From the NCBI GenBank assembly GCA_039794085.1, contig JBDIWC010000007.1, forward strand, positions 32,001-96,000: a DNA stretch of 64,000 nucleotides, read 5' to 3'. The notes beneath the pieces were generated by a model. It was not told where the DNA came from and did no database searches. It worked only from the letters and a program-made list of their open reading frames with translations. The stretch's first letter is position 1, and each line of letters opens with the position of its first letter. The position numbers and the translations under genes were made by a program. Shown here piece by piece: positions 1 to 64,000 of this stretch. The DNA comes from Gemmatimonadales bacterium. GTDB lineage: Bacteria; Gemmatimonadota; Gemmatimonadetes; Gemmatimonadales; GWC2-71-9.

Positions 1-2
1 CG

Positions 3-431
3 CTGCTCGCCGGCACCTATGGCGGCCTGGTGGTCGCCCTCGACGACTTGCGTTTCCACGTCATCCAGAATGTCGTCGCCCAGGTGCTGATCGTGGTAAT
101 CGCCTTCGGGTTGGTCGCACCGTTGGGCATTCTGGGAGCGGGACTCGCCTTGCTCGCCGGACCCGTGTTCCTGCTGGGCGCGACCACAGCCTTCCTTCAC
201 CTCCGCCACGGCATCACGGTTCCTGCGCGCGTATTCCTGCTCATGGGGCTCCTGGTGGCGAGTGTGGTCGCGGCGGGCTTCGCCGGGGCATCGTGGCCGG
301 AGTTCACAGGGCCGGTGCTGGCCCTCAAGGCCGGCGTCTACCTGGTCGTCCTGGGGCTGTTTACCGCACTCCTGACCGCGGAGGAGCGGTCGCGCGTGCG
401 CCTTCTGTTGTCGAAGCCACCGATCCGATGA
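3..431 (+). CDS. 5'-truncated multi-TM protein, probably the C-terminus of a polysaccharide flippase
   Basis: Open from the window edge; hydrophobic helices with a 'LGILGAGLA' segment typical of Wzx C-termini; stop overlaps the next ATG (ATGA). Confidence 0.55.
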   Translation: MLAGTYGGLVVALDDLRFHVIQNVVAQVLIVVIAFGLVAPLGILGAGLALLAGPVFLLGATTAFLHLRHGITVPARVFLLMGLLVASVVAAGFAGASWPEFTGPVLALKAGVYLVVLGLFTALLTAEERSRVRLLLSKPPIR

Positions 432-1207
432 ACAGGTTCGGGCAGGGCCGGGGAAGAGAGCCCCGGCAGCGTGAGGAGGGCCCCCGGGAGGTGGTGTCCG
501 TGACACGCCGTGTCCGATTCTTTCTCTGGATCACGATCCACAAGTGGACCGGCATCGGGATGGGAGCGGTGGTAATTGTCTGGGTCCTCAGCACGTTCGC
601 GCTGCTCCTCGATTCCGAATCGTCCGCACCACCTCCCGCTGCCGAGCTGGTGTCCGCCCTGGTGATCTCGCCGGCGGAGGCCATTCGGCGCTCGGCGCTC
701 CCCGAGGACACCGCTGTGGTGACCGGCCTCTCCCTCCAGCCACTCGGTGACCGTATCGTCTGGCGGGTGCAACGCCGGGGACGGCCCGCGGTCCTGGTGA
801 ACGGGGCGACAGGCGATCCCGTCACCATGATGTCCGATCTGGCCGCGGTCGTGGCCCGGCGCGCGACTTCCGGAGAAGTGAATTCGGTGACTTTCCAGGA
901 GACCCATTCGGCCGACTACCCCGCGGGACGGATCCCGGTGTACCGGGTGGATCTGGCAGACGGCCGGTCCGTCTTCGTCTCCGCGAGTGACGGATCCGTG
1001 GTCGTGCGACACCGGGGATTCTGGTCCCGCACCCGGATCGGCGACCTGCACACCTTCGACCCGATGCGCCTCCTTCCTCGGGGCAACGAGATCCGGGTGG
1101 GATCGCTGCTCCTGACGGGCGGGATCTCCCTCCTGCTGTCGGTAACAGGATTTGTCCTCTGGTCTCTGCGGCTTCGTCCGTTCCGACGCCGGAGGTCCAT
1201 CCGATGA
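428..1207 (+). CDS. PepSY-associated TM / PepSY domain membrane protein
   Basis: N-terminal TM 'IHKWTGIG', two PepSY-like repeats (VLVNGATG; VYRVDLADG..VFVSASDG), 'DLHTF' before the C-terminal TM; ATGA coupling. Confidence 0.75.
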   Translation: MNRFGQGRGREPRQREEGPREVVSVTRRVRFFLWITIHKWTGIGMGAVVIVWVLSTFALLLDSESSAPPPAAELVSALVISPAEAIRRSALPEDTAVVTGLSLQPLGDRIVWRVQRRGRPAVLVNGATGDPVTMMSDLAAVVARRATSGEVNSVTFQETHSADYPAGRIPVYRVDLADGRSVFVSASDGSVVVRHRGFWSRTRIGDLHTFDPMRLLPRGNEIRVGSLLLTGGISLLLSVTGFVLWSLRLRPFRRRRSIR

Positions 1208-1923
1208 CCTACCGGGCATGGTTTCAGGTGCACCGCTGGATCAGCGTGGGTCTCGGTCTGCTGCTCGTGTTCTGGCTGGCCAGCGGCATGGTCATGGTCC
1301 TGCCGATGCCCGGACTCTTCTACCGTGGACCGGGAACCTCGGGCGTGACTCCCCCCTTCGACGACTATGGGATGGCCCCGGCGACCGCGGCCGACGGCGC
1401 CGGGACGATCACCGGAGAGAGTCCGGTGGGCATCACCTGGGAGCGTCTGCGGGATGGGATGGTGTACGTGGTGCGCTTTGCGGGGCATTCCCCCGTGGTG
1501 CTGGATGCAGCCACCGGAGAGCGCGTGCATCTGACGCCCGAGCTCGCCGAAGCCATTGCCCGTGATGTGCTGGGTCCGGAGGTACTACTCCGACGGATCG
1601 ACACCGTGACTCGCCAACACACGGCGTACGCCTACGGCGAGCTGCCGGCCTGGCGGCTCCAGTTTGGCGATCGGAAGGGCACAGTGGCCTACGTGAGTCA
1701 GGCCACCGGGGCGCTGCATTTCACGACCCGGGACAGCCGGTTCAAGACGTGGGCAGCCGAGTGGCATCTGGGCCGTCCCCTCACCTATGATGGCGCGCCG
1801 GAGTTCTGGCGTCAGCTTGCTCTCTGGAGCACCGGGCTCATCACTCTGGCCGGACTTGTGGCGGGAGTCGTTCTGGTGCTTCCCCGGCGCTGGTTGGGTG
1901 AGCGGCCCCGGGCCTTGGATTGA
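1204..1923 (+). CDS. PepSY-associated TM / PepSY domain membrane protein (paralog of the previous gene)
   Basis: 'VHRWISVG..FWLASG', 'VVLDAATGE', 'AYVSQATG', 'EWHLG' and a C-terminal TM. Confidence 0.8.
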   Translation: MTYRAWFQVHRWISVGLGLLLVFWLASGMVMVLPMPGLFYRGPGTSGVTPPFDDYGMAPATAADGAGTITGESPVGITWERLRDGMVYVVRFAGHSPVVLDAATGERVHLTPELAEAIARDVLGPEVLLRRIDTVTRQHTAYAYGELPAWRLQFGDRKGTVAYVSQATGALHFTTRDSRFKTWAAEWHLGRPLTYDGAPEFWRQLALWSTGLITLAGLVAGVVLVLPRRWLGERPRALD

Positions 1924-3056
1924 CGGGGCAGATCAGTTTTGCTCCCCGGACGAGCGATCGACGTCTCAGCGCGCAGCTCCGAACGAATGGGGCGCAGGGC
2001 ATGACACTTGCGTCTCGACAGTCTTTCACTCGCAGGCCAATCGCCATGGTTCCGCCACTCGCCCAGTCGCATGTCTGCGTGGTTTGTCACGGACCACTCA
2101 CCCCCCTCCGCCGGTATCGTCGCGACGGTGGACGGGGCCGCGCCCTGTTCGGTGGAGCCCATGTGAGCCGGTGTGCCGAGTGCCTGCTGGTCCAGGTCAC
2201 CCCGCTGCCAAGTGCCGACCAACTCGAGGCCTATTACGCGCAGACCTATCGCTCCGGCGGTCGTCATGGGGCTGACGAGGCGGATCTTTCAACCTTTCCC
2301 CGCGACAACCTCTTCTTCTATCATCGCGGCCAATCGGTGGTGGACCTGGTGTCCTCCCACCTGCGGCCCCCCCCGAACCGCCCCCTCCGGGTGCTCGATG
2401 CGGGGGCCGGCTTCGGGCACACGCTGGAGGCCGTGGCCGAGCGATACCCCACCGCCACGCGAGAGGCCGTGGAAATTTCCGGAGTCTGCATCGAACACCT
2501 GCGCGCCCACGGCGTCGAGGTGCACCCCCGGCCCATCGAAGACTGGGCCGCTGACGAGTGCGCAGCCGAGGGAAGCGGGATTCGCTACGATCTCATCATT
2601 CTGTCGCATGTCCTGGAACATGTCCGCGATCCCCACCGGGTGCTGACGCTCCTCGGTTCCCGGCTCCGGGCCGGCGGGCTGCTCTTTGTCGAGGTTCCGC
2701 ATGTGCCTCTGGAGACGCTGGAGAAATACCCCGACCATCCCTGGGCCCCGCGCTGGGACGAGCCGCACCTCACGTTCTTTTCCCGATCCTCGCTGACCTA
2801 CCTCATCCGCGTGACCGGATTCGACCCCGTGCACCTCGGGGCGGCGGGACCTGCCTATCGTTTCGTTTCTGCGCTCCGATTCCACACCCCTTCCCTGCGC
2901 ACCGTCGCCCTGCGCGCCCTGCCGGCGCCCCTGGTTCGCTTTCTTCGGCGTCGGATGGTGACCCGCCCCCTCCAGACCTTCGCCGCGCGAGAGCCCTTCG
3001 ACCGCCAGGCCCCCGACGGCATCTGGTTGCGGGCCCTCCTGCGGAGCCCCTCGTGA
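1920..3056 (+). CDS. Class I SAM-dependent methyltransferase with N-terminal CxxC..CxxC (start uncertain, may be 2000 or 2046)
   Basis: VLDAGAGFG motif I; YDLIILSHVLEHV; GGLLFVEVP; CVVC..CAEC. Confidence 0.85.
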   Translation: MTGQISFAPRTSDRRLSAQLRTNGAQGMTLASRQSFTRRPIAMVPPLAQSHVCVVCHGPLTPLRRYRRDGGRGRALFGGAHVSRCAECLLVQVTPLPSADQLEAYYAQTYRSGGRHGADEADLSTFPRDNLFFYHRGQSVVDLVSSHLRPPPNRPLRVLDAGAGFGHTLEAVAERYPTATREAVEISGVCIEHLRAHGVEVHPRPIEDWAADECAAEGSGIRYDLIILSHVLEHVRDPHRVLTLLGSRLRAGGLLFVEVPHVPLETLEKYPDHPWAPRWDEPHLTFFSRSSLTYLIRVTGFDPVHLGAAGPAYRFVSALRFHTPSLRTVALRALPAPLVRFLRRRMVTRPLQTFAAREPFDRQAPDGIWLRALLRSPS

Positions 3057-4714
3057 CCCGTTTCCTGACGTCCCGAAGGGACATCCTCCCGATGGTGCTG
3101 GTGGGCGCCGGAGCTCTTCTTCCGCCCGCGGCCCTGGCCTCCTGGCTCCGCGGCGGGGAATCGCTCCCGTCACCCACCGTGGTCCTGGGCCTGTGGCTCT
3201 TCAAGGGACTCCTGATTCTGCACGGGGTGGCGGGGCTCGTCCTTCCCCGCCTGCTGCCTCACCCGTCGGCTCGGGAGGAGGCCGAGGGGGCCGTGCCCTG
3301 GCGCTGGCTTCTCGCCCTGGTTCTCGGGGGTGTCGCGCTGCGCCTTCCGGGACTCGGAGCCGGCCTCTGGTATGACGAGATCCAGACCCTGGTGCAATAT
3401 GTCCGCCAGCCGATGGGGATGCTCGTCACCACGTTCGACAGCACCAATCAGCACCTCCTCTATTCGGTGCTGGCCCGGATCTCCATTCTGGTCGGGGGAG
3501 AATCCGCGACCACCCTCCGACTGCCGGCCGTGCTCCTCGGGGCGGCGAGCCTGGCCGCCCTCGTGGTGTGGGGCCGGCGATGGCTCCCCCCGCGCGAGGG
3601 GTGGCTCGCGGCGATTCTCCTGCTCGTGTCCTACCACCACGTCTGGTTTTCCCAGAATGCGCGGGGATACACCGGTCTTCTGCTGGGCACCCTGGTCGGA
3701 ACCACCGTGTTTCTCGACCTCCTGCGTCGACCCCCCACTCCCCGGCTGGTCTGGACCTACGCCCTTATCATGGCTCTCAGCGTCCTGACCCATGTGACGG
3801 CCCTGGTCGTGGTGGCGGCCCATGCGGCCGTATGGCTCTGGCAGATCCGGACGCTGGAGCGGGGCTCCCACCGGTGGGGACCCTTCGCAGCCCTCGCCCT
3901 CTCCGGAAGCCTGGCACTGCTCTTCTACAGCCCCGTGCTCCCCCAGCTCGTGGCTGCGCTCACCACGCCGAATCCCGATCCCGTGGCGCCGCAGTGGAAA
4001 GAGGCCGGCTGGTTCGTGCGCGAAGCCATCGAAACCCTGGTGCGGGGCGTTCCGGCGGGTGTCCTGGTGGTGCCGGTCGGACTGGGCATCGGCGTCGCCG
4101 GCGTGGTGAGTTCCTGGCGACACGACCGGGTGGTTACCGCTCTTATGCTCCTGCCGATGGTGGGAATGGCGGCCCTCCTCACAGTGGCGGGGCACAACCT
4201 CTGGCCTCGGTTCTTCTTTTTCGGGGCGGGATTCGCCGTGCTCCTGGGGGTGCGAGGAACCTTCGCAACCCTCGCAGCGCTCCTTCCCGGGGCGGGCCCC
4301 CGGCTGGGTCAGACCCTCCTGGTCGGAGCGGCCCTGGCGAGCGCAACCCTGCTGCCCCGGGCCTGGGCTCCGAAACAGGACTATGTCAGGGCCGCCGCCT
4401 GGATCGCCGAGAATCGCGCGGCGGGCGATGTCGTGGCGGTGACCGACATGACCTGGCTTCCCCTCACCCAATGGCTCGGCCGCGAATGGCCCCGCGTGGA
4501 CGAGGCCGACGCCCTCCGGATCCTGGAGACCGATTCGGCCGCCACCTGGGTGCTCACCGCCTTCCCGATCCGGCTCGCCGCGGTGGCCCCCTCCCTGGGG
4601 GCCTATCTTGCAGACCGTTATACCGCCGCGACGGTGATTCCCGGAACGGTCGGGGGTGGCGCGATCACCATTCATGTCCTTCGCCCTCCCACTCGTGAGC
4701 CAGCCCATGATTGA
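3053..4714 (+). CDS. GT-C fold membrane glycosyltransferase (GT39/ArnT-like)
   Basis: 'GLWYDE' after the first TMs, 'LRLPAVLLG', 'FSQNARGY', many TMs; GTG overlaps the upstream TGA. Confidence 0.8.
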   Translation: MTRFLTSRRDILPMVLVGAGALLPPAALASWLRGGESLPSPTVVLGLWLFKGLLILHGVAGLVLPRLLPHPSAREEAEGAVPWRWLLALVLGGVALRLPGLGAGLWYDEIQTLVQYVRQPMGMLVTTFDSTNQHLLYSVLARISILVGGESATTLRLPAVLLGAASLAALVVWGRRWLPPREGWLAAILLLVSYHHVWFSQNARGYTGLLLGTLVGTTVFLDLLRRPPTPRLVWTYALIMALSVLTHVTALVVVAAHAAVWLWQIRTLERGSHRWGPFAALALSGSLALLFYSPVLPQLVAALTTPNPDPVAPQWKEAGWFVREAIETLVRGVPAGVLVVPVGLGIGVAGVVSSWRHDRVVTALMLLPMVGMAALLTVAGHNLWPRFFFFGAGFAVLLGVRGTFATLAALLPGAGPRLGQTLLVGAALASATLLPRAWAPKQDYVRAAAWIAENRAAGDVVAVTDMTWLPLTQWLGREWPRVDEADALRILETDSAATWVLTAFPIRLAAVAPSLGAYLADRYTAATVIPGTVGGGAITIHVLRPPTREPAHD

Positions 4715-5603
4715 AGCCCTGGTGGAAACCCTCGCACCGCGGCCCGCACCCACGGCGGTGTCGGTCGTGGTCCCCGCCTACAACGAGGCGGCTCACATCG
4801 CCGCGGAGATGCGGACGCTGGCCGCGGCGATGGAGAAAACAGGCTGGGACTGGGAAATTGTCGTCGTCGACGACGGATCCACCGATGGGACCGCCCAGGC
4901 GGCCGCGGCGGCTGGGGTGCGGGTTCTGCGGAGAGAACAGAACCGGGGGTACGGCGCCGCCCTCAAGGCGGGAGTGCGCGCGGCAGCGCATCCCTGGATC
5001 CTCATCACCGACGCGGATGGAACCTATCCGGTCGAGGCGATTCCGGCGCTCCTCGCCGCGGCGGACACGAGCGACATGGTGGTGGGCGCCCGGACCGGAA
5101 CCACGGTCCGGATCCCTCTGGTTCGGCGACCGGCCAAGGCCTTTCTCCGGTGGCTCGCGAGCTATCTCGCGGGACGTCCCCTCCCGGACATCAACTCCGG
5201 GATGCGGCTGATGCACCGCGCGCTTATCGAGCGATACCTCCACCTTCTTCCGGACGGCTTCTCGTTCACGACGACCATCACCCTCTCGGCGGCCTGCAAC
5301 CATCACCCGGTCACCTGGCACCCGATCGATTACCGGGCCCGGCTCGGCTCGAGCAAGATCCGGCCCCGCCATGCCTTCGACTTCACCCTCCTCATCCTCC
5401 GGGTGATCGTGGTGTTCAATCCGCTCCGCGTCTTTCTGCCTCTCGGGACACTCCTGGCGGTGGGGGGCCTGGCGAAGTTCGCCTACGACATCACGCGGGG
5501 CAATCTCTCCGAAAGCGCGGTTCTGGGAATCCTCGGGGCCCTGATCGTCTGGGCCATCGGGCTGCTGGCCGATCAGAGCGCGCGGGCGATGATGCGGCCA
5601 TGA
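4707..5603 (+). CDS. GT2 glycosyltransferase, polyprenol-phosphate glycosyltransferase (DPM1-like) with C-terminal TMs
   Basis: SVVVPAYNE, VVDDGSTD, NRGYG, TDADGTY, DINSG, two C-terminal TMs. Confidence 0.9.
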   Translation: MIEALVETLAPRPAPTAVSVVVPAYNEAAHIAAEMRTLAAAMEKTGWDWEIVVVDDGSTDGTAQAAAAAGVRVLRREQNRGYGAALKAGVRAAAHPWILITDADGTYPVEAIPALLAAADTSDMVVGARTGTTVRIPLVRRPAKAFLRWLASYLAGRPLPDINSGMRLMHRALIERYLHLLPDGFSFTTTITLSAACNHHPVTWHPIDYRARLGSSKIRPRHAFDFTLLILRVIVVFNPLRVFLPLGTLLAVGGLAKFAYDITRGNLSESAVLGILGALIVWAIGLLADQSARAMMRP

Positions 5604-6577
5604 GACTCTGGGTGCGCATTGCCATCAGTGTCACCCTGCTCGGGGTGATCCTGTGGCTCCTTCCCTGGCCGATGGTGCTGAGCGCCGTGGCGCGCCTGTC
5701 GCCGTGGCACTGGGGCGGAGTGGTGCTCGGCTTCCTCGCGGGCCATGCCGCCGGCGTGTTCAAGTGGCGGGCCTTCGTGCAGGCGGGACGGGTGACGTTC
5801 GCGATTCGCGACGCCGTGCGCTGCTACACCGCGGGACTGTTCGCCAACCTCTGCCTCCCGAGCATCGTCGGGGGAGATCTGCTGCGCCTGGTCATGGCGG
5901 GCCGCGCCACGGGACGCCCGGAGGCGGCGGTTCTTGGCGGCGTGATGGACCGGCTGACCGACACGACCGCGTTGGCCCTGCTGGCCGGAGCGGGAGCCGC
6001 GATGGCGGGGTCGACCCATGGGAGCGCCCTGGTGCGGACCGTCAGTCTCGCCCTTCTCGTCGGACTGGGTGGTGGTGTCCTGGTGATCGCGATCGCGGGA
6101 TCCCGACCCCTGGCCCGCTGGCCCGCGCGCCTCCGACGCCCGGTGGGGAGGGCTCTGGTGGGAGTGCGGCACCTGGGGCGCAGCCCCGGGCTCGCCCTGC
6201 GGGGGCTGGTGCTTTCCCTGCTCATCCAGAGCGGCTTCGTGATGCTCAACGCGGGGCTGGGACGGGCGATCGGCATCGAGGTGGCACTGGGCGCCTGGTT
6301 TCTGGCCTGGCCGCTCGCCAAGGTGGTGAGCCTGGTCCCCATCAGCCTGGGCGGACTGGCCGTACGGGAGGCGAGCATGGCCGGGTTCCTGGCGCCCTTC
6401 GGCGTTCCGCTGGCCCTCGGAGTCACGGTGTCCCTCCTCTGGCAAAGCGTCCTGATCGTCGGCGGGCTCGTGGGGGGCGGGGTGTGGCTTCTCCTCTCAC
6501 GCGGTGTTGCGCCTGCTCTCCGCCCCGGATGCACACCGGCGGGTGAGGTGCTCACGACGGGACGCTCCCATGGATAA
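5600..6577 (+). CDS. Lysylphosphatidylglycerol-synthase TM-domain (flippase-like) protein
   Basis: 'FANLCLPSIVGGDLLR', 'VMDRL', 'VPISLGGLAVREA'. Confidence 0.85.
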   Translation: MRLWVRIAISVTLLGVILWLLPWPMVLSAVARLSPWHWGGVVLGFLAGHAAGVFKWRAFVQAGRVTFAIRDAVRCYTAGLFANLCLPSIVGGDLLRLVMAGRATGRPEAAVLGGVMDRLTDTTALALLAGAGAAMAGSTHGSALVRTVSLALLVGLGGGVLVIAIAGSRPLARWPARLRRPVGRALVGVRHLGRSPGLALRGLVLSLLIQSGFVMLNAGLGRAIGIEVALGAWFLAWPLAKVVSLVPISLGGLAVREASMAGFLAPFGVPLALGVTVSLLWQSVLIVGGLVGGGVWLLLSRGVAPALRPGCTPAGEVLTTGRSHG

Positions 6578-8000
6578 ACCGCACCTGATCATTCTCGGCG
6601 CGGGTCCCGCCGGACTGGGGGCCGCCTGGCGGCTGCGGCAGGAGGGGAAGGCGCGGGTCACTGTCCTGGAGCAGGGCACTGGCGTCGGGGGAAACGCGGG
6701 GAGCTTTCGCTGGAATGACCATTGGCTCGACCACGGGAGCCACCGTCTCCATCCGGCCACTGCTCCCCGGATTCTCGCCGACATCCGATCGCTGCTCGGA
6801 CCCGATCTCCTCACCCGCCCGCGTCACGGACGGATCCGGCTCCGAGGAAAGTGGGTTCACTTTCCGCTCCACCCGATGGATCTCCTCCTCCGCCTCGACA
6901 AGGGCTTTGCCGCCGGGGTCCTGCGGGACCGCCTGCGTCCGGCCCAGATCCGGGGGACGGGAGAGGAGAGTTTTGCCTCGGTGCTCCGGGCCAGCCTCGG
7001 CCCCACCATCTGCGATTCGTTCTACTTCCCCTATGCCCGGAAGATCTGGGGCGCCGATCCCGAGGCGCTCTCAGCGATCCAGGCCCGGCGACGGGTCGCG
7101 GCCGGCAGTTTCGCCAAGTTGCTGCGCAAGGTGCTCAACGCAGTGCCCGGCTTCCGGCCCCCGCTGGCGGGAACCTTCTTCTATCCCGCCCGCGGGTTCG
7201 GCCAGGTGTCCGAGGCCTATGCCGAGGCGGCCGTGCGCGGCGGAGCCGAGTTGCACCTGGGATGCCGGGTGACGGGCCTCGAGGTCCCCCCGTCCGAGGG
7301 GGATCCGTGGAGAGTGCATGCGGAGCAGGGGTCGGAGCCGACCGTGTTCGAGGGAGACCATGTCTGGTCCACGCTGCCGATCCCTCTCCTGGCGCGGATG
7401 ATCGGGGCGCAGGGCGGGCATGTCCCGGGCGCGGTTCATGCAGCGGTGGACCGGATCCGGTATCGGTCGATGGTGCTGGTCTACCTTGAGCTGGACCAGG
7501 ACCGGTTCACCGAGTTCGACGCCCACTACTTTCCCGACGCCTCGGTCCGGATCACCCGGCTCTCCGAAACCAAGAACTATGCGGCCCGGACGGAGCCCGC
7601 GGGCCGGACGGCCCTCTGCGCGGAGCTCCCCACCGGGCCCGACGAGGCGGCCTGGTCGCTCTCCGATGGTGACCTCGCGGCACTCGTGGCGGACGATCTG
7701 GCCCGGAGCGGCATCCCCCTCTCGCGTCCTCCCGTGGCCGTGACCGTGCGGCGTCTCCGCCAGGCCTATCCGATCTATGACCGGGGCTATGAGATTCCGT
7801 TTGGCGTGGTGGACCAGTGGGTTGGCACCCTTCCCCGGTTTCTCACCTACGGACGACAGGGGCTCTTTGCGCATGACAACACCCACCACGCCCTCGCCAT
7901 GGCCTATGCCGCCGCCGAGTGTTTCGGGCCCTCCGGCATCGACCGGGACCGGTGGGACACCTTTCGACAGGAGTTCGCGACCCATGTCGTGGAAGACTGA
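6570..8000 (+). CDS. FAD-dependent oxidoreductase (HemY / UDP-galactopyranose mutase-like superfamily)
   Basis: LGAGPAGL Rossmann motif, GGNAGS, DHGSHRL, AYPIY, GRQGLF. Confidence 0.85.
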   Translation: MDKPHLIILGAGPAGLGAAWRLRQEGKARVTVLEQGTGVGGNAGSFRWNDHWLDHGSHRLHPATAPRILADIRSLLGPDLLTRPRHGRIRLRGKWVHFPLHPMDLLLRLDKGFAAGVLRDRLRPAQIRGTGEESFASVLRASLGPTICDSFYFPYARKIWGADPEALSAIQARRRVAAGSFAKLLRKVLNAVPGFRPPLAGTFFYPARGFGQVSEAYAEAAVRGGAELHLGCRVTGLEVPPSEGDPWRVHAEQGSEPTVFEGDHVWSTLPIPLLARMIGAQGGHVPGAVHAAVDRIRYRSMVLVYLELDQDRFTEFDAHYFPDASVRITRLSETKNYAARTEPAGRTALCAELPTGPDEAAWSLSDGDLAALVADDLARSGIPLSRPPVAVTVRRLRQAYPIYDRGYEIPFGVVDQWVGTLPRFLTYGRQGLFAHDNTHHALAMAYAAAECFGPSGIDRDRWDTFRQEFATHVVED

Positions 8001-8021
8001 CCGAAGCCCCCGGGAGGCGGA

Positions 8022-9566
8022 ATGACATCCGACCGGCTGCCACCGCACTGGAGGATCCGCCTCTTCCTGACCTGCTGGGTGATCTATGTGGCCCACTTCG
8101 CCACGGATGTGGTCCGCGAACACTACCTGGTCATGAGCATGGTGGAAAACCAGACCTTCGCGCTCGATCCGTACTATGGGCTGCACGTGGACATTTTCCA
8201 GAACCCCCCGGAGGCGAAGGTGCAGGGAGCGCACCACGGGGCCAATCCCGGCATCTCGATGATCGCCGCCCTCCCCTACGCGGCCCTGCGCCCGCTGGTG
8301 GATGTCGTAGTGGCACGCGAACTGGCCAGTCGCCCTCCGGCAGACACCGTGATCTATCGGGACAACCGTCCCCGCCGGGTGGCCTTCTACGGGGAAATCC
8401 GTGAGCGCGGGCTGGATATCCGGTTCGGGCTCGTCTCGGCGATCACGCAGGTGTTCACCATGGCCCCCCTGACCGCCGCGATGGTGGTCGCCATGGCTGA
8501 CATCCTCCTGATTCTCGGAGTCACCGCTCCCCTGGTTCTCACCGGAGCCCTCCTCTTCGCCTTTGGCACTCCGGTCTTTTTCCGGGCAGCCTACCTGAAC
8601 CAGAACCTGGCCATCGCCGTTCTCGCCTTCGCGGCATTCCTGCTGTTGTGGAATCCGGGCCGCCGGGTCCGATGGGGACCGACCGGCCGAGTGGTGGTGG
8701 CCGGGTTTCTCGGCGGGCTCTGCCTGCTCAACGACTACAGCGGCGGACTCGCCCTGGCCCTCCTGGGTGCCTACGCGTGCTGGACCCGCTTCACCACCGC
8801 CTCGTTCCCTGCGGCGATCCGGACCGGCCTCTGGTACACCCTGGGCGCCCTCGGACCGATTCTGGCGCTCTGGTACTATCAGTGGGCAAGCTTCGGCCAT
8901 CCCCTCTACCCGCCCCAACACTGGATGGCACCGGTGGAATGGATCGAGGTGGGATATCAGGGGGTCGGGGGGTTCGTGCCTGACCTGTTCTTCCAGCTCC
9001 TGATCGACCCGCGATTCGGCCTCTTCGTGGTCGCCCCCGCTCTGGTCCTGGCCCTGGCCGCTCCCTTCCTGCGGCGGTTTCCGATGCCCCGGACCGAGCT
9101 GCTGTTCTGTCTCTCGATGGCGCTGGCCTTCGTGCTCTTCTTCAGCACCGTCCAGTACACGCGCCTCCAATGGGTCACCGGATTCCGGTACCTCGCCCCC
9201 ATCGTCCCCTTCCTCTTTCTCCCCGCCTTCCTGGTCGGGATGCGCCTGCCGCGACTCGTCGCCATTGCCCTGGGGATCGGCTCGCTGGGCCTGACCTGGG
9301 CTCTGGCCATGGTGCGGGATCAGGGGACGGTTTTCCGGAATCTCATGCGCCTGGTCGTGGAGGGGTTCCAGTTGCCCTGGCTCACCACCCTCGGAAAGCT
9401 CGCGGCGCAATATTCCCCCTGGTTGGAGGGACGCCCCTCCCCGTGGCCGGCGTTCGCCCTCACCTCCGTCGTGGTGGCCGCGATCTGGATGATCCGATCC
9501 CCATGGACCCCGGTGACTTCCGACCCGGCTGGTACCGAAATTGCCACCCCACCCCGGCTGGAGTAG
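8022..9566 (+). CDS. Multi-TM membrane protein, probable GT-C fold transferase
   Basis: About 11 TMs with a large first loop; 'RFGLFVVAP', 'GFRYLAPIVPF'; GGAGG RBS. Confidence 0.55.
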   Translation: MTSDRLPPHWRIRLFLTCWVIYVAHFATDVVREHYLVMSMVENQTFALDPYYGLHVDIFQNPPEAKVQGAHHGANPGISMIAALPYAALRPLVDVVVARELASRPPADTVIYRDNRPRRVAFYGEIRERGLDIRFGLVSAITQVFTMAPLTAAMVVAMADILLILGVTAPLVLTGALLFAFGTPVFFRAAYLNQNLAIAVLAFAAFLLLWNPGRRVRWGPTGRVVVAGFLGGLCLLNDYSGGLALALLGAYACWTRFTTASFPAAIRTGLWYTLGALGPILALWYYQWASFGHPLYPPQHWMAPVEWIEVGYQGVGGFVPDLFFQLLIDPRFGLFVVAPALVLALAAPFLRRFPMPRTELLFCLSMALAFVLFFSTVQYTRLQWVTGFRYLAPIVPFLFLPAFLVGMRLPRLVAIALGIGSLGLTWALAMVRDQGTVFRNLMRLVVEGFQLPWLTTLGKLAAQYSPWLEGRPSPWPAFALTSVVVAAIWMIRSPWTPVTSDPAGTEIATPPRLE

Positions 9567-9657
9567 GCACCTCACAGCCGGGAGGATCGGAGGGCATCCG
9601 CAGTAGTGGCTGTTCGATCTTGCCGGGTCGGGTGTCATCACTCCACGTCCATCCACT

Positions 9658-9673
9658 GTTGCGTTTATGCAAC
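9658..9673. promoter_or_regulatory. Palindrome GTTGC-N6-GCAAC (putative transcription-factor site)
   Basis: GTTGCGTTTATGCAAC, intergenic, 31 bp upstream of ATG 9705; the motif recurs at 31547 and 55333. Confidence 0.55.
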
Positions 9674-9704
9674 TATTGCATCAGCACAACACCACAGGAG
9701 CTTC

Positions 9705-10499
9705 ATGGATTCCTCGGGCCCCCGCAGCGAGACTGGAGCCTCTGACCTCAGGGTGGACCTGGTGATCCCGGTCCTCAACGAGTCCCATGTTCTCGAGCAG
9801 AGTGTGTCCACCGTCCGGGTGTTCCTCGCGGAGAACCTGCCCGGCACCCACCGGGTGGTCATCGTGGACAATGGATCGACCGATGGCACCGATCGCGTGG
9901 GTCGGCGGCTGGCCGAGACGTACCCTGACGTGCGTTTCCTGCAACTGCCGCACCGGGGCCGGGGCCGGGCGTTGCGCCACGCCTGGACCACGAGCGATGC
10001 CGACGTCATGTGCTACACCGACGTGGACCTCTCCACCGAGCTCGCGGCTCTTCCCCGGCTGGTCCATGCCATCGTCGAAGAGGGGTACCACGTGGCCACC
10101 GGGAGTCGGTTGATGCGGGCCTCCCGCACAACCCGGTCCCCGAAACGCGAGTTCATTTCCCGAGCCTACAACCTCTTCGTCAAGGCGGTCCTCTGGACCT
10201 CGTTCAGCGATGCCCAGTGCGGGTTCAAGGCGGTGAGCCGCCGGGCGGTGGCGGAGATCATTCCCGAGGTGAAGGATCAATCATGGTTCTTCGACACCGA
10301 GCTTCTGGTTCTCGCCGAGAAATGGGGCTACGGTGTGAAGGACATTCCCGTCCGGTGGACGGAGGACGACGACAGCCGGGTGAAGATTCTTCGCACCGCC
10401 TGGGACGACATCAAGGGAGTGTGCCGAGTGCGGTGGCGGCTCTGGCGCGAGGGCGTGACCGCCGGCGCTCCCGCCGCCTCCCGCCGGGCCACCCTCTGA
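9705..10499 (+). CDS. GT2 dolichyl/polyprenyl-phosphate glycosyltransferase-like
   Basis: LVIPVLNE, VDNGSTD, YTDVDLS, DAQCGFK, WFFDTELL; AGGAG RBS. Confidence 0.9.
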   Translation: MDSSGPRSETGASDLRVDLVIPVLNESHVLEQSVSTVRVFLAENLPGTHRVVIVDNGSTDGTDRVGRRLAETYPDVRFLQLPHRGRGRALRHAWTTSDADVMCYTDVDLSTELAALPRLVHAIVEEGYHVATGSRLMRASRTTRSPKREFISRAYNLFVKAVLWTSFSDAQCGFKAVSRRAVAEIIPEVKDQSWFFDTELLVLAEKWGYGVKDIPVRWTEDDDSRVKILRTAWDDIKGVCRVRWRLWREGVTAGAPAASRRATL

Positions 10500-10535
10500 C
10501 CCGCCGCCGGCCGGACCCCTCGCCCGACCGCACCC

Positions 10536-11000
10536 ATGCGTGACCAGGCGGGTCCTGACGAGCTCCTGACCCGGGAGTGTGTGCACTTCTGTCGCTACCT
10601 GGTGGACCGGGCCCCGGACGAGGCGATCCTCCAGACCTGGCGGCGGGTCCAGGCTCACCTGCCCGCGCATCCCTTCGACGGCAACCTCTCCGACCAGTGG
10701 CTCCTGCGCCTCGGACGACGTGGTGGCCTGCGACTTCGCCTGGCGGATGCCTGGTCCCGGCTCTTCTGTCCCGGAACGCTGTTGCGGCGCAAGCTGGTCC
10801 TCGCGGCGGCGGTGCTGGAATCGAGCCGCGGCACCGCTCCCCTGGTTCATGCCGGCCCCGTGACGCCGGGATGGCGGGCCCTCCCGGGAATCGGGATGGC
10901 CGGACTCTCGCTCGCGGGATGGACGGTTCTGGCCGTTCTGCTCCTCGGTCCGGTGCATCTCCTCCGCATCCGGGGCCGGAGGACGGTGGATCGTGGCTGA
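10536..11000 (+). CDS. Hypothetical protein with a C-terminal TM
   Basis: 154-aa ORF filling the gap and overlapping the next start; no recognisable motif. Confidence 0.6.
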   Translation: MRDQAGPDELLTRECVHFCRYLVDRAPDEAILQTWRRVQAHLPAHPFDGNLSDQWLLRLGRRGGLRLRLADAWSRLFCPGTLLRRKLVLAAAVLESSRGTAPLVHAGPVTPGWRALPGIGMAGLSLAGWTVLAVLLLGPVHLLRIRGRRTVDRG

Positions 11001-12600
11001 CCTGCTGGTGGTGGGATCGGGGGCGTCCGGAGTCCACTTTGCTCTCACGGCACTGCAGCGGGGTCACCGTGTCACCATGCTGGATGTGGGCCATCCCCGC
11101 CCCGACATTCCAGCTCCCGACATCGCGTTCCCCGACCTCCCCGAGGCCCTCGACGATCCGGCGGCCTGGTTTCTCGGTCCGGGAGGGGAACAGGTGGTCT
11201 ATCCCGGTGACGCATCCTCCTACTACGGGCATCCCCCGAGCAAGGCCTACGTGTTCCGGCCGGTCCCGGGCACGCCCACCCGGTCTGACGCGATGGTACC
11301 TCTCTTCACCTTTGCGCGGGGGGGCTTCGCGGAGGCGTGGACGGCCGGATGCTACGCCTTCAGTCCGACCGACCTCACCGGCATGCCCGTCACCTCGGAG
11401 GACCTGCGACCCCACTACCAGGAGGTGGCCAGGCGGATCGGGATCGGCGGCGTGGAGGATGACCTCGCTCCGTTCATCCCCCTGGACGCGGAATACCTCC
11501 CTCCCCTTCCCCTCGATCCTCACTCGGCGCACCTGATGGCCCGGTACGCCCGCCGCCGTGCGATCCTGCACCGACGGCACCGGTTCTTTCTCGGGCGGTC
11601 CCGGGTGGCCACTCTCACCGGCGACCGGGAGGGACGCCGGGCCTGCAGCCAGCTCGGCCGGTGCCTCTGGGGCTGCCCCTCCCGCTCGATCTACACCCCG
11701 TCGCAGACCCTCGATCAGTGCGAAACCTTCCCGGGATTTCTCTATCGCCCCGGACTCCTCGTGCGGCGTTTCGAGTACGACGGGGACGGACGCATCGGCC
11801 GGGTCGTGGCGCAGCCGGTGGACGGGGGCCCGCTCCTCGCCGTCGCCACCGACGCCGTCATCCTGGCGGCCGGGGCGCTGGGTTCCTCCCGCATCGTGCT
11901 GGAATCCGTCGCCCACCGGACCGGTACTGCTCCCCGCCTCGAGGGCCTCATGGACAACCGGCAGATCCACATGCCCTTCGTGACCCCCGGGATGCTCGGC
12001 ACGGCGCCGATGCTGGCCGCCTATCAGTTTCACCACCTGGCCTTTGCGGTGACCCGGAACCCGGCAACCGACCACGTGCATGGCCAGATCACCACACTGA
12101 AGGCCGCGTCGGTGCATCCGATCCTGGCCGGGATCCCGGGCGACCTTCGATCGGCTCTCCATCTCTTCCAGGGGGTTCGCTCGAGTCTCGGCATCGCGAA
12201 CGTCAACCTGCACGATACCCGCCGGAGCACCAGTTACCTCACCCTTGATTCCGCCGGGGATGGCGCCCCCTGCCTCGTGGTGCACTACGACCCCGATCCC
12301 GAGGAACCGGCCCGCATGGCGGCGGCCACGCGCGACGTGCGGAGAGCCCTCCGACGGATCGGATCGTGGGTGCTTCCGGGCCTGGTGCGCGTCCTCCCGA
12401 TGGGGGCCAGCGTCCACTACGCGGGCACATTGCCGATGACCCTCGATCCCACGCCGCTCGCGGTCGATCGGTCCTGCCGGAGCTGGGACTTTCCCAACCT
12501 GCACGTGGTGGACGGCGCCGTCCTGCCCCGGCTCCCCGCCAAGAACCTGACATTCACGCTCATGGCCAACGCGGTCCGGGTGGCAACCACGGCGTTCTGA
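10993..12600 (+). CDS. GMC-family oxidoreductase
   Basis: VVGSGASG, CSQLGRCLWGC, LAAGALGS, HYAGT, NLHVVDG..P..PAKNLTFTLMANA. Confidence 0.85.
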   Translation: MADLLVVGSGASGVHFALTALQRGHRVTMLDVGHPRPDIPAPDIAFPDLPEALDDPAAWFLGPGGEQVVYPGDASSYYGHPPSKAYVFRPVPGTPTRSDAMVPLFTFARGGFAEAWTAGCYAFSPTDLTGMPVTSEDLRPHYQEVARRIGIGGVEDDLAPFIPLDAEYLPPLPLDPHSAHLMARYARRRAILHRRHRFFLGRSRVATLTGDREGRRACSQLGRCLWGCPSRSIYTPSQTLDQCETFPGFLYRPGLLVRRFEYDGDGRIGRVVAQPVDGGPLLAVATDAVILAAGALGSSRIVLESVAHRTGTAPRLEGLMDNRQIHMPFVTPGMLGTAPMLAAYQFHHLAFAVTRNPATDHVHGQITTLKAASVHPILAGIPGDLRSALHLFQGVRSSLGIANVNLHDTRRSTSYLTLDSAGDGAPCLVVHYDPDPEEPARMAAATRDVRRALRRIGSWVLPGLVRVLPMGASVHYAGTLPMTLDPTPLAVDRSCRSWDFPNLHVVDGAVLPRLPAKNLTFTLMANAVRVATTAF

Positions 12601-12671
12601 GGGGCAAGGTCCCGTAGAGGGGGTCGACCCGTGAGCCGCCGTGGCGCCACGCGACGCGGGAGCGATGGGAT

Positions 12672-13380
12672 CACGCGGAGATCCTCCGTGTCCTCCGTGT
12701 CCTCCGTGTCCTCCGCGGCCTCTGTGGTGCCCCCCCACGTCACCCTGGATTGCACCACAGAGGACACGGAGGACGCAGAGGGGTGACGGCATCCGCGACA
12801 CGCTCCTCGTCTCGGATTGGCGGGCATCGGCAGGAGGGGCGCCCCGCCCCCCCCACAAGGAACAAGTTCCTGATCTCGGCGCGCGAGGCGTGGAGCCACG
12901 GACATCACACGGAGATCCTCCGTGTCCTCCGCGGCCTCTGTGGTGCCCCCCACGTCACCCTGGATTGAACCACAGAGGACACGGAGGACGCAGAGGGGTG
13001 ACGATATCCCCGACACGCTCCTCGTCTCGCTGGGCGGGCATCGGCAGGATGGGGGCCCCGCCCCGGGCCCCGCCCCCCCCCCGATTCAACCACAGAGAAC
13101 ACGGAGGACGCAGAGGGGTGACGGTATCCCCGACACGTTCCCGATCTTGCGCTCCCGGCATCGGCAAGGAGGTGGCCCCACCACCCCCAACAACAAAATC
13201 CCAGTCTCGGCGCGCGAGGCGTGGAGCCACGGACATCACACGGAGACCCTCCGTGTCCTCCGTGTTCTCTGTGGTGATTCCTTCCGACCTTGCCCGATCC
13301 CATACGCCCGGGCATCGGCAGGATGGGGCCCCTCCACCCCACAACGCCAAGGCCCTATCTCAGCGCGCGAAGCGAGGAGC
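12672..13380. repeat. Cluster of ~190-bp MITE-like elements with 9-mer-periodic inverted ends
   Basis: Left end ACCACAGAG(G/A)ACACGGAGGACGCAGAG at ~12753, 12970, 13090; right end CTCCGTGTCCTCCG..CTCTGTGGT; conserved core GGCATCGGCA(G/A)GA..TCTCGGCGCGCGAGGCGTGGA; lies between convergent genes. Confidence 0.85.
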
Positions 13381-13381
13381 G

Positions 13382-13409
13382 ACTCCCTACTCCCTACTCC
13401 CTACTCCCT
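13382..13409. repeat. Heptamer tandem repeat (ACTCCCT)x4
   Basis: actccctactccctactccctactccct; contains the TAG stop of the minus-strand gene. Confidence 0.85.
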
Positions 13410-14446
13410 GCTTTCCGGCGTCCGATCACGACGCCGATTCCCATGGATCCGAAGATCAGCAGGGCCAGTGCGGTCAGACGGGCCGGACTGTTGATCGCCT
13501 CCCAGAGGCGTTCCAGCCGGGGGCGGGGCGGAGGGCGGAATTCGTGCACCTGGCGGTAGTGGTGCGGGGTGAAGTGACCCGACGACACCTCGCCGGTCGT
13601 TTCGACGCCCACGGTAAATGCCGGCCCCTCCACCTGGACGCGAAGGAAGGCATCGAACTGGGCGGCAAGGGTCCGGCTCGCCTCCCGGTCCCGCAGGATG
13701 CCAAGGCTCGGATCCCCTCCGATCGAGACCTGGTAGTAGGCGATGCCGTCCCGCTCCAGGTGGGAGAACTTGAGGGGGCCATGGTCTCCGGAAAAGACCG
13801 CACGCACGCCAGCCTCGCGCAGCAGCGGGTGAATCTCACGCCACCACGGTTCGTCGTCGCCCTGCCACCAGAGGAGGTGATGGAGGACGACCACCGTGTG
13901 GGCCGGCGCATCCGGGCGGGCCAGCTCCTCGCGAAGCCACCGCACCTGGGCCGAGTCGAGATCCACGCCGCGGATGTTCCGAGCGAGGGTGGTATCACCA
14001 TCCTCCGGAATCCACACGCTGTTGAGCAGCAGGAACCGCACGTTCCGCATCGTGAAAGAGCGGGGGAGTTCTCCGAACCGCTCCCGGTAGACGTCCCGGG
14101 TCACCAGATCGTTGATCTCATGGTTCCCCGGCACCTGGATTCGAGGCACCCCGACGGTGGCGAGAGCGCTGTCGAGGTCGACCCACTCCTTTTCCACCGC
14201 GGCCCGCCGTCGTGGCGCCTGACCCATGTCTCCCCAGATCTGATCACCCGCCAGGACCACGAGATCGGGTTGGAGGGTGCGGACCTCGGCGAGCAGTTCC
14301 CCCAGGCGGGGGTGGAGCGCGTTGTCCCATCCGCGGATGTGACCCAGAACCACAAAGGACCAGGGGTCGGCGTCCTGGGCACCCAGGGGTGCCACCGCGA
14401 GCATCGCGAGGAGAGCAGACAGCAGGCGCCGGGGAGGACGGGTCAT
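13394..14446 (-). CDS. Exported metallophosphoesterase with a C-terminal TM anchor
   Basis: Signal peptide (..APLGA-QD); calcineurin-like motifs LGHIR, LAGDQ, PGNHE, LHH, SGDHG; C-terminal TM followed by RRK. Confidence 0.8.
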   Translation of the reverse strand: MTRPPRRLLSALLAMLAVAPLGAQDADPWSFVVLGHIRGWDNALHPRLGELLAEVRTLQPDLVVLAGDQIWGDMGQAPRRRAAVEKEWVDLDSALATVGVPRIQVPGNHEINDLVTRDVYRERFGELPRSFTMRNVRFLLLNSVWIPEDGDTTLARNIRGVDLDSAQVRWLREELARPDAPAHTVVVLHHLLWWQGDDEPWWREIHPLLREAGVRAVFSGDHGPLKFSHLERDGIAYYQVSIGGDPSLGILRDREASRTLAAQFDAFLRVQVEGPAFTVGVETTGEVSSGHFTPHHYRQVHEFRPPPRPRLERLWEAINSPARLTALALLIFGSMGIGVVIGRRKAGSRE

Positions 14447-17400
14447 GGAGACTCCGGTCGAAGGGGCGGGGGCCGCTTCACGAGAAGGAGGCGATGCAGC
14501 AGCAGGTGCCCGCGTTTGAGGTCGGTGAGCCCGGTCGAGGTCTGGACCCGCTCGATGCGGTCATCGGGGATCGCGTCGAGCCGAAGGGTGCGCCAGGGTC
14601 CCGGGGGCACCGGAACCACCACCTGCTCGTACTGGGCACGGCCCGGCCGGTGGGAAAACACCACCGGCTCCCCATCACCCGACAGCGTCACCACCACCCG
14701 CTGGAGGTCGCGGCCGCCGAGATCGAGGATCAGAAGGTGTTCCTCGGTGAGGGTCCAGTCGACGTCCCGCTCCATGGCCCCCGCGCGCTGGCTCACCAGA
14801 TCGAGCAGGTCGGTGCGACGGGCCAGGCGCTCACCCTGCACCAGCCGCCATCGTTCGAGAGGGGCAAAGGACGCGCTGAAGGTCTCCTCCTCGACCGCGG
14901 GCACAGGCGGGACGGGACGCCAGTCCGGATTCCCTTCCCGCGAGACCAGCTCCGCCCCGACGATCAGGCCCAGGGCCCGATCCACCTCGGAGCGGTGGAG
15001 GCCCCCGAGGGCGAGCACCGACTCCACGGCGAGGGTATCCAGGGGACCCGGCAGGATCACGCCGGAGACCGAGTCGAGTGAGAAAGGCAGCAATCCCGTG
15101 ATTTCGACTCCGAGGACGCGGGGCCATCCGCCGCTCCCGTAGCGCCAGTTCTTTCGTTGGAGTACGAGTCCGGACCCATTGTCGAGAAGCCGGTTCCAGA
15201 GCAGCAGAGGGGTGGAGCGGTCCTTCACCTCGATGCCGCGGAAACCGCTCTCGATCGTGTTGGCCACCACCACCGGGGCGCTGGCCTCCCCGACGGAGAT
15301 CCCCTTGTCTCCCGACCCCCGGAACGTGTTCCCGGCGATCAAGGGCGAGGAGCCCATCAGGTCGATGGCATCGCCTCCACTCCCGAGAAAGCGGGAGTCG
15401 ACGATGGCCCCGGTGGACATGTCGTAATCGATCGCATCCGAATTGGCGTTCACCAGGTCGCTCCGGACCACCCGGGCCTCGCCCATCAGAACATGGAGGA
15501 GGTCATCCGACCGGACATTGTCGGCGAACCGGCTGTCCTCGAAGCCCACATTCCGGGCCGCGTGGACGTTGATCGCCCCGATGTACTCCACGCCGTCCAC
15601 GAGGGCCCCCCCGCCGCCCTCCACCTGCAGGAACCGGAACCGGCTCCCGCTGGCTCCCCGTCCCTGCAGGGCAATCGTACCCCACGGTCTCGCCGGATCG
15701 AGACGGAGCACCCGGATGGGCCGGTCCGCCGTTCCATTGGCCAGAATCGGGGCCCGGCTCACGAGGGAGACCTCGGGACCGAGCCGGATCGTGGTCCCGG
15801 GCTCGATCCGGAGGGTATCGCCGGGGGGGAGCCGCAGGGTTTCGGTGAGCCGGATATCCCCCGACCAGCGCCGGGGAGTGGAGGTCGGAACCGGAAACTC
15901 CCAGGGGCTGAAGGAGGTCCCGGGTTCGATGAGGGACCCCATCGCCCATTCCCGAGGTTCCACCGGGGTTCCGGTGATCCGGTTCTGCAGCACCGGGATG
16001 AGGTGCCGCGCACCGGCTCCCTCGACAAAGATTCGATAGTGGACCCGGCCCGCGGCAATCCCCCGCTCCGGGGTGCTCCACCCCGGAAGAAGGGCGACCG
16101 GGGTGCGCGCCAGGAAACTCCACCCCGCGCCGTCCCGCTCCCACCGTCCGGCGACTCGCCGGTCCGAACGATCGAGCACTCCATTGCGATCAGTGTCCAG
16201 AACCACGTCTCCCGGCGGTGCGCCGGCGGCGAGGCGAAGGGACACGAGGTCCGCCCCGGTCATTCCCCTGCTCTCGACATCGAGCAGGGCCAGCGACCCC
16301 GCGGATCCGCCGGCCACCACCATGTGCACATCTCCGATCCAGCGATCGAGGACCGCGAGGTTGTGGTGCAGCAGGGTGCGCGAGGAGTCCACCGATCCCA
16401 CCGGCGGAATCACCCCGGCCCGCAGAGTCTCGAAGCGGAGGTAGGGGTGGAAGCGCGCGGTCACCCCGTCGAGAATCGAGTCGGCGTGACTCGCCAGCCC
16501 CGCCTGCATCGCGTCATGCGTCCGGCGCATCGCGGCGTCCACCAGGAACGGATCGCGCAGGGCCTGCTGCCAGAACTCGTTCACGCCGATGCTCGGCCGT
16601 TCCAGGTCGAGGAGCCGAAGGTCCCACGGAAGGGGAGAGAGCAGGTTGTCGGTGGGGTCCTGGTACCAGAACTGGTTGTGGACATCATCCATGTGATAGG
16701 GGTCGCCCACCACGAGCAGGGCCGCCAGGAGCGCGCCGAGGTGGGCGGTGTCCACCACGGCCATGAGATCCCGGTGTTGGTCCGCCGTCGTTCCGCGGAG
16801 CCGTTCCAGCAGATCGAGGATCCGGGTGGGGGGGGGACCGGAGGGTCGGTCGTTCAGGGCCACCCGGTCCCAGATGTACGGATTGCGGAAGAGACTCCGG
16901 GGGAGCCCCTTGTAATACTCGCTCCGTTCCGCGGCGTCGCCGCGATAGATGTTCCCGGGCATCCGTCCCTGGAGGCGGAGCATCGATTCGTCAGCGATCT
17001 CGATCATCCGGTACAACCCGGCAAAGCGCTGGTTCACGAAGACCGGCACGATCTCCTGGCGCGACCCGGGAAGTCCGAAGGTCTGGGCCACCTGCGCCGC
17101 CAGATATTGGGGCACCACGTCCTTCACCGAGAATCCCAGGGTGCGGTATCCGCGCTGGAGGGATTCCCGGGGGGTCCGCAACGTGAAACTGACCTTGGGG
17201 CTCAGCCAGTGGATGCTGTTGTCACCGCGTTTGCGCAACCGAACCCGATCGAGCCGTCCCTGATGCACCACCGTGGCGTCGGTCCAGGCATCGAATCCCT
17301 CCTGCGGGTTGCCGGCCAGGGCGCGCCAGTCGGCGGCGGGGAGAACGAGAGTGAGCACCGCGGGATCATCCTCGTCCGCCTCGAGGTCGCGATCGATGCG

Positions 17401-17643
17401 CACCAGCGACAGGGTGTTCCTCATGACGGAGGCCCGGGCCCGGAACTCTCCCGACAGGCTGCGGGAACGGGACCAGAAATCGTCGAAGTGCAGGGCCGTC
17501 GCATAGGACGCCACGGATTGCAACAGGAGGTAGGCCCCGGCCGTGACGGGAAGCGCGGACGCGAGCACCACGTCGATGAGCCGGAGCCTCCGCCACCACG
17601 GGGCCCGGCTCCCGGGAAGCCCCCGGCGAGGAAAGCGGCTCAC
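14443..17643 (-). CDS. CotH-family kinase fused to a right-handed beta-helix
   Basis: N-terminal TM; RKRGDNS, GLYRMIEIADE, HNQFWY, PLPWDL (CotH-like); C-terminal parallel beta-helix repeats DAIDYDMS, DAIDLMGS, DKGISVGEAS. Confidence 0.8.
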   Translation of the reverse strand: MSRFPRRGLPGSRAPWWRRLRLIDVVLASALPVTAGAYLLLQSVASYATALHFDDFWSRSRSLSGEFRARASVMRNTLSLVRIDRDLEADEDDPAVLTLVLPAADWRALAGNPQEGFDAWTDATVVHQGRLDRVRLRKRGDNSIHWLSPKVSFTLRTPRESLQRGYRTLGFSVKDVVPQYLAAQVAQTFGLPGSRQEIVPVFVNQRFAGLYRMIEIADESMLRLQGRMPGNIYRGDAAERSEYYKGLPRSLFRNPYIWDRVALNDRPSGPPPTRILDLLERLRGTTADQHRDLMAVVDTAHLGALLAALLVVGDPYHMDDVHNQFWYQDPTDNLLSPLPWDLRLLDLERPSIGVNEFWQQALRDPFLVDAAMRRTHDAMQAGLASHADSILDGVTARFHPYLRFETLRAGVIPPVGSVDSSRTLLHHNLAVLDRWIGDVHMVVAGGSAGSLALLDVESRGMTGADLVSLRLAAGAPPGDVVLDTDRNGVLDRSDRRVAGRWERDGAGWSFLARTPVALLPGWSTPERGIAAGRVHYRIFVEGAGARHLIPVLQNRITGTPVEPREWAMGSLIEPGTSFSPWEFPVPTSTPRRWSGDIRLTETLRLPPGDTLRIEPGTTIRLGPEVSLVSRAPILANGTADRPIRVLRLDPARPWGTIALQGRGASGSRFRFLQVEGGGGALVDGVEYIGAINVHAARNVGFEDSRFADNVRSDDLLHVLMGEARVVRSDLVNANSDAIDYDMSTGAIVDSRFLGSGGDAIDLMGSSPLIAGNTFRGSGDKGISVGEASAPVVVANTIESGFRGIEVKDRSTPLLLWNRLLDNGSGLVLQRKNWRYGSGGWPRVLGVEITGLLPFSLDSVSGVILPGPLDTLAVESVLALGGLHRSEVDRALGLIVGAELVSREGNPDWRPVPPVPAVEEETFSASFAPLERWRLVQGERLARRTDLLDLVSQRAGAMERDVDWTLTEEHLLILDLGGRDLQRVVVTLSGDGEPVVFSHRPGRAQYEQVVVPVPPGPWRTLRLDAIPDDRIERVQTSTGLTDLKRGHLLLHRLLLVKRPPPLRPESP

Positions 17644-18731
17644 CCGGGGACCTCGATGCGGTCGGCCACCGTCTGGTCCGGTACCACCACCACCCGGGCG
17701 GCGGACCGACGCGGGCCGTCGGGGTCGAGCCGGTTGCGGTAACTCGTCTCCACCATCGTCCAGGTCTCCTCGTCCACCGGCCGCCGGATCCGGACTTGGA
17801 AGCGGAGACGGACGCCGTCCGACGTCCCGGCCGGGACGGGCACCACCACCTCGGTTCCGGGACTGCCCGGCCCGGCGACCACGGGATCCCCCGTGGACCC
17901 TCGGGTGGTCACCGGTCCGGGAACGCCAGCCCGGAGCGGCAGATCCACCCGCACGTTCCGGATGTCGAGGGGAAATCCGGCCGTCCCCAGACGCACCGAC
18001 GAGGAGTCGGGGAAACTCCCGGTGAGGGTCACCTCATGCCAGACCCCATCCACCGGCACCACCGACCAGGTGGTACTCGTCCCGACATGCACGGCGAGGG
18101 CGAGATACTGTTGTGCCTCGAGGAAGGATTCCCACCGGGTGATCACCTCGGCGAAGGCACCGCGATCGAAATCATAGCGGAGCACCCCACGCAACGAGGG
18201 GAGATGGGTCGGGTGAATCTCCAGCACCCGGGCAAAGGCGTCTCTCGCCTCCACCGGAATGGTCCAGGTGCCCTCCAGGCGCTCCCACGCGGCGCCGAGT
18301 TCGTAGCTGTTGCGATAGTTCCGGGGGTCGTACGCCTGCGCGGCCTGGTAGGCCAGGAGGGCCCGGTTGGGGCGTCCCTGGGCCTCATAGGTGCGGGCCA
18401 GCGTGTGGAGGAGTCGCTCCCGTTCGGTGTCCCGTCGTCCGCGCGCCGTGCGGGCCGGGAAGCGGCGATCGAGGTCGAGGAGATGCGCCTCGGCCTCGTC
18501 GAGCCGACCCTCCGCCAGGAGAAGCTCCCCTCGGTCCACCGCGCGGACCCACCCCGTCTCCCGGTCCCGCAGGAGGCGCTCCACCCGCCAGAAGACCCGG
18601 TCGCGGAGGGGCGGAAGCACCAGGAGGGCGAGTCCGAGAGCCAGGAGCGCCACCCAGGCCGTGAGAAAGCGGCGTTCGTGCCGGTAGTAGAAGGTCCGCA
18701 CCGGGGAGGACTCGCCGGGATGGTTCATCAC
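17640..18731 (-). CDS. Membrane-anchored TPR protein with a C-terminal beta-rich domain
   Basis: N-terminal TM; TPR-like helices LARTYEAQG..ALLAYQAAQAYDP, ARDAFARVLEIHP. Confidence 0.7.
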   Translation of the reverse strand: MMNHPGESSPVRTFYYRHERRFLTAWVALLALGLALLVLPPLRDRVFWRVERLLRDRETGWVRAVDRGELLLAEGRLDEAEAHLLDLDRRFPARTARGRRDTERERLLHTLARTYEAQGRPNRALLAYQAAQAYDPRNYRNSYELGAAWERLEGTWTIPVEARDAFARVLEIHPTHLPSLRGVLRYDFDRGAFAEVITRWESFLEAQQYLALAVHVGTSTTWSVVPVDGVWHEVTLTGSFPDSSSVRLGTAGFPLDIRNVRVDLPLRAGVPGPVTTRGSTGDPVVAGPGSPGTEVVVPVPAGTSDGVRLRFQVRIRRPVDEETWTMVETSYRNRLDPDGPRRSAARVVVVPDQTVADRIEVPG

Positions 18732-19426
18732 ACGTTGATGTTTTCCTGGCCGACGAGAATGGCCACCTTGTGATTCCTCACCAACGGCCGGAGATCGTCG
18801 AGGAGGGTGGCCTCCGAGACCCGCGGCCTGAGCTCCACCGAGTACACGAGTTCCACCACGTCGCCCTCACCCAGGGTCTCCACGCTCAAGAGCGAGGCCT
18901 CGCGCAGATGGCGGTGGAACACCTCGGTGAAGACCGTGTGATAGTCGAGGTCGGAGGGGAGGTGCACCTTGAGGAGGGCCTCGCGACTGGTCGCCGCCCC
19001 GATCTCGAACCGGCTCAGAGTGTAGATCATCCCCCCCATCGCCAGGGCAAAGATGACGGCGGTGAGGTAGAACCCGGTGCCGGTGGCCATCCCGACGGCC
19101 ATGGCCACGAAGATGAAGGCCACGTCCCGGCTGTCCTTGACCGCATTCCGGAAGCGAATGATCGAGAGGGCCCCGACCAGGGTGAACGCCCGCGCAATGT
19201 TGCTTCCGATCACGAGCATGATAAGGGAGATGGTGACCCCCATGATGATCATGGCATGCACGAACGACACCGAGTAGGAGAGCCCGCGGTGGGAGATCCG
19301 GTACACGTACGCCAGGAGCAGGTTGAGCACGAAGCTCAACCCGAGGGCCACCACGGTTTCCCAGACGCCAAATCCCCCGACCTGCGAGGCGCCCGACGTC
19401 AACTGTCTGATGAATTCGTCCACCAC
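18728..19426 (-). CDS. DUF4956 domain membrane protein
   Basis: IGSNIARAFTLVGALSIIRFRNAVKDSRDVAFIF..MAVGMATG; soluble C-terminal domain; AGGAGG RBS. Confidence 0.9.
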   Translation of the reverse strand: MVDEFIRQLTSGASQVGGFGVWETVVALGLSFVLNLLLAYVYRISHRGLSYSVSFVHAMIIMGVTISLIMLVIGSNIARAFTLVGALSIIRFRNAVKDSRDVAFIFVAMAVGMATGTGFYLTAVIFALAMGGMIYTLSRFEIGAATSREALLKVHLPSDLDYHTVFTEVFHRHLREASLLSVETLGEGDVVELVYSVELRPRVSEATLLDDLRPLVRNHKVAILVGQENINV

Positions 19427-19442
19427 GCCTCCTGACAGGAGT

Positions 19443-20153
19443 TCAGGTGAGTGCGCCGCCGTACACGGCTCGATCCACGGCGGAGCAGTACTTGGACATG
19501 CGCACCATCGGTAGCCCGAGCCGGGCGATCGACTTGGTGAGCCAGAGCGGCGCCCCTCCGGTGAACTTCACTTCCATGACCGCGGTGCGGGGATCGAGCA
19601 CCGCGGCCCCGGTGTCGAAGGGGGTGACCAGATCGAACCCGGTCGTCCGGTACTGGATGCGGGTATCGAAGTTGACCCGCAGTGCCGGCTCGTAACGCCC
19701 CATGAAGGCTCGCCGCCGATACCGGATCGCGCACCGGGGCGCCAGGTTGTGACGCCGAAAGAGGGTCCAGGCCTCCCGCATCACCGGATCGGTCACATCG
19801 TCACCCGGGTGCGTTACGAACCGTTCCCGGGCCTCCGCCACCGACATCCGCAATCGGCGCTTCTGCTGGGTCCGGTCCACCCGCTGCTTGATCTCCAGAA
19901 AGAGTTCCTCGCTCCCCACATAGCGCCGGAGACGCACCTTGCGCCGGACCATGAGGCCCTCGACCTTTTCCCAGAAGAGGGAGTACTCGGGGGAATCCCA
20001 GTAGACGCTGTAGACCGCATACCCCCACTCCGGATCCCCGTGCTCATCGGCCGTGAGGTACTCGCCGAGCGCGGCCCGGATGGCCGAGACCTCCCGCGCC
20101 GCCACGAGATACTTGAGCTCATAGCGGTTCCGGGTGTCGGTCAGATGTGGCAT
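19443..20153 (-). CDS. VTC-domain (polyphosphate polymerase, CYTH/TTM superfamily) protein
   Basis: RYELKY, YSVYWDS, RRKVRLRRY, LEIKQR, YRRRAF, RVNFD, MEVKF, MSKYC. Confidence 0.9.
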   Translation of the reverse strand: MPHLTDTRNRYELKYLVAAREVSAIRAALGEYLTADEHGDPEWGYAVYSVYWDSPEYSLFWEKVEGLMVRRKVRLRRYVGSEELFLEIKQRVDRTQQKRRLRMSVAEARERFVTHPGDDVTDPVMREAWTLFRRHNLAPRCAIRYRRRAFMGRYEPALRVNFDTRIQYRTTGFDLVTPFDTGAAVLDPRTAVMEVKFTGGAPLWLTKSIARLGLPMVRMSKYCSAVDRAVYGGALT

Positions 20154-20185
20154 GGCACCGCTCCCTGTCGGAACGTGCTCTGCAT

Positions 20186-20201
20186 CGCAAGTCCCATGCC
20201 C
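20186..20201 (-). promoter_or_regulatory. Putative sigma54 -24/-12 promoter of the VTC operon
   Basis: Minus strand GGGCATGGGACTTGCG = GG-N10-GC with TTGC, 33 bp upstream of ATG 20153. Confidence 0.6.
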
Positions 20202-20210
20202 TCCGGGACC

Positions 20211-21632
20211 TCACACAGTCTGGGCTCCGCGCCCAGTGCGCACCAGGCGCAGTCCTCCCCCCGGAGCCAGCGCGAGCAGGTAGACCAGTGCTCCCGTGGG
20301 CACGCCGATCCACAGCGGAAGAGGAACCGCCCAGAGGACGAGGGCCATGACCCCGGCGGCGAGTGCGGCGTGCCATCCCGCCGACACAATCCGGGCCTCG
20401 TACCCTTCACGGTGGGCGCTCCGCAGCACCAGGGCTGTCCGCACCAGTTCGGTTCCGAGGGTGGCACCGGCCGCCCCGAGGAGTCCCCACCGGGGGATGA
20501 GGAGGACATTGAGGACAAGGTTGACCGCGACGCCCCGAACCGAGGCCGCAAGCACCAGCGGATGGCGGTCTGAGGCGACCAGCCCCGCCTGTCCCACGTT
20601 GCGGAGGAGGGAGATCGGCAGGGAGAGGAGCAGCAGACCGAGGGCGGGGCCGCCACGCAGATACTCGGGCCCGTACAGAGTCTGCAGGAGGGACCCGGTC
20701 ACCAGCACGCCCCCCACCGCCACGGGAATCCCGAGCGCCAGCACCTGCCGTACTCCGAGTTGGAAAGCGCTCCGATCCACTCGTCCCTCCCCGTGAGATC
20801 GGGCCAGGGTGGGGAGAAGGCTGTGATAGTACGTGACCCCGATGTTCAGGAAGAAACTGACCGGGGCGTAGACCGCCACATACACGCCCACCGCCGCCGT
20901 CCCGTGAAAGCCCCTCAGGAAGAGCACATCGGCGTTGAACATGACGAGACCGAGCAGGGCATGGAGGGCCAGGGGACGTGCCGACCGGAGAACGGGGAGG
21001 GCCCGGTTCCACCATCCTCGCCAGCGGATCGGACCGATCACACCGGCGAGCCCGATGCCGAGCGAGGCGGCCCCCGCACCCTCCGCCGCCAGCTGAAGCA
21101 AGGGCACCCGGGTCAGATCGGCGCCTCGGCGCACCAGCAGCAACACCAGGAGGAGAAAGAGGCCGTCCGCGAGGATCCGGGCCCCGGCGGCGCTCCGGGC
21201 CCGCCCCAGCCCCAGGCAGGCCCAGCGCAGGTTCAGAGCCAGGGGAATCAGGGTCAGGGAGATCAGGGCCAGGATGGTCCCATCGGGGGCCGGCAGGAGG
21301 AGAATTCCTCCGAGCGATGTCACACCAATCAGGGCGAGAGCCAGCACCACCCGGGCGATGATCAGGGCGGGAGCGGTGTGTTGGAGGAAGGTCGGGTCCA
21401 GCGCCACTCGTCGCACGCCGACCGAATCGAGTCCGCCTTCGACCAGCACCACGAGATAGAGACGGACCGTGAGGGCGAAACCGATGACGCCGAACCCTTC
21501 GGCGCCGAGGGTCCGGGCCAGCACGATGGTGGCGACAAATCCGAGAATCCGTGCCGCCACTTCCCCCGAGGCGAGCACGGAAAAAAGCCGCCCCGGGGAG
21601 GGTCCTGGGGCGGAGGCACTCGGAGAGGTCAG
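20211..21632 (-). CDS. Wzx-type oligosaccharide flippase (start uncertain)
   Basis: LARTLGAEGFG, DVLFL..AVGVY, NLVLNVLLIPRWGLLGAA; an in-frame CTG overlaps the upstream TGA. Confidence 0.85.
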   Translation of the reverse strand: MTSPSASAPGPSPGRLFSVLASGEVAARILGFVATIVLARTLGAEGFGVIGFALTVRLYLVVLVEGGLDSVGVRRVALDPTFLQHTAPALIIARVVLALALIGVTSLGGILLLPAPDGTILALISLTLIPLALNLRWACLGLGRARSAAGARILADGLFLLLVLLLVRRGADLTRVPLLQLAAEGAGAASLGIGLAGVIGPIRWRGWWNRALPVLRSARPLALHALLGLVMFNADVLFLRGFHGTAAVGVYVAVYAPVSFFLNIGVTYYHSLLPTLARSHGEGRVDRSAFQLGVRQVLALGIPVAVGGVLVTGSLLQTLYGPEYLRGGPALGLLLLSLPISLLRNVGQAGLVASDRHPLVLAASVRGVAVNLVLNVLLIPRWGLLGAAGATLGTELVRTALVLRSAHREGYEARIVSAGWHAALAAGVMALVLWAVPLPLWIGVPTGALVYLLALAPGGGLRLVRTGRGAQTV

Positions 21633-21925
21633 AGCCGGTACTCGGTCAGCTTGTTGTAGACCGTCCCGATGACTCGGCCGAAGCCGTACCCCACCACGAA
21701 TCCGTACACCGCTCCGATGAGGCTCCCGGGAAAGGACACCGAATACCCGGGGAAGAAGACGGCCAGAAGCTGGAGATGCTGCCCGGCATCGGGCCCCCCG
21801 CTCCAGACCAGAAAATTGGTCGCCAGGAAGAGGACACCCGCGCACACCAACCCGAAGGCGACACCCCAGGCCCGCCCGTTGAGCCGTTGAATGACCGCGG
21901 CCACTTCGGCTTGTTCCGTCGTCAT
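21629..21925 (-). CDS. Small 2-TM hypothetical membrane protein
   Basis: HLQLLAVFFPGYSVSFPGSLIG; paralog of the adjacent gene. Confidence 0.75.
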   Translation of the reverse strand: MTTEQAEVAAVIQRLNGRAWGVAFGLVCAGVLFLATNFLVWSGGPDAGQHLQLLAVFFPGYSVSFPGSLIGAVYGFVVGYGFGRVIGTVYNKLTEYRL

Positions 21926-21964
21926 GAGGTCCCCCCCTGCGGGCGCCGGATCACAAGGCCCGGC

Positions 21965-22354
21965 TCAGATGTGGTCAAGAAAATCACGAGTCCGGGCCAG
22001 CTCGGCTCGGGTCCGAATGAGGAACACCTGGGTGGCGATCACGACGTTCCGGATGAAGGCCAGGAACCATCCCGCCACGGCCCCGACCACGAATCCCCAC
22101 CCGAATCCGATGAGCGCTCCGGTCCAGGAGACGGAGTAGCCGGCAAAGTAGGCCCCGAGCAGGTCGAGGGAGAACGTCGGGTCCGTGGGCACTCCGCCCC
22201 CCTCCACGAGGAGATCGATCACGGTCAGAAGGAGAATAAGGGCACCCGTGGCCGCGCCGACGGCGATGCCGAACCGGCGCTTGTGCAGGGGAGCGAAGGC
22301 GAAGGCGATCGCCTCCAGCGCGGGGGCGTCCGAAGCGGGGCGGGCTGGTGTCAT
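21965..22354 (-). CDS. Small 2-TM hypothetical membrane protein
   Basis: SLDLLGAYFAGYSVSWTGALIG; GAGGAG RBS. Confidence 0.75.
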   Translation of the reverse strand: MTPARPASDAPALEAIAFAFAPLHKRRFGIAVGAATGALILLLTVIDLLVEGGGVPTDPTFSLDLLGAYFAGYSVSWTGALIGFGWGFVVGAVAGWFLAFIRNVVIATQVFLIRTRAELARTRDFLDHI

Positions 22355-22406
22355 GGGTCACTCCTCACGGCCGGTGGCCCAAATATGGGAGATTGTCCCG
22401 GCGTCA

Positions 22407-23546
22407 TCAACCGGACCCTCCCACGACGCCCGGACGCGACCGCCGCCGCGGCACCTGGCGCTTCGGGACCGGTGGCCAATGCTGGAGCCCCACCTCCGCA
22501 TAGGCTTGCACCCGGGCCGAGGGCTGGGGGTCACCCACCACGTGGTGGAGCATCCATCCGAAGATGGCGGAACACGCGTTCAGGGCGTAGTACAGGAAGT
22601 TGAGCGGCACCACCCGCACCGCGAACCAGAGCCCGCGTTCGCGGAAAAAGAACCGGTAGAGCGACCGGTTGAGAAACAGCATGACGGCGACGATCCCGGT
22701 GGACACCACTCCGTACCAGGAATGACCGGTGACGACCCACCCGAGGAGAAGCAGGATCAGGAAGCCCACCAGGGCGGTCTTCACCTTCTCCACCGGGCGC
22801 AGGTTGAGCGACTGGACTGTGCCGGAGCCTCCGCGGCGGATCAGGAGCCGGGTCCAGGGGACGCCGCGATCGTTGAGGTCGGAGGTCACGACATCCCGCA
22901 GGCGCCACCGTTTCAGATGGGTCCCCTGGATCTCGGGACGCAGCAGGATGATGGCCCCGAGATCCCGCAGCCGGTTGCCGAGCTCGATGTCCTCGATCTG
23001 GGGGCGGGAGAACTGCCACTCATCGTACATCCCCGCGGCGCGGAACGCCTCGGTCCGGACGGCGCCGCACCCGGCCCAGAAGGTTTCGGCCTCGCCCCGG
23101 TCCCGGGCATGGAAGTGGTGATGGAGAAGGTTCCGGTACTGGGACACGAATCCCGGCGCCCGCGGGGTGGTGTCGTAGGATCCGAAGATGGCGCTGGCTC
23201 CGGGCGACTCCGCGAAGGCCCAGGCGAAGCGACGCAACGCATCCGCATGCACGCACACATCCGCATCAACGAACACGAGGATCTCCCCTCGCGCCACCTC
23301 GGACCCGCGATTGCGGGCATAGGAAGGCCCGTGGGGATCTCCGGGAAGCCGCACGATCACATCGGCATGGGTCGCGGCAATCTCCACCGTCCGATCGGTG
23401 CTCCCGTCGTCCACGACGATCAGTTCCCAGAGGTCCCGGGGGAGATCGCTTCCCCCGAGCGCGGCCAGGCACTCCGGCAACACACGCTCCCCCTGGTACA
23501 CCGGGACGATGACGGACAGGATCGGTGCCTCCCGCGGGGACCGCAC
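22407..23546 (-). CDS. GT2 glycosyltransferase with C-terminal TMs
   Basis: SVIVPVY, VVDDGSTD, ARNRG, FVDAD, IEDIELG. Confidence 0.9.
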   Translation of the reverse strand: MRSPREAPILSVIVPVYQGERVLPECLAALGGSDLPRDLWELIVVDDGSTDRTVEIAATHADVIVRLPGDPHGPSYARNRGSEVARGEILVFVDADVCVHADALRRFAWAFAESPGASAIFGSYDTTPRAPGFVSQYRNLLHHHFHARDRGEAETFWAGCGAVRTEAFRAAGMYDEWQFSRPQIEDIELGNRLRDLGAIILLRPEIQGTHLKRWRLRDVVTSDLNDRGVPWTRLLIRRGGSGTVQSLNLRPVEKVKTALVGFLILLLLGWVVTGHSWYGVVSTGIVAVMLFLNRSLYRFFFRERGLWFAVRVVPLNFLYYALNACSAIFGWMLHHVVGDPQPSARVQAYAEVGLQHWPPVPKRQVPRRRSRPGVVGGSG

Positions 23547-24293
23547 TCAGCCCGCTCCCCCCCCGCTCACCGCGCGCCGTACATCGCGCAGGGCGGCGCG
23601 CCAGCGGAGACGCAGGTGAAACTCCGTCCCCCCCCACCCATGCAGGGCTCCGATGTCCCGGACATACCACATGTCGAGCCGCGGCAGGCACAGCGCATCG
23701 GTCCCGTCCCGCAGGGCGGCGTACCGGGTGGTGCACCCCACCCGGTGGACCCGGGCCGCGACGGCAGTCACCGTTTTGTTGACCTCCCCGTACGGGTAGG
23801 CGAAGGCAGTCGGACGCTGGCCGGTCCGGTGCTCCAGCTCGTCGGCCGCCCCGCGGATTTCCTCCTCCAGTTGCTCGCCGTCACACGCCGTGAGGTCGGG
23901 ATGGGTCCGCGAATGGGACCCCAGGGTGACCCCCCGGGAGGCCAGGTCCGACAAAGAGTCCCAGTCGGCCAGGGGAAGCGTCGGGATGCCGCGCACCGCG
24001 CGCCCCCCCCATTCATTGGTGCGTCCCACCGCTCCGCTGACCACGAAGGCGGTGACCGGCAGCCCGTGCTCCAGGAGCAGGGGAGCGGCGAGAGTGGCGA
24101 AGTTCTGAAAGGCGTCGTCGAAGGTGAGGGACACGGCGTCGGTGTCATCGGGCAGAGCCAGCAGCTCCTCCAGGGACACGACCTTCACCCGGCCCGACGC
24201 CAGCCACGCCACGTGCTCCCGGAACACCTCCTCCGAGACCGAAATCGGCGAACCGGATCCGTCGATCGAGTGCCAGGTCAGAATGGCGCGCAC
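23547..24293 (-). CDS. Polysaccharide deacetylase (CE4/NodB)
   Basis: LTWHSI, LTFDDA, GSHSRTHPDL, FAYPYG, LPRL. Confidence 0.9.
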   Translation of the reverse strand: MRAILTWHSIDGSGSPISVSEEVFREHVAWLASGRVKVVSLEELLALPDDTDAVSLTFDDAFQNFATLAAPLLLEHGLPVTAFVVSGAVGRTNEWGGRAVRGIPTLPLADWDSLSDLASRGVTLGSHSRTHPDLTACDGEQLEEEIRGAADELEHRTGQRPTAFAYPYGEVNKTVTAVAARVHRVGCTTRYAALRDGTDALCLPRLDMWYVRDIGALHGWGGTEFHLRLRWRAALRDVRRAVSGGGAG

Positions 24294-24296
24294 CGG

Positions 24297-25280
24297 TTAC
24301 CTGCCGGCTCCGGTGACGTGGAGGGTCCGCTGATCGGCCACGACATCCGCGATGATCTGCTCCAGGGAGGTCCGGGGACGGTATCCCACCACCCGTTCCA
24401 GCTTTCTCACATCGGGCACCCGTCGCTGCATGTCCTCGAAGCCGGCCGCGTACGCCTCCGCATAGGGGATGAGGCGGATCTCGGACCGGCTCTCCGCCGC
24501 GGCCCTCACCATCTCCGCCAGCTGGAGCATCGTGACCTCGCGGTCCGACCCCACGTTGAAGACCTCGCCGACCGCTCCGGGCGTTCCGATGAGCCGCAGC
24601 GTTGCCTCCACCGCATCCTGCACATGGCCAAAGCAGCGCGACTGGGTCCCGTCTCCATAGACCGTGATCGGCTCGCCCCGAACCGCCTGGGCGGCGAAGG
24701 TCGGAAGCACCATGCCATAGCGTCCGGTCTGCCGGGGTCCCACCGTGTTGAAGAAACGGGTGACAATCACCGGAACCTGTTTCTCGCGCCAATAGGCGAG
24801 CGCCAGCCACTCATCGAGCGCCTTGGAGCAGGCATAGGCCCACCGGGAGTGGGTGGTGGGGCCGAGGGTCAGGTCGTCCTCCTCGCGGAAGGGAATCCGC
24901 AGACCCTTCCCGTACACCTCCGACGTCGAGGCGACCACCACGAGCTTCCCCTTCTTGGCCGCGGCACCCAACACCACCTCGGTGGCGCGCACGTTGGTCT
25001 CGATGGTGTGCACCGGACGCTCGACGATGAGGCGCACCCCCACGGCCGCCGCGAGGTGGACCGTGACATCGCACCGGTCCACCAGTTCCGCCACCAACGG
25101 AACGTCCGTGGCCGACCCGATCCGATACTCGAATCCCGGGCGCCCGACACAGCCGGCGATATTGTCCATGCTCCCCGTCGAGAGATCGTCGAGAACGAGA
25201 ACCTGGTCCCCGCGGGCCAGCAACCGCTCCGCGAGATGACTTCCGATGAATCCGGCTCCGCCGGTCACGCACACCTTCAT
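24297..25280 (-). CDS. NAD-dependent nucleotide-sugar epimerase/dehydratase (extended SDR)
   Basis: TGGAGFIGSH, STSEVYG, YACSK, RFFNTVGPRQ. Confidence 0.92.
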   Translation of the reverse strand: MKVCVTGGAGFIGSHLAERLLARGDQVLVLDDLSTGSMDNIAGCVGRPGFEYRIGSATDVPLVAELVDRCDVTVHLAAAVGVRLIVERPVHTIETNVRATEVVLGAAAKKGKLVVVASTSEVYGKGLRIPFREEDDLTLGPTTHSRWAYACSKALDEWLALAYWREKQVPVIVTRFFNTVGPRQTGRYGMVLPTFAAQAVRGEPITVYGDGTQSRCFGHVQDAVEATLRLIGTPGAVGEVFNVGSDREVTMLQLAEMVRAAAESRSEIRLIPYAEAYAAGFEDMQRRVPDVRKLERVVGYRPRTSLEQIIADVVADQRTLHVTGAGR

Positions 25281-26524
25281 CCAGCCTCCTGACGGCGCGC
25301 CCGCCGGGCCGCGGCGCGCGCCACAATGTCGAGATACTGCGGAATCACGGCGGCCTCCGACCAGTGGGTCAGGAAGGCCTCCCGCGCAGAAACGGCCCGC
25401 CGTTCCCGGTGCCCGGGATCGGCCTGGAGCCGGTGCAGAGCGGCGCGAAGCTCCTCCGGCGTGTCGAACAACTCTCCCCCCCCGGCTCGCTCCACGATCT
25501 CCGGAAAGGGGCCGAACCGGCGCGCCACCACGGGGACCCCCTGCCGGAACGCCTCGATCAGGATGATCCCGAAGGTTTCATAACAGACCGAGGGCACAAT
25601 CAGTGCCACCGCGTGACGATAGATGCGGGAGAGCGTCTCGGGGTCGACCCGTCCCAGGAACCGGACCTGGGGCATCCCCTCCGCCAGCTGGCGGAGGTCG
25701 GGGGCGTACTCGCCGTCTCCCGCGACCAGCAGGTCGGCATCGGGGTAGTCCCGGAAGAGGGGGATGACGTCCTGAAGCCCCTTGATCCGCTCCAGTCGGC
25801 CCACAAAGAGGAAATACGGGCGGTGATGCACAGCGGGGGACCGGTCCCCCGAGTCCGGTTCCCCTCCCTCATCAGGGAGGAAATACGGCAAGACCTCCAT
25901 CGGACGGGGAAAGCCGAATTCGGCGTGCTTCCGCCGGCTGAACTCGCTCATGGCGATGAAGGTGTCCACCTGATCCAACGCCCGCTCGAGAGTGCCGAGG
26001 CGTCGCCACCACTGCGGGGGTCTCCGATAGCTCAGTTGACAGCGAATGCAGGCACGCTCGGGACACGGCTCCCGCCCGAATCGCCACAGCACGTGCGTGG
26101 GGCAGACGAGCCAATGTTCGTGCGCCATGTACAGCTTGACCCCTCGGCCGTACCGGAAGAGCCCGGGCCCTCCCACCAGGGAGACATTGTGATAGTTGAT
26201 CACGTCGAAACGGCCCTGGTCGAGAATCCGGCGGATGCGGGCCCCGGTCAGCACCGGGCGGCCGAATTGCTGGGTGAGCAGCGGGGAGAGGGTGCCGAAA
26301 CCGCTCCGCAGCGGGATCACGTCGAGTCCCGGGGTCGGTCCCGGGCTCTCCGGGAGGGGGCCTGGATGGAGGGCCGCGAAGGCATCGACGTCGTGGATCA
26401 CGGTCACATGATGGCCGGCGCGGACCAGCCCTAAGGCCAGTCGCTCGACTCCGATCGCGTCCCCCCCGAAGTGGTAGGGGGGATAGAAGGTGGTCAGGAA
26501 GGCGAAGCGAAGAGACTCGGTCAT
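25277..26524 (-). CDS. GT4 glycosyltransferase
   Basis: TTFYPP..GG, FVGRLERIKG, ETFGIILIEA; ATG at 26524 overlaps the upstream TGA; forms the C-terminal part of the 1319-aa ORF. Confidence 0.88.
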   Translation of the reverse strand: MTESLRFAFLTTFYPPYHFGGDAIGVERLALGLVRAGHHVTVIHDVDAFAALHPGPLPESPGPTPGLDVIPLRSGFGTLSPLLTQQFGRPVLTGARIRRILDQGRFDVINYHNVSLVGGPGLFRYGRGVKLYMAHEHWLVCPTHVLWRFGREPCPERACIRCQLSYRRPPQWWRRLGTLERALDQVDTFIAMSEFSRRKHAEFGFPRPMEVLPYFLPDEGGEPDSGDRSPAVHHRPYFLFVGRLERIKGLQDVIPLFRDYPDADLLVAGDGEYAPDLRQLAEGMPQVRFLGRVDPETLSRIYRHAVALIVPSVCYETFGIILIEAFRQGVPVVARRFGPFPEIVERAGGGELFDTPEELRAALHRLQADPGHRERRAVSAREAFLTHWSEAAVIPQYLDIVARAAARRARRQEAG

Positions 26525-27687
26525 GCCCGCGCCGCTTCCCGGATCGCCCCGAGGGTGGCAGCCGCCGTCCGGTCCCACGAGAGGGCTCGCGCCCGGATCA
26601 ACGCCACGCTCGCCAGGGCCTCTCTTTCCTCCGGGTGGTCCACCAGCGTTCGGATCGCCTCGGTAAGGGCGGTTCGGTCCCCCGGGCGGACCCAGATTCC
26701 CCCACCGTCCAGGAGTTGGGGGAGCGGGCTCTCCGTGGTGGCCACAACAGGGGTGGCGCAGGCGGCGGCCTCGACGGCCGGGAGGCCAAACCCTTCCGCC
26801 TCGGAGGGGAGGATGCACGCCACAGCACCGGTGTAGAGGTGACGCAACTCTTCGTCGGGCACGAACCCGGTCCAATGAACCAGCGGACCGGTCCCGAGGG
26901 TCACGATCGACCGGAGGAGAGACTCCCGGTGCTCGTGGAACACGTCGCTCCCGACCGAGCCGACCAACAGCAGGTGCACGGGTGTGGCCCTCGTCACTGC
27001 GGCGTGGGCCTCGAGGAGGACATCGAGTCGCTTGTGGGGATTGAACCCTCCGACATAGATGATCCAGGGAGTTCCGGCCGGCACCCCTGCTGCCGCACCC
27101 GCCCGGCGGACCTCCTCGGCGGGCGAGGGAGTGAAGACCGGGGCCGGGGCTTCCGGGGCCACTCGAAGGCGATCCCGGCGGACGCCGAGCACCCGGACCA
27201 GATCCTCCGCGGCGAAGTCGGAGACGGTCAGGACCCGGGTGGCCTGGGCGAGGGCGAGGCGCACCTTGAGGGTCCAGAAGAGGCGGGCCCGGCGCCCGGG
27301 GATGGTGAGTTCGGGAAACCGTTCCACGATGGCGTCGTGGATGGTGACCACGGAGGGAAGCCCGAGAGGGAGGGGAAACCAGGTGTAGACTGTCGGCGCG
27401 AAGAAGACATCGAGGCGGGCCCGGGCCACGGCCCGGTGCATCCGGAAAAGATCGCGGGGCGACCGGTAACCCTCCGCTGACGCGGCACGGGTCGGTGCGG
27501 CCTGCAGCGGGACCTCGCGCACCTGGACGCCCGGCAAACCGGGAAAGTCCCGCCGGGACTCGGCATCGAGGAAGCAGACGAACTCCTCTCCCGGGGCGGT
27601 CCGCACCAGGCCGGGGAGCACCTGACGAAGGAAACGTCCGTACCCCCGCCCGTTGGCCCAGGAGGTGGCGTCGATCCCGATCCGCAT
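26521..27687 (-). CDS. GT4 glycosyltransferase
   Basis: MRIGIDA..RGYGR, VTIHDA, GGFNPHK, EGFGLPAVEA. Confidence 0.9.
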   Translation of the reverse strand: MRIGIDATSWANGRGYGRFLRQVLPGLVRTAPGEEFVCFLDAESRRDFPGLPGVQVREVPLQAAPTRAASAEGYRSPRDLFRMHRAVARARLDVFFAPTVYTWFPLPLGLPSVVTIHDAIVERFPELTIPGRRARLFWTLKVRLALAQATRVLTVSDFAAEDLVRVLGVRRDRLRVAPEAPAPVFTPSPAEEVRRAGAAAGVPAGTPWIIYVGGFNPHKRLDVLLEAHAAVTRATPVHLLLVGSVGSDVFHEHRESLLRSIVTLGTGPLVHWTGFVPDEELRHLYTGAVACILPSEAEGFGLPAVEAAACATPVVATTESPLPQLLDGGGIWVRPGDRTALTEAIRTLVDHPEEREALASVALIRARALSWDRTAAATLGAIREAARA

Positions 27688-27693
27688 CGGGCG

Positions 27694-29188
27694 TCAGGGC
27701 GACGCGGGAACGAGGGGGGGGGGGGGCGGGCCGGTCGAGGCGCTGCTCCTCGTGATACTCGAAGTCGGTGTTGACCTCCCAGACGTCGTGGGCGGCGCCG
27801 AACATGTTCCAGACGGCCATCATCGCCGTGAGCATCGAGTGGTCCTGGTTGTTGTACTTGTGCATCCCGTTCCGGCCCACGGTGTGCAGGTTGGGAATCG
27901 GATCGATGAACCCGCGGATGGTGTCGAGATGTCCGCGATACGCGGCGTCATAAATCGGATAGGCCTTGGGCATGCGGATCACGGTGCCGTCTCTCACCCG
28001 GGAAGCGGTGGCGATGCCCAACGCATCGAGTTCCCGGGTGGCAAGCGCCACAAGGTCGGCATCGGAGGTGGTCCAGAGGCCGTCTCCCTCGAAGCAGAAG
28101 TACTCCATGCCGAGACAGGTCATCCCCGGTTCCGGAATCATGGCCCGGCTCCAGTTGTTGAAGTTCTGGATCCGCCCCACCTGGACTCCCGGGGTGTGGA
28201 TGTAGATCCAGTTGTCGGGGAAGAGATTGTCCCCTTCGAGCATGAGAGCCACCACCAGGAAGTCCCGGTAGCCGAGCCCCCGGGCCGCGGCCTGCACCGG
28301 GGCGGGCACGGCGGGCGCGAAGGAGTGTACCAGCTCCCGCACCGGCATGGTGGAAATCACATGGCGCGCCGGGAAGAGTTGTTCCCCGCCCTCCGCGTTC
28401 CGGGCCCGGACTCCCGTCACCCGTCCCTCCTCCAGTTCGAGGGCGGTGACCGGGTGCCGGAGGAGAACCGGGTTCCCCATCTCCACGATCCGGTCCCGGC
28501 AGGTCTCCCACATCTGCCCCGGACCGAGTCGGGGGTACTGGAACTCATGAATCAACGTCTTGATCGCCGTGCTACGCCGGTTGAGCGAGGTGGCAGAGAG
28601 GATCGCCCGGGCGAGCGAGAGCCCCTGGATCCGCTGGGCCGCCCACTCCGCCCGGATCTCGGTGCAGGGCATGCCCCAGACCTTCTCGGTGTAGGTCTTG
28701 AAGAAGATCTCGAAGAGCCGCTTCCCGAACCGATTGGTGACCCACTGTTCGAAGTTTTCCTCCACCGGGTGGGGACGCCAGTGCCAGCGGAGGTAGCTCA
28801 GCACCATCCGCACGGCCTCGATCACGCCGAGCCCTCGAAGCGCGTTGCCGGCCTTGAGGGGATAGTCGAAATACTTCCCATCGTAGAGAATCCGGGACAT
28901 GCGCGGCACGGAGATGAACTCGTCCCCCAGAATCTCGTTCCAGAGGTTGAGCACCGGAGTGATCTTGGTGAAGAAGCGATGCCCCCCGATATCGAAGCGG
29001 TATCCCTTGTATCGCGCGGTGCGGGAGATGCCTCCGACCATGTCGTCGGCCTCGAGCACGGTGACGGGATATCCGTCGCGGGACAGGAGATAGGCTGCGG
29101 TGAGCCCCGCAGGACCCGCACCGACCACCACGACCGGATCTCCCGGCCGGATCGGATCGACTTCCCGTGGATGCGTCGTGATTCCCAT
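27694..29188 (-). CDS. FAD-dependent oxidoreductase (HemY/Glf-like); natural stop displaced by a C13 tract
   Basis: VGAGPAGL, DIGGHRFF, FPDNWIY, AYPIY, GRNGMHKYNNQDHSM; with one fewer C it ends LVPASP-TGA at 27696-27694. Confidence 0.85.
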
Positions 29189-29199
29189 TCCTGTCCCCT

Positions 29200-30117
29200 T
29201 CAACAGACCTGAGAGAGAGCGGTGCCGGGCCCGCACCAGAATCCCACCATTTCACCCGCCGCCCACCCGAGGGCGAAGAGCGCCAGGAGGGGCAGTGACC
29301 GGAGCAACTCGCGGCGGTGGCGGCCTTTGTTCCAGATGGTCCTGACAATCCGCAAATAGAGTACCGGAGGGAGGGCCACCCGGGCCGCGCCGGCCACAAA
29401 GCGGGCCGCGACAGGGGTTCCCGAGGCCCGGACACCCGCCCAGGCCCGGGAATAGAGGTATCGCTGCGACAGGTACTCTCCCACAGAGTAGTGTTTCTTG
29501 TGGCCGACACGAATCTCGGGATGGGAGACCAGTACGACACCGCCTCGCTGCATGGCCGCGTGGAGGTGATCCTCCCACCGACCGGCTCGCCAGGCCTCGC
29601 GGTGGGCGAGCAGGAGTTCCCGGTCGTAGCTGGTGTTGTTTCCGGTGATCCCCGGCACCGGCCCCGCCGGAAGGGGGGGGATCAGGTGATGGTACTCGCA
29701 GAGAAATGCGGCCCAGTCCACCAGGCGCTCGGTGGCCGCATTCTCCACGGCGCCGCCCACCACCTGTTCCCCCCGGGCGTGCGCCTCGAGGTGGGCGCGG
29801 GCCCACCCGGGCGGCACGATCACGTGGTCCTCGATCACGGCCACCACGGGCGCCGTGGCCGCTTCGAAGGCGAGGGCGCGCAGATCGGGAATCGAGGTGT
29901 CCACCGGCGCGGCGAGGACCAGCACGGACGGGAACCGGCCCGCCACCTCACGCCGGAGTGCCTCACCGACCCGGTCCACCACCAGAATCTCCAGTGGCGT
30001 CCGACCCGATTCCTCCACCAGAGCAACCAGGCATCCCGCGAGATCACCCAGGCCATTGACCGAGGGCACCACGACAGAGAGCTGGGCGCCGGAAGAACCC
30101 GTCACGGGCCCGGTCAT
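29200..30117 (-). CDS. GT2-like glycosyltransferase (EDH in place of DxD)
   Basis: LSVVVPSV, VAVIEDH, VGGAVEN, GNNTSY, C-terminal TM. Confidence 0.75.
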   Translation of the reverse strand: MTGPVTGSSGAQLSVVVPSVNGLGDLAGCLVALVEESGRTPLEILVVDRVGEALRREVAGRFPSVLVLAAPVDTSIPDLRALAFEAATAPVVAVIEDHVIVPPGWARAHLEAHARGEQVVGGAVENAATERLVDWAAFLCEYHHLIPPLPAGPVPGITGNNTSYDRELLLAHREAWRAGRWEDHLHAAMQRGGVVLVSHPEIRVGHKKHYSVGEYLSQRYLYSRAWAGVRASGTPVAARFVAGAARVALPPVLYLRIVRTIWNKGRHRRELLRSLPLLALFALGWAAGEMVGFWCGPGTALSQVC

Positions 30118-31004
30118 CCTGCTCGCACTGTGCGGTCGGCCGTGGCATACCCCACGAACTCTCCCGCCGACCAGGCGGAGAGGAACAGCATGGTCCAGGG
30201 GAGGGCGCGCACGAACTCCCGGGGTGCTCCCCGTCCCCCCCGCCTCGCCACCCGCAGCAGCAGGACCGCCGGGAGAACCAGAGCCATGAGGGCCCGGAGA
30301 ATCCAATGCCCCCCCTCCTCGCTGAGCCGGGCCCGGGCGTAGGCACGGCCATGGTCAAACCGGTCCTTCACGAAGGGCGCCACGCCGTACGTCAGATCCT
30401 GAGCCACGACCGCATGTTCGATCCGGATCACCCGGTCGCCTCGGGCACGGAGCCGGTCGTGCACGACGTTTTCCCAGGCTCCCTCGCCCATCCACCGGGC
30501 CACGTCGTCCACGATCTCCGAGGTATAGAGCACGTTAGCTGCGGTGATCAGCCTCGGGTCGGTTCCCGCGCCTGGCGCCACCAGGCCGTACTCGGCAAAC
30601 CAGGCGCCAAGGTCGACCCCTCGCTGCCGGTGGGTCGTGTCGACCGGGCCTCCCACAGCGGCGGCGGATCCGGACGCAGCCAGAAGCCCGGCCAACCATC
30701 CCTCGCAGGCCAGGCAATGATCCTCGGTGAGGGCCACCCGCGCCCCCCTGCTCCGGGCCAGCCCCATCCCCCGTGCCCGGGGCACGCTCGGGGCCCCGTC
30801 CACGGGAACGAACACCGCCGAGGGCCAGTGGGGTGCCATTGCCTCTTCGAGCGGAGTTCCCCCCGAGTGGGCCACGACGAGCTCGGCGCCATGGCGAGCC
30901 GCCTCCGGTGCCACCGAGCGAAGGCACGCCTCGAGACGCTCGGCGCTGCGTACGGAGGCAACGACCACGGAGATCCCCGTGCGCCGATCGGTCGACTCGA
31001 TCAC
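30114..31004 (-). CDS. GT2-like glycosyltransferase (EDH in place of DxD)
   Basis: ISVVVAS, RARGMG, VALTEDH, VGGPVD; GTGA overlap; paralog of 29200-30117. Confidence 0.75.
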   Translation of the reverse strand: MIESTDRRTGISVVVASVRSAERLEACLRSVAPEAARHGAELVVAHSGGTPLEEAMAPHWPSAVFVPVDGAPSVPRARGMGLARSRGARVALTEDHCLACEGWLAGLLAASGSAAAVGGPVDTTHRQRGVDLGAWFAEYGLVAPGAGTDPRLITAANVLYTSEIVDDVARWMGEGAWENVVHDRLRARGDRVIRIEHAVVAQDLTYGVAPFVKDRFDHGRAYARARLSEEGGHWILRALMALVLPAVLLLRVARRGGRGAPREFVRALPWTMLFLSAWSAGEFVGYATADRTVRAG

Positions 31005-31438
31005 CCGGTTTCCGGGGGCTCGGGCCTCTCCACCCCAGCGGACCGGAGCCGCTCCAGGAGATCGGCAGTGCGTGGAGGGCATGGCTCCCAGAGGGGGGGC
31101 AGGCCGAGATGAGAACCCCGGGCGGATCCGATCTCCCGGAACACCACCACATTGCCCACGGCCCGGGCCACCCCGCGCACCCGGGGGCAGAGCCCGGCAT
31201 CCACCTCACCCTCGGGACATTCGACGACGCTCACCGGGCGAAGAACCCCCACCTGGGCGGGGAAGCGGTCGACAGGGACAATCACTTCCACGCCCGGTTG
31301 GGTTGCGAGATCCTCCAGGTGGGAGGTGACCGTGGTGGTCCACTCCACCGAAGTGGCATCGGTCAGCACAACGGACAGGGAGGGTCGGGGCCACGGTACC
31401 GCATATGGCTCCGGGACCCCGGGCATCGGCTCAGTCAC
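31001..31438 (-). CDS. Hypothetical protein, possibly a degenerate GT2 N-terminal module
   Basis: LSVVLTD..VEVIV..RVRGVARAVGNVVVF resembles the N-terminal strand order of GT-A; first gene after a promoter match. Confidence 0.5.
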   Translation of the reverse strand: MTEPMPGVPEPYAVPWPRPSLSVVLTDATSVEWTTTVTSHLEDLATQPGVEVIVPVDRFPAQVGVLRPVSVVECPEGEVDAGLCPRVRGVARAVGNVVVFREIGSARGSHLGLPPLWEPCPPRTADLLERLRSAGVERPEPPETG

Positions 31439-31479
31439 TGGTCACTCGCGGAAGCGGTCATGGAGATGGAGGGAGCCGG

Positions 31480-31495
31480 AGCAAGAGGGGTGCCG
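31480..31495 (-). promoter_or_regulatory. Putative sigma54 promoter (leftward operon)
   Basis: Minus strand CGGCACCCCTCTTGCT, close to the consensus TGGCAC-N5-TTGC. Confidence 0.65.
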
Positions 31496-31544
31496 TCTTC
31501 AGGGAAAAAGGCGGCTCCCCAACCGTTGCTTGTTCACTACAGTT

Positions 31545-31564
31545 GTGTTGTATTATTGCAACAC
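31545..31564. promoter_or_regulatory. Palindrome GTGTTG-N8-CAACAC (core GTTGT-N6-GCAAC) between divergent promoters
   Basis: GTGTTGTATTATTGCAACAC in an AT-rich intergenic patch. Confidence 0.55.
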
Positions 31565-31602
31565 TGGGGTATTGTTCCATCAGTTCACCCCGACAGGTGG
31601 TG

Positions 31603-31618
31603 GGGCCCACGGCTTGCA
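31603..31618 (+). promoter_or_regulatory. Putative sigma54 promoter (rightward)
   Basis: GGGCCCACGGCTTGCA = GG-N10-GC with TTGCA, 63 bp before GTG 31681. Confidence 0.5.
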
Positions 31619-31680
31619 GGCCGGATTGCCGGGAAGGCGCTTTCGCAATCGTTTCGGCGGTCTCACCCCGGGGGTCTTCC

Positions 31681-32601
31681 GTGGATCACGGCATCGCAGC
31701 ATCACAACCCGGGTCGGAGCTGCACGACTGGGTTGCGCTCCTCCGGCCGTCCCACTGGGTCAAGAACGGATTCATTCTGGCCCCCCTCCTCTTCTCCGGC
31801 AAGGCGGGAGACCTTGAGCTGGTGATCCGGACAGGACTCGGGGTTCTCCTCTTTGCCCTCCTGTCCAGCGGGGTCTACGCGATCAACGATGTGGTGGACC
31901 GGGAGGCGGACCGGGCCCATCCCGACAAGCGGCATCGTCCGGTGGCTCGGGGGGCCATCGCCCCGGGGAACGCCCTGGCGGCGGGCATCGGGCTGGTGGT
32001 CGCGGCGTTGGCGGGGGGAATGGCACTCGACACCGGCTTCGCCACCGTGGCCGCGGTATATCTGGGCCTGAACGTTCTCTATAGCCAATGGCTCAAGCAG
32101 GTCGTCCTGCTCGAGGTGTTCGTTCTCGCCGCCTTCTTTCTTCTTCGCCTGGAGGCGGGGGCCACTCTGATCGGAGTGATCCCGACGGTGTGGCTTCTCC
32201 TCTGTGGCGGCCTCCTGGCCCTCTTTCTCGGCTTTTCCAAGCGACGTCACGAGCTGACCCTGCTCGGAGACGGATCGGCGGGCCATCGGGCGGTGCTGGG
32301 GGAGTACAGCCCCGCCCTGCTCGACCAGATCACGACGGTCCTGCTCAGCGCCACGGTGATTTCCTACATCATGTACACCCTGGCATCGGACACGGCCTCG
32401 GTGGTTGGATCGAGCCGACTGACCTGGAGCACGGGGTTCGTGCTGTATGGCATGTTCCGGTTTCTCTATCTCGTGCACCGGCGCGAGGGCGGCAGTCCCG
32501 CCGAGACACTCTGGAGTGACCGTCCCCTCGCGGCAACCATCGCCCTCTGGGCGGTCTACTGTGGCTGGGTCATCTATCGCGCGGCCCCGATGGCCTCCTG
32601 A
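31681..32601 (+). CDS. UbiA-family decaprenyl/polyprenyl-phosphate phosphoribosyltransferase
   Basis: LRPSHWVKN, YAINDVVDREADRAHPDKRHRPVARG, FLGFSKRRHEL, ISYIMYT, YGMFRFLYL. Confidence 0.88.
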   Translation: MDHGIAASQPGSELHDWVALLRPSHWVKNGFILAPLLFSGKAGDLELVIRTGLGVLLFALLSSGVYAINDVVDREADRAHPDKRHRPVARGAIAPGNALAAGIGLVVAALAGGMALDTGFATVAAVYLGLNVLYSQWLKQVVLLEVFVLAAFFLLRLEAGATLIGVIPTVWLLLCGGLLALFLGFSKRRHELTLLGDGSAGHRAVLGEYSPALLDQITTVLLSATVISYIMYTLASDTASVVGSSRLTWSTGFVLYGMFRFLYLVHRREGGSPAETLWSDRPLAATIALWAVYCGWVIYRAAPMAS

Positions 32602-32679
32602 CGACCGGCGGCGTGGCCCGTCAGCCTCCGGGCGCGCCCTTCACGGCCTCCGCGGTGACCCCACCCCACCCCGGATTGA

Positions 32680-33158
32680 ACCACGGAGAACACGGAGGAC
32701 GCAGAGGGTTGGCGGCTCCCACGACACGCTCCTCGCCTCGCACGGCAGGCATCGGCAGGATGGGGGCCCTTCCACCCCCCAAAAACAGAATCCGGATCTC
32801 GGCGCGCGAGGCGTGGAACGACGGACATCACACGGAGACCCTCCGCGTCCGCCGCGTTCTCTGCGGTGATTCCTTCCCACCTTCCCCCTCGCCGACCCCC
32901 GGGCCTCGGCAGGATGAGGGGCCTTCCACCCCCCAACGACAAGACCAGGGCCTGGTGCGCACCCCCCGCCCCTCCCCGGTTTGAACCACAGAGAACACAG
33001 AGGACACAGAGGGTTGACGGCTCGCACGACACCTTCCTCGTCTCGCGCGGCAGGCATCGGCAGGATGGGGGGCCCTTCCACCCCCCAAAAACAGAATCCG
33101 GATCTCGGCGCGCGAGGCGTGGAACGATTCTTTCGCGTCTTCGCGTCTTCGCGTGAAC
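32680..33158. repeat. Second cluster of the ~190-bp 9-mer-ended element
   Basis: Copies at ~32680-32877 and ~32985-33158 with the same core as 12753-13283; the second ends in (TTCGCGTC)n. Confidence 0.85.
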
Positions 33159-33188
33159 CATTGGAGAACCTGCCTTCTCGGCACCCTT

Positions 33189-33233
33189 CTCACTCCTCAC
33201 TCCTCTCCCTTCACTCCTCGCTCCTCACTTCTC
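33189..33233. repeat. Degenerate heptamer tract (CTCACTC)n
   Basis: ctcactcctcactcctctcccttcactcctcgctcctcacttctc; includes the TGA stop of the minus-strand gene. Confidence 0.7.
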
Positions 33234-33917
33234 GCAGACGTACAGAACGTGGGGATACGGCAGGATGTCCGGCATGGGATAGACCTGGACCGAAAACCCC
33301 GCCTGCTGCAGCGCCGTGCGCAGCTCGTCCACCGGCCAGTAATAGAGCGGCTCGTCCCATCCCACCATCACCCGGTCGGTGATCCAGCTGACCCAGCGCT
33401 TGTACGCGGGAGTGTGGTCCACATCCTTGATGATGAAGCGCCCGCCCGGCTGCAGGCGCTCGTGAATGCCCTGGAGGAACCGGGGAACGGCCCCGCGCGG
33501 GAGATGGTGAATGATGTCGATGGCGTAGGCTGCGTCGAACAACCGATCCAGAGTGAGGTGAGCCGCGTCACCCACGGAGAACCGGACGTTGGGCAGCCCC
33601 AGGGACTCCGCCGCGGAACGGGCGGTCGTGACCCGCCGCTCGTCCAGGTCATACCCGTGGATGACCCGCTCCGGGTGCATGCGGGAGAAGTAGAGCCCGG
33701 ACAGGCCAAACCCGCAGCCGATCTCCAGCACGTCCCCCCGCTCGGGCAGGTACTCTCCGATGACATCCAGAAATCTCGGGCCCATGATGAGAAGACGAAT
33801 GCGGCAATACATCCGCAGGATCGGAGAGGGGAAGGCCCGCACCATACGGCGGAGGACCTGCCGTTGCGGGACAGCCGGGAGTCGGGACCCCTCGACCTGC
33901 GAAGCGGGGGAATTCAT
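33225..33917 (-). CDS. Class I SAM-dependent methyltransferase
   Basis: VLEIGCGFG, GYDLDERR, FDAAYAIDIIHH, PGGRFIIKD. Confidence 0.88.
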   Translation of the reverse strand: MNSPASQVEGSRLPAVPQRQVLRRMVRAFPSPILRMYCRIRLLIMGPRFLDVIGEYLPERGDVLEIGCGFGLSGLYFSRMHPERVIHGYDLDERRVTTARSAAESLGLPNVRFSVGDAAHLTLDRLFDAAYAIDIIHHLPRGAVPRFLQGIHERLQPGGRFIIKDVDHTPAYKRWVSWITDRVMVGWDEPLYYWPVDELRTALQQAGFSVQVYPMPDILPYPHVLYVCEK

Positions 33918-35539
33918 CGCGGGAGTCCGGGGTACGGCTTCATCGTGTTGCCCTCGAGCTCGAGGATGGTCCAGCGACCCAGGCTCACCCGTGGGGTCCC
34001 GCGAGTCAGAGCGGCCCGCGCCGCAGTGCCCTCGGGCAGCAGCACCCACCGGACGCCGTACTCCGACAGAAACTCGTTCGCCTCGGCGGCGTCCATCCGG
34101 CCCGCGTAGAAATCGTCGGAGAGTCGCGACTGCTCCTCGAAGGTGATGCTGAAGAGCCGGTTTCCGGCAAAGCTGTGCATCGGCACGGTCGAAAACCAGG
34201 TGGCCCGGTCCACCGGGGCCAACACGAGATCGGTGTGCCTGGCATTCTCCGCCAGCCAGTCACGGACCGCGACGTCGTCCTCGGCCATCAGACTGGTGAA
34301 GAGCCGCTCGGGGACGGCCGCGCGGCCGTCCTTCCAGGATTGCCGGTAGTACGCCGCGTAGGCGCTCACCGACAGCAGGACCAGCGTGACCAGTGCAGCC
34401 CTTCCGAGGCGGCGGTGCCGGGCCCAGAGACGCCCGACCGCGGGCGTTTGCCCCAGTTGTCGCACCAGCAGCATCGCGACGCCGTAGTGGAATCCGTCCA
34501 GAAAGTGCTGGGTCCACGGGATGAAGGGCAGATAGATCCCGATCAGGGCACAGGCGATCCAGCTCTGGAGGAGCAGGTCTGTGGGTGACGTCATCCTGCG
34601 GCGCACGACCAAGAGGAGACACGCCAGAGTGGCGGGCACGCCGAGGATGGCTGGAAGGAGGAGCGGAGGGGGGGGATCCCACCGGGTGATCGCTGCGGCG
34701 TCCCTCACCCAGGGATGCATCAGGGCGAGGGCCGCCATCGGCACAATACCCAGACCCCCCAGGAGGTTCAGGACAGCCACCTCCGGAACGGATCGCCGCC
34801 ACCGGGCGCCCCGCCAGATCAGCAGGGCGAGTGACCCCGCCGCCAGTATCAGGAAGGGCTCGTAGGGGTGGACCAATCCGCAGAGTACCACCGAGACCCC
34901 GGCACCGACCAGATATCGCCTCTTCTCCGTCTCCATGTACGCCGCCAGGAAGGCGAACGATGCGAGAGTGGCCACGGTGCCGTAGGTGACGAGGATGCTG
35001 CCGGCGATCCCGTGAAGGAACCCGTCGGAGGTGTACCAGACGAAGAATCCCAGACCCGGGAGCGGCGGCACCCCCAGCGCCTCGAGCGGCAGCAGGAGCG
35101 ACGGGAGGACCAGCAGGCTGGGAATCGGAATGGCGAGCACCATGACTCCGAGCGCCATCCACCGTTCCCTCGGCGTTTTCAGAAAGAATCCCAGGGCGGC
35201 GGACAGGGCATAGGCGGCCAGGACATAGAGCCCGAGGTGGGCGAGCAACCACCCCCAGGCGAGGGGAATGCCCGCGAACTGGGAGGACCGCGCCACCAGA
35301 AGGAGGAACGGTTTGAAGACGGCGGGTTCGGTCAGCCAGGGCGCCTGGAAGTTGGGGTGGAGCACCCGGCTCTCACTGGAACGAAGCCACGACTCGTAGA
35401 TCGAGTTGTCGGTGGCGTTCACGCGCAGCAGGTGCACGGAGCCCTCCGGGGTCTCGAGCCCGCCGCTCAGCACGGCAAGGTTGTTGAGTGTGAACAGCGC
35501 CAGGGCCAGGGCCAGGGGCAGAAGGCGTCGGATCAACAC
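33914..35539 (-). CDS. Multi-TM membrane protein, probable GT-C fold
   Basis: 'TDNSIYESW' in the first loop, about 11 TMs, soluble C-terminal domain (WLAENA..VLAP..FLSEYGVRWV). Confidence 0.6.
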   Translation of the reverse strand: MLIRRLLPLALALALFTLNNLAVLSGGLETPEGSVHLLRVNATDNSIYESWLRSSESRVLHPNFQAPWLTEPAVFKPFLLLVARSSQFAGIPLAWGWLLAHLGLYVLAAYALSAALGFFLKTPRERWMALGVMVLAIPIPSLLVLPSLLLPLEALGVPPLPGLGFFVWYTSDGFLHGIAGSILVTYGTVATLASFAFLAAYMETEKRRYLVGAGVSVVLCGLVHPYEPFLILAAGSLALLIWRGARWRRSVPEVAVLNLLGGLGIVPMAALALMHPWVRDAAAITRWDPPPPLLLPAILGVPATLACLLLVVRRRMTSPTDLLLQSWIACALIGIYLPFIPWTQHFLDGFHYGVAMLLVRQLGQTPAVGRLWARHRRLGRAALVTLVLLSVSAYAAYYRQSWKDGRAAVPERLFTSLMAEDDVAVRDWLAENARHTDLVLAPVDRATWFSTVPMHSFAGNRLFSITFEEQSRLSDDFYAGRMDAAEANEFLSEYGVRWVLLPEGTAARAALTRGTPRVSLGRWTILELEGNTMKPYPGLPR

Positions 35540-37005
35540 GGGTCGCCCTCCCTCCCCGGCCTCGCCGGATCACGAGTCAGCGCCGCTTGATAGTGCACCG
35601 ACCATCCCCGGAGCGGGCTCCGTTCCAGCGCCGCCTCGACGCGGAGAAGCGGGGCGAGCAGGGCTCGGGGGAGAAAGTCGGGAAGGAAGGTGAAATAGGC
35701 CAGGTCCGACAGGGTGAATCCCTCCGTGGCGCGCCACTGCCGCGGGGCGATCCACCACTCGGTGCCATCGTCGATGGTGCGGAGCAACGGGAAAAGGTAG
35801 CCCATGTAGAACCGGAAGAGCGGGTTGCGGGGGTTGCTCTCCTGCACGATGAGACGGCCTCCCGGCCGGAGCACCCGATGCACCTCGGCCACCGCCCGGG
35901 CCTGGGCCCGCGGATCGCCCACGTGATGCAGCACCCCGACGGTGTACACGAAGTCGAACGTCCGGCTCCGGAATGGAAGGGCGAGGGCGCTCCCGGCCGC
36001 GGCCCCTCCGTCTCCCACCCTCCCTTGCCGCAGGAGCGCCCGCGCCGGATCCACTCCGATCACCCGGAACCCGGCTTCGCGCAGGGCGAGCCGCTGGCGT
36101 CCGAGCCCGCATCCCAGGTCGAGGCCGAGGGGGCTCTCCGGGGCGCACTCCGAGGCGGCCCGCACCAGGTGGCCCACCCGGCGCCGGAGGAGGAGGTCCC
36201 AGACGTGGCCGGCAAACTGGTCCAGGTACTCCCCGGCGATCTCATCGAAATGCACCGCCGCATCCACGGCGGGCCGGCGCCGGCGGGATCGGATCAGCCC
36301 CACTCCCGCGACAACCGCTCCTCCGAGCACCGCCAGCATCCAAGCCCCGGCCACGAGCCGCGTCACCCGCTCGGGCCCGCCGAGCTCGGCCACCGGGTTC
36401 AGGGCCAGGAGACCGGAAAGGAATCCGCTGCTCCCCGCGTCGACGAGAGACCGGAGGGGCAGCGGCACGCCGGTCACCAGAGCCGTCACCCCCACAGCGC
36501 CAAGAGCCGGAAGCCACACCAGGAGCGAGATCCCCAGAGCTGCCCCCAGGGGAAGCGGCGTTCGGAACCGCTCGGCGGCGGGGGAGAATCGGTCGACGGG
36601 GTTCAAACGAAGCAGGATCCACAGCACGATCCAGAGCGCGACTCCTCCCGTCAGGACGGCGGCGACACTCGACCAGGAGCCAAGGGCGAGAGCGACCAGA
36701 ACGGTGAGGGCCCCAACATCGAGGACCCGTTCGAGCACCCAGGCGGGGAGCACTCTCCTCCATCCCGGACCCGGACTCCGGGCGCAGAGCCATCCGCGCA
36801 GGAGGGCCTCCCCCACCCCGAACGGGGTGAACCATCCGGGCAGCGCCGCGGCATACCGAACCAGACCCCAGCGGATCGGGGTCCGCAGGTCGAACCGGCG
36901 GAGGAGCCATTGCCAGCGGAGAAACCGCAGGAACCCCCAGACCATCATGAGCCCGGCGGCCGCTGTCACTGCCAGCGGCGACTGCCACGACCCGGCAGTC
37001 ATCAC
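35533..37005 (-). CDS. Fusion: LPG-synthase-TM/flippase-like domain + SAM methyltransferase
   Basis: N-terminus LRFLRWQWLL, FTPFGVGEALLR, VLERVLD; C-terminus LDLGCGLG, LPFRSRTFD, VLHH, RVLRPGG. Confidence 0.75.
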   Translation of the reverse strand: MMTAGSWQSPLAVTAAAGLMMVWGFLRFLRWQWLLRRFDLRTPIRWGLVRYAAALPGWFTPFGVGEALLRGWLCARSPGPGWRRVLPAWVLERVLDVGALTVLVALALGSWSSVAAVLTGGVALWIVLWILLRLNPVDRFSPAAERFRTPLPLGAALGISLLVWLPALGAVGVTALVTGVPLPLRSLVDAGSSGFLSGLLALNPVAELGGPERVTRLVAGAWMLAVLGGAVVAGVGLIRSRRRRPAVDAAVHFDEIAGEYLDQFAGHVWDLLLRRRVGHLVRAASECAPESPLGLDLGCGLGRQRLALREAGFRVIGVDPARALLRQGRVGDGGAAAGSALALPFRSRTFDFVYTVGVLHHVGDPRAQARAVAEVHRVLRPGGRLIVQESNPRNPLFRFYMGYLFPLLRTIDDGTEWWIAPRQWRATEGFTLSDLAYFTFLPDFLPRALLAPLLRVEAALERSPLRGWSVHYQAALTRDPARPGREGDPC

Positions 37006-38645
37006 CGGGGCCGTTCCTGTGCCTGTCGGCCCCGCTCCTCCAGGCCTCTCAGGAGCTCGCAGCTGTCCCCGGTTCCGTCGGTCCGCAGTTCCAGCAGGAC
37101 CGTCTCCTCCCCGAAGGTGCGCACCACTCGGAGCTCGTGGCATCGGGGTGCGAGTAACGCCGGCATTTCGAACTGGTCATGTGGCGTGAGTGCCGCCAGC
37201 AGAATGTATGTCACCCCCGCGTTACGGAGCCCCTCCAGGACCCGGTCGGGCTCCACTCCCCGGACCCACTCGATCGAGTGCTCCACCGTCCGTCCCGAGT
37301 GCCAGGCAAAGGCGGCCTCCCGGTCCGCCAGCACCACGCCAGGCGGGAGACTGTCCCGGGCGTACCGGGCGGCGGCAAAGAAGCCGAGCTGTTCGGGGGT
37401 GTGACAGGTGGGAGATTCGTATTGCCGCGCGCGATCGCATGCCACGCCTCTCGCCACCAGGTTCCATGAATCCGGGACCAGTTGCAGGGGGATCGCCACA
37501 AGGAGCACGCCGGTGGCAACCCACCCACCCCACCGGCCCACGCGTTCGCGCAGAACCAGGATTCCGGAAAACAGGGTGAGCCACACCAGGGGTTGCACCG
37601 GATAGAGCAAACGACGCCGCTGCCAGGTCCACAGGATCAACACACCGAGGTACAGGGCAAGGTACACCGGCGCGATCCTGCATCGACGCCAGAGATGCCA
37701 GCACCCCGCACCCCCGACGACCAGGGCGACCAGAACCCAGAGCAGGTTGTCGATCAAAAGGCCCTGAATGCGGAGAAACGGCAGGATCGCGGGAATGTCC
37801 TGGCCGAGGAGGCCGAAGAGACGCCTCATCGCCTTACCGGCCATGGTCAGGGTCGCATCGAGGATGCCGACGGACGACCCCGGAACTGTGGCGCTCAGAT
37901 CACCCCCGTAGGACCGGCCCAACCCCCGTTGCGGCCCGAACAGGGTCCAGGCCATCCAGGGCCCGAACCCCAGCGCTGCCACCACCACCATGCTCAACGC
38001 CGCGCGCCACCTCCGATCCAGCATCCACACCAGAATCACCGCCACCAGGAGCGCGATGCCGATGGTCCGAACATAGGCGGCGGCCAGAGCGGAAGCGCCG
38101 GCAAGGGCCATGATCCCCGGGGACCGGGATCCACTGGACACCGCCCAGATGGCCAGCATGCTGAAAAACAGGTAGGCGGCCTCCGCAAAGATCCATCCCC
38201 CCATCCAGAGCGCGGGGACACCGAACCCCACGATGAGCAGCAGGACGAAGGCCCAGGGTTCGGGCCCCAGACGCCGCCCCACGAGGAAGAGCAGCAGCAG
38301 ACTGGCGCCGGTCAGAAGCGGCGGCAGGATGAAGGCGGCCCCGATGGAGTTCCCCGTGGCCAGCCCGTAGACCGCAAGCATCGCGGGCCATCCGGGCGGA
38401 TACTGAACATGAGGAATCGGAACGTGCAGATAAATGTCCTGGTACCGGAACATCTGCAGCGCGTTGCGCAGGAAGAGATACAGGGCGTCATCGTTGCCCA
38501 CCGACACGCCGGGATTGTGCGCCAGCCACGCGATGAGGGCGTGAAGCACCACCACAAGGAACGCGGCCCGGAACCAGACCGAGGTTGCCGAGAGCCATGG
38601 GACCAGGCGTCGCCACCCGGTGGCGGCGACCATGCTATCCGCCAT
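37002..38645 (-). CDS. GT-C fold membrane glycosyltransferase (ArnT-like)
   Basis: 'NDDALY', YPPGWPAML, FAEAAY, YVRTIG, RLLYP; an alternative start is at 38690. Confidence 0.7.
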   Translation of the reverse strand: MADSMVAATGWRRLVPWLSATSVWFRAAFLVVVLHALIAWLAHNPGVSVGNDDALYLFLRNALQMFRYQDIYLHVPIPHVQYPPGWPAMLAVYGLATGNSIGAAFILPPLLTGASLLLLFLVGRRLGPEPWAFVLLLIVGFGVPALWMGGWIFAEAAYLFFSMLAIWAVSSGSRSPGIMALAGASALAAAYVRTIGIALLVAVILVWMLDRRWRAALSMVVVAALGFGPWMAWTLFGPQRGLGRSYGGDLSATVPGSSVGILDATLTMAGKAMRRLFGLLGQDIPAILPFLRIQGLLIDNLLWVLVALVVGGAGCWHLWRRCRIAPVYLALYLGVLILWTWQRRRLLYPVQPLVWLTLFSGILVLRERVGRWGGWVATGVLLVAIPLQLVPDSWNLVARGVACDRARQYESPTCHTPEQLGFFAAARYARDSLPPGVVLADREAAFAWHSGRTVEHSIEWVRGVEPDRVLEGLRNAGVTYILLAALTPHDQFEMPALLAPRCHELRVVRTFGEETVLLELRTDGTGDSCELLRGLEERGRQAQERPR

Positions 38646-39861
38646 GGCCTGCCCGGTCCCGTGTTTTGCCGCCGGATCCGTCCAGGACATCCCGGATGGC
38701 GGTGGAAAGCGTGGACACGATCGTGTCCCAGTCGTATAGCCGAGCCACCGCGCGCCGCCGTTCGACCTGTTCCGGTGTCCGGGCCGGGGAGCTCAGGGCG
38801 TCACGAATGGCGGTACTCCATTGGTCCACGGTCGTGGCCAACGTGATCACATCCGCGTGCGCACATACCGCGGGGACCGGCGTGGTGACGACCGGACGAC
38901 CAGCAGCGAGATACTCATGCAGTTTCATCGGATAGATGTTGCGGGTGTAGAGGTTGAGCAGATAGGGCATGATGGCCACATCCACATGCTGCATGTAGGC
39001 TCCCAGTTCCGCACTCGGCTTCGCACCCAGCAGATGAAAGTTGGACCGCCCTTCCAGGGCAGCGACGGCGCGCAGCAGGTCGGGGTCGCCCTTGACCCCT
39101 CCCACGAACACCCATTGCCATTCCGGGTGCCGGTCGACCAGGGCCTCGATCAGCATCCAGTCAAGCTGCTCCTTGATCCACCCCACGTACCCGATGCGCG
39201 GTCCGGGGATCGGGTGGAGATCGGGGGGTTCAGGTACCGGATGCGCGAACTGCTCGAAATCGACTCCATTCGGCGCACGGACCGGGCGACGAGCGAATCG
39301 TGCCTTCCGCTCCCATAGCACGTCGGAGTGAATCGCGACGAGGTCGGCTCGCTGGAGGATGTCCATCTCGCGCGGATCCATCCCATCGTTCGATGGGTCG
39401 AACGTGTATTCATCATCCACATGGTAGATCACCGCATCCCATTTCAGGAGGTCAGCCGCTCGGGCGAAACCGGGCCGCCAGAGGTACAGCACATAGCGAC
39501 GGCATCCCCTGCGGTGCAGGCGCCGACGGGCAAGGTACAACCGCAACCAGAGGAGAAGGTTCCCGACAAGACGAGGACGGTGAACGACTGGAAGTATCCA
39601 GCCCAGCTGGTCCACATCCAACCCGCGTGGAGGGGTCGACGCCGGGGAAGGCGCCCGGAACCCACTGCGGAGCGCCTCGCGCCAACCGGGAGCCGGTGAA
39701 AGCCACACGACGGGAGACCACCTCGCAAGTCGGCTGAGCACGTGATGCCGCGGTTGCCACATATGGCCCCATTGATCCGGCACCATCGCGACGATCCCGA
39801 CCCCGGGTCCCAGGCCCTCGTGCCCCGCCTCCTCGGCCCGTACCCCTCCGCCTGCCGCCAT
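38635..39861 (-). CDS. GT4-like glycosyltransferase (TuaH-like)
   Basis: WQPRHH, YHVDDEY, NGVD, IGYVG, PMKLHEYLAAGRPVV. Confidence 0.85.
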   Translation of the reverse strand: MAAGGGVRAEEAGHEGLGPGVGIVAMVPDQWGHMWQPRHHVLSRLARWSPVVWLSPAPGWREALRSGFRAPSPASTPPRGLDVDQLGWILPVVHRPRLVGNLLLWLRLYLARRRLHRRGCRRYVLYLWRPGFARAADLLKWDAVIYHVDDEYTFDPSNDGMDPREMDILQRADLVAIHSDVLWERKARFARRPVRAPNGVDFEQFAHPVPEPPDLHPIPGPRIGYVGWIKEQLDWMLIEALVDRHPEWQWVFVGGVKGDPDLLRAVAALEGRSNFHLLGAKPSAELGAYMQHVDVAIMPYLLNLYTRNIYPMKLHEYLAAGRPVVTTPVPAVCAHADVITLATTVDQWSTAIRDALSSPARTPEQVERRRAVARLYDWDTIVSTLSTAIRDVLDGSGGKTRDRAGHGG

Positions 39862-39943
39862 TACCACCGGACACCTCCTGCGACCAGGGAGCGGGGAATT
39901 CCACGAGGATGACCCAAGGTTCCGGTGGGAGGTATCGGACGCA

Positions 39944-39959
39944 TGGCCCTGCTCTTGCA
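39944..39959 (+). promoter_or_regulatory. Putative sigma54 promoter
   Basis: TGGCCCTGCTCTTGCA = GG-N10-GC, in the divergent intergenic region upstream of 40140. Confidence 0.55.
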
Positions 39960-40139
39960 ACCCACGTTTCACGCCCTTTCCTGGGTGGCGGATTTCCCCT
40001 TGGGGAAGATAGCGGCTGGGACCGAACCATTTTCACGACGGGTGACGTCCAGTCCAAGGCACCACCCCCGTGAAGGGGTCAAGGGACGAAGGGGTGTCTC
40101 AGAAGTCGTCTCGGATGCCACGCCTGGAGCGCAAGAGGA

Positions 40140-41306
40140 ATGCCACCGAAATCGCTTCTCATCAGCAGCACCTACTTTCCGCCCCAGGTGGGGGGAATCT
40201 CCGCTCTCATGCGAGGTGCCGCGAGCGCGCTCGGTCCCGACGCGGTGGCCTGCGTGACGGGTGTGAAGGGGGCCCCCCGGACACTCCCCGAGAGCGGGGT
40301 GCGGGTGTACCGGCGGCCCGGGATCTTTCTCGGTAACAGGGTGACCCAGTCACTCTGCGTGGGAGCGGTGCTGACCGAGCTCGTCGTCCGGGAGCGCCCC
40401 CGCCTCCTGCAGGTGGCCACGGTCTATGACGGGCTCCCGGCCCTGATGATGTCCCGGGTGACCGGGTGGCCGATCGTGGTCTGGGCCCACGGCAATGAGA
40501 TACTGAGTCTGAGGGACGAGTCGTACTCGCGCCCCGGGCAGGCCCTCCGGACCGCGGCCCGGGTCATCGCCAACAGCCGATTCACCCGCCAGCTCCTGCT
40601 CGAGGCGGGAGTACGGGAGGAGCGGATCCGGATCTTCCACCCCCGCTGTGATGCCGCCACCTTCACACCGGGTGACCCGACCGCCACCCGCGCCTCACTC
40701 GGAATTGCCGCCGAGGGGCCGGTGATTCTCTCGGTCGGAGGGCTGGTGGAGCGGAAGGGCCACGACATCGTGCTGCAGGCGCTTCCCGCCCTCCTGCGGG
40801 AATTCCCCACGCTCCAGTATCTGATCGTGGGAGACGGCCCCCACCGCCCCGCCCTGGAGCAGATGGCCCGGCAACTCGGCGTGGCCTATCAGGTCCGGTT
40901 CGAGGGCCGCGTTCCCGACGAGCAGCTTCCCGACTACTACCGCGCCTCCGACGTGGTGGCGCTGGTGAGCCGCCACCGGGACGCGGAACATGATGTGGAG
41001 GGGTTCGGCATCACCTTCCTGGAGGCCGCGGCCACCGCCCGGCCAGCCGTGGGGGGGCGATCGGGCGGGATCGAGGACGCCGTGGTGGAGGGCGAGACCG
41101 GGTTCCTGGTCGATCCGGCGTCCGTGGAGGACACGGCGGCGGCCATCGGACGGTTGCTGCGGAACCGGGATTTGGCGGCGCGGATGGGAGAGGCGGGACG
41201 GCGGCGGGTCGTGGCCGGGTTCACCTGGGAGGGAGGGGCGGCGGAGCTGCGAAGTATCCTGGATGACGCCGTAGGGGCGACCCGTGGGGCGCCCTTGTCG
41301 CGATGA
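40140..41306 (+). CDS. GT4 glycosyltransferase (PimB-like)
   Basis: FPPQVGGI, AHGNE, VGGLVERKG, EGFGITFLEA. Confidence 0.9.
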   Translation: MPPKSLLISSTYFPPQVGGISALMRGAASALGPDAVACVTGVKGAPRTLPESGVRVYRRPGIFLGNRVTQSLCVGAVLTELVVRERPRLLQVATVYDGLPALMMSRVTGWPIVVWAHGNEILSLRDESYSRPGQALRTAARVIANSRFTRQLLLEAGVREERIRIFHPRCDAATFTPGDPTATRASLGIAAEGPVILSVGGLVERKGHDIVLQALPALLREFPTLQYLIVGDGPHRPALEQMARQLGVAYQVRFEGRVPDEQLPDYYRASDVVALVSRHRDAEHDVEGFGITFLEAAATARPAVGGRSGGIEDAVVEGETGFLVDPASVEDTAAAIGRLLRNRDLAARMGEAGRRRVVAGFTWEGGAAELRSILDDAVGATRGAPLSR

Positions 41307-41378
41307 CCGTCATTGCGAGGGCCCGCAGGGCCCGTGGCAATCTCGTGAGCGGTAGGCGGTGGGCGGTAGGCGGTAGGC
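41271..41378. repeat. GTAG-type REP + partial CGTC-type repeat + (GGCGGTA) heptamers
   Basis: GTAGGGGCGACCCGTGGGGCGCCC; CCGTCATTGCGAGGGCCCGCAGGGCCCGTGGCAATC; ggtaggcggtgggcggtaggcggtagg. Confidence 0.75.
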
Positions 41379-41394
41379 CCCACACCACCCGATG

Positions 41395-41568
41395 CCGTCA
41401 TTGCGAGGGCCCGCAGGGCCCGTGGCAATCTCGTGAGCCGGTGCCTGCCCGCAACGACGCCCCGTCGGCCTTCACGCCGGAACCGCATCGGGTTGCCGGT
41501 CAGACCCGGGCGACGCATGCGTCGCCCCTACGGGATCGCCACGGCGGCTGCGCCGCCTCGCGATGACA
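41395..41568. repeat. ~174-bp composite element, copy 1 (CGTC-type ends with an internal GTAG REP)
   Basis: GTCATTGCGAG...CTCGCGATGAC terminal inverted repeat; internal GGGCGACGCATGCGTCGCCCCTAC; near-identical to 44017-44191. Confidence 0.9.
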
Positions 41569-43054
41569 TCCCGTCGGCTACGCGCCCCGCCTGCCACGCC
41601 TGGATACCGCCGACGATCCCGGCCGCCGATTGGGCGACCCCTTCCGCCGAGCGCAGCCATGCCTCCCGCGTGGGCATCACCAGGGCGGTGATCTCGACCA
41701 GGGCGGCGGGGAACCAGGTGGGCCGGAGAACGGCGAGGTTGGACTGGACCGTTCCCATGCGACTTTGCCCCGTGACCGCCGGGACCGAGTCCCTGAGGCC
41801 TCGGGCGAGGGAAAGGGCATGGGGATGCCACCAGTAGACCCGGGTGCCATCCACCGATTCGGGTGGGCGCCCGTCGCCCGGTGAGTTGGCGTGGATCGAC
41901 ACGAACAATTCCGCGCCGGCCGCCTCGGCGAGCGCCATCCGCGCCTCGAGCGACACCGGCTCCGGGGTACCGCGGGTCAGGATCGGTTGGGCACCGAGGG
42001 TGCGGAGAAGACGGGCCGTCTCGAGCGCCACCGCCAGGTTGACCGAATCCTCCGTCAGGCCGGTGGGTCCGGTGGCGCCTCCCGGGGGATGCCCCGGATC
42101 GAGGGCCACGACGAGTCCTTCGAGCCCGGTCCCGGCGGCCGCGAGGGGACGGATCTCCAGCGTGGCCCGACCCCGGCTCCAGGCGGTTCGCCATCCCAGG
42201 AGTGGAGCCGCGAGTTCCAGATCCACGACGACACGACCATCTCCCCGATCGCTCACCGACGCCTGACGGACCAGCGCCGCCGTGATTCCGGGCGCCGTGA
42301 CCTGACCGGCGCGGGCCCGGAACAGGGTCCAGCGCAGGTGATCCTCGACCAGATCCACCGAGGTCGGGAGGAGGTCGGATGCGCCGAATGCCACGACCGT
42401 GACACCCCTGGCCTGGGTCAGGGTGAGCGGGCCCAGGGTCAGCAGGGCAGCCCGGGGCGCCGACGCCGCCTCCGTTTCGGCGCGGCTCACCCACACCGCG
42501 ACCTTCCGGGCCAGGCGGACCCGTACCTCGCTCTCCGTTTCCGCGTCGGTCGGGAGCACGGTTCGTAGTGACATCGCGAGGGCCAGGTCGCCGCCCGGCG
42601 TCCAGCGCCCGAAGACCGGTCGGGCCAGCGTGGCCGGGTCCATCGTGTCACTGGGCAGGCGGCGCAGGCGGACCCAGCCGGGGGACGAGCGGACCCGCTT
42701 CGGTGGCGGGGACGCGGCGCCGTGGCGCAGGGTGACGGGAAACGAGCGGCGCAGGGTTTCGCTCCCCTTGCTCGCCTCGATCTCGAGCACCGGTGCGTCA
42801 CCGGAGGGAAGGGGGAGAAAGGCCGCGAATCCGCCGTTTGCCGCCACCGGCACGGGGTGCCCGTTCACCCGGAGCCGCGCCCTGCCGGTACCCACGGTAC
42901 CCCAGAGGGCGATCGAGTCGGTCACCGGCACCGGGTCGGAGGTGGGGTGGCGCAGCTCGACCACCAGTGGCCCATCCACCGGGGGGATGGTATACTCTGG
43001 CGGGCGGCACCCACCCAGGATCACCATGCCCAGCAGCGGACCGGCCTGAGTCAT
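41528..43054 (-). CDS. N-acetylmuramoyl-L-alanine amidase (Amidase_3), probable lipoprotein (start 43054 or 43129)
   Basis: ALDPGH, TEDSVNL, SLEARMALA, FVSIHAN, ALVE; lipobox-like ILGGC. Confidence 0.85.
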   Translation of the reverse strand: MTQAGPLLGMVILGGCRPPEYTIPPVDGPLVVELRHPTSDPVPVTDSIALWGTVGTGRARLRVNGHPVPVAANGGFAAFLPLPSGDAPVLEIEASKGSETLRRSFPVTLRHGAASPPPKRVRSSPGWVRLRRLPSDTMDPATLARPVFGRWTPGGDLALAMSLRTVLPTDAETESEVRVRLARKVAVWVSRAETEAASAPRAALLTLGPLTLTQARGVTVVAFGASDLLPTSVDLVEDHLRWTLFRARAGQVTAPGITAALVRQASVSDRGDGRVVVDLELAAPLLGWRTAWSRGRATLEIRPLAAAGTGLEGLVVALDPGHPPGGATGPTGLTEDSVNLAVALETARLLRTLGAQPILTRGTPEPVSLEARMALAEAAGAELFVSIHANSPGDGRPPESVDGTRVYWWHPHALSLARGLRDSVPAVTGQSRMGTVQSNLAVLRPTWFPAALVEITALVMPTREAWLRSAEGVAQSAAGIVGGIQAWQAGRVADGMSSRGGAAAVAIP

Positions 43055-43958
43055 GCCAGAGAGCACGGCGAGAAGAGTACGCCTGGGCGTCCTGCTGGTA
43101 CTGTCCCTGGGGCTGGGGTTGGGCCTCATGACCATCGCCGACCTTTCATTCACCTGGATTCGCCATGGCCCGCGGATCGAGGCATTGGCGCATTCGGCTC
43201 CGCCGATGACGGCCTTCATGGATCTGCGGGACCGGGAGGGCCACCCTCCACGCCTTCGCCGGTGGGTACCACTCGATTCCCTGCCGGTCCCGGTGGTCTG
43301 CGCGGTTCTCGCCGCCGAGAATGTCCGATTCTTCCAGCACGGAACCCTGGATTACGCCAATCAGAGGGCGATGCTCTCCCGGGTTCTGCACGGCGACTTT
43401 TCGCGGGGAGGGAGCGGCATCGCCCAGCAACTGGCGCGCAACCTCTATCTCCAGCCGGACCGCACGATCCACCGGAAGCTACGGGAGTACGTGCTGGCGT
43501 ACAAGATATCCCATGCCCTCACCAAGGAGAGACAGCTCGAGCTCTATCTCAACCTGGTCGAGTGGGGAGACGGCGTGTGGGGTGTGGCGGCGGGGAGCGA
43601 GCACCTCTTTCAGCGCCCCCTCGATCAGCTCACGGCGAGCGAGGTCGTCCTCCTCGCCAACGTGCCCCCGGCTCCGGCCCGGGGGCTCGCGTTCGCGACG
43701 GCGCGTGCCCGCCGAGCCAAGGCAGTCACGGTGGCGGGCATCCTCTGGCGAGAGGGGGTCCTGGATGGTGTCCAGTGGAGCGCCACCGTGGCCCGGATTC
43801 GCCGCATCGGAGACTTCGTGGATTTCGGCATGACACCAGCCGAGGCAGCCCTCGCGGTCACGGGAGAGATGGGGGAAGAAGAGGTGGTCACGGAACGGGG
43901 GACCGTTCGGGAAGCCGCGCGAGACCGATGCGATCCGGGAAATCGCGGAATCCTGTAG
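43053..43958 (+). CDS. Monofunctional peptidoglycan transglycosylase (GT51, MtgA-like)
   Basis: N-terminal TM; AENVRFFQHG, GGSGIAQQLARNL, RKLRE, KERQLELYLN. Confidence 0.85.
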   Translation: MPESTARRVRLGVLLVLSLGLGLGLMTIADLSFTWIRHGPRIEALAHSAPPMTAFMDLRDREGHPPRLRRWVPLDSLPVPVVCAVLAAENVRFFQHGTLDYANQRAMLSRVLHGDFSRGGSGIAQQLARNLYLQPDRTIHRKLREYVLAYKISHALTKERQLELYLNLVEWGDGVWGVAAGSEHLFQRPLDQLTASEVVLLANVPPAPARGLAFATARARRAKAVTVAGILWREGVLDGVQWSATVARIRRIGDFVDFGMTPAEAALAVTGEMGEEEVVTERGTVREAARDRCDPGNRGIL

Positions 43959-44016
43959 GGGCGGTCCGTGGACCGTCATTGATCGCGGGATCACCGTTGC
44001 AGGGGCGGTCCGTGGA

Positions 44017-44191
44017 CCGTCATTGCGAGGGCCCGCAGGGCCCGTGGCAATCTCGTGAACCGGTGCCGGCCCTGAATGACGCCCCGTCGGCCATCACGCC
44101 GGAACCGCATCGGGTTGCCGGTCAGACCCGGGCGACGCATGCGTCGCCCCTACGGGATCGCCACGGCGGCATGCGCCGCCTCGCGATGACA
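44017..44191. repeat. ~175-bp composite element, copy 2
   Basis: Direct repeat of 41395-41568; preceded by two (T/C)AGGGGCGGTCCGTGGACCGTC hairpins at ~43955 and ~43999. Confidence 0.9.
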
Positions 44192-44215
44192 CCCCTCCAC
44201 CCATATCTTGCAGCC

Positions 44216-45757
44216 ATGACCCCATCCGGTCCACCCGACACCCCGACCCAGAGCCCCACCCCCTCCCTCCCGTCCGCCGCGATCCCTCCGCGCAACGCCG
44301 AGCCGGACCGCGCGGTGGACCGGGCCCTGGTGCGCGGGATCGCCTGGACCGGCAGCATGAAGTGGGCAACCCAGTTCATCACCTGGGCCGGGATGATCGT
44401 GCTGGCCCGGCTCCTCACCCCCGAGGACTACGGCCTGGTGGGGATGGCCACCATCTATCTCGGCTTCATCACCATCATCACCGAATTCGGGCTCGGCGCC
44501 TCGATCATCACCATCCGCACCCTCTCCCGGCACCAGGTGGCCCAGCTCAATACCGTGGCCCTGGCCCTGGGCCTTCTCGGCGCCGCGGTCACCATCGCAT
44601 CCGCGGTTCCGCTGGGTCTCTTCTTCCGGGCGCCGGAGCTCCCCTGGGTGGCCGTTGCGCTGAGCAGCACCTTCGTCATCGCCTCCTTCAAGATCGTGCC
44701 CACGGCGCTCCTGCAGAAGGCACTCCGGTTCCGTGCCCTGGCGATCATTGACGCGGGTTATGCGGTGCTGTTCACCGCGGCCAACATCGGATTTGCCCTC
44801 CTCGGCTACCGCTACTGGGCGCTGGTGCTGGGCGGGATCGTGGCCAACATCACCGCGGCCCTGGTGCTCAATTTCTATCAGCCCCACGGATACGCCTGGC
44901 CCCGGCGGAGCGACCTGGGCCCCGCGATGCGCTTCAGCAACGACGTGCTGATCGGCCGGATCGCCTGGTACTTCTATTCCAACGCCGACTTTGCCACCGC
45001 CGGCCGGATGCTGGGCAAGGGCCTGCTCGGAGCCTACACCTTTGCGTGGACCATCGCGAGCATGCCGGTGGAAAAGGTGACGAGTCTCGTCACCCGGGTC
45101 ACCCCGGCGGTCTTTGCCCGGTTACAGGACGACCTCCCGGCCCTCCGGCGGATGACCTGTAACGTGACCGAGGGGCTCGCCCTCCTCACCCTCCCCGCCT
45201 CACTCGGCATTGCCGTGGTGGCGGACGATCTGGTGCAGGTGGCGCTGGGCCCGGGGTGGGAAGCCGCGATTGCTCCGCTCCGGCTCCTGGCCCTCTACGC
45301 CTCCCTCCGGTCGATCGTGACGATTCTGCCCCAGGCGCTGATGGCGCTGCACGACACCCGGTGGCTCCGCTGGCATGGGCTCGCCAGCACGCTGGTGCTC
45401 CCGGCAGCGTTTGTGGTCGGGGCCCGGTGGGGCGCGGTGGGAATCGCGATGGGGTGGATCACGGTCTACCCCCTCACCGTGATCCCCCTCTACTGGCGCA
45501 CCTTCCGGAAAACCGGTCTCGCCGGGCGTGAGTACTTCCGGGCCGTCTGGCCCGCGCTCCGCGGCTCGCTGGTGATGGCGGCGGCCGTGATGCTGGTGAA
45601 CCAGGGGCTGGGGGGCGTGGTGTCCCGTCCGGTGAGCCTGGCGCTGCAGGTCCTCGCCGGGATGCTGGTGTTCGGTCTGGTGGGGTTCCTCCCGGCCCGG
45701 GAGCGGATCACCGGACTGTTCCGGATTCTCCGGTCCCAACCGGTGGCGGCCGCATGA
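44216..45757 (+). CDS. Wzx/WzxC-type polysaccharide flippase
   Basis: LARLLTPEDYGLVGMA, EFGLGAS, LGAYTFAW, about 13 TMs. Confidence 0.9.
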   Translation: MTPSGPPDTPTQSPTPSLPSAAIPPRNAEPDRAVDRALVRGIAWTGSMKWATQFITWAGMIVLARLLTPEDYGLVGMATIYLGFITIITEFGLGASIITIRTLSRHQVAQLNTVALALGLLGAAVTIASAVPLGLFFRAPELPWVAVALSSTFVIASFKIVPTALLQKALRFRALAIIDAGYAVLFTAANIGFALLGYRYWALVLGGIVANITAALVLNFYQPHGYAWPRRSDLGPAMRFSNDVLIGRIAWYFYSNADFATAGRMLGKGLLGAYTFAWTIASMPVEKVTSLVTRVTPAVFARLQDDLPALRRMTCNVTEGLALLTLPASLGIAVVADDLVQVALGPGWEAAIAPLRLLALYASLRSIVTILPQALMALHDTRWLRWHGLASTLVLPAAFVVGARWGAVGIAMGWITVYPLTVIPLYWRTFRKTGLAGREYFRAVWPALRGSLVMAAAVMLVNQGLGGVVSRPVSLALQVLAGMLVFGLVGFLPARERITGLFRILRSQPVAAA

Positions 45758-46299
45758 CGCCGCGGGAGTGGCTCTCCGCCCTCCGGCACGAGCCTGACCG
45801 GTTGTTGCACCCTGCCCGGCGGCGGCGCGCGCTCAACCTCCTCCGGCGCACCCCCCGCCCCACCGCGATCGTGGTGAGCTGCCTGGGGAACATCTGCCGG
45901 AGCCCCTACGCCGAGGCGGTTCTGCGCGAACATCTCACCCGCCGCAACCTCTCCATTCCCCTCTCCTCGGCGGGGTTGATCGGCCCGGGGCGCCCCGCCG
46001 ATCCGACGGCCCGGGAACGGGCCCGGGCCCGGGGGATATCCCTCGACGACCACCAATCGCGACTGATCACGCCAGTGCCCGCGGGGGCGATGCTGCTGCT
46101 CATGGACCCGGAACACCGGCCCCGGGTGGAGCCGGTTCTGCACCGCGAGTCGGTGGTGATCGTTCTTGGAGACCTCGATCCCCACCCCATCACTACCCGA
46201 GTGATTCCCGACCCATACGGCCGGACCCCGGAGGAGTTCGACCGCGCGTTCGACCGGATCGACCGGTGCCTGGAGGTGCTGGTGGAAGGACTCGGGTAG
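45754..46299 (+). CDS. Low-molecular-weight protein-tyrosine phosphatase (Wzb-like)
   Basis: CLGNICRS P-loop; IPDPY general-acid motif. Confidence 0.9.
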   Translation: MTPREWLSALRHEPDRLLHPARRRRALNLLRRTPRPTAIVVSCLGNICRSPYAEAVLREHLTRRNLSIPLSSAGLIGPGRPADPTARERARARGISLDDHQSRLITPVPAGAMLLLMDPEHRPRVEPVLHRESVVIVLGDLDPHPITTRVIPDPYGRTPEEFDRAFDRIDRCLEVLVEGLG

Positions 46300-46384
46300 C
46301 CGTCCTACCCCGGCAGGGCATCCTCCGGAACCGGAACTACGACCCGCAGGCAAGCTGCACATGCCCCGAAGGGGCATCGTCCTC

Positions 46385-46503
46385 AATAGCCCCGGGTTGC
46401 GCCGCAGGCGCTACCCGGGGTTGGCGGCGCACCAATTCGTCACAACCCCAACGGGGTTGCGTCATCCCTCCCTCGCGAGGGCCCGCCGCCCGTGGCGATC
46501 TGT
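46385..46503. repeat. Nested REP-like hairpins
   Basis: CCCCGGGTTGCGCCGCAGGCGCTACCCGGGG; CAACCCCAACGGGGTTG; degenerate CGTC-type repeat at ~46460. Confidence 0.6.
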
Positions 46504-46527
46504 CCGGATGGAGGGGGCGGGCAGACT

Positions 46528-46545
46528 TTATGAAATATTTCACAA
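46528..46545. promoter_or_regulatory. Rex-operator-like palindrome
   Basis: TTATGAAATATTTCACAA, one mismatch to TTGTGAA-N4-TTCACAA. Confidence 0.45.
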
Positions 46546-46575
46546 TCTCATTTTCGGTACTGGAATTGTCGGAGG

Positions 46576-46808
46576 GAAGGCGCATCACGCTGTTTGAAAT
46601 CGCTATTCTCGGGGCTGGCGCCCCTTGCTCGGCTATGCGGTGGCTCACGCCACCGGGGTGCACCGACAAGGCTCCTTGCCGAACGGCCCACACTCCGGGG
46701 CGCATCCAGCGGCTCCGGGCGGTGTAAACGGCCCCACTGCCGAGCCCGGGGCGAAAGCCCCGGGTGTGAACGGCCCCAGGGCCGAGCCCGGGGCGACAGC
46801 CCCGGGGA
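46576..46808. repeat. Left block of the modular repeat family
   Basis: ATCGCTATTCTCGGGG..CCCCTTGCTCGGCTATGCGGTGGCT and two GCCGAGCCCGGGGCGA(A/C)AGCCCCGGG hairpins. Confidence 0.8.
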
Positions 46809-47057
46809 TACAACGAGACGTCGTGCGTTTTTCGGCTCTCCGTCGCGTGAATCGGGTGATCCACCTCGGAGTCCTGGCTGCATCTTTCCTGCATGCACTA
46901 CCGGGTCTGTTTCATCGCGCTCTTCCGCCCTCCCACGCACCCTGCGGCTGGCTGGCCTTTGTGCCTTGGTTCCAGGTCTTGCGCCTCATTCCCTGTTTGG
47001 TCGTTCCCGCCATCCGCATTAGCTTTGCTGGGCACACCCGAACCGGGGAGGATACCA

Positions 47058-47282
47058 ATGTTGCGTACGATTGAGGCCATTATCGAGGCCGACGGACGGG
47101 TGCGGCTCCTGGAGTCCGTCGCGCTTCCCGGGGCGCGCCGCGCCCTGGTGACCGTGCTTGAGGAGCTTGGAGCGGAGGAGAGTGGCGACCTCATGGCCCA
47201 GTTGAGTGTGTCGGCACTCGCCGGCGACTGGAATCGCCCGGAGGAGGACTCCGCGTGGGCGCACCTTCAGCCGGGAGCGTAG
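47058..47282 (+). CDS. Putative antitoxin (small beta-hairpin N-terminus)
   Basis: MLRTIEAIIEADGRVRLLE..; acidic C-terminus EEDSAWAHL; GGAGG RBS; overlaps the toxin gene. Confidence 0.7.
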   Translation: MLRTIEAIIEADGRVRLLESVALPGARRALVTVLEELGAEESGDLMAQLSVSALAGDWNRPEEDSAWAHLQPGA

Positions 47283-47599
47283 TCCTCGTTCCGTTCCCCT
47301 TCTCGGACTTGTCCGAGACCAAGTTGCGCCCAGCCATCGTGCTGGCCGATGCGGGCCGAGGGGATGCCATTCTCTGTCAGGTCACCGGCAATCGTTATGG
47401 CGACCCCATCGCAATGGAACTCTCGACGTCCGACTTTGCCTCCGGTTCCTTGCAACGGACCAGCTATGTCCGGCCGGGGAAGCTGTTCACCGCGAGCGGT
47501 GGCCTCATCGTCCGGGAAGTGGGCATTCTCAACCCCGAATCTCTTTCACGCCTCATCGACCGGGTCATCGAGTTGCTGCGTCGTTCAACGCGGGAGTAA
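47255..47599 (+). CDS. PemK/MazF-family toxin
   Basis: GSVVLVPFPFSDLSETKLRPAIVL..ILCQVTG..SYVRPGKLFT. Confidence 0.88.
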   Translation: MGAPSAGSVVLVPFPFSDLSETKLRPAIVLADAGRGDAILCQVTGNRYGDPIAMELSTSDFASGSLQRTSYVRPGKLFTASGGLIVREVGILNPESLSRLIDRVIELLRRSTRE

Positions 47600-47631
47600 C
47601 TCTCCGTCGTCGGCGTCGCCCTTCCCGGGGG

Positions 47632-48873
47632 TGAAGGGCGCAGCACGCTGTTTAAGATCGCTATTCTCGGGGGGAGGGCGCGCCACGGCGCGCCCCTGCA
47701 CGCCCCTTGCTCGGCTGTGCGGTGGCTGGCGCCACCGGTGCATGGACAAGCATCCGGATCGTGTCAACTTGAGATCGCTATTCTCGGGGGGAGGGCGCGC
47801 CACGGCGCGCCCCTGCACGCCCCTTGCTCGGCTGTGCGGTGGCTGGCGCCACCGGGTGTGCGGACGACGCTCCGGGCCGATGAACCGGCCCCAAGATCGC
47901 ATCGAGGGGTTCAGGGCCGTGTGAACGGCCCAAGGTCACATCGAGGGGTTCAGGGCCGAGTGAATGCCCCAAGATCGCATCGAGGGGCAGGGCCGTGTCA
48001 ACGTGGAGATCGCCTATTCTCGGGGCTCACGCCCCTTGCTCGGCTATGCGGTGGCTGGCGCCACCGGGTGCATGGACAAGCATCCGGGCCGAGTGAACCG
48101 GCCCCAAGATCGCATCGAGGGGCAGGGCCGTGTCAACGGCCCCTCTGCCGAGCCCGGGGCGAAAGCCCCGGGGTGCACGGACGACGCTCCGGGCCGAGTG
48201 AACCGGCCCCAAGATCACATCGAGGGGCTCAGGGCCGAGTGAATGGCCCAAGGTCGCATCGAGGGGCAGGGCCGTGTCAACGGCCCCATGGCCGAGCCCG
48301 GGGCGAAAGCCCCGGGTGCATGGACAAGCATCCGGGCCGAGTGAACCGGCCCCAAGATCGCATCGAGGGGCAGGGCCGTGTCAACGTGGAGATCGCCTAT
48401 TCTCGGGGCTCACGCCCCTTGCTCGGCTATGCGGTGGCTGGCGCCACCGGGTGCATGGACAAGCATCCGGGCCGAGTGAACCGGCCCCAAGATCGCATCG
48501 AGGGGCAGGGCCGTGTCAACGGCCCCATGGCCGAGCCCGGGGCGAAAGCCCCGGGGTGCACGGACGACGCTCCGGGCCGAGTGAACCGGCCCCACGGTCG
48601 CATCGAGGGGCATCCGGGCCGTGTCAACGGCCCCACTGCCGAGCCCGGGGCGAAAGCCCCGGGTGCACGGACGACGCTCCGGGCCGATGAACCGGCCCCA
48701 AGATCGCATCGAGGGGTTCAGGGCCGTGTCAACGGCCCCATGGCCGAGCCCGGGGCGAAAGCCCCGGGGTGCACGGACGACGCTCCGGGCCGATGAACGG
48801 GCCCCAAGATCGCATCGAGGGGCAGGGCCGTGTCAACGGCCCCACTGCCGAGCCCGGGGCGAAAGCCCCGGGA
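47632..48873. repeat. ~1.24-kb modular tandem array of REP-like units
   Basis: Six GCCGAGCCCGGGGCGAAAGCCCCGGG hairpins, about 10 variants of CCCAAGATCGCATCGAGGGG, four ATCGC(C)TATTCTCGGGG..GGTGGCTGGCGCCACCGG blocks; 382-bp internal duplication (48007 vs 48389). Confidence 0.92.
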
Positions 48874-49060
48874 CACCGACCCCGAGTGGAGGCAGCTTTG
48901 CACCGCTAGGTCGGCCGTGATCGTTCTGCGCGACCTCGATCCCCACCCGATCACCACGCGAGTGACTCCCGACCCGTACGTCCGGGCCCCGGAGGAGTAC
49001 AACCGTGCGTTCGACCGGATTGACCGGTGCCTGGAGGTGCTCCTGGGGGCGGGGCGATAG
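48874..49060 (+). pseudogene. Remnant of the 3' end of a Wzb-like phosphatase
   Basis: Homologous to 46114-46299 (VIVLRDLDPHPITTRVTPDPY..AFDRIDRCLEVL); a 1-nt insertion gives HRPRVEAALHR-stop. Confidence 0.88.
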
Positions 49061-49097
49061 CTATCCACCGCGAGCTCCCGTAGGGCCGATCGGGCGC

Positions 49098-50252
49098 TCA
49101 TGAGAGGCTCGCCACGATCCTCCGGAAGGAGTTTACGGTTCCTTCAATGTTGTAATCGCGTGCTACAACCTTCGCAGCGTTAGACCCAAGTAAGGCCCTG
49201 AGTTCAGGGTGTTCAATCAGATGAACGAGATATTTGCAAGCAGAGGCCACACTGCCCTCCTCATAAACAAGACCAGTGTCCCCGTGAATCGTTGCTGCAC
49301 TGACTGAAGGGTTATCGGGCACGAGAGTCGCAAGACCAGCGCTCATGTATTCAAGGATCGAAAGTGAGAACCCGACCTCCCCCTTTGCTGCATGCATGCC
49401 AATATCGCAGGATATAGCCAGAGCACCCACATCATCGTACCGACCGAGAAAAAGAAATCGTCGCTGGAGCTGATAGCGAGCCACAAGATCCCTGCACCGC
49501 GGCAAGTCCGGTCCATCACCACAATACACGAAATGCACATTGTCATACTGCATGGCATTAATAAGAACGTTGGCACACTCAACAATGAAATCAATTCCCT
49601 TGTAGGCACTAGCCCGCCCTGACGTAAATACAACCACGCTGCTATCTGGGATCCCGAGCACCTCCTGTACCCTGGGTCGAGGTCGGGCTATGTCGATGGG
49701 TTCGATCCCATTGCGAGCAACGAATGATTTTCGTTCTGGGATACAAGACGTTGTCCTATGTCTGTTTTGCACGTATTCACTGACTGCTATGATTCCGTCA
49801 GCCGTAATTAATGGGATTCGATTCTTGACCGCCTTGAGCACCTTGAAAACCCCAGTCTCTGCGTCACGCCGACCCGGGGAGTGATCGTGGACGAGGATGA
49901 TCTTCACACCAACCATGCGAAAGAACAGATACCTCAACGAGAAGAACGGCTTGTCGGTAAGATAGATGAATCCGATATGATTCCGACGAAGATAGATCAG
50001 CATACGCAACGACCCTCTCGGCGACCGGTCTTCGTAATCAAGCAAATCGACGATCATGCCATCCTTATGGACGGGCGACACCGTCTGGGCATCAACCGAT
50101 CTACTGGCATCGCCTAGATCCGGATAGATCAGGTAGGCCTCCCTCCTGCGGGACTGCGCGATGTCCGCCACTTCACTCCAGAAGCGCTCCATAAGCCACC
50201 ACGCGTAGCCAACGTTCGGGGAGTAATTGGCAACTAGGAGATAGTTTGTCAT
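49098..50252 (-). CDS. GT4 glycosyltransferase, markedly lower GC
   Basis: VHDH, RNGI, SGRASAYKG, GEVGFSLSILEYMSAG. Confidence 0.85.
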   Translation of the reverse strand: MTNYLLVANYSPNVGYAWWLMERFWSEVADIAQSRRREAYLIYPDLGDASRSVDAQTVSPVHKDGMIVDLLDYEDRSPRGSLRMLIYLRRNHIGFIYLTDKPFFSLRYLFFRMVGVKIILVHDHSPGRRDAETGVFKVLKAVKNRIPLITADGIIAVSEYVQNRHRTTSCIPERKSFVARNGIEPIDIARPRPRVQEVLGIPDSSVVVFTSGRASAYKGIDFIVECANVLINAMQYDNVHFVYCGDGPDLPRCRDLVARYQLQRRFLFLGRYDDVGALAISCDIGMHAAKGEVGFSLSILEYMSAGLATLVPDNPSVSAATIHGDTGLVYEEGSVASACKYLVHLIEHPELRALLGSNAAKVVARDYNIEGTVNSFRRIVASLS

Positions 50253-50444
50253 CGTACGGAATCTGCCGTCCTTGTTGATTGGAGGCCCGGTAAATGTCAA
50301 GGTAGTTGTCGCATGAGTCTTCATGCAGCGGCTTCGGGAGTAGCCGGGCGGTTGATTCCGGCTTGGGTGGATCGAGGGCCACCGTGTCGACCGGGGTCCA
50401 GCCTCACGTGCCTGGGTGTATACCATCCGCCGGAGTTGAGCCAC

Positions 50445-50460
50445 AGCAAGCAACATGCCG
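50445..50460 (-). promoter_or_regulatory. Putative sigma54 promoter
   Basis: Minus strand CGGCATGTTGCTTGCT = GG-N10-GC, intergenic upstream of 50252. Confidence 0.55.
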
Positions 50461-50504
50461 ACGGGTCACCCTACGCGACTTCCTACCGGAACCTCGGGGA
50501 CGAG

Positions 50505-51614
50505 CTACGCACCCCTCGAGTAGACACCCTCATACGCCCGCACCATCGCATCGAGACTGAACTCGGCAACCACCCGTTCCCGTGCCGCTGCGCCATCGCG
50601 GGCACGCGCAGCAACATCCTGGATCGCCTCTGACCACGCCGCGGCCAGGGCGGCGGGGTCGGCGGGAGGGACGAGCCGGTGGGCCAGATCGGGACCGAGC
50701 ACCACCCGATTCCCCCCGACGTCGGTCACGATCGGGCAGAGCCCGGTGCTCATCGCCTCCAGGAGACTCACCGAGGTCCCCTCCGAGTGGGAGGACATGG
50801 TGAAGATGTCGAAGGTGGCGAGGAGTTCATGCACGTCATCCCGCCAGCCGAGAAAGTGGACGCTGTCGGCCACACCGAGCGACTCGACCATCGCTTCGAG
50901 CCGGGAGCGTTCCGACCCGTCCCCGGCGAGCACCAGCACTACCGGATCGGGGATCCTCTCACGGAGGTGGGCCATCGCCTCCACCATCACCTCGTATCCC
51001 TTGATCGCCTCGAGCCGGCCGATGCTCCCGAGCACCACCGCTTCCGGCGGGATACTGAGCGTGGCCCGGATCCCGTCGGAACGACCCGGCACAAACCGCT
51101 CGGTGTCCACCCCGTTCCGGACCACCACGATCCGGGTGCCTGCGGGAACCACGGTGGCCTCGAGCCGTTGACGGAGCGCGTCGGACACTGCTATCACCAC
51201 GTCGGTGCGCCGAGCCGCCCGACCGTGGAGAAACCGGGCCAGCCAGGGATCATGCGTCGGGCGCCCATGATCGGTGTGGACCAGGAAGGGAACGCCCGCA
51301 GCCCGTGCGGCCAGTGCCACCTTGTACCAGACCCCGCTGTGGGTATGGACCACGTCGGGGGCGATGCTCCGGATGCTCGCGGCGAGGCGCCGGGGCCAGA
51401 GGAGCGACCACTTCTCCAGCGGTGGGGCCTGATGAAGCGTCGCGACCTCGGCGAGTCCTTCACCGAACCGCCCGAAGAAGCCGAGCACCAGCACATGCAA
51501 CTCGAACCGGGTCGGGTCGAACCGGTGCATCAGGTCGGAGAGGAGCCGCTCCATCCCCCCGTAGTGGAGGTTCTGAATGACGTGCAGCAGTCGGATCCGT
51601 CGTGTGTCACTCAT
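50505..51614 (-). CDS. GT4 glycosyltransferase
   Basis: LHYGGMER, HTDHG, RNGVD, IGRLEAIKG, EGTSVSLLEAM. Confidence 0.9.
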   Translation of the reverse strand: MSDTRRIRLLHVIQNLHYGGMERLLSDLMHRFDPTRFELHVLVLGFFGRFGEGLAEVATLHQAPPLEKWSLLWPRRLAASIRSIAPDVVHTHSGVWYKVALAARAAGVPFLVHTDHGRPTHDPWLARFLHGRAARRTDVVIAVSDALRQRLEATVVPAGTRIVVVRNGVDTERFVPGRSDGIRATLSIPPEAVVLGSIGRLEAIKGYEVMVEAMAHLRERIPDPVVLVLAGDGSERSRLEAMVESLGVADSVHFLGWRDDVHELLATFDIFTMSSHSEGTSVSLLEAMSTGLCPIVTDVGGNRVVLGPDLAHRLVPPADPAALAAAWSEAIQDVAARARDGAAARERVVAEFSLDAMVRAYEGVYSRGA

Positions 51615-52807
51615 CTTCCCAAGCTCCTCACCCATTGAGCCATCTCACGCGCGGCCGGCCCCGGGTCCCGGAGCCGGAACACTTCGTTCTGCCCTCGCAG
51701 GACGGAAGCGCCAAGGAAATCCCACAGCACTCGCATTCGTGATGGAGTTCCAGGTGGAAGGTGCAACGCCTCGGCGGAATGCCGAAGGCGGATGAGGACG
51801 TGGTCCAGGTCTCCCAGCCACCACCGGGTCCGCACTCCGATGCGCCAGGGCGGAGGCTCCGAAGGCGGGGAGCCGTTGGCGCAGGACACGAGGAGTGAGG
51901 GGAAGTCCACCCCGGCATCCACCGCGAGCTGCAGGGAGCCCCAGAACCGACCGTTCACCTCCATCAGGACGGGGGTGCCGGTGGCCCGGTTTTCCTTGAA
52001 CTCCACCATCGCCACCCCGTTCCAATCGAAGTGATCGAGGAGCTCCTCGGCCAACCGCTGGAGGGCGGGATCGAGGGCCACGCTCTCGGCGCAGACGCTC
52101 ACCCCCCCCGAGGGGGGCTTTTCGCGGATCCGCCGATGGGCAAAGGCCGCCACTGTTCGTCCCTCCCACCGGAGAAGAAACACGCCGAGACCATCCCCGA
52201 CGATTCTCTCCTGCACCAGTACCGGCCAGGCGGCGGCGGGGAGTTGCCGCAGCGCCCGGTCCAGGGCCCCGGCATCCTCGGCGTGAGTCACGCCGAACTT
52301 GATGGCGGACCCACTGCCCACCGAGGCGTGGGGCTTGACCACCACCGGGAACTCCCCCGGATCGAGCGCCGGGAGGGGGTCCGCCGGGGAGGTGACCTCC
52401 CACTGTTTCGGAACGGCCAGGCCAAGTTCACTGGCGGCCCGCAGGACGGTGGCCTTGTCGGAGATGGCGGCGAAGCGGTTCGCCCCGGGCCAGGGGATGG
52501 TCACTCCGGGCCAGCGGCTCCGTTCGGGGAGGAGAGCCCGGAGCGCGGCCTCGGTGATGGGGAGAATGATGCCGGGCGCGAGCCGCGTCACCAGTTCATC
52601 GATGGCGGCCACATACCCTGAAGGGTCGGCGAGGGGATCGGGTACCCGCCAGGTGCCTGCCGCGTACCGGGACGCCCCAGCGAGGGGCCGCTTCTCGTGG
52701 GATGCCACATGTACCATGTGGCCCCGACGGCCGAGGGAACGGACCACCGCCAGCGCGGAGCGCTGTTCGCCGTCGGTCACCAGGATGGGTCGAGTAACTA
52801 CCGGCAC
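51611..52807 (-). CDS. ATP-grasp domain protein
   Basis: LVTDGEQRSALAVVRSLG, SDK, FPVVVKP, VQERIVG, AMVEFK, MEVNGRFWGS. Confidence 0.88.
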   Translation of the reverse strand: MPVVTRPILVTDGEQRSALAVVRSLGRRGHMVHVASHEKRPLAGASRYAAGTWRVPDPLADPSGYVAAIDELVTRLAPGIILPITEAALRALLPERSRWPGVTIPWPGANRFAAISDKATVLRAASELGLAVPKQWEVTSPADPLPALDPGEFPVVVKPHASVGSGSAIKFGVTHAEDAGALDRALRQLPAAAWPVLVQERIVGDGLGVFLLRWEGRTVAAFAHRRIREKPPSGGVSVCAESVALDPALQRLAEELLDHFDWNGVAMVEFKENRATGTPVLMEVNGRFWGSLQLAVDAGVDFPSLLVSCANGSPPSEPPPWRIGVRTRWWLGDLDHVLIRLRHSAEALHLPPGTPSRMRVLWDFLGASVLRGQNEVFRLRDPGPAAREMAQWVRSLGR

Positions 52808-53715
52808 AGAAACCCCATCAGCCGGAGTGCCAGCCCTTCGGCGCTGAGCCCGGCAGGCACATTGTAGCGCGGCAGGCCGAACTGGTCGCCAGCCCCTTCG
52901 GATTCCAGCCACCCTCCGCTCACCAACAGGGCTCCCTCGAAACCCACCTGCTCCGCCATCCGGCGCACCCGGGGTGCTTCGAGGCCGTAGGGATACGCCA
53001 GCCATCGCACGCCCGAGGCCCCGAGCTCGGTGACCCAGGTCAGGCAATCGGTAAGTTCTCGGGTGATGTCCGATTCGGGGATTGCGGCAAGGTTCGGGTG
53101 ACTCCAGGTGTGAGCCCCGATGGAGATCCCTGGTGCCAGCGTCGCGGAGTGGAGCAATTTCTGGTCCGCCGTCCGCATCCAGGGTGGGAGGTCGGTGGCG
53201 CTGGGATGGCCTGAGCTGAGCGTCTTGAGGACCGCTTCATCACGCCCCTGAAGCTCCATCAGAGCCCGGTTCCGCACTGCTTCCGAGAGCACCCCGCCAT
53301 GCTGTGCCGCGAGGTGATCCCACCAGAAGGTCTGCCCGCCGAGCCTTCCGGGGCAGACGAAGAAGGTGGCGGGAAAGCCGAACCGGGCCAGCTCCTGTAC
53401 TCCGGCGGTGAGGGCACCCACGTAGGCATCGTCGAAGGTGATGACCACACGGGGCCGGGTTCTGGCCGGGTCCGGCTCCTGCATCGGACCAGAGAGGGGT
53501 ACCACCTCGGTCAGCCGGGCAATCACGGCCAGGTGTCTGCGGAACTCTCCCCGCGGAAGGTGCAGGGCACGTTCCCCGGCCGGCCGCTCTCCCTTCGGGA
53601 TGATGTTATGATACGCCAGGATCAACACCCCATTCCGAAGCCGACGCCTCCGGAGGGCCCCGAACCCTGGGAGCCGGACGCCCAGTTCCACAATTCGCTT
53701 GGCGACAGATCTCAT
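52798..53715 (-). CDS. Polysaccharide deacetylase (CE4)
   Basis: LAYHNI, ITFDDAY, GAHTWSHPNL, LAYPYG, LPR. Confidence 0.88.
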   Translation of the reverse strand: MRSVAKRIVELGVRLPGFGALRRRRLRNGVLILAYHNIIPKGERPAGERALHLPRGEFRRHLAVIARLTEVVPLSGPMQEPDPARTRPRVVITFDDAYVGALTAGVQELARFGFPATFFVCPGRLGGQTFWWDHLAAQHGGVLSEAVRNRALMELQGRDEAVLKTLSSGHPSATDLPPWMRTADQKLLHSATLAPGISIGAHTWSHPNLAAIPESDITRELTDCLTWVTELGASGVRWLAYPYGLEAPRVRRMAEQVGFEGALLVSGGWLESEGAGDQFGLPRYNVPAGLSAEGLALRLMGFLCR

Positions 53716-53884
53716 GGTCTGGACAGTTCCCGGCCCAAGGCACAAGGGAGGAGCACTTTGGTCATGGCGTACAAGAGGGTAACCCGATGCCATCCCTAAG
53801 CGAAAGCTCCCGGCCGAGCTGCCGGAGGTCAGGCGTGCAACGATGAGGCCAACAGGACGCACCCTGACTCTCCGAGATCCGGGG

Positions 53885-55318
53885 ATGATGGTTGAAGGGA
53901 AGGCACGCCTTCTCCTGATTTCGTACCACTTTCCCCCCATGGAATCGGCCGGAGCGGTCCGATGGGAAAGCATGGTGCGACACGCCGAACGGTTCGGCTA
54001 CGCCGTGGACGTGGTGACTGTCCTTCCTGATTGGTGGCGCGAGGGCATGGCCTCTCCCCGGGTCGACCGTCTGCCGGAGGGCACAGGGGTAACGGGTGTG
54101 AGTGTCGCGGCGCTTTGGTCTGAAGTATTGGAAGCCCGGCTGCATGAATGGTGGTTACGATTTCGAAGCGAGGCGCACCGTCCGAGGAAGAACTCCAGCA
54201 ACTCAGGCTCGAGCTCCAGCCCTCTGCGAGAGGGCAGGGATCCCGTGAGCCAACAACACTCGCTGGCTCCCCATGAGTGCCACTGGTTCCGGTCCCGACG
54301 CGATCTTCTCCGCCACTGGTGGGTACTCCAGGAACACCGGCGCGACCTCTCCTGGGCGAAGGCCGCCGGAAAGGTTGCACGAGAGATCTTCCGGCCTGGG
54401 GTACACCGGACCTTGATCACCTGCGGACCCCCGCATGAAGTACACCTCACTGGGAGCCGGTTGGCGCGGAGAGTGGGCCTCCCTCATGTCATGGACCTTC
54501 GGGACCCTTGGGCGCTTCCAGTGCGAACCCCGGAGCATCTCGGCAGTCCTCTGCGGTGGGTGATGGCCCGACGAGCCGAGCAGGAGGCGGTGGGTCATGC
54601 AGCCATGGTGGTGGCCAATACGGAGCCGTTGCGAAAGGCCATGATCGAGGCACATCCGGGTACTGGGGCCAGGTTCATCACCGTCATGAATGGGTGGGAC
54701 GATGACGAGGAGTTGCCCGTTATGGCGCCCCAGATGCCCGGCGATCCCTTCCGAGTGCTGTACACCGGGGAGGTATACCTCGACCGAAATCCCGATGGAT
54801 TTTTCCGCGCATCCCGCAAAGTGATTGCCGACCTCGGGCTCGCCCCCGATTCGTTTGAGATCGTCTTCATCGGACCGAGCGGATCCGGAGCCGACAAGGT
54901 GAGGACGATAGCCGCGCGGGAGGGCATCGAGTCATTCGTGACCGTGCGACCGAGGGTGCCGCGCGAGGAAGTACTTCGAGAGATGGCTCGGGCCACAATG
55001 CTGCTGAGCCTGGGACAGGACAGCCCGTATGCAGTCCCGTCGAAAGTATTTGAGTACCTGCGGTTCGCAGCTTGGAATTTGGTGCTTGCCGCGCCGGAAT
55101 CCCCAACCGGGACACTCCTTGCATGTACCGGCGTTGACCTGGCTGATCCCAGAGATGAGACCGCGGTGGGGGCAGTGCTCAAGCGGAGGATCGCTGAGCA
55201 CATGGCGGGGGCCAGGGCCAGCGCCGTGGGCGGTGTGGGAAGATTCGCTCGGTCGGTCCAAGCGGACGCCCTGTTCTCCGAGTTGTCGCGGCTGAGATTG
55301 TCCTTGGTGGACGGGTGA
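53885..55318 (+). CDS. GT4-like glycosyltransferase
   Basis: ISYHFPP..GAVRW, TCGPP, DLRDPW, MNGWD, YTGEVY, PSKVFEYL. Confidence 0.85.
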   Translation: MMVEGKARLLLISYHFPPMESAGAVRWESMVRHAERFGYAVDVVTVLPDWWREGMASPRVDRLPEGTGVTGVSVAALWSEVLEARLHEWWLRFRSEAHRPRKNSSNSGSSSSPLREGRDPVSQQHSLAPHECHWFRSRRDLLRHWWVLQEHRRDLSWAKAAGKVAREIFRPGVHRTLITCGPPHEVHLTGSRLARRVGLPHVMDLRDPWALPVRTPEHLGSPLRWVMARRAEQEAVGHAAMVVANTEPLRKAMIEAHPGTGARFITVMNGWDDDEELPVMAPQMPGDPFRVLYTGEVYLDRNPDGFFRASRKVIADLGLAPDSFEIVFIGPSGSGADKVRTIAAREGIESFVTVRPRVPREEVLREMARATMLLSLGQDSPYAVPSKVFEYLRFAAWNLVLAAPESPTGTLLACTGVDLADPRDETAVGAVLKRRIAEHMAGARASAVGGVGRFARSVQADALFSELSRLRLSLVDG

Positions 55319-55332
55319 TTGGGACCGCAACC

Positions 55333-55358
55333 GTTGCGTACATGCAACACTTGTTGCA
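55333..55358. promoter_or_regulatory. Palindrome GTTGC-N6-GCAAC overlapping TGCAAC-N4-GTTGCA
   Basis: GTTGCGTACATGCAACACTTGTTGCA in the intergenic region. Confidence 0.55.
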
Positions 55359-55584
55359 CGCCAGCACCACGCTGGGCGTCATTCTTGGATCAAAGGACTT
55401 GGATCCAAGGACTCTGTCCGCAGGCTCCGGTGACGAACGGCACGAGGATCGCATGTGAATCACCCTGAACTGGTACGATCCCGATGGGTTCCCCGGGGAG
55501 ACGTGGACGCTCTCCACCAGGGTTCATGGGAAGAAGCCGGACGGAGCAGCATTGTTTCCCATGCGACGGAAGCCTGATCACACG

Positions 55585-56652
55585 ATGAATGTGTTGGAGA
55601 AGTCCTTGATCGAGCCTGTACCGGCAGAGGGTCAGGAACGTCCGGATTCCGGCAAGTGGAGATGGGGGTTTGTCCTTCGGCTTGTGGCGGCCTTGGGAAT
55701 ACTCACTCTCCTTCTGTCCTCAGTTTCCGTGTCTCACGTACTGGGCTCCTTCGGAGCGGGCCACCTCGGGGTGCTTTTCATCGCGACCGGTCTCCTCATT
55801 GGAGCACAATTCCTCAGCTCATGGCGATGGAGGCTGCTCTACGCGGCAGACGCCCCCCCGATCTGGGACCTTTTCAGGCTCTATCTTGCAGCCTCCTTCG
55901 CGAGTTCCTTTCTGCCGTCCACGGTGGGAGGGGACGCCCTTCGATGGATCGGGCTGTCCCGCAGGACGGGCCGAGGGGCCCGTGCATTCACGAGCGTCAT
56001 CCTCGATCGAGTTTGGGGGGTCTTCGCGCTGCTCCTGATCCTGGCAACGGGCATGGCCCTCGCTCCGTGGGAGGCGGTACGCGTGGCAAGGTCATTGTCT
56101 CCTGCGCCGTGGATGACGGATGCACCCGGCTGGATGCCGTGGGCGCTCACTACATTTGGGCTCATCGCCGCAGGCGCAATCAGTGTGGCTCTCCACCGTT
56201 CGGTGCGGGTCCGCCAAGTGCTGGCCGATGCGGCATCTGTCCTGAACGATCTTCGGTCGAGTTTGTCGACCGCGGGCCTTGCCCTGGTGGTTTCCCTGAT
56301 GGTTCAAGGGACCTACGTCTTGACTTGGATGCTGCTCGGTTGGTCCATGAACATCAAGCTCGCCACGGGCATGTGGCTCATGGGGGTCCCCTTGGTGAGC
56401 CTCGCCGCGATGGTGCCGCTCTCGATCTCGGGGCTCGGTCTCCGCGAGGGTGCTTGGATTGTTTTGCTTCAGAACCTCCCCCTGGACCCAGCCTCGATAG
56501 TGGCTTTTGGGCTCCTCTTTTCTGCTGCGTTCATCTCTTCCGGAATGGTGGGAGGCATTATCTTCGCCTTGAGTTCTGACCGTGACGACACGATCACGAC
56601 ACCGACCAAGGGACAGCTGGTTCACACTCCTCCGCCATCCCAATCACAATGA
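55585..56652 (+). CDS. LPG-synthase TM-domain (flippase-like) protein
   Basis: SWRWRLL, FLPSTVGGDALR, ILDR, PLSISGLGLREG. Confidence 0.85.
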   Translation: MNVLEKSLIEPVPAEGQERPDSGKWRWGFVLRLVAALGILTLLLSSVSVSHVLGSFGAGHLGVLFIATGLLIGAQFLSSWRWRLLYAADAPPIWDLFRLYLAASFASSFLPSTVGGDALRWIGLSRRTGRGARAFTSVILDRVWGVFALLLILATGMALAPWEAVRVARSLSPAPWMTDAPGWMPWALTTFGLIAAGAISVALHRSVRVRQVLADAASVLNDLRSSLSTAGLALVVSLMVQGTYVLTWMLLGWSMNIKLATGMWLMGVPLVSLAAMVPLSISGLGLREGAWIVLLQNLPLDPASIVAFGLLFSAAFISSGMVGGIIFALSSDRDDTITTPTKGQLVHTPPPSQSQ

Positions 56653-57656
56653 CAACCGAGCCACGCTCCGCAAATTCTGAATCGGGAAATCGCAGACCAG
56701 ATGTATCCTGGCTCTCGGCGGACGCCCTTGTCTCCGTGGTGATCCCGGCTTACAACGAACGCGGGACTTTGGAGCCACTCCATCTCGAGGTCACAACTGT
56801 TCTCGAGTCCCTGGGACGTCCCCATGAGATCATCTTCGTGGACGACGGCTCGACCGATGGGAGCGACGCCGTATTGGCAGAGATCGCGGCGAGAGACCCT
56901 CGCGTTCGAGTGCGTGCATTCAGGAGCAACCGCGGGAAGGCTGACGGTTTGAACCTGGGCTTTTCTCTCGCCTCGGGGTCCATCATCGTCACCATGGATG
57001 CAGATCTTCAGGACAAACCGTCCGAAATCCCGAAACTTCTGGAAGCCCTGGGCCACAGTGACCTGGTCTCGGGCTGGAAGTTCCGACGTCACGATCCCCT
57101 CGGAAAGACCATTCCGAGTCGATTCTTCAACTGGGTCACCCGGAAGGCATCCGGGGTCGACATTCACGATTTCAATTGTGGATTCAAGGCCTATCGCGCG
57201 GAGGTTGTCCAGGAACTCGACCTGTACGGTGAGATGCACAGGTTTGTACCCGTGCTCGCGGCCAGTCGTGGATTCAGGGTAACAGAGGTACCTGTGGAGC
57301 ACGCCCCCCGAACGTGGGGCAAGAGCAAGTACGGTTTCAGCCGACTCTTCAAGGGTGCCTACGACCTCCTGACCGTGATTCTGCTGACCCGGTTTGAGAA
57401 CCGGCCCATGCACTTCTTCGGCTCCGCAGGACTCATGGCAGGTACCAGCGGTTTCTTCATCCTGCTTTACATGTCGTATCTTCGCCTGATTCGAAATGAA
57501 AGCATCGGTACCAGGCCTCTTCTCCTTTTGGGGATCGTGTTGTTGCTCGCTGGATTGCAGCTTGCATCCCTGGGGCTGGTTACGGAGCTGCTCGTGGGGC
57601 GCACGAGAAGGAGCCGGACCCGAGCAACGGCCGAGCCCGAATCGAGGCGACAGTGA
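56649..57656 (+). CDS. GT2 polyprenol-phosphate glycosyltransferase (ArnC/DPM1-like)
   Basis: VIPAYNE, VDDGSTD, TMDADLQD, HDFNCGFKAYR, GEMHRF, two C-terminal TMs. Confidence 0.92.
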   Translation: MTTEPRSANSESGNRRPDVSWLSADALVSVVIPAYNERGTLEPLHLEVTTVLESLGRPHEIIFVDDGSTDGSDAVLAEIAARDPRVRVRAFRSNRGKADGLNLGFSLASGSIIVTMDADLQDKPSEIPKLLEALGHSDLVSGWKFRRHDPLGKTIPSRFFNWVTRKASGVDIHDFNCGFKAYRAEVVQELDLYGEMHRFVPVLAASRGFRVTEVPVEHAPRTWGKSKYGFSRLFKGAYDLLTVILLTRFENRPMHFFGSAGLMAGTSGFFILLYMSYLRLIRNESIGTRPLLLLGIVLLLAGLQLASLGLVTELLVGRTRRSRTRATAEPESRRQ

Positions 57657-59083
57657 GCCGAGGCCCAACTGGTTATTGGAAACAGTCAGCGGTTCCCGCA
57701 GGTGTCCTGGCCATCGGTCTGGCGCTCCGGCTGCTCCACCTGGGATCGTGGGGCTTCGAACAGGACGAGTTGTACACGCTTCACGACTCCTCGAACCTGG
57801 CGTGGAGCCGTGATGGTGCACCCGGGATCGCGGCGCGGCCGGTGTACTACCTGGTCCAGAGAGTCCTTCTGGAGGTCCTTCCCGTCAGTGAATGGACCTT
57901 GCGGCTCCTCCCCTTTTTCTTCGGTGTGTTCGGCATCTGGATCACCATGAGGCTGGCCCGTGAGCACTTCGGTCCGACTGCGAGTTGGGTGGCAGGGCTC
58001 CTGGTGGCGTTCGCCCCCTGGCACATATACGCCAGCCAGATGGCGAGGTATTGGTCACTCGTCTATCTCCTCTCGGGGATCGCGCTTCTGCTGCTGCACC
58101 GTGCGTTTGAGCAGGGCACTATCCGGGCCTATCTCGGCGTCCTCGGTGTCTTCGTTCTTGGTGGCCTCACACACCCGACGTTCGCGTTCCCGCTGGTCGG
58201 AACCGTGCTCGCGATGCACATTGTCTCCACGGGCGGCACGCTCACCTGGCAGCGTCCGACACGCAATGCACTGGCAGGATTATGGATACCACTCGTTCTA
58301 ATCGCGTTTGGCATCGCGGCAGTGCTCGAGGCGACGGGAATGACACGAGCTTACTCGAACAACGAGAGCAGGGGGATTCTGGCAACCCTTCGCCTCGTAC
58401 CCGCCATGGTGCAGTGGTTGACGCCGGAGGTTGCAACTGCCTTCATCATCTCCGCCGTGCTCCTGTGGGTAGGGAAGCAGGGGAGCGATCGGCGCTGGGC
58501 TGGGACCGCGATCATGGGTACCCTCGGCGCCGGAGTTCTCCTCGTCGTCGCTTCGTTCCGCACCGGTGTCTACGCGGATTACGGCATCAGCATCCTGCCG
58601 CTGGTGTTCGTCACCATTGCCGGCCTCGCCGCCCGTCTTGCCACCAACATTGAGGGGGCAGTCGGCTCGATCGTGCCGGTCGGAGGGGCAGCCCTCATGA
58701 TCTCAGCCATGTTGCCGGGGGTCGTGTCTCATCACTCCGACGGGTCACGACACGACTATCGCTCCTCACTCCGATACATCCAGGAACATGGACCTGACGA
58801 GCTGGTTGTCGGGTGGCCAATTGTTGTTCAGCGGTATTACGCGCCTGATCTCCACATGGTGGAGCGGTGGGCCGTCGAGACGCCAAGCCCTGCTGCAGGC
58901 CAATGGTTCCTCGTTTCGTACCAACGATCCAGAATATTGAAGGAGCCGCCAGGCCTCCGCGAATTCCTGGACATGCGATGCCGAAGGGAACATTCCACAG
59001 AACGCCCACGGCTTGACTATCGGAGCTACAGAGTGGAGGTGTTCTGGTGCGGAAAAGCGCGTGACGAAAAGATCACAGGCTAG
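57653..59083 (+). CDS. GT-C fold membrane glycosyltransferase (GT39/ArnT-like)
   Basis: LRLLHLGSWGFEQDELYT, LRLLPFFFG, ASQMARYW, LTH. Confidence 0.8.
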   Translation: MSRGPTGYWKQSAVPAGVLAIGLALRLLHLGSWGFEQDELYTLHDSSNLAWSRDGAPGIAARPVYYLVQRVLLEVLPVSEWTLRLLPFFFGVFGIWITMRLAREHFGPTASWVAGLLVAFAPWHIYASQMARYWSLVYLLSGIALLLLHRAFEQGTIRAYLGVLGVFVLGGLTHPTFAFPLVGTVLAMHIVSTGGTLTWQRPTRNALAGLWIPLVLIAFGIAAVLEATGMTRAYSNNESRGILATLRLVPAMVQWLTPEVATAFIISAVLLWVGKQGSDRRWAGTAIMGTLGAGVLLVVASFRTGVYADYGISILPLVFVTIAGLAARLATNIEGAVGSIVPVGGAALMISAMLPGVVSHHSDGSRHDYRSSLRYIQEHGPDELVVGWPIVVQRYYAPDLHMVERWAVETPSPAAGQWFLVSYQRSRILKEPPGLREFLDMRCRREHSTERPRLDYRSYRVEVFWCGKARDEKITG

Positions 59084-59282
59084 GGAGGGGCTTATTCCCA
59101 ATGGAACGGAGAATGCGGCATGGCCTGTCTTCAGCTTCGGCTTACGTTTGGCTGGAGTTCCCCTTGATCGATGAGCCAGGCTTTAGATTGTATTTGTAGC
59201 GACGCATCAGTGGCAAGGATCTACATCGCATGGAACAGAGTGCGGTCCCCCTTCAGTACCACGGAGAACGCTCGGAGCACCC

Positions 59283-60674
59283 ATGAATGCAGGACGCCGA
59301 ACCCTAACACTCGAGCGCGGTGGTCTGGCAATCCCTCGTCGGGGCCAGTTTGTGCAGCTTGCCGCCCCTGCTACGCAATCCCCCAGCGCTCCTGCCAGCG
59401 CCCTTGCGCACATGCCCAATATTACGCGCTGGTTTGTGGCCGGAGCGATCTTCATCGCGGTAAGCCGGGTGCATGGCTACTTTCCGATACTGGCGGTCAT
59501 CCGAGCCCCACTGCTTCTCAGCGTTCTCGGGATGCTGATGCTCTTCGGCACCATGGAGAGTTGGCGCCCTGCCGATCTGGGAAAACACTGGATTCCCAAG
59601 ACAATGGGATTGATCCTCCTGATCGCCATCATTGGGGTACCGTTCGGGATATATCCGGGAGAAAGTCTCCGGCAGATCAACGTCGGGTTCTCCCGGTCGT
59701 TGCTCCTTGCCGTCATGGTGTGGGCCTCCGCACGCACCCCCGGTGGGATCCGCTTCATGGTCAAGACCCTGGCCTCGGCGGCGATCGTCGCTGCGCTCCT
59801 CGCTCTTGCTGTTGGTGCGAGAGATTCTTCCGGACGCCTTGCAGGTGGTTATACCTACGACGCCAACGACATTGCCCTTGTGGCGGTGGTAGGCATCCCG
59901 CTTTGTGTCTGGTGGCTCCTCGACAAGGCCAACCGGCACCGCGGGGCCATGTTGGCCGCCATACCACTGCTCGTCTACCTGGTGATCCAGACCAGGTCCC
60001 GAGGCGGCTTCCTGGCCCTCGTGGCAGTCCTCGGCGCGATCCTGGTCCTCGGCTTCCGGGGCAAGAACCGGCAATTCCGCCAGGCGAGCGGTGCCATCGC
60101 CCTGCTCGTGGCTCTTTTCATACCGATTCTCCCCAGTGGTTACCTCGACACGATGCGCAGCATCAACGACGAGGATGACTACAACCGGACCTCCCCCACC
60201 GGTCGGATCGAGACGTGGAAGCGGGGTATGGGGTATGCCTTCAGCCACCCCCTCACCGGGGTCGGAATCGGCAATTTCGAAACTGCGGAAGGGACCCTTT
60301 CAACGATCGGGCGGGAACGTGCAGCGGCAACGAGAGGGTGGAAGTGGAGTACCGCGCACAACTCTTTTGTCCTGGCCGCCGCGGAGCTGGGGCTCATCGC
60401 AGGTGCAGCGTTCGTACTCCTGGTGGTCGGGTCGATCGTGTCGCTCCTCCGGCTTGGGAGGAGCAACAGCGACGGTACCGAGAACCTCCTTCCTCCCCTC
60501 CTCGGGATCAGTGTGCTCGGGTTCGCCGTGGCGGGGTACTTTCTCTCCTGGACCTACTTCGACCTCACCTGGGCTCTCTTCGGACTCTCGGCGGCAGTGC
60601 TCATGGGAGCCCGATCCAGTGGCAGCACACCGGTTCCGACTACGCCAGCACCGCGGAGACTCCGCAGTCGGTGA
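59283..60674 (+). CDS. O-antigen ligase / Wzy-polymerase family protein
   Basis: DANDIA, TRSRGGFLA, GRIETW, HPLTGVGIGNF, AHNSF..AELG. Confidence 0.88.
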   Translation: MNAGRRTLTLERGGLAIPRRGQFVQLAAPATQSPSAPASALAHMPNITRWFVAGAIFIAVSRVHGYFPILAVIRAPLLLSVLGMLMLFGTMESWRPADLGKHWIPKTMGLILLIAIIGVPFGIYPGESLRQINVGFSRSLLLAVMVWASARTPGGIRFMVKTLASAAIVAALLALAVGARDSSGRLAGGYTYDANDIALVAVVGIPLCVWWLLDKANRHRGAMLAAIPLLVYLVIQTRSRGGFLALVAVLGAILVLGFRGKNRQFRQASGAIALLVALFIPILPSGYLDTMRSINDEDDYNRTSPTGRIETWKRGMGYAFSHPLTGVGIGNFETAEGTLSTIGRERAAATRGWKWSTAHNSFVLAAAELGLIAGAAFVLLVVGSIVSLLRLGRSNSDGTENLLPPLLGISVLGFAVAGYFLSWTYFDLTWALFGLSAAVLMGARSSGSTPVPTTPAPRRLRSR

Positions 60675-61888
60675 TCATCGGAAAGATCTGGGACAGCGAA
60701 TACCCGTGGGACGTCCGGGTGGAGAAGATCTGCCGCACCCTGACGGAGGCGGGTCATGAGGTCCACCTGGTGTGCCGTAACCGGGGGAATGCCCCGATCG
60801 AGGAGGCGCAGGGCGGCCTCACGATCCACCGGATGCGCCCCCTCCCGCCTTTGCTCCGCTCCCTGGAGGGGCCACTCTCCTTTCCGGCCTTCATCAACCC
60901 CCGTTGGTATTGGCTGGCGCGCAACGTCTTCCGCGACCAGAGCGTTGACCTCATCATCTGCCGCGACCTTCCCCTCGCCCCCCTGGCGCTGGCGGTGGGG
61001 CGGGCGCTCGGTCGGCCGGTGATCGTGGACCTGGCCGAGCACTATCCCGGGGTGCTCCGGGATCTCTACAACCGGCACGATTTCCGGTTGGGAAATCTGC
61101 TGGTCCGGAATCCGTGGCTAGCCGCCCTGGTGGAACGATGGGCCCTCCCCCGAGCCAACGGAGTCTGGGTTGTCGTCGAGGAGATGGCGAAGCGTCTTGA
61201 ATCGCTTGGTGTTTCCCCGTCCCGCATCACCCTCGTCTCCAACACCCCCCTCCCGGAGCGCGTTGCCCGGCTCTCTTCGATCCGGAGCGAGCCACGAGAA
61301 CCCGATACGATCCGACTTGTCTACCTCGGCAACGTCGAGTCGAGTCGAGGGCTCCTGACGGTTCTGGAGTCTCTTTTCCTTCTCACGAGAGAGCACCTTC
61401 AGGTGACTTTGGATGTGATTGGCGATGGATCCGGCCTCGCGCTCACCAGGGACAGTGCCTCGGATCTGGGCCTGGAAGGGAACGTGAACTTTCACGGCCG
61501 AATACCTTACGATGAAGCGCTGAACCTACTGCCGCACTTCGATGCCGGCCTCATCCCCCACCGCGCCACTGCCCAGTGGAAGTGGACCGTCCAGAACAAG
61601 CTCTTCGACTACATGGCCGCGGGACTTCCCGTGATCGCCACAAGCCTACCTCCAGTCCGCAGGATCCTCGCAGACACCGGGGCAGGGGTCACCTTCGTCG
61701 ATCGAGACGCAACGTCGCTGGCCGGGGCAGTGAGAGCCCTGCTCCATGATCCTGCAGCCCGCATTCGTATGGGCAATGCTGGACGAGCAGCTGTACGGGG
61801 CCCGCACCAGTGGGCGCACGACGCGGCGCGCATGGAGAGATCATTGGCGCGGTTGACCCCCCGATCGCAACACGGGGTACGAGAATGA
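60671..61888 (+). CDS. GT4 glycosyltransferase
   Basis: YPWDVRVEK, VDLAEHY, YLGNVESSRG, NKLFDYMAAGLPV; GTGA overlap. Confidence 0.88.
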   Translation: MIIGKIWDSEYPWDVRVEKICRTLTEAGHEVHLVCRNRGNAPIEEAQGGLTIHRMRPLPPLLRSLEGPLSFPAFINPRWYWLARNVFRDQSVDLIICRDLPLAPLALAVGRALGRPVIVDLAEHYPGVLRDLYNRHDFRLGNLLVRNPWLAALVERWALPRANGVWVVVEEMAKRLESLGVSPSRITLVSNTPLPERVARLSSIRSEPREPDTIRLVYLGNVESSRGLLTVLESLFLLTREHLQVTLDVIGDGSGLALTRDSASDLGLEGNVNFHGRIPYDEALNLLPHFDAGLIPHRATAQWKWTVQNKLFDYMAAGLPVIATSLPPVRRILADTGAGVTFVDRDATSLAGAVRALLHDPAARIRMGNAGRAAVRGPHQWAHDAARMERSLARLTPRSQHGVRE

Positions 61889-61898
61889 CAGGATCCTC

Positions 61899-63092
61899 AT
61901 GTGGTACCTGATGCTGGTTCTCCTCTTTCCTTTAGCCATCATCGTAGCTTTGCCGGCGGTGGCAGACATCATGGCACTGGTTGTTGCTCTACGGACCTCC
62001 AGACGGGGGACAGATCGTCATGCCCCCGCGGAGCCCGAGCCCCTGCTTTTTCTGGTTCCCGCACATGACGAAGAGCTTCTGATCGAGCGCTGTGTCCGCA
62101 GTCTCACGGGAATGGACTATCCCCCCGATCTCCTGTCCGTGCTGGTCGTGGCGGACAACTGCACCGATGCCACCGCGGAGGTTGCGGCCCGGGCGGGCGC
62201 CAATGTGCTGGTGCGGACGACCACCGACCTGAGGGGAAAGAGTCACGCCATCGAATGGGCTCTGGCCAGGGTGCACCTTGCCGGTCATGCCGCCGTGGTC
62301 ATCGTCGACGCTGATACCATTGTTGAGGCTGATTACGCCGCCCAGATTGCGTGGCACGGGCCACTTCGCCACAAGGCGCTGCAAACCTATGATGGCATGA
62401 GCAATGAGTTCGAGAATTGGCTCACCCGCCTCGCCGGGCTCCTGACCCGGAATCGGTACCACCTCCAACTCCCCCTGAAGCAGCGGGCAGGCCTGAATGT
62501 CCCCCTCACCGGGGATGGCACAATACTGGGAACCAGCCTCCTGAGGGATGTCCCGTGGCAGATCGAGACGATCACCGAAGGATGGGAGCTGTACGCCCGG
62601 TACACCCTGATGGGACTTCCCATCACATACGTTGCTGATGCCCGGCTTTATGCACAGGAGGCTCGCTCGCTTGGGCAAAGCCATACCCAGCGGGCTCGAT
62701 GGTCATCCGGTCGGTTCGCCGTTCTTCGTATCTATCTGTCCCGCATTGCGAAGACGCCTGGCGTCTCCATGCTGCAGAGGCTGGACCTGATTGCGGAGTT
62801 GACGCACCCCGGACCTGCCACCAGGGCGGTCGTGGCAATGCTCGGGATGTCGATTACCGCCCTGGCTCCGGTTCCGGCCAGCCTGGTGACCCTCCTGCTC
62901 TTCAGCACCGGGGTGCTGCATCCCATGGTATATTCAGTGATTTCCCTCAGGAAGCACCCGTGCCCAGGCCCATTGATCCTCGCGCTGACGATGTTCCCGT
63001 TCTATGCCGTGTGGCGGTTCTTCATCGGATTGAGGGCGGCCTTGCTCTCTGGAACCGGCCGTTGGGTACGCACCAAACGTCATATCGAGTAA
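61899..63092 (+). CDS. GT2 glycosyltransferase, cellulose-synthase-like with QxxRW
   Basis: VPAHDEE, ADNCTD, IVDAD, ITEG, QRARW; N- and C-terminal TMs. Confidence 0.88.
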   Translation: MWYLMLVLLFPLAIIVALPAVADIMALVVALRTSRRGTDRHAPAEPEPLLFLVPAHDEELLIERCVRSLTGMDYPPDLLSVLVVADNCTDATAEVAARAGANVLVRTTTDLRGKSHAIEWALARVHLAGHAAVVIVDADTIVEADYAAQIAWHGPLRHKALQTYDGMSNEFENWLTRLAGLLTRNRYHLQLPLKQRAGLNVPLTGDGTILGTSLLRDVPWQIETITEGWELYARYTLMGLPITYVADARLYAQEARSLGQSHTQRARWSSGRFAVLRIYLSRIAKTPGVSMLQRLDLIAELTHPGPATRAVVAMLGMSITALAPVPASLVTLLLFSTGVLHPMVYSVISLRKHPCPGPLILALTMFPFYAVWRFFIGLRAALLSGTGRWVRTKRHIE

Positions 63093-63490
63093 CTTCGCAA
63101 TAACCAGGATGGGGGGAAGCACGGCCCACCCGGCCGCCGCCGCGTGTCGCCCACGATGCATCTTCCCCGCCGGGAGCTTCTAACCTTTGGCCTGCCGCTC
63201 CCTTTGCGGTCGGGGTGGCGCTTCCAACTCTTGATTGCGCTCGAGTCCTACCCGGCGAGTGCATTCTCGAGGGGCCATGATCCCCACCCCAGAACATCGA
63301 ACACGCACTCTCGACGTCCTTCTGGTCAGGAACCGTGGCGGCGGCTCCCTACCGAAGTAGGACCTCCCGCGACAGCACCTCAGTTGCTCAAGTCACTACG
63401 GGTCCGGCGGACAGAGGCGTTGGTTCAAATCACTTCCTACCCTGCCCGCAGGAGGAAGCCCCGAGGCCGGTGCCTCCGCGATCCTTTGGG

Positions 63491-64000
63491 CTACCGTACG
63501 CTTGTATACCATTCATCGATGTCAATCCACTGGTCCTGCGTATTTGCAATGCCAGGGTTCGTGCTGAGGGCAGCGTACTGCCAGAACGTGACCATCCGAT
63601 CCCATTCTGTGCTATTACCGGCCGTGACGTAGCCGATCCCCGTCCTTCTTCCCCAGAGCGTTCCGTTGAGATAAATGTCGATTGACCCGTTCGCCACACC
63701 TGCCGTATTGGCCGCGAACACAACTTCAAGGTCATACCATATCCCATTCTTGATGCTGGGGGATGAGGGCATCATGAAGTTCTTGCTACCGAAGTCCGGA
63801 CCAGTACCGCCCGCCTGCTGTGCAAGAAAGAACCCCCAATCGCCATTTGTGCTACGGCGCTCAAACATGAAAAACGTGTTGTTTCCCCCTGACTGGGCAG
63901 GGTTCTTGAACCTAACGGCAAACCACTTGATGAAACTGGCGTCCTGCGACCTATGGTTGTCGCTGAGCCGGAAGCGTATCCGGGTGTAGAGCAATCCTGT
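63491..64000 (-). CDS. C-terminal part of a probable secreted beta-sandwich (polysaccharide-lyase/LamG-like) protein, truncated by the window edge
   Basis: GIWYDLEV..NTAGVANGSIDIYLNG..WIDIDEWY; rich in Asn/Thr/Gly/Trp. Confidence 0.5.
   Translation of the reverse strand, partial: TGLLYTRIRFRLSDNHRSQDASFIKWFAVRFKNPAQSGGNNTFFMFERRSTNGDWGFFLAQQAGGTGPDFGSKNFMMPSSPSIKNGIWYDLEVVFAANTAGVANGSIDIYLNGTLWGRRTGIGYVTAGNSTEWDRMVTFWQYAALSTNPGIANTQDQWIDIDEWYTSVR

Follow-up and report, generated by a model that had tools for sequence, protein, structure and literature searches.

The window, that is, the whole 64,000-nt stretch of DNA analysed here, carries on its minus strand a set of five genes that encode a VTC protein, a DUF4956 membrane protein, a TPR protein, a CotH-fold/beta-helix fusion and a phosphoesterase (Table 1). 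The original prediction described five co-oriented genes with one 16-bp gap followed by three 4-bp overlaps, and the ORF coordinates bear this out. Among 33 related loci, which come mostly from Gemmatimonadota, 21 show the same five genes in the same order; most of the remaining loci are broken by contig ends. An apparent 1545-aa TPR-CotH fusion in locus L027 was discarded as an artefact caused by a run of N.

Table 1. Features of the five-gene set and its upstream neighbour (positions in the window).
Feature	Position	Strand	Length or residues	Evidence and remarks
Five-gene set	13394-20153	-		order VTC, DUF4956, TPR, CotH/beta-helix, phosphoesterase
Calcineurin-like phosphoesterase	13394-14446	-	350 aa	Metallophos, E 2.5e-10; signal-like N-terminus, C-terminal anchor (324-342)
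CotH-fold/beta-helix fusion	14443-17643	-	1066 aa	N-terminal anchor (22-40), predicted periplasmic
Right-handed beta-helix	15034..15891	-	residues ~585-870	structural match AlgG 4nk6
CotH kinase-fold core	16609..17286	-	residues ~120-345	5jd9 matches and conservation
Membrane-anchored TPR protein	17640-18731	-	363 aa	helix 22-40, TPRs ~65-200, then C-terminal part
DUF4956 inner-membrane protein	18728-19426	-	232 aa	DUF4956, E 6.6e-15
VTC/TTM-domain protein, stand-alone, soluble	19443-20153	-	236 aa	PF09359, E 5.9e-38
Sigma54-type -24/-12 site, GGCA-N6-TTGC	20187..20200	-		47 nt 5' of VTC start; predicted promoter
Wzx/MOP-family flippase gene	20211..21845	-		directly upstream of the set; Pfam match from residue 88

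The set was also said to have its own sigma54-type promoter. The GGCA-N6-TTGC site does not satisfy the strict sigma54 consensus used for scanning and is one of 7 relaxed matches in the window and 94 genome-wide. It is nevertheless conserved: of 29 related loci, 19 have a sigma54-type site no more than 200 nt ahead of the VTC gene, in 18 of them in the GGCA-N6-TTGC form. The genome also carries rpoN. Between 12600 and 22500, no sigma70-type promoter or terminator was found beyond chance.

In the first protein, VTC was the sole family matched, and the search for a hydrophobic segment gave none. A PDB search with the single VTC sequence returned no match, whereas profile searches did. The alignment with Vtc4 keeps nine of nine catalytic residues, as listed in 10.1101/2023.01.27.525886: K14, R74, R76, K89, Y145, R147, E194, S220 and K221 correspond to Vtc4 K200, R264, R266, K281, Y359, R361, E426, S457 and K458. 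With these residues intact, the VTC protein is a polymerase candidate, for which polyphosphate (polyP) synthesis is predicted. A caution against the polymerase reading comes from E12, at the place of Vtc4 T198, which is an ExExK-type glutamate of hydrolytic TTM enzymes. The likeness to the yeast VTC complex (Vtc4/Vtc3/Vtc1; PDB 3g3q, 8i6v, 7ytj) lies in the TTM catalytic domain with its nine residues and in the membrane partner gene adjoining the VTC gene; the window protein differs by the glutamate and by having neither an SPX domain nor fused membrane helices. In isolation, without its channel, the Vtc4 domain is slow.

The DUF4956 protein comprises five helices in its membrane region (21-139), followed by an ACT-like domain at the C-terminus (149-225). 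Unlike the yeast VTC membrane subunits, it looks MgtC-like. In fold searches with the monomer, neither Vtc1 nor another VTC membrane subunit was among the matches listed by Foldseek and VIA, but the ACT domain dominated these lists, so the negative does not count against such a fold. It shares with MgtC/SapB proteins the helical membrane part and the ACT-like domain, which resembles the MgtC C-terminal domain with Z 8.3-8.4. In contrast, the MgtC/SapB match itself is weak (E 8e-4; 19 bits, where the cut-off is 214), and the protein has its own RFR-x4-D-x2-D motif. The RFR motif (91-93) is found family-wide, at the cytoplasmic end in 108 of 110. The single intramembrane Arg79 is present in 25/25 of the window DUF4956 clade and in 0/57 and 0/23 of two other groups; no basic residue within the membrane is family-wide. 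Since R79 is restricted to one clade, a Vtc1-like basic pore remains conjectural. A DUF4956 profile had no match among PDB sequences, and the predicted complex of three DUF4956 copies with VTC scored 0.14 (mark, 0.32).

The link of DUF4956 to polyP comes from its gene partners. Across 301 genomes of the phylum, 14 of 15 VTC matches have a listed DUF4956 match within 10 kb, and in the fifteenth case DUF4956 is at a contig end. Among 150 listed DUF4956 matches, 42 (40 genomes) are near PPK1, none is near both polymerases, and 94 are near neither, a figure inflated by fragmented contigs and unlisted matches. DUF4956 lies upstream on the same strand for 39 of the 64 best PPK1 matches, compared with 1 of the other 85 within 10 kb. 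In 8 genomes from 3 genera, DUF4956 and PPK1 share one open frame, and Pfam agrees in 4/4 tested. Loci L050 and L054 have the gene order secreted CotH-like gene, DUF4956, CYTH-PPK1, that is, the same three roles with the other polymerase. This pairing with VTC or PPK1, together with the PPK1 fusion, ties the family to polyP through two unrelated polymerases. In a quick tree, the PPK1-linked proteins branch as a clade of their own (support 96), so the fusion is evidence on the DUF4956 family and not on the window protein. The proposal that VTC and DUF4956 form a split polymerase/translocator gains from the pairing and the fusion, but its translocator half is weakened by the MgtC-like architecture and the clade-specific R79.

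For the 1066-aa protein, Pfam gave CotH (E 1e-6, residues 179-342) and Beta_helix (E 4.7e-10, residues 724-831). The CotH fold is supported by PF08757 above its cut-off and by 5jd9, which was the only PDB sequence match (profile, E 6.8e-7) and the top Foldseek match (E 1.5e-9). The core carries R137-x-R139-G140, K150, E215, a loop G313-D-P-Y-H317-x-D319-x-x-H322-N323 and PWD341. Among 136 representatives, the metal-binding N323 is kept in all and D341 in 133. Characterised CotH proteins are ATP-using kinases acting on proteins, and the Bacillus CotH kinase (5jd9/5jda) shares with the window protein the fold, the R-G motif, and an Asn and a PWD Asp 18 residues apart; the window protein adds a membrane anchor and 700 residues including the beta-helix. 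The fold, N323 and the PWD Asp are those of a CotH kinase, but the catalytic loop is not the standard one, being H-x-D-x3-N instead of the N-x-D-x4-N of Bacillus CotH. With the active-site residues of Nguyen 2016 as relayed in PMC7821199, Asp occurs at position -5 from the Asn (B. subtilis catalytic D228) in 0/136 representatives, in a domain whose model is of low confidence in parts. D319, at -4, is found in 79/136 and a His at -6 in 129/136. The Asp appears dispensable in the family, as the loop lacks it in 109 of 120 distant relatives, whereas H-x-D319 is kept in 16/16 of the window protein's clade. The reading that His317 just replaces the catalytic Asp was softened, because H317-x-D319 can equally be aligned to the B. 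cereus N-x-D, and the window clade may therefore retain a base. The profile of short secreted CotH-like proteins had no significant match to the window protein or to Omp85-fused proteins.

The beta-helix has AlgG 4nk6 as its best structural match (Z 28.0, rmsd 1.9, 262 aligned), and AlgE6 scored Z 25.9. These mannuronan epimerases (4nk6, 2pyg) are the closest beta-helix structures, and AlgG works in the periplasm on an acidic polymer; identity is 15%, and the window beta-helix differs in being fused to a kinase fold. Twelve residues (D714, D736, D739, D741, D758, D761, D779, K780, E786, K807, D808 and K831) are invariant, with each residue missing from at most one of 120 distant homologues. 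The beta-helix was originally seen as an aiming device; it is present, but with this Asp/Lys set it may itself be an enzyme. Around the distant CotH/beta-helix family, 80 metagenome loci have an adjacent DUF4956 in 60, VTC in 47 and a phosphoesterase in 22, in shuffled order.

The phosphoesterase keeps motifs II-IV (GD, GNH, H). The calcineurin-like two-metal site has DxH as motif I and GHxH as motif V; here, motif I is G-H36-x-R38 (HxR in 109/120) and motif V is G-D221-x-G-P (DxGP in 114/120), and the altered His and Asp are kept also in two distant members. It resembles purple acid phosphatase/calcineurin-like phosphoesterases (1qhw) in the GD, GNH and His motifs and the fold family, and it differs in the two exchanges (Asp to His, His to Asp) and in its C-terminal anchor. 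The family assignment holds, but, with two standard metal motifs lost, the suggested role as an eraser of the mark is a guess.

Membrane anchors were judged by hydropathy and charge rather than by a topology predictor. In 15/16 homologues, the single N-terminal helix of the CotH protein has more Lys/Arg on its N side; for the phosphoesterase, a hydrophobic stretch at the N-terminus occurs in 114/120 and a helix at the C-terminus in 117/120. Both domains are predicted outside the cytoplasm. The TPR protein also has its N-terminal helix, so that all three proteins look tethered as proposed, although its orientation is weakly supported (14/23).

The position inside a glycan locus was borne out by a gene-neighbourhood survey. 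GT2, GT4, GT-C, deacetylase and epimerase genes are spread through the window. Within the phylum, glycan genes lie beside 25/31 cassette loci, compared with 0/23 VTC-less DUF4956 loci, and they recur beside 14/20 distant-relative loci. The flippase, matched in 21/31 cassette loci, is the most constant neighbour; the real start of its gene in the window is probably later than annotated. Two cassette loci (L022 and L023) are set among housekeeping genes.

The core VTC/DUF4956/CotH triad is already published, without a function, as accessory genes (with DUF4832) of Gram-positive pel loci (10.1101/768473; PMC12345266, SIR_1592-1594). There, too, the three families are co-transcribed next to a locus for a surface polysaccharide, and the CotH protein is predicted as secreted. 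In contrast, the window set has a diderm host and a Wzx/GT-C-type locus not contiguous with pelDEAFG, its CotH is joined to a beta-helix rather than to FN3, and it adds the TPR protein, the phosphoesterase and the conserved sigma54-type site. No Pel or DUF4832 family was detected among the 61 window ORFs scanned. In S. intermedius, deletions of DUF4956 and CotH alone altered aggregation and moved the Pel amount in opposite ways, whereas the VTC deletion had no reported defect (PMC12345266). In our literature search, with most subscription papers and supplements outside it, no function was found for the triad or the five-gene form, and the TPR and phosphoesterase partners, the promoter and the flippase link appeared in none of the papers found.

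We tentatively read the set as a conserved envelope operon in which polyP is made inside, passed out and used to phosphorylate a surface glycan. The cytoplasmic VTC protein would make polyP from ATP at the inner membrane, and DUF4956 would dock VTC and may pass the chain to the periplasm, where ATP is scarce. There, polyP would serve the anchored CotH-fold/beta-helix protein as the phosphate source for phosphorylating the glycan made by the neighbouring genes. The beta-helix groove might hold the acidic polymer via bound cations and lysines, and His317 with Asn323 and Asp341 could carry out the transfer, perhaps by way of a phosphohistidine. As scaffold of the complex we propose the TPR protein; the phosphoesterase would shorten residual chains or take phosphate off. 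The closeness of the beta-helix to the periplasmic polymer-modifying AlgG agrees with this model. Gene content, order and coupling, conserved residues, folds and gene neighbourhood are what the data show, whereas topology, use of the promoter, each of the activities, transport and the substrate belong to the interpretation. The full version remains doubtful: a split polyP synthase-translocase joined to His-type CotH-fold glycan phosphorylation, free of ATP and lipid donors, under sigma54 control and equipped with a scaffold and a trimming enzyme, in which PPK1 could stand in for VTC in related cassettes.

It is rather unlikely, in our estimate, that DUF4956 is instead an MgtC-like scaffold or sensor that couples cytoplasmic polyP/triphosphate turnover to an outside enzyme using exported ATP or lipid pyrophosphate, the donor of LpxT. 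The MgtC-like features of DUF4956 agree with this, as do its presence in 134 of the 301 genomes compared with 15 for VTC, the many VTC-less copies that adjoin a secreted CotH-like gene, the lack of a reported phenotype for the VTC deletion in S. intermedius and the usual lipid-linked donors of periplasmic glycan decoration; however, the PPK1 fusion and the either/or polymerase pairing suggest that DUF4956 deals with the polymer as such. The nucleotide site of the kinase fold keeps its residues, which is compatible with either donor.

Exported polyP could also be the end product, a polyanionic cation-binding coat that the beta-helix and His-type kinase fold bind, anchor or attach to the glycan and whose length the phosphoesterase sets, which we consider unlikely. 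The Asp/Lys ladder is better conserved than the kinase-fold catalytic Asp, and the remodelled metal site with its added Arg would suit a polyanion, with a precedent in the calcineurin-like endopolyphosphatases of the yeast vacuole. Moreover, other VTC/DUF4956 loci (L033) have no CotH match and carry an HlyD adaptor and another acidic beta-helix family (Cthe_2159), to which profile comparison of the window beta-helix showed no similarity. Nevertheless, conserved R139-G140, K150, E215, N323 and D341 suggest catalysis, and the cassette has no outer-membrane exit gene.

An AlgG-like glycan lyase or epimerase, regulated by a nucleotide- or polyP-sensing CotH pseudokinase, is distinctly improbable: AlgG, AlgE and lyases lead the structural matches and the variable loop Asp would fit, but many unrelated beta-helices score Z 22-26, a common fold that says nothing on function, and H-x-D319 is constant in the clade. 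Phosphorylation of TPR-recruited periplasmic or surface proteins to regulate glycan assembly, in line with the TPR partner, the Ser/Thr protein kinase activity of Bacillus CotH and the proposal of Whitfield et al. that protein phosphorylation regulates Pel synthesis, is very improbable, as the TPR protein belongs only to the five-gene variant and none of the 80 distant loci has it, whereas fusion of the beta-helix to the CotH fold is constant.

The cassette bears on two open questions, namely the way in which polymers are phosphorylated outside the bacterial cytoplasm and the route by which polyP reaches the cell surface. It is a small, complete and testable part set: a polymerase candidate whose catalytic residues are intact, a membrane protein connected with two unrelated enzymes of polyP synthesis, and an enzyme on the outside whose active site is defined and unusual. 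If the envelope-operon model is true, a cell can phosphorylate surface sugars where ATP is scarce. Given the size of the CotH/beta-helix family, a single assay would annotate many genes and also give DUF4956 a function. The family has at least 2,226 proteins, and 2,149 clusters at 50% identity were obtained with E up to 1e-30, some of them matching via the beta-helix alone.

The five-gene cassette is a real, conserved and glycan-linked variant of a published yet unexplained module. The ORFs and Pfam families of the window matched the genes of the original prediction (VTC, DUF4956, TPR, CotH/beta-helix and phosphoesterase), and the spacing was the one described, a 16-bp gap followed by three 4-bp overlaps. 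The host genome, which is 94.7% complete, carries a single copy, and close relatives belong to Gemmatimonadales. The complete set was found in identical order in 21 of 33 related loci, a count that takes in one locus with a split CotH gene (L038; the rest of that cassette is intact) and one with an N gap, and that is non-independent, as it includes kin as well as one or more duplicates (L042 = L028). One locus, at a contig end, lacked VTC alone. The shortened cassettes ended after CotH (seven), TPR (three) or VTC (one), mostly at contig ends; the true departures were L006 and L009, with different genes downstream of TPR, and L041, with no phosphoesterase adjoining the cassette. Across the phylum the distribution is patchy: VTC matched 15 of 301 genomes, nine of which hold the five-gene cassette.

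The proposed association with glycan loci was borne out by a survey of fetched flanks with window-derived references. A glycan gene was present at 25 of 31 cassette loci, 21 of them with a flippase; none of the 23 VTC-less DUF4956 loci and none of the 5 other VTC loci had any glycan gene. In the distant CotH/beta-helix family, 80 metagenome loci, a set with near-duplicates and with L064 equal to L036, had DUF4956 in 60, VTC in 47 and a phosphoesterase in 22; VTC or DUF4956 was found in 34 of the 45 loci of at least 8 kb. From 20 hand-picked long distant loci (113 of 179 neighboring ORFs scanned), 14 had glycosyltransferase, Wzx, Wzy or Wzz genes, one had an AlgX gene, two had sulfotransferases only, and three had none. 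The window also carries GT-C, UbiA-family and flippase-like genes, kinds that serve periplasmic glycan decoration (PMC11127046). Additionally, 9 of 31 cassette loci have sulfate-activation genes (cysD, cysNC, cysQ-cysC) immediately 5' of the cassette, and genes for ATP sulfurylase or for sulfotransferases were near 3 of the 20 distant loci (L083, L124 and L132); the target glycan may be sulfated too. Two small paralogous membrane genes of the window with weak holin_4 matches have homologues in five related glycan loci, and this recurrence makes a place among the membrane proteins of the glycan pathway more probable than a phage holin identity.

Coordinates of features in the window and in related loci (L-numbers, own coordinates each)
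Sequence	Coordinates	Feature
Window	12600-13393	Intergenic palindromic REP/BIME-like repeat array between converging GMC oxidoreductase and phosphoesterase genes
Window	20187-20200	Sigma54-type site, one of 94 relaxed matches genome-wide
Window	21629-21925, 21965-22354	holin_4-like gene pair
Window	25277-29236	Long ORF, apparent join of FAD oxidoreductase (PRK07208 type) and GT4 domain
Window	42722-45757	Long ORF, apparent join of unassigned N-terminal half and flippase
L030 (host, C19)	4545-8458	DUF4956 directly 5' of secreted 345-aa CotH-like gene
L031 (host, C60)	4800-13538	DUF4956, SdiA/phytase-like propeller, phosphoesterase lipoprotein, 829-aa Omp85-like protein, CYTH-PPK1 fusion
L033	5012-9509	Variant with Cthe_2159 beta-helix, HlyD adaptor, VTC and DUF4956; no CotH match
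L038	5673-8329	CotH/beta-helix gene apparently split into 306-aa and 578-aa ORFs
L044	5830-8634	DUF4956-PPK1 natural fusion
L045	5957-8725	DUF4956-PPK1 natural fusion
L047	5641-8427	DUF4956-PPK1 natural fusion
L048	6035-8809	DUF4956-PPK1 natural fusion
L083	7911-17791	Two different CotH/beta-helix cassettes in tandem, VTC and DUF4956 in each
L124	3308-13175	Two different CotH/beta-helix cassettes in tandem, VTC and DUF4956 in each
L007, L010, L014, L019-L021, L025, L027, L040		Sulfate-activation genes

The VTC profile, built from 33 homologues, covered the entire Vtc4 catalytic domain (E 3.9e-19). All nine Vtc4 residues that bind metal and triphosphate are retained, including K221, the equivalent of K458, which is missing from the inactive Vtc2 and Vtc3 (10.1101/2023.01.27.525886). 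E12 occupies the Vtc4 T198 position and is similar to the ExExK motif of hydrolytic TTM enzymes (PMC9582702). Pfam scan and hydropathy found neither an SPX domain nor a membrane helix in the VTC protein; in yeast, the domain by itself works slowly, and translocation needs basic channel residues (PMC9911596).

The DUF4956 model (pLDDT 71.7) comprises five helices and an ACT-like domain. Structure searches returned ACT folds, including MgtC C-terminal domains, and the NCBIfam match to MgtC/SapB was weak. The basic pore proposed for this protein stays hypothetical, since the intramembrane R79 is confined to the clade of the window protein; the RFR motif, retained in 108 of 110 sequences, lies where helix 3 meets the cytoplasm.

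The genomic tie of DUF4956 to polyphosphate (polyP) is strong. DUF4956 matched 134 and PPK1 254 of the 301 phylum genomes, and 150 of 166 DUF4956 and 149 of 315 PPK1 matches were joined, with one unpublished row dropped. Among the 150 DUF4956 matches listed, 14 had VTC and 42 had PPK1 at a distance of at most 10 kb; no match had both polymerases nearby, and 94 had neither. DUF4956 was upstream on the same strand in 39 of the best 64 PPK1 matches versus 1 of the remaining 85. Eight genomes from three genera encode DUF4956 and PPK1 in a single open frame, and Pfam confirmed a full PPK1 behind DUF4956 in all four fusions tested. In L044 the fusion gene faces convergent genes for a His-phosphatase, a CHAD protein and another PPK1 of the plain type. 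The host genome has three additional DUF4956 genes, all without VTC: the run in L031 contains its sole PPK1 match; the pair in L030, whose CotH-like protein has canonical GNxD and PYDFD motifs, is divergent from an alkaline-phosphatase-family gene; and the third has no evident partner. VTC-less DUF4956 proteins formed a separate clade in a quick tree, and the PPK1 evidence thus holds at the family level. The presence of a separate VTC and DUF4956 in each of the tandem cassettes suggests dedicated pairing.

The CotH/beta-helix model (pLDDT 75.9, pTM 0.55) has a badly resolved kinase N-lobe; its best Foldseek match was B. cereus CotH, and the best structural match of the beta-helix was AlgG (Z 28.0, rmsd 1.9, 262 aligned). 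By charge, 15 of 16 homologues have the N-terminal anchor oriented N-in. The N323-D341 spacing is the same as in Bacillus CotH. The loop that leads up to these residues reads G-D-P-Y-H317-M-D319-D-V-H-N323 against N-F-D-G-F-V-H-N in 5jd9. The loop is covered by 136 of 150 representatives; of these, 129 have His at -6 from N323, 79 have Asp at -4, and none has Asp at -5. Among 120 distant 860-aa relatives, the loop lacks Asp in 109 and carries the His in 117. Either D319 is predicted to be a shifted base lost by much of the family, or H317 would be the catalytic residue. Both readings separate the family from Bacillus CotH, which phosphorylates proteins with ATP as donor (PMC7821199). Twelve Asp, Glu and Lys residues of the beta-helix are retained in at least 119 of the 120 distant relatives, which suggests a cation-lined groove for binding or catalysis.

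In published work, cotH, polyphosphate polymerase, DUF4956 and DUF4832 occur beside Gram-positive pel genes, and regulation of Pel synthesis by protein phosphorylation was suggested (10.1101/768473); the cotH, polymerase and DUF4956 triad is also listed in C. perfringens (PMC2879425). After gene deletions, every mutant still aggregated and produced Pel; aggregation in sputum medium fell by over half in the DUF4956 and CotH mutants, and Pel increased in the former and decreased in the latter (PMC12345266). No defect is reported for the polymerase mutant. The same study found this gene arrangement in pel loci only, which the present loci contradict. A literature search of main texts returned no function assigned to the triad and no description of the five-gene form. 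We consider it likely that the cassette is tied to polyP metabolism. The best single mechanism, which we infer at each biochemical step and put forward tentatively as somewhat improbable, is that DUF4956 would export polyP and the exported polyP would donate phosphate to the glycan.

The sigma54-type site upstream of the cassette misses the strict consensus, and rpoN is present in the host genome. In 19 of 29 related loci a sigma54-type site lay at most 200 nt upstream of VTC, versus a chance expectation of about 0.002 per 200 nt on one strand from the 94 genome matches; therefore, this predicted promoter is under selection.

The TPR protein is restricted to the five-gene variant (0 of 80 distant loci), and its predicted membrane orientation is weakly supported. 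The phosphoesterase, a type I membrane protein as predicted by hydropathy, retains the GD, GNH and His motifs, with GHxR as the first motif and GDxGP as the last; two distant cassette phosphoesterases share the His and Asp swaps, without the Arg. It has at least 222 homologues; members of Planctomycetota, Bacteroidota and Thermodesulfobacteriota carry look-alike clusters. Sequence related to the repeats beside the phosphoesterase gene was found at 38 loci in the host genome, spread over 25 contigs.
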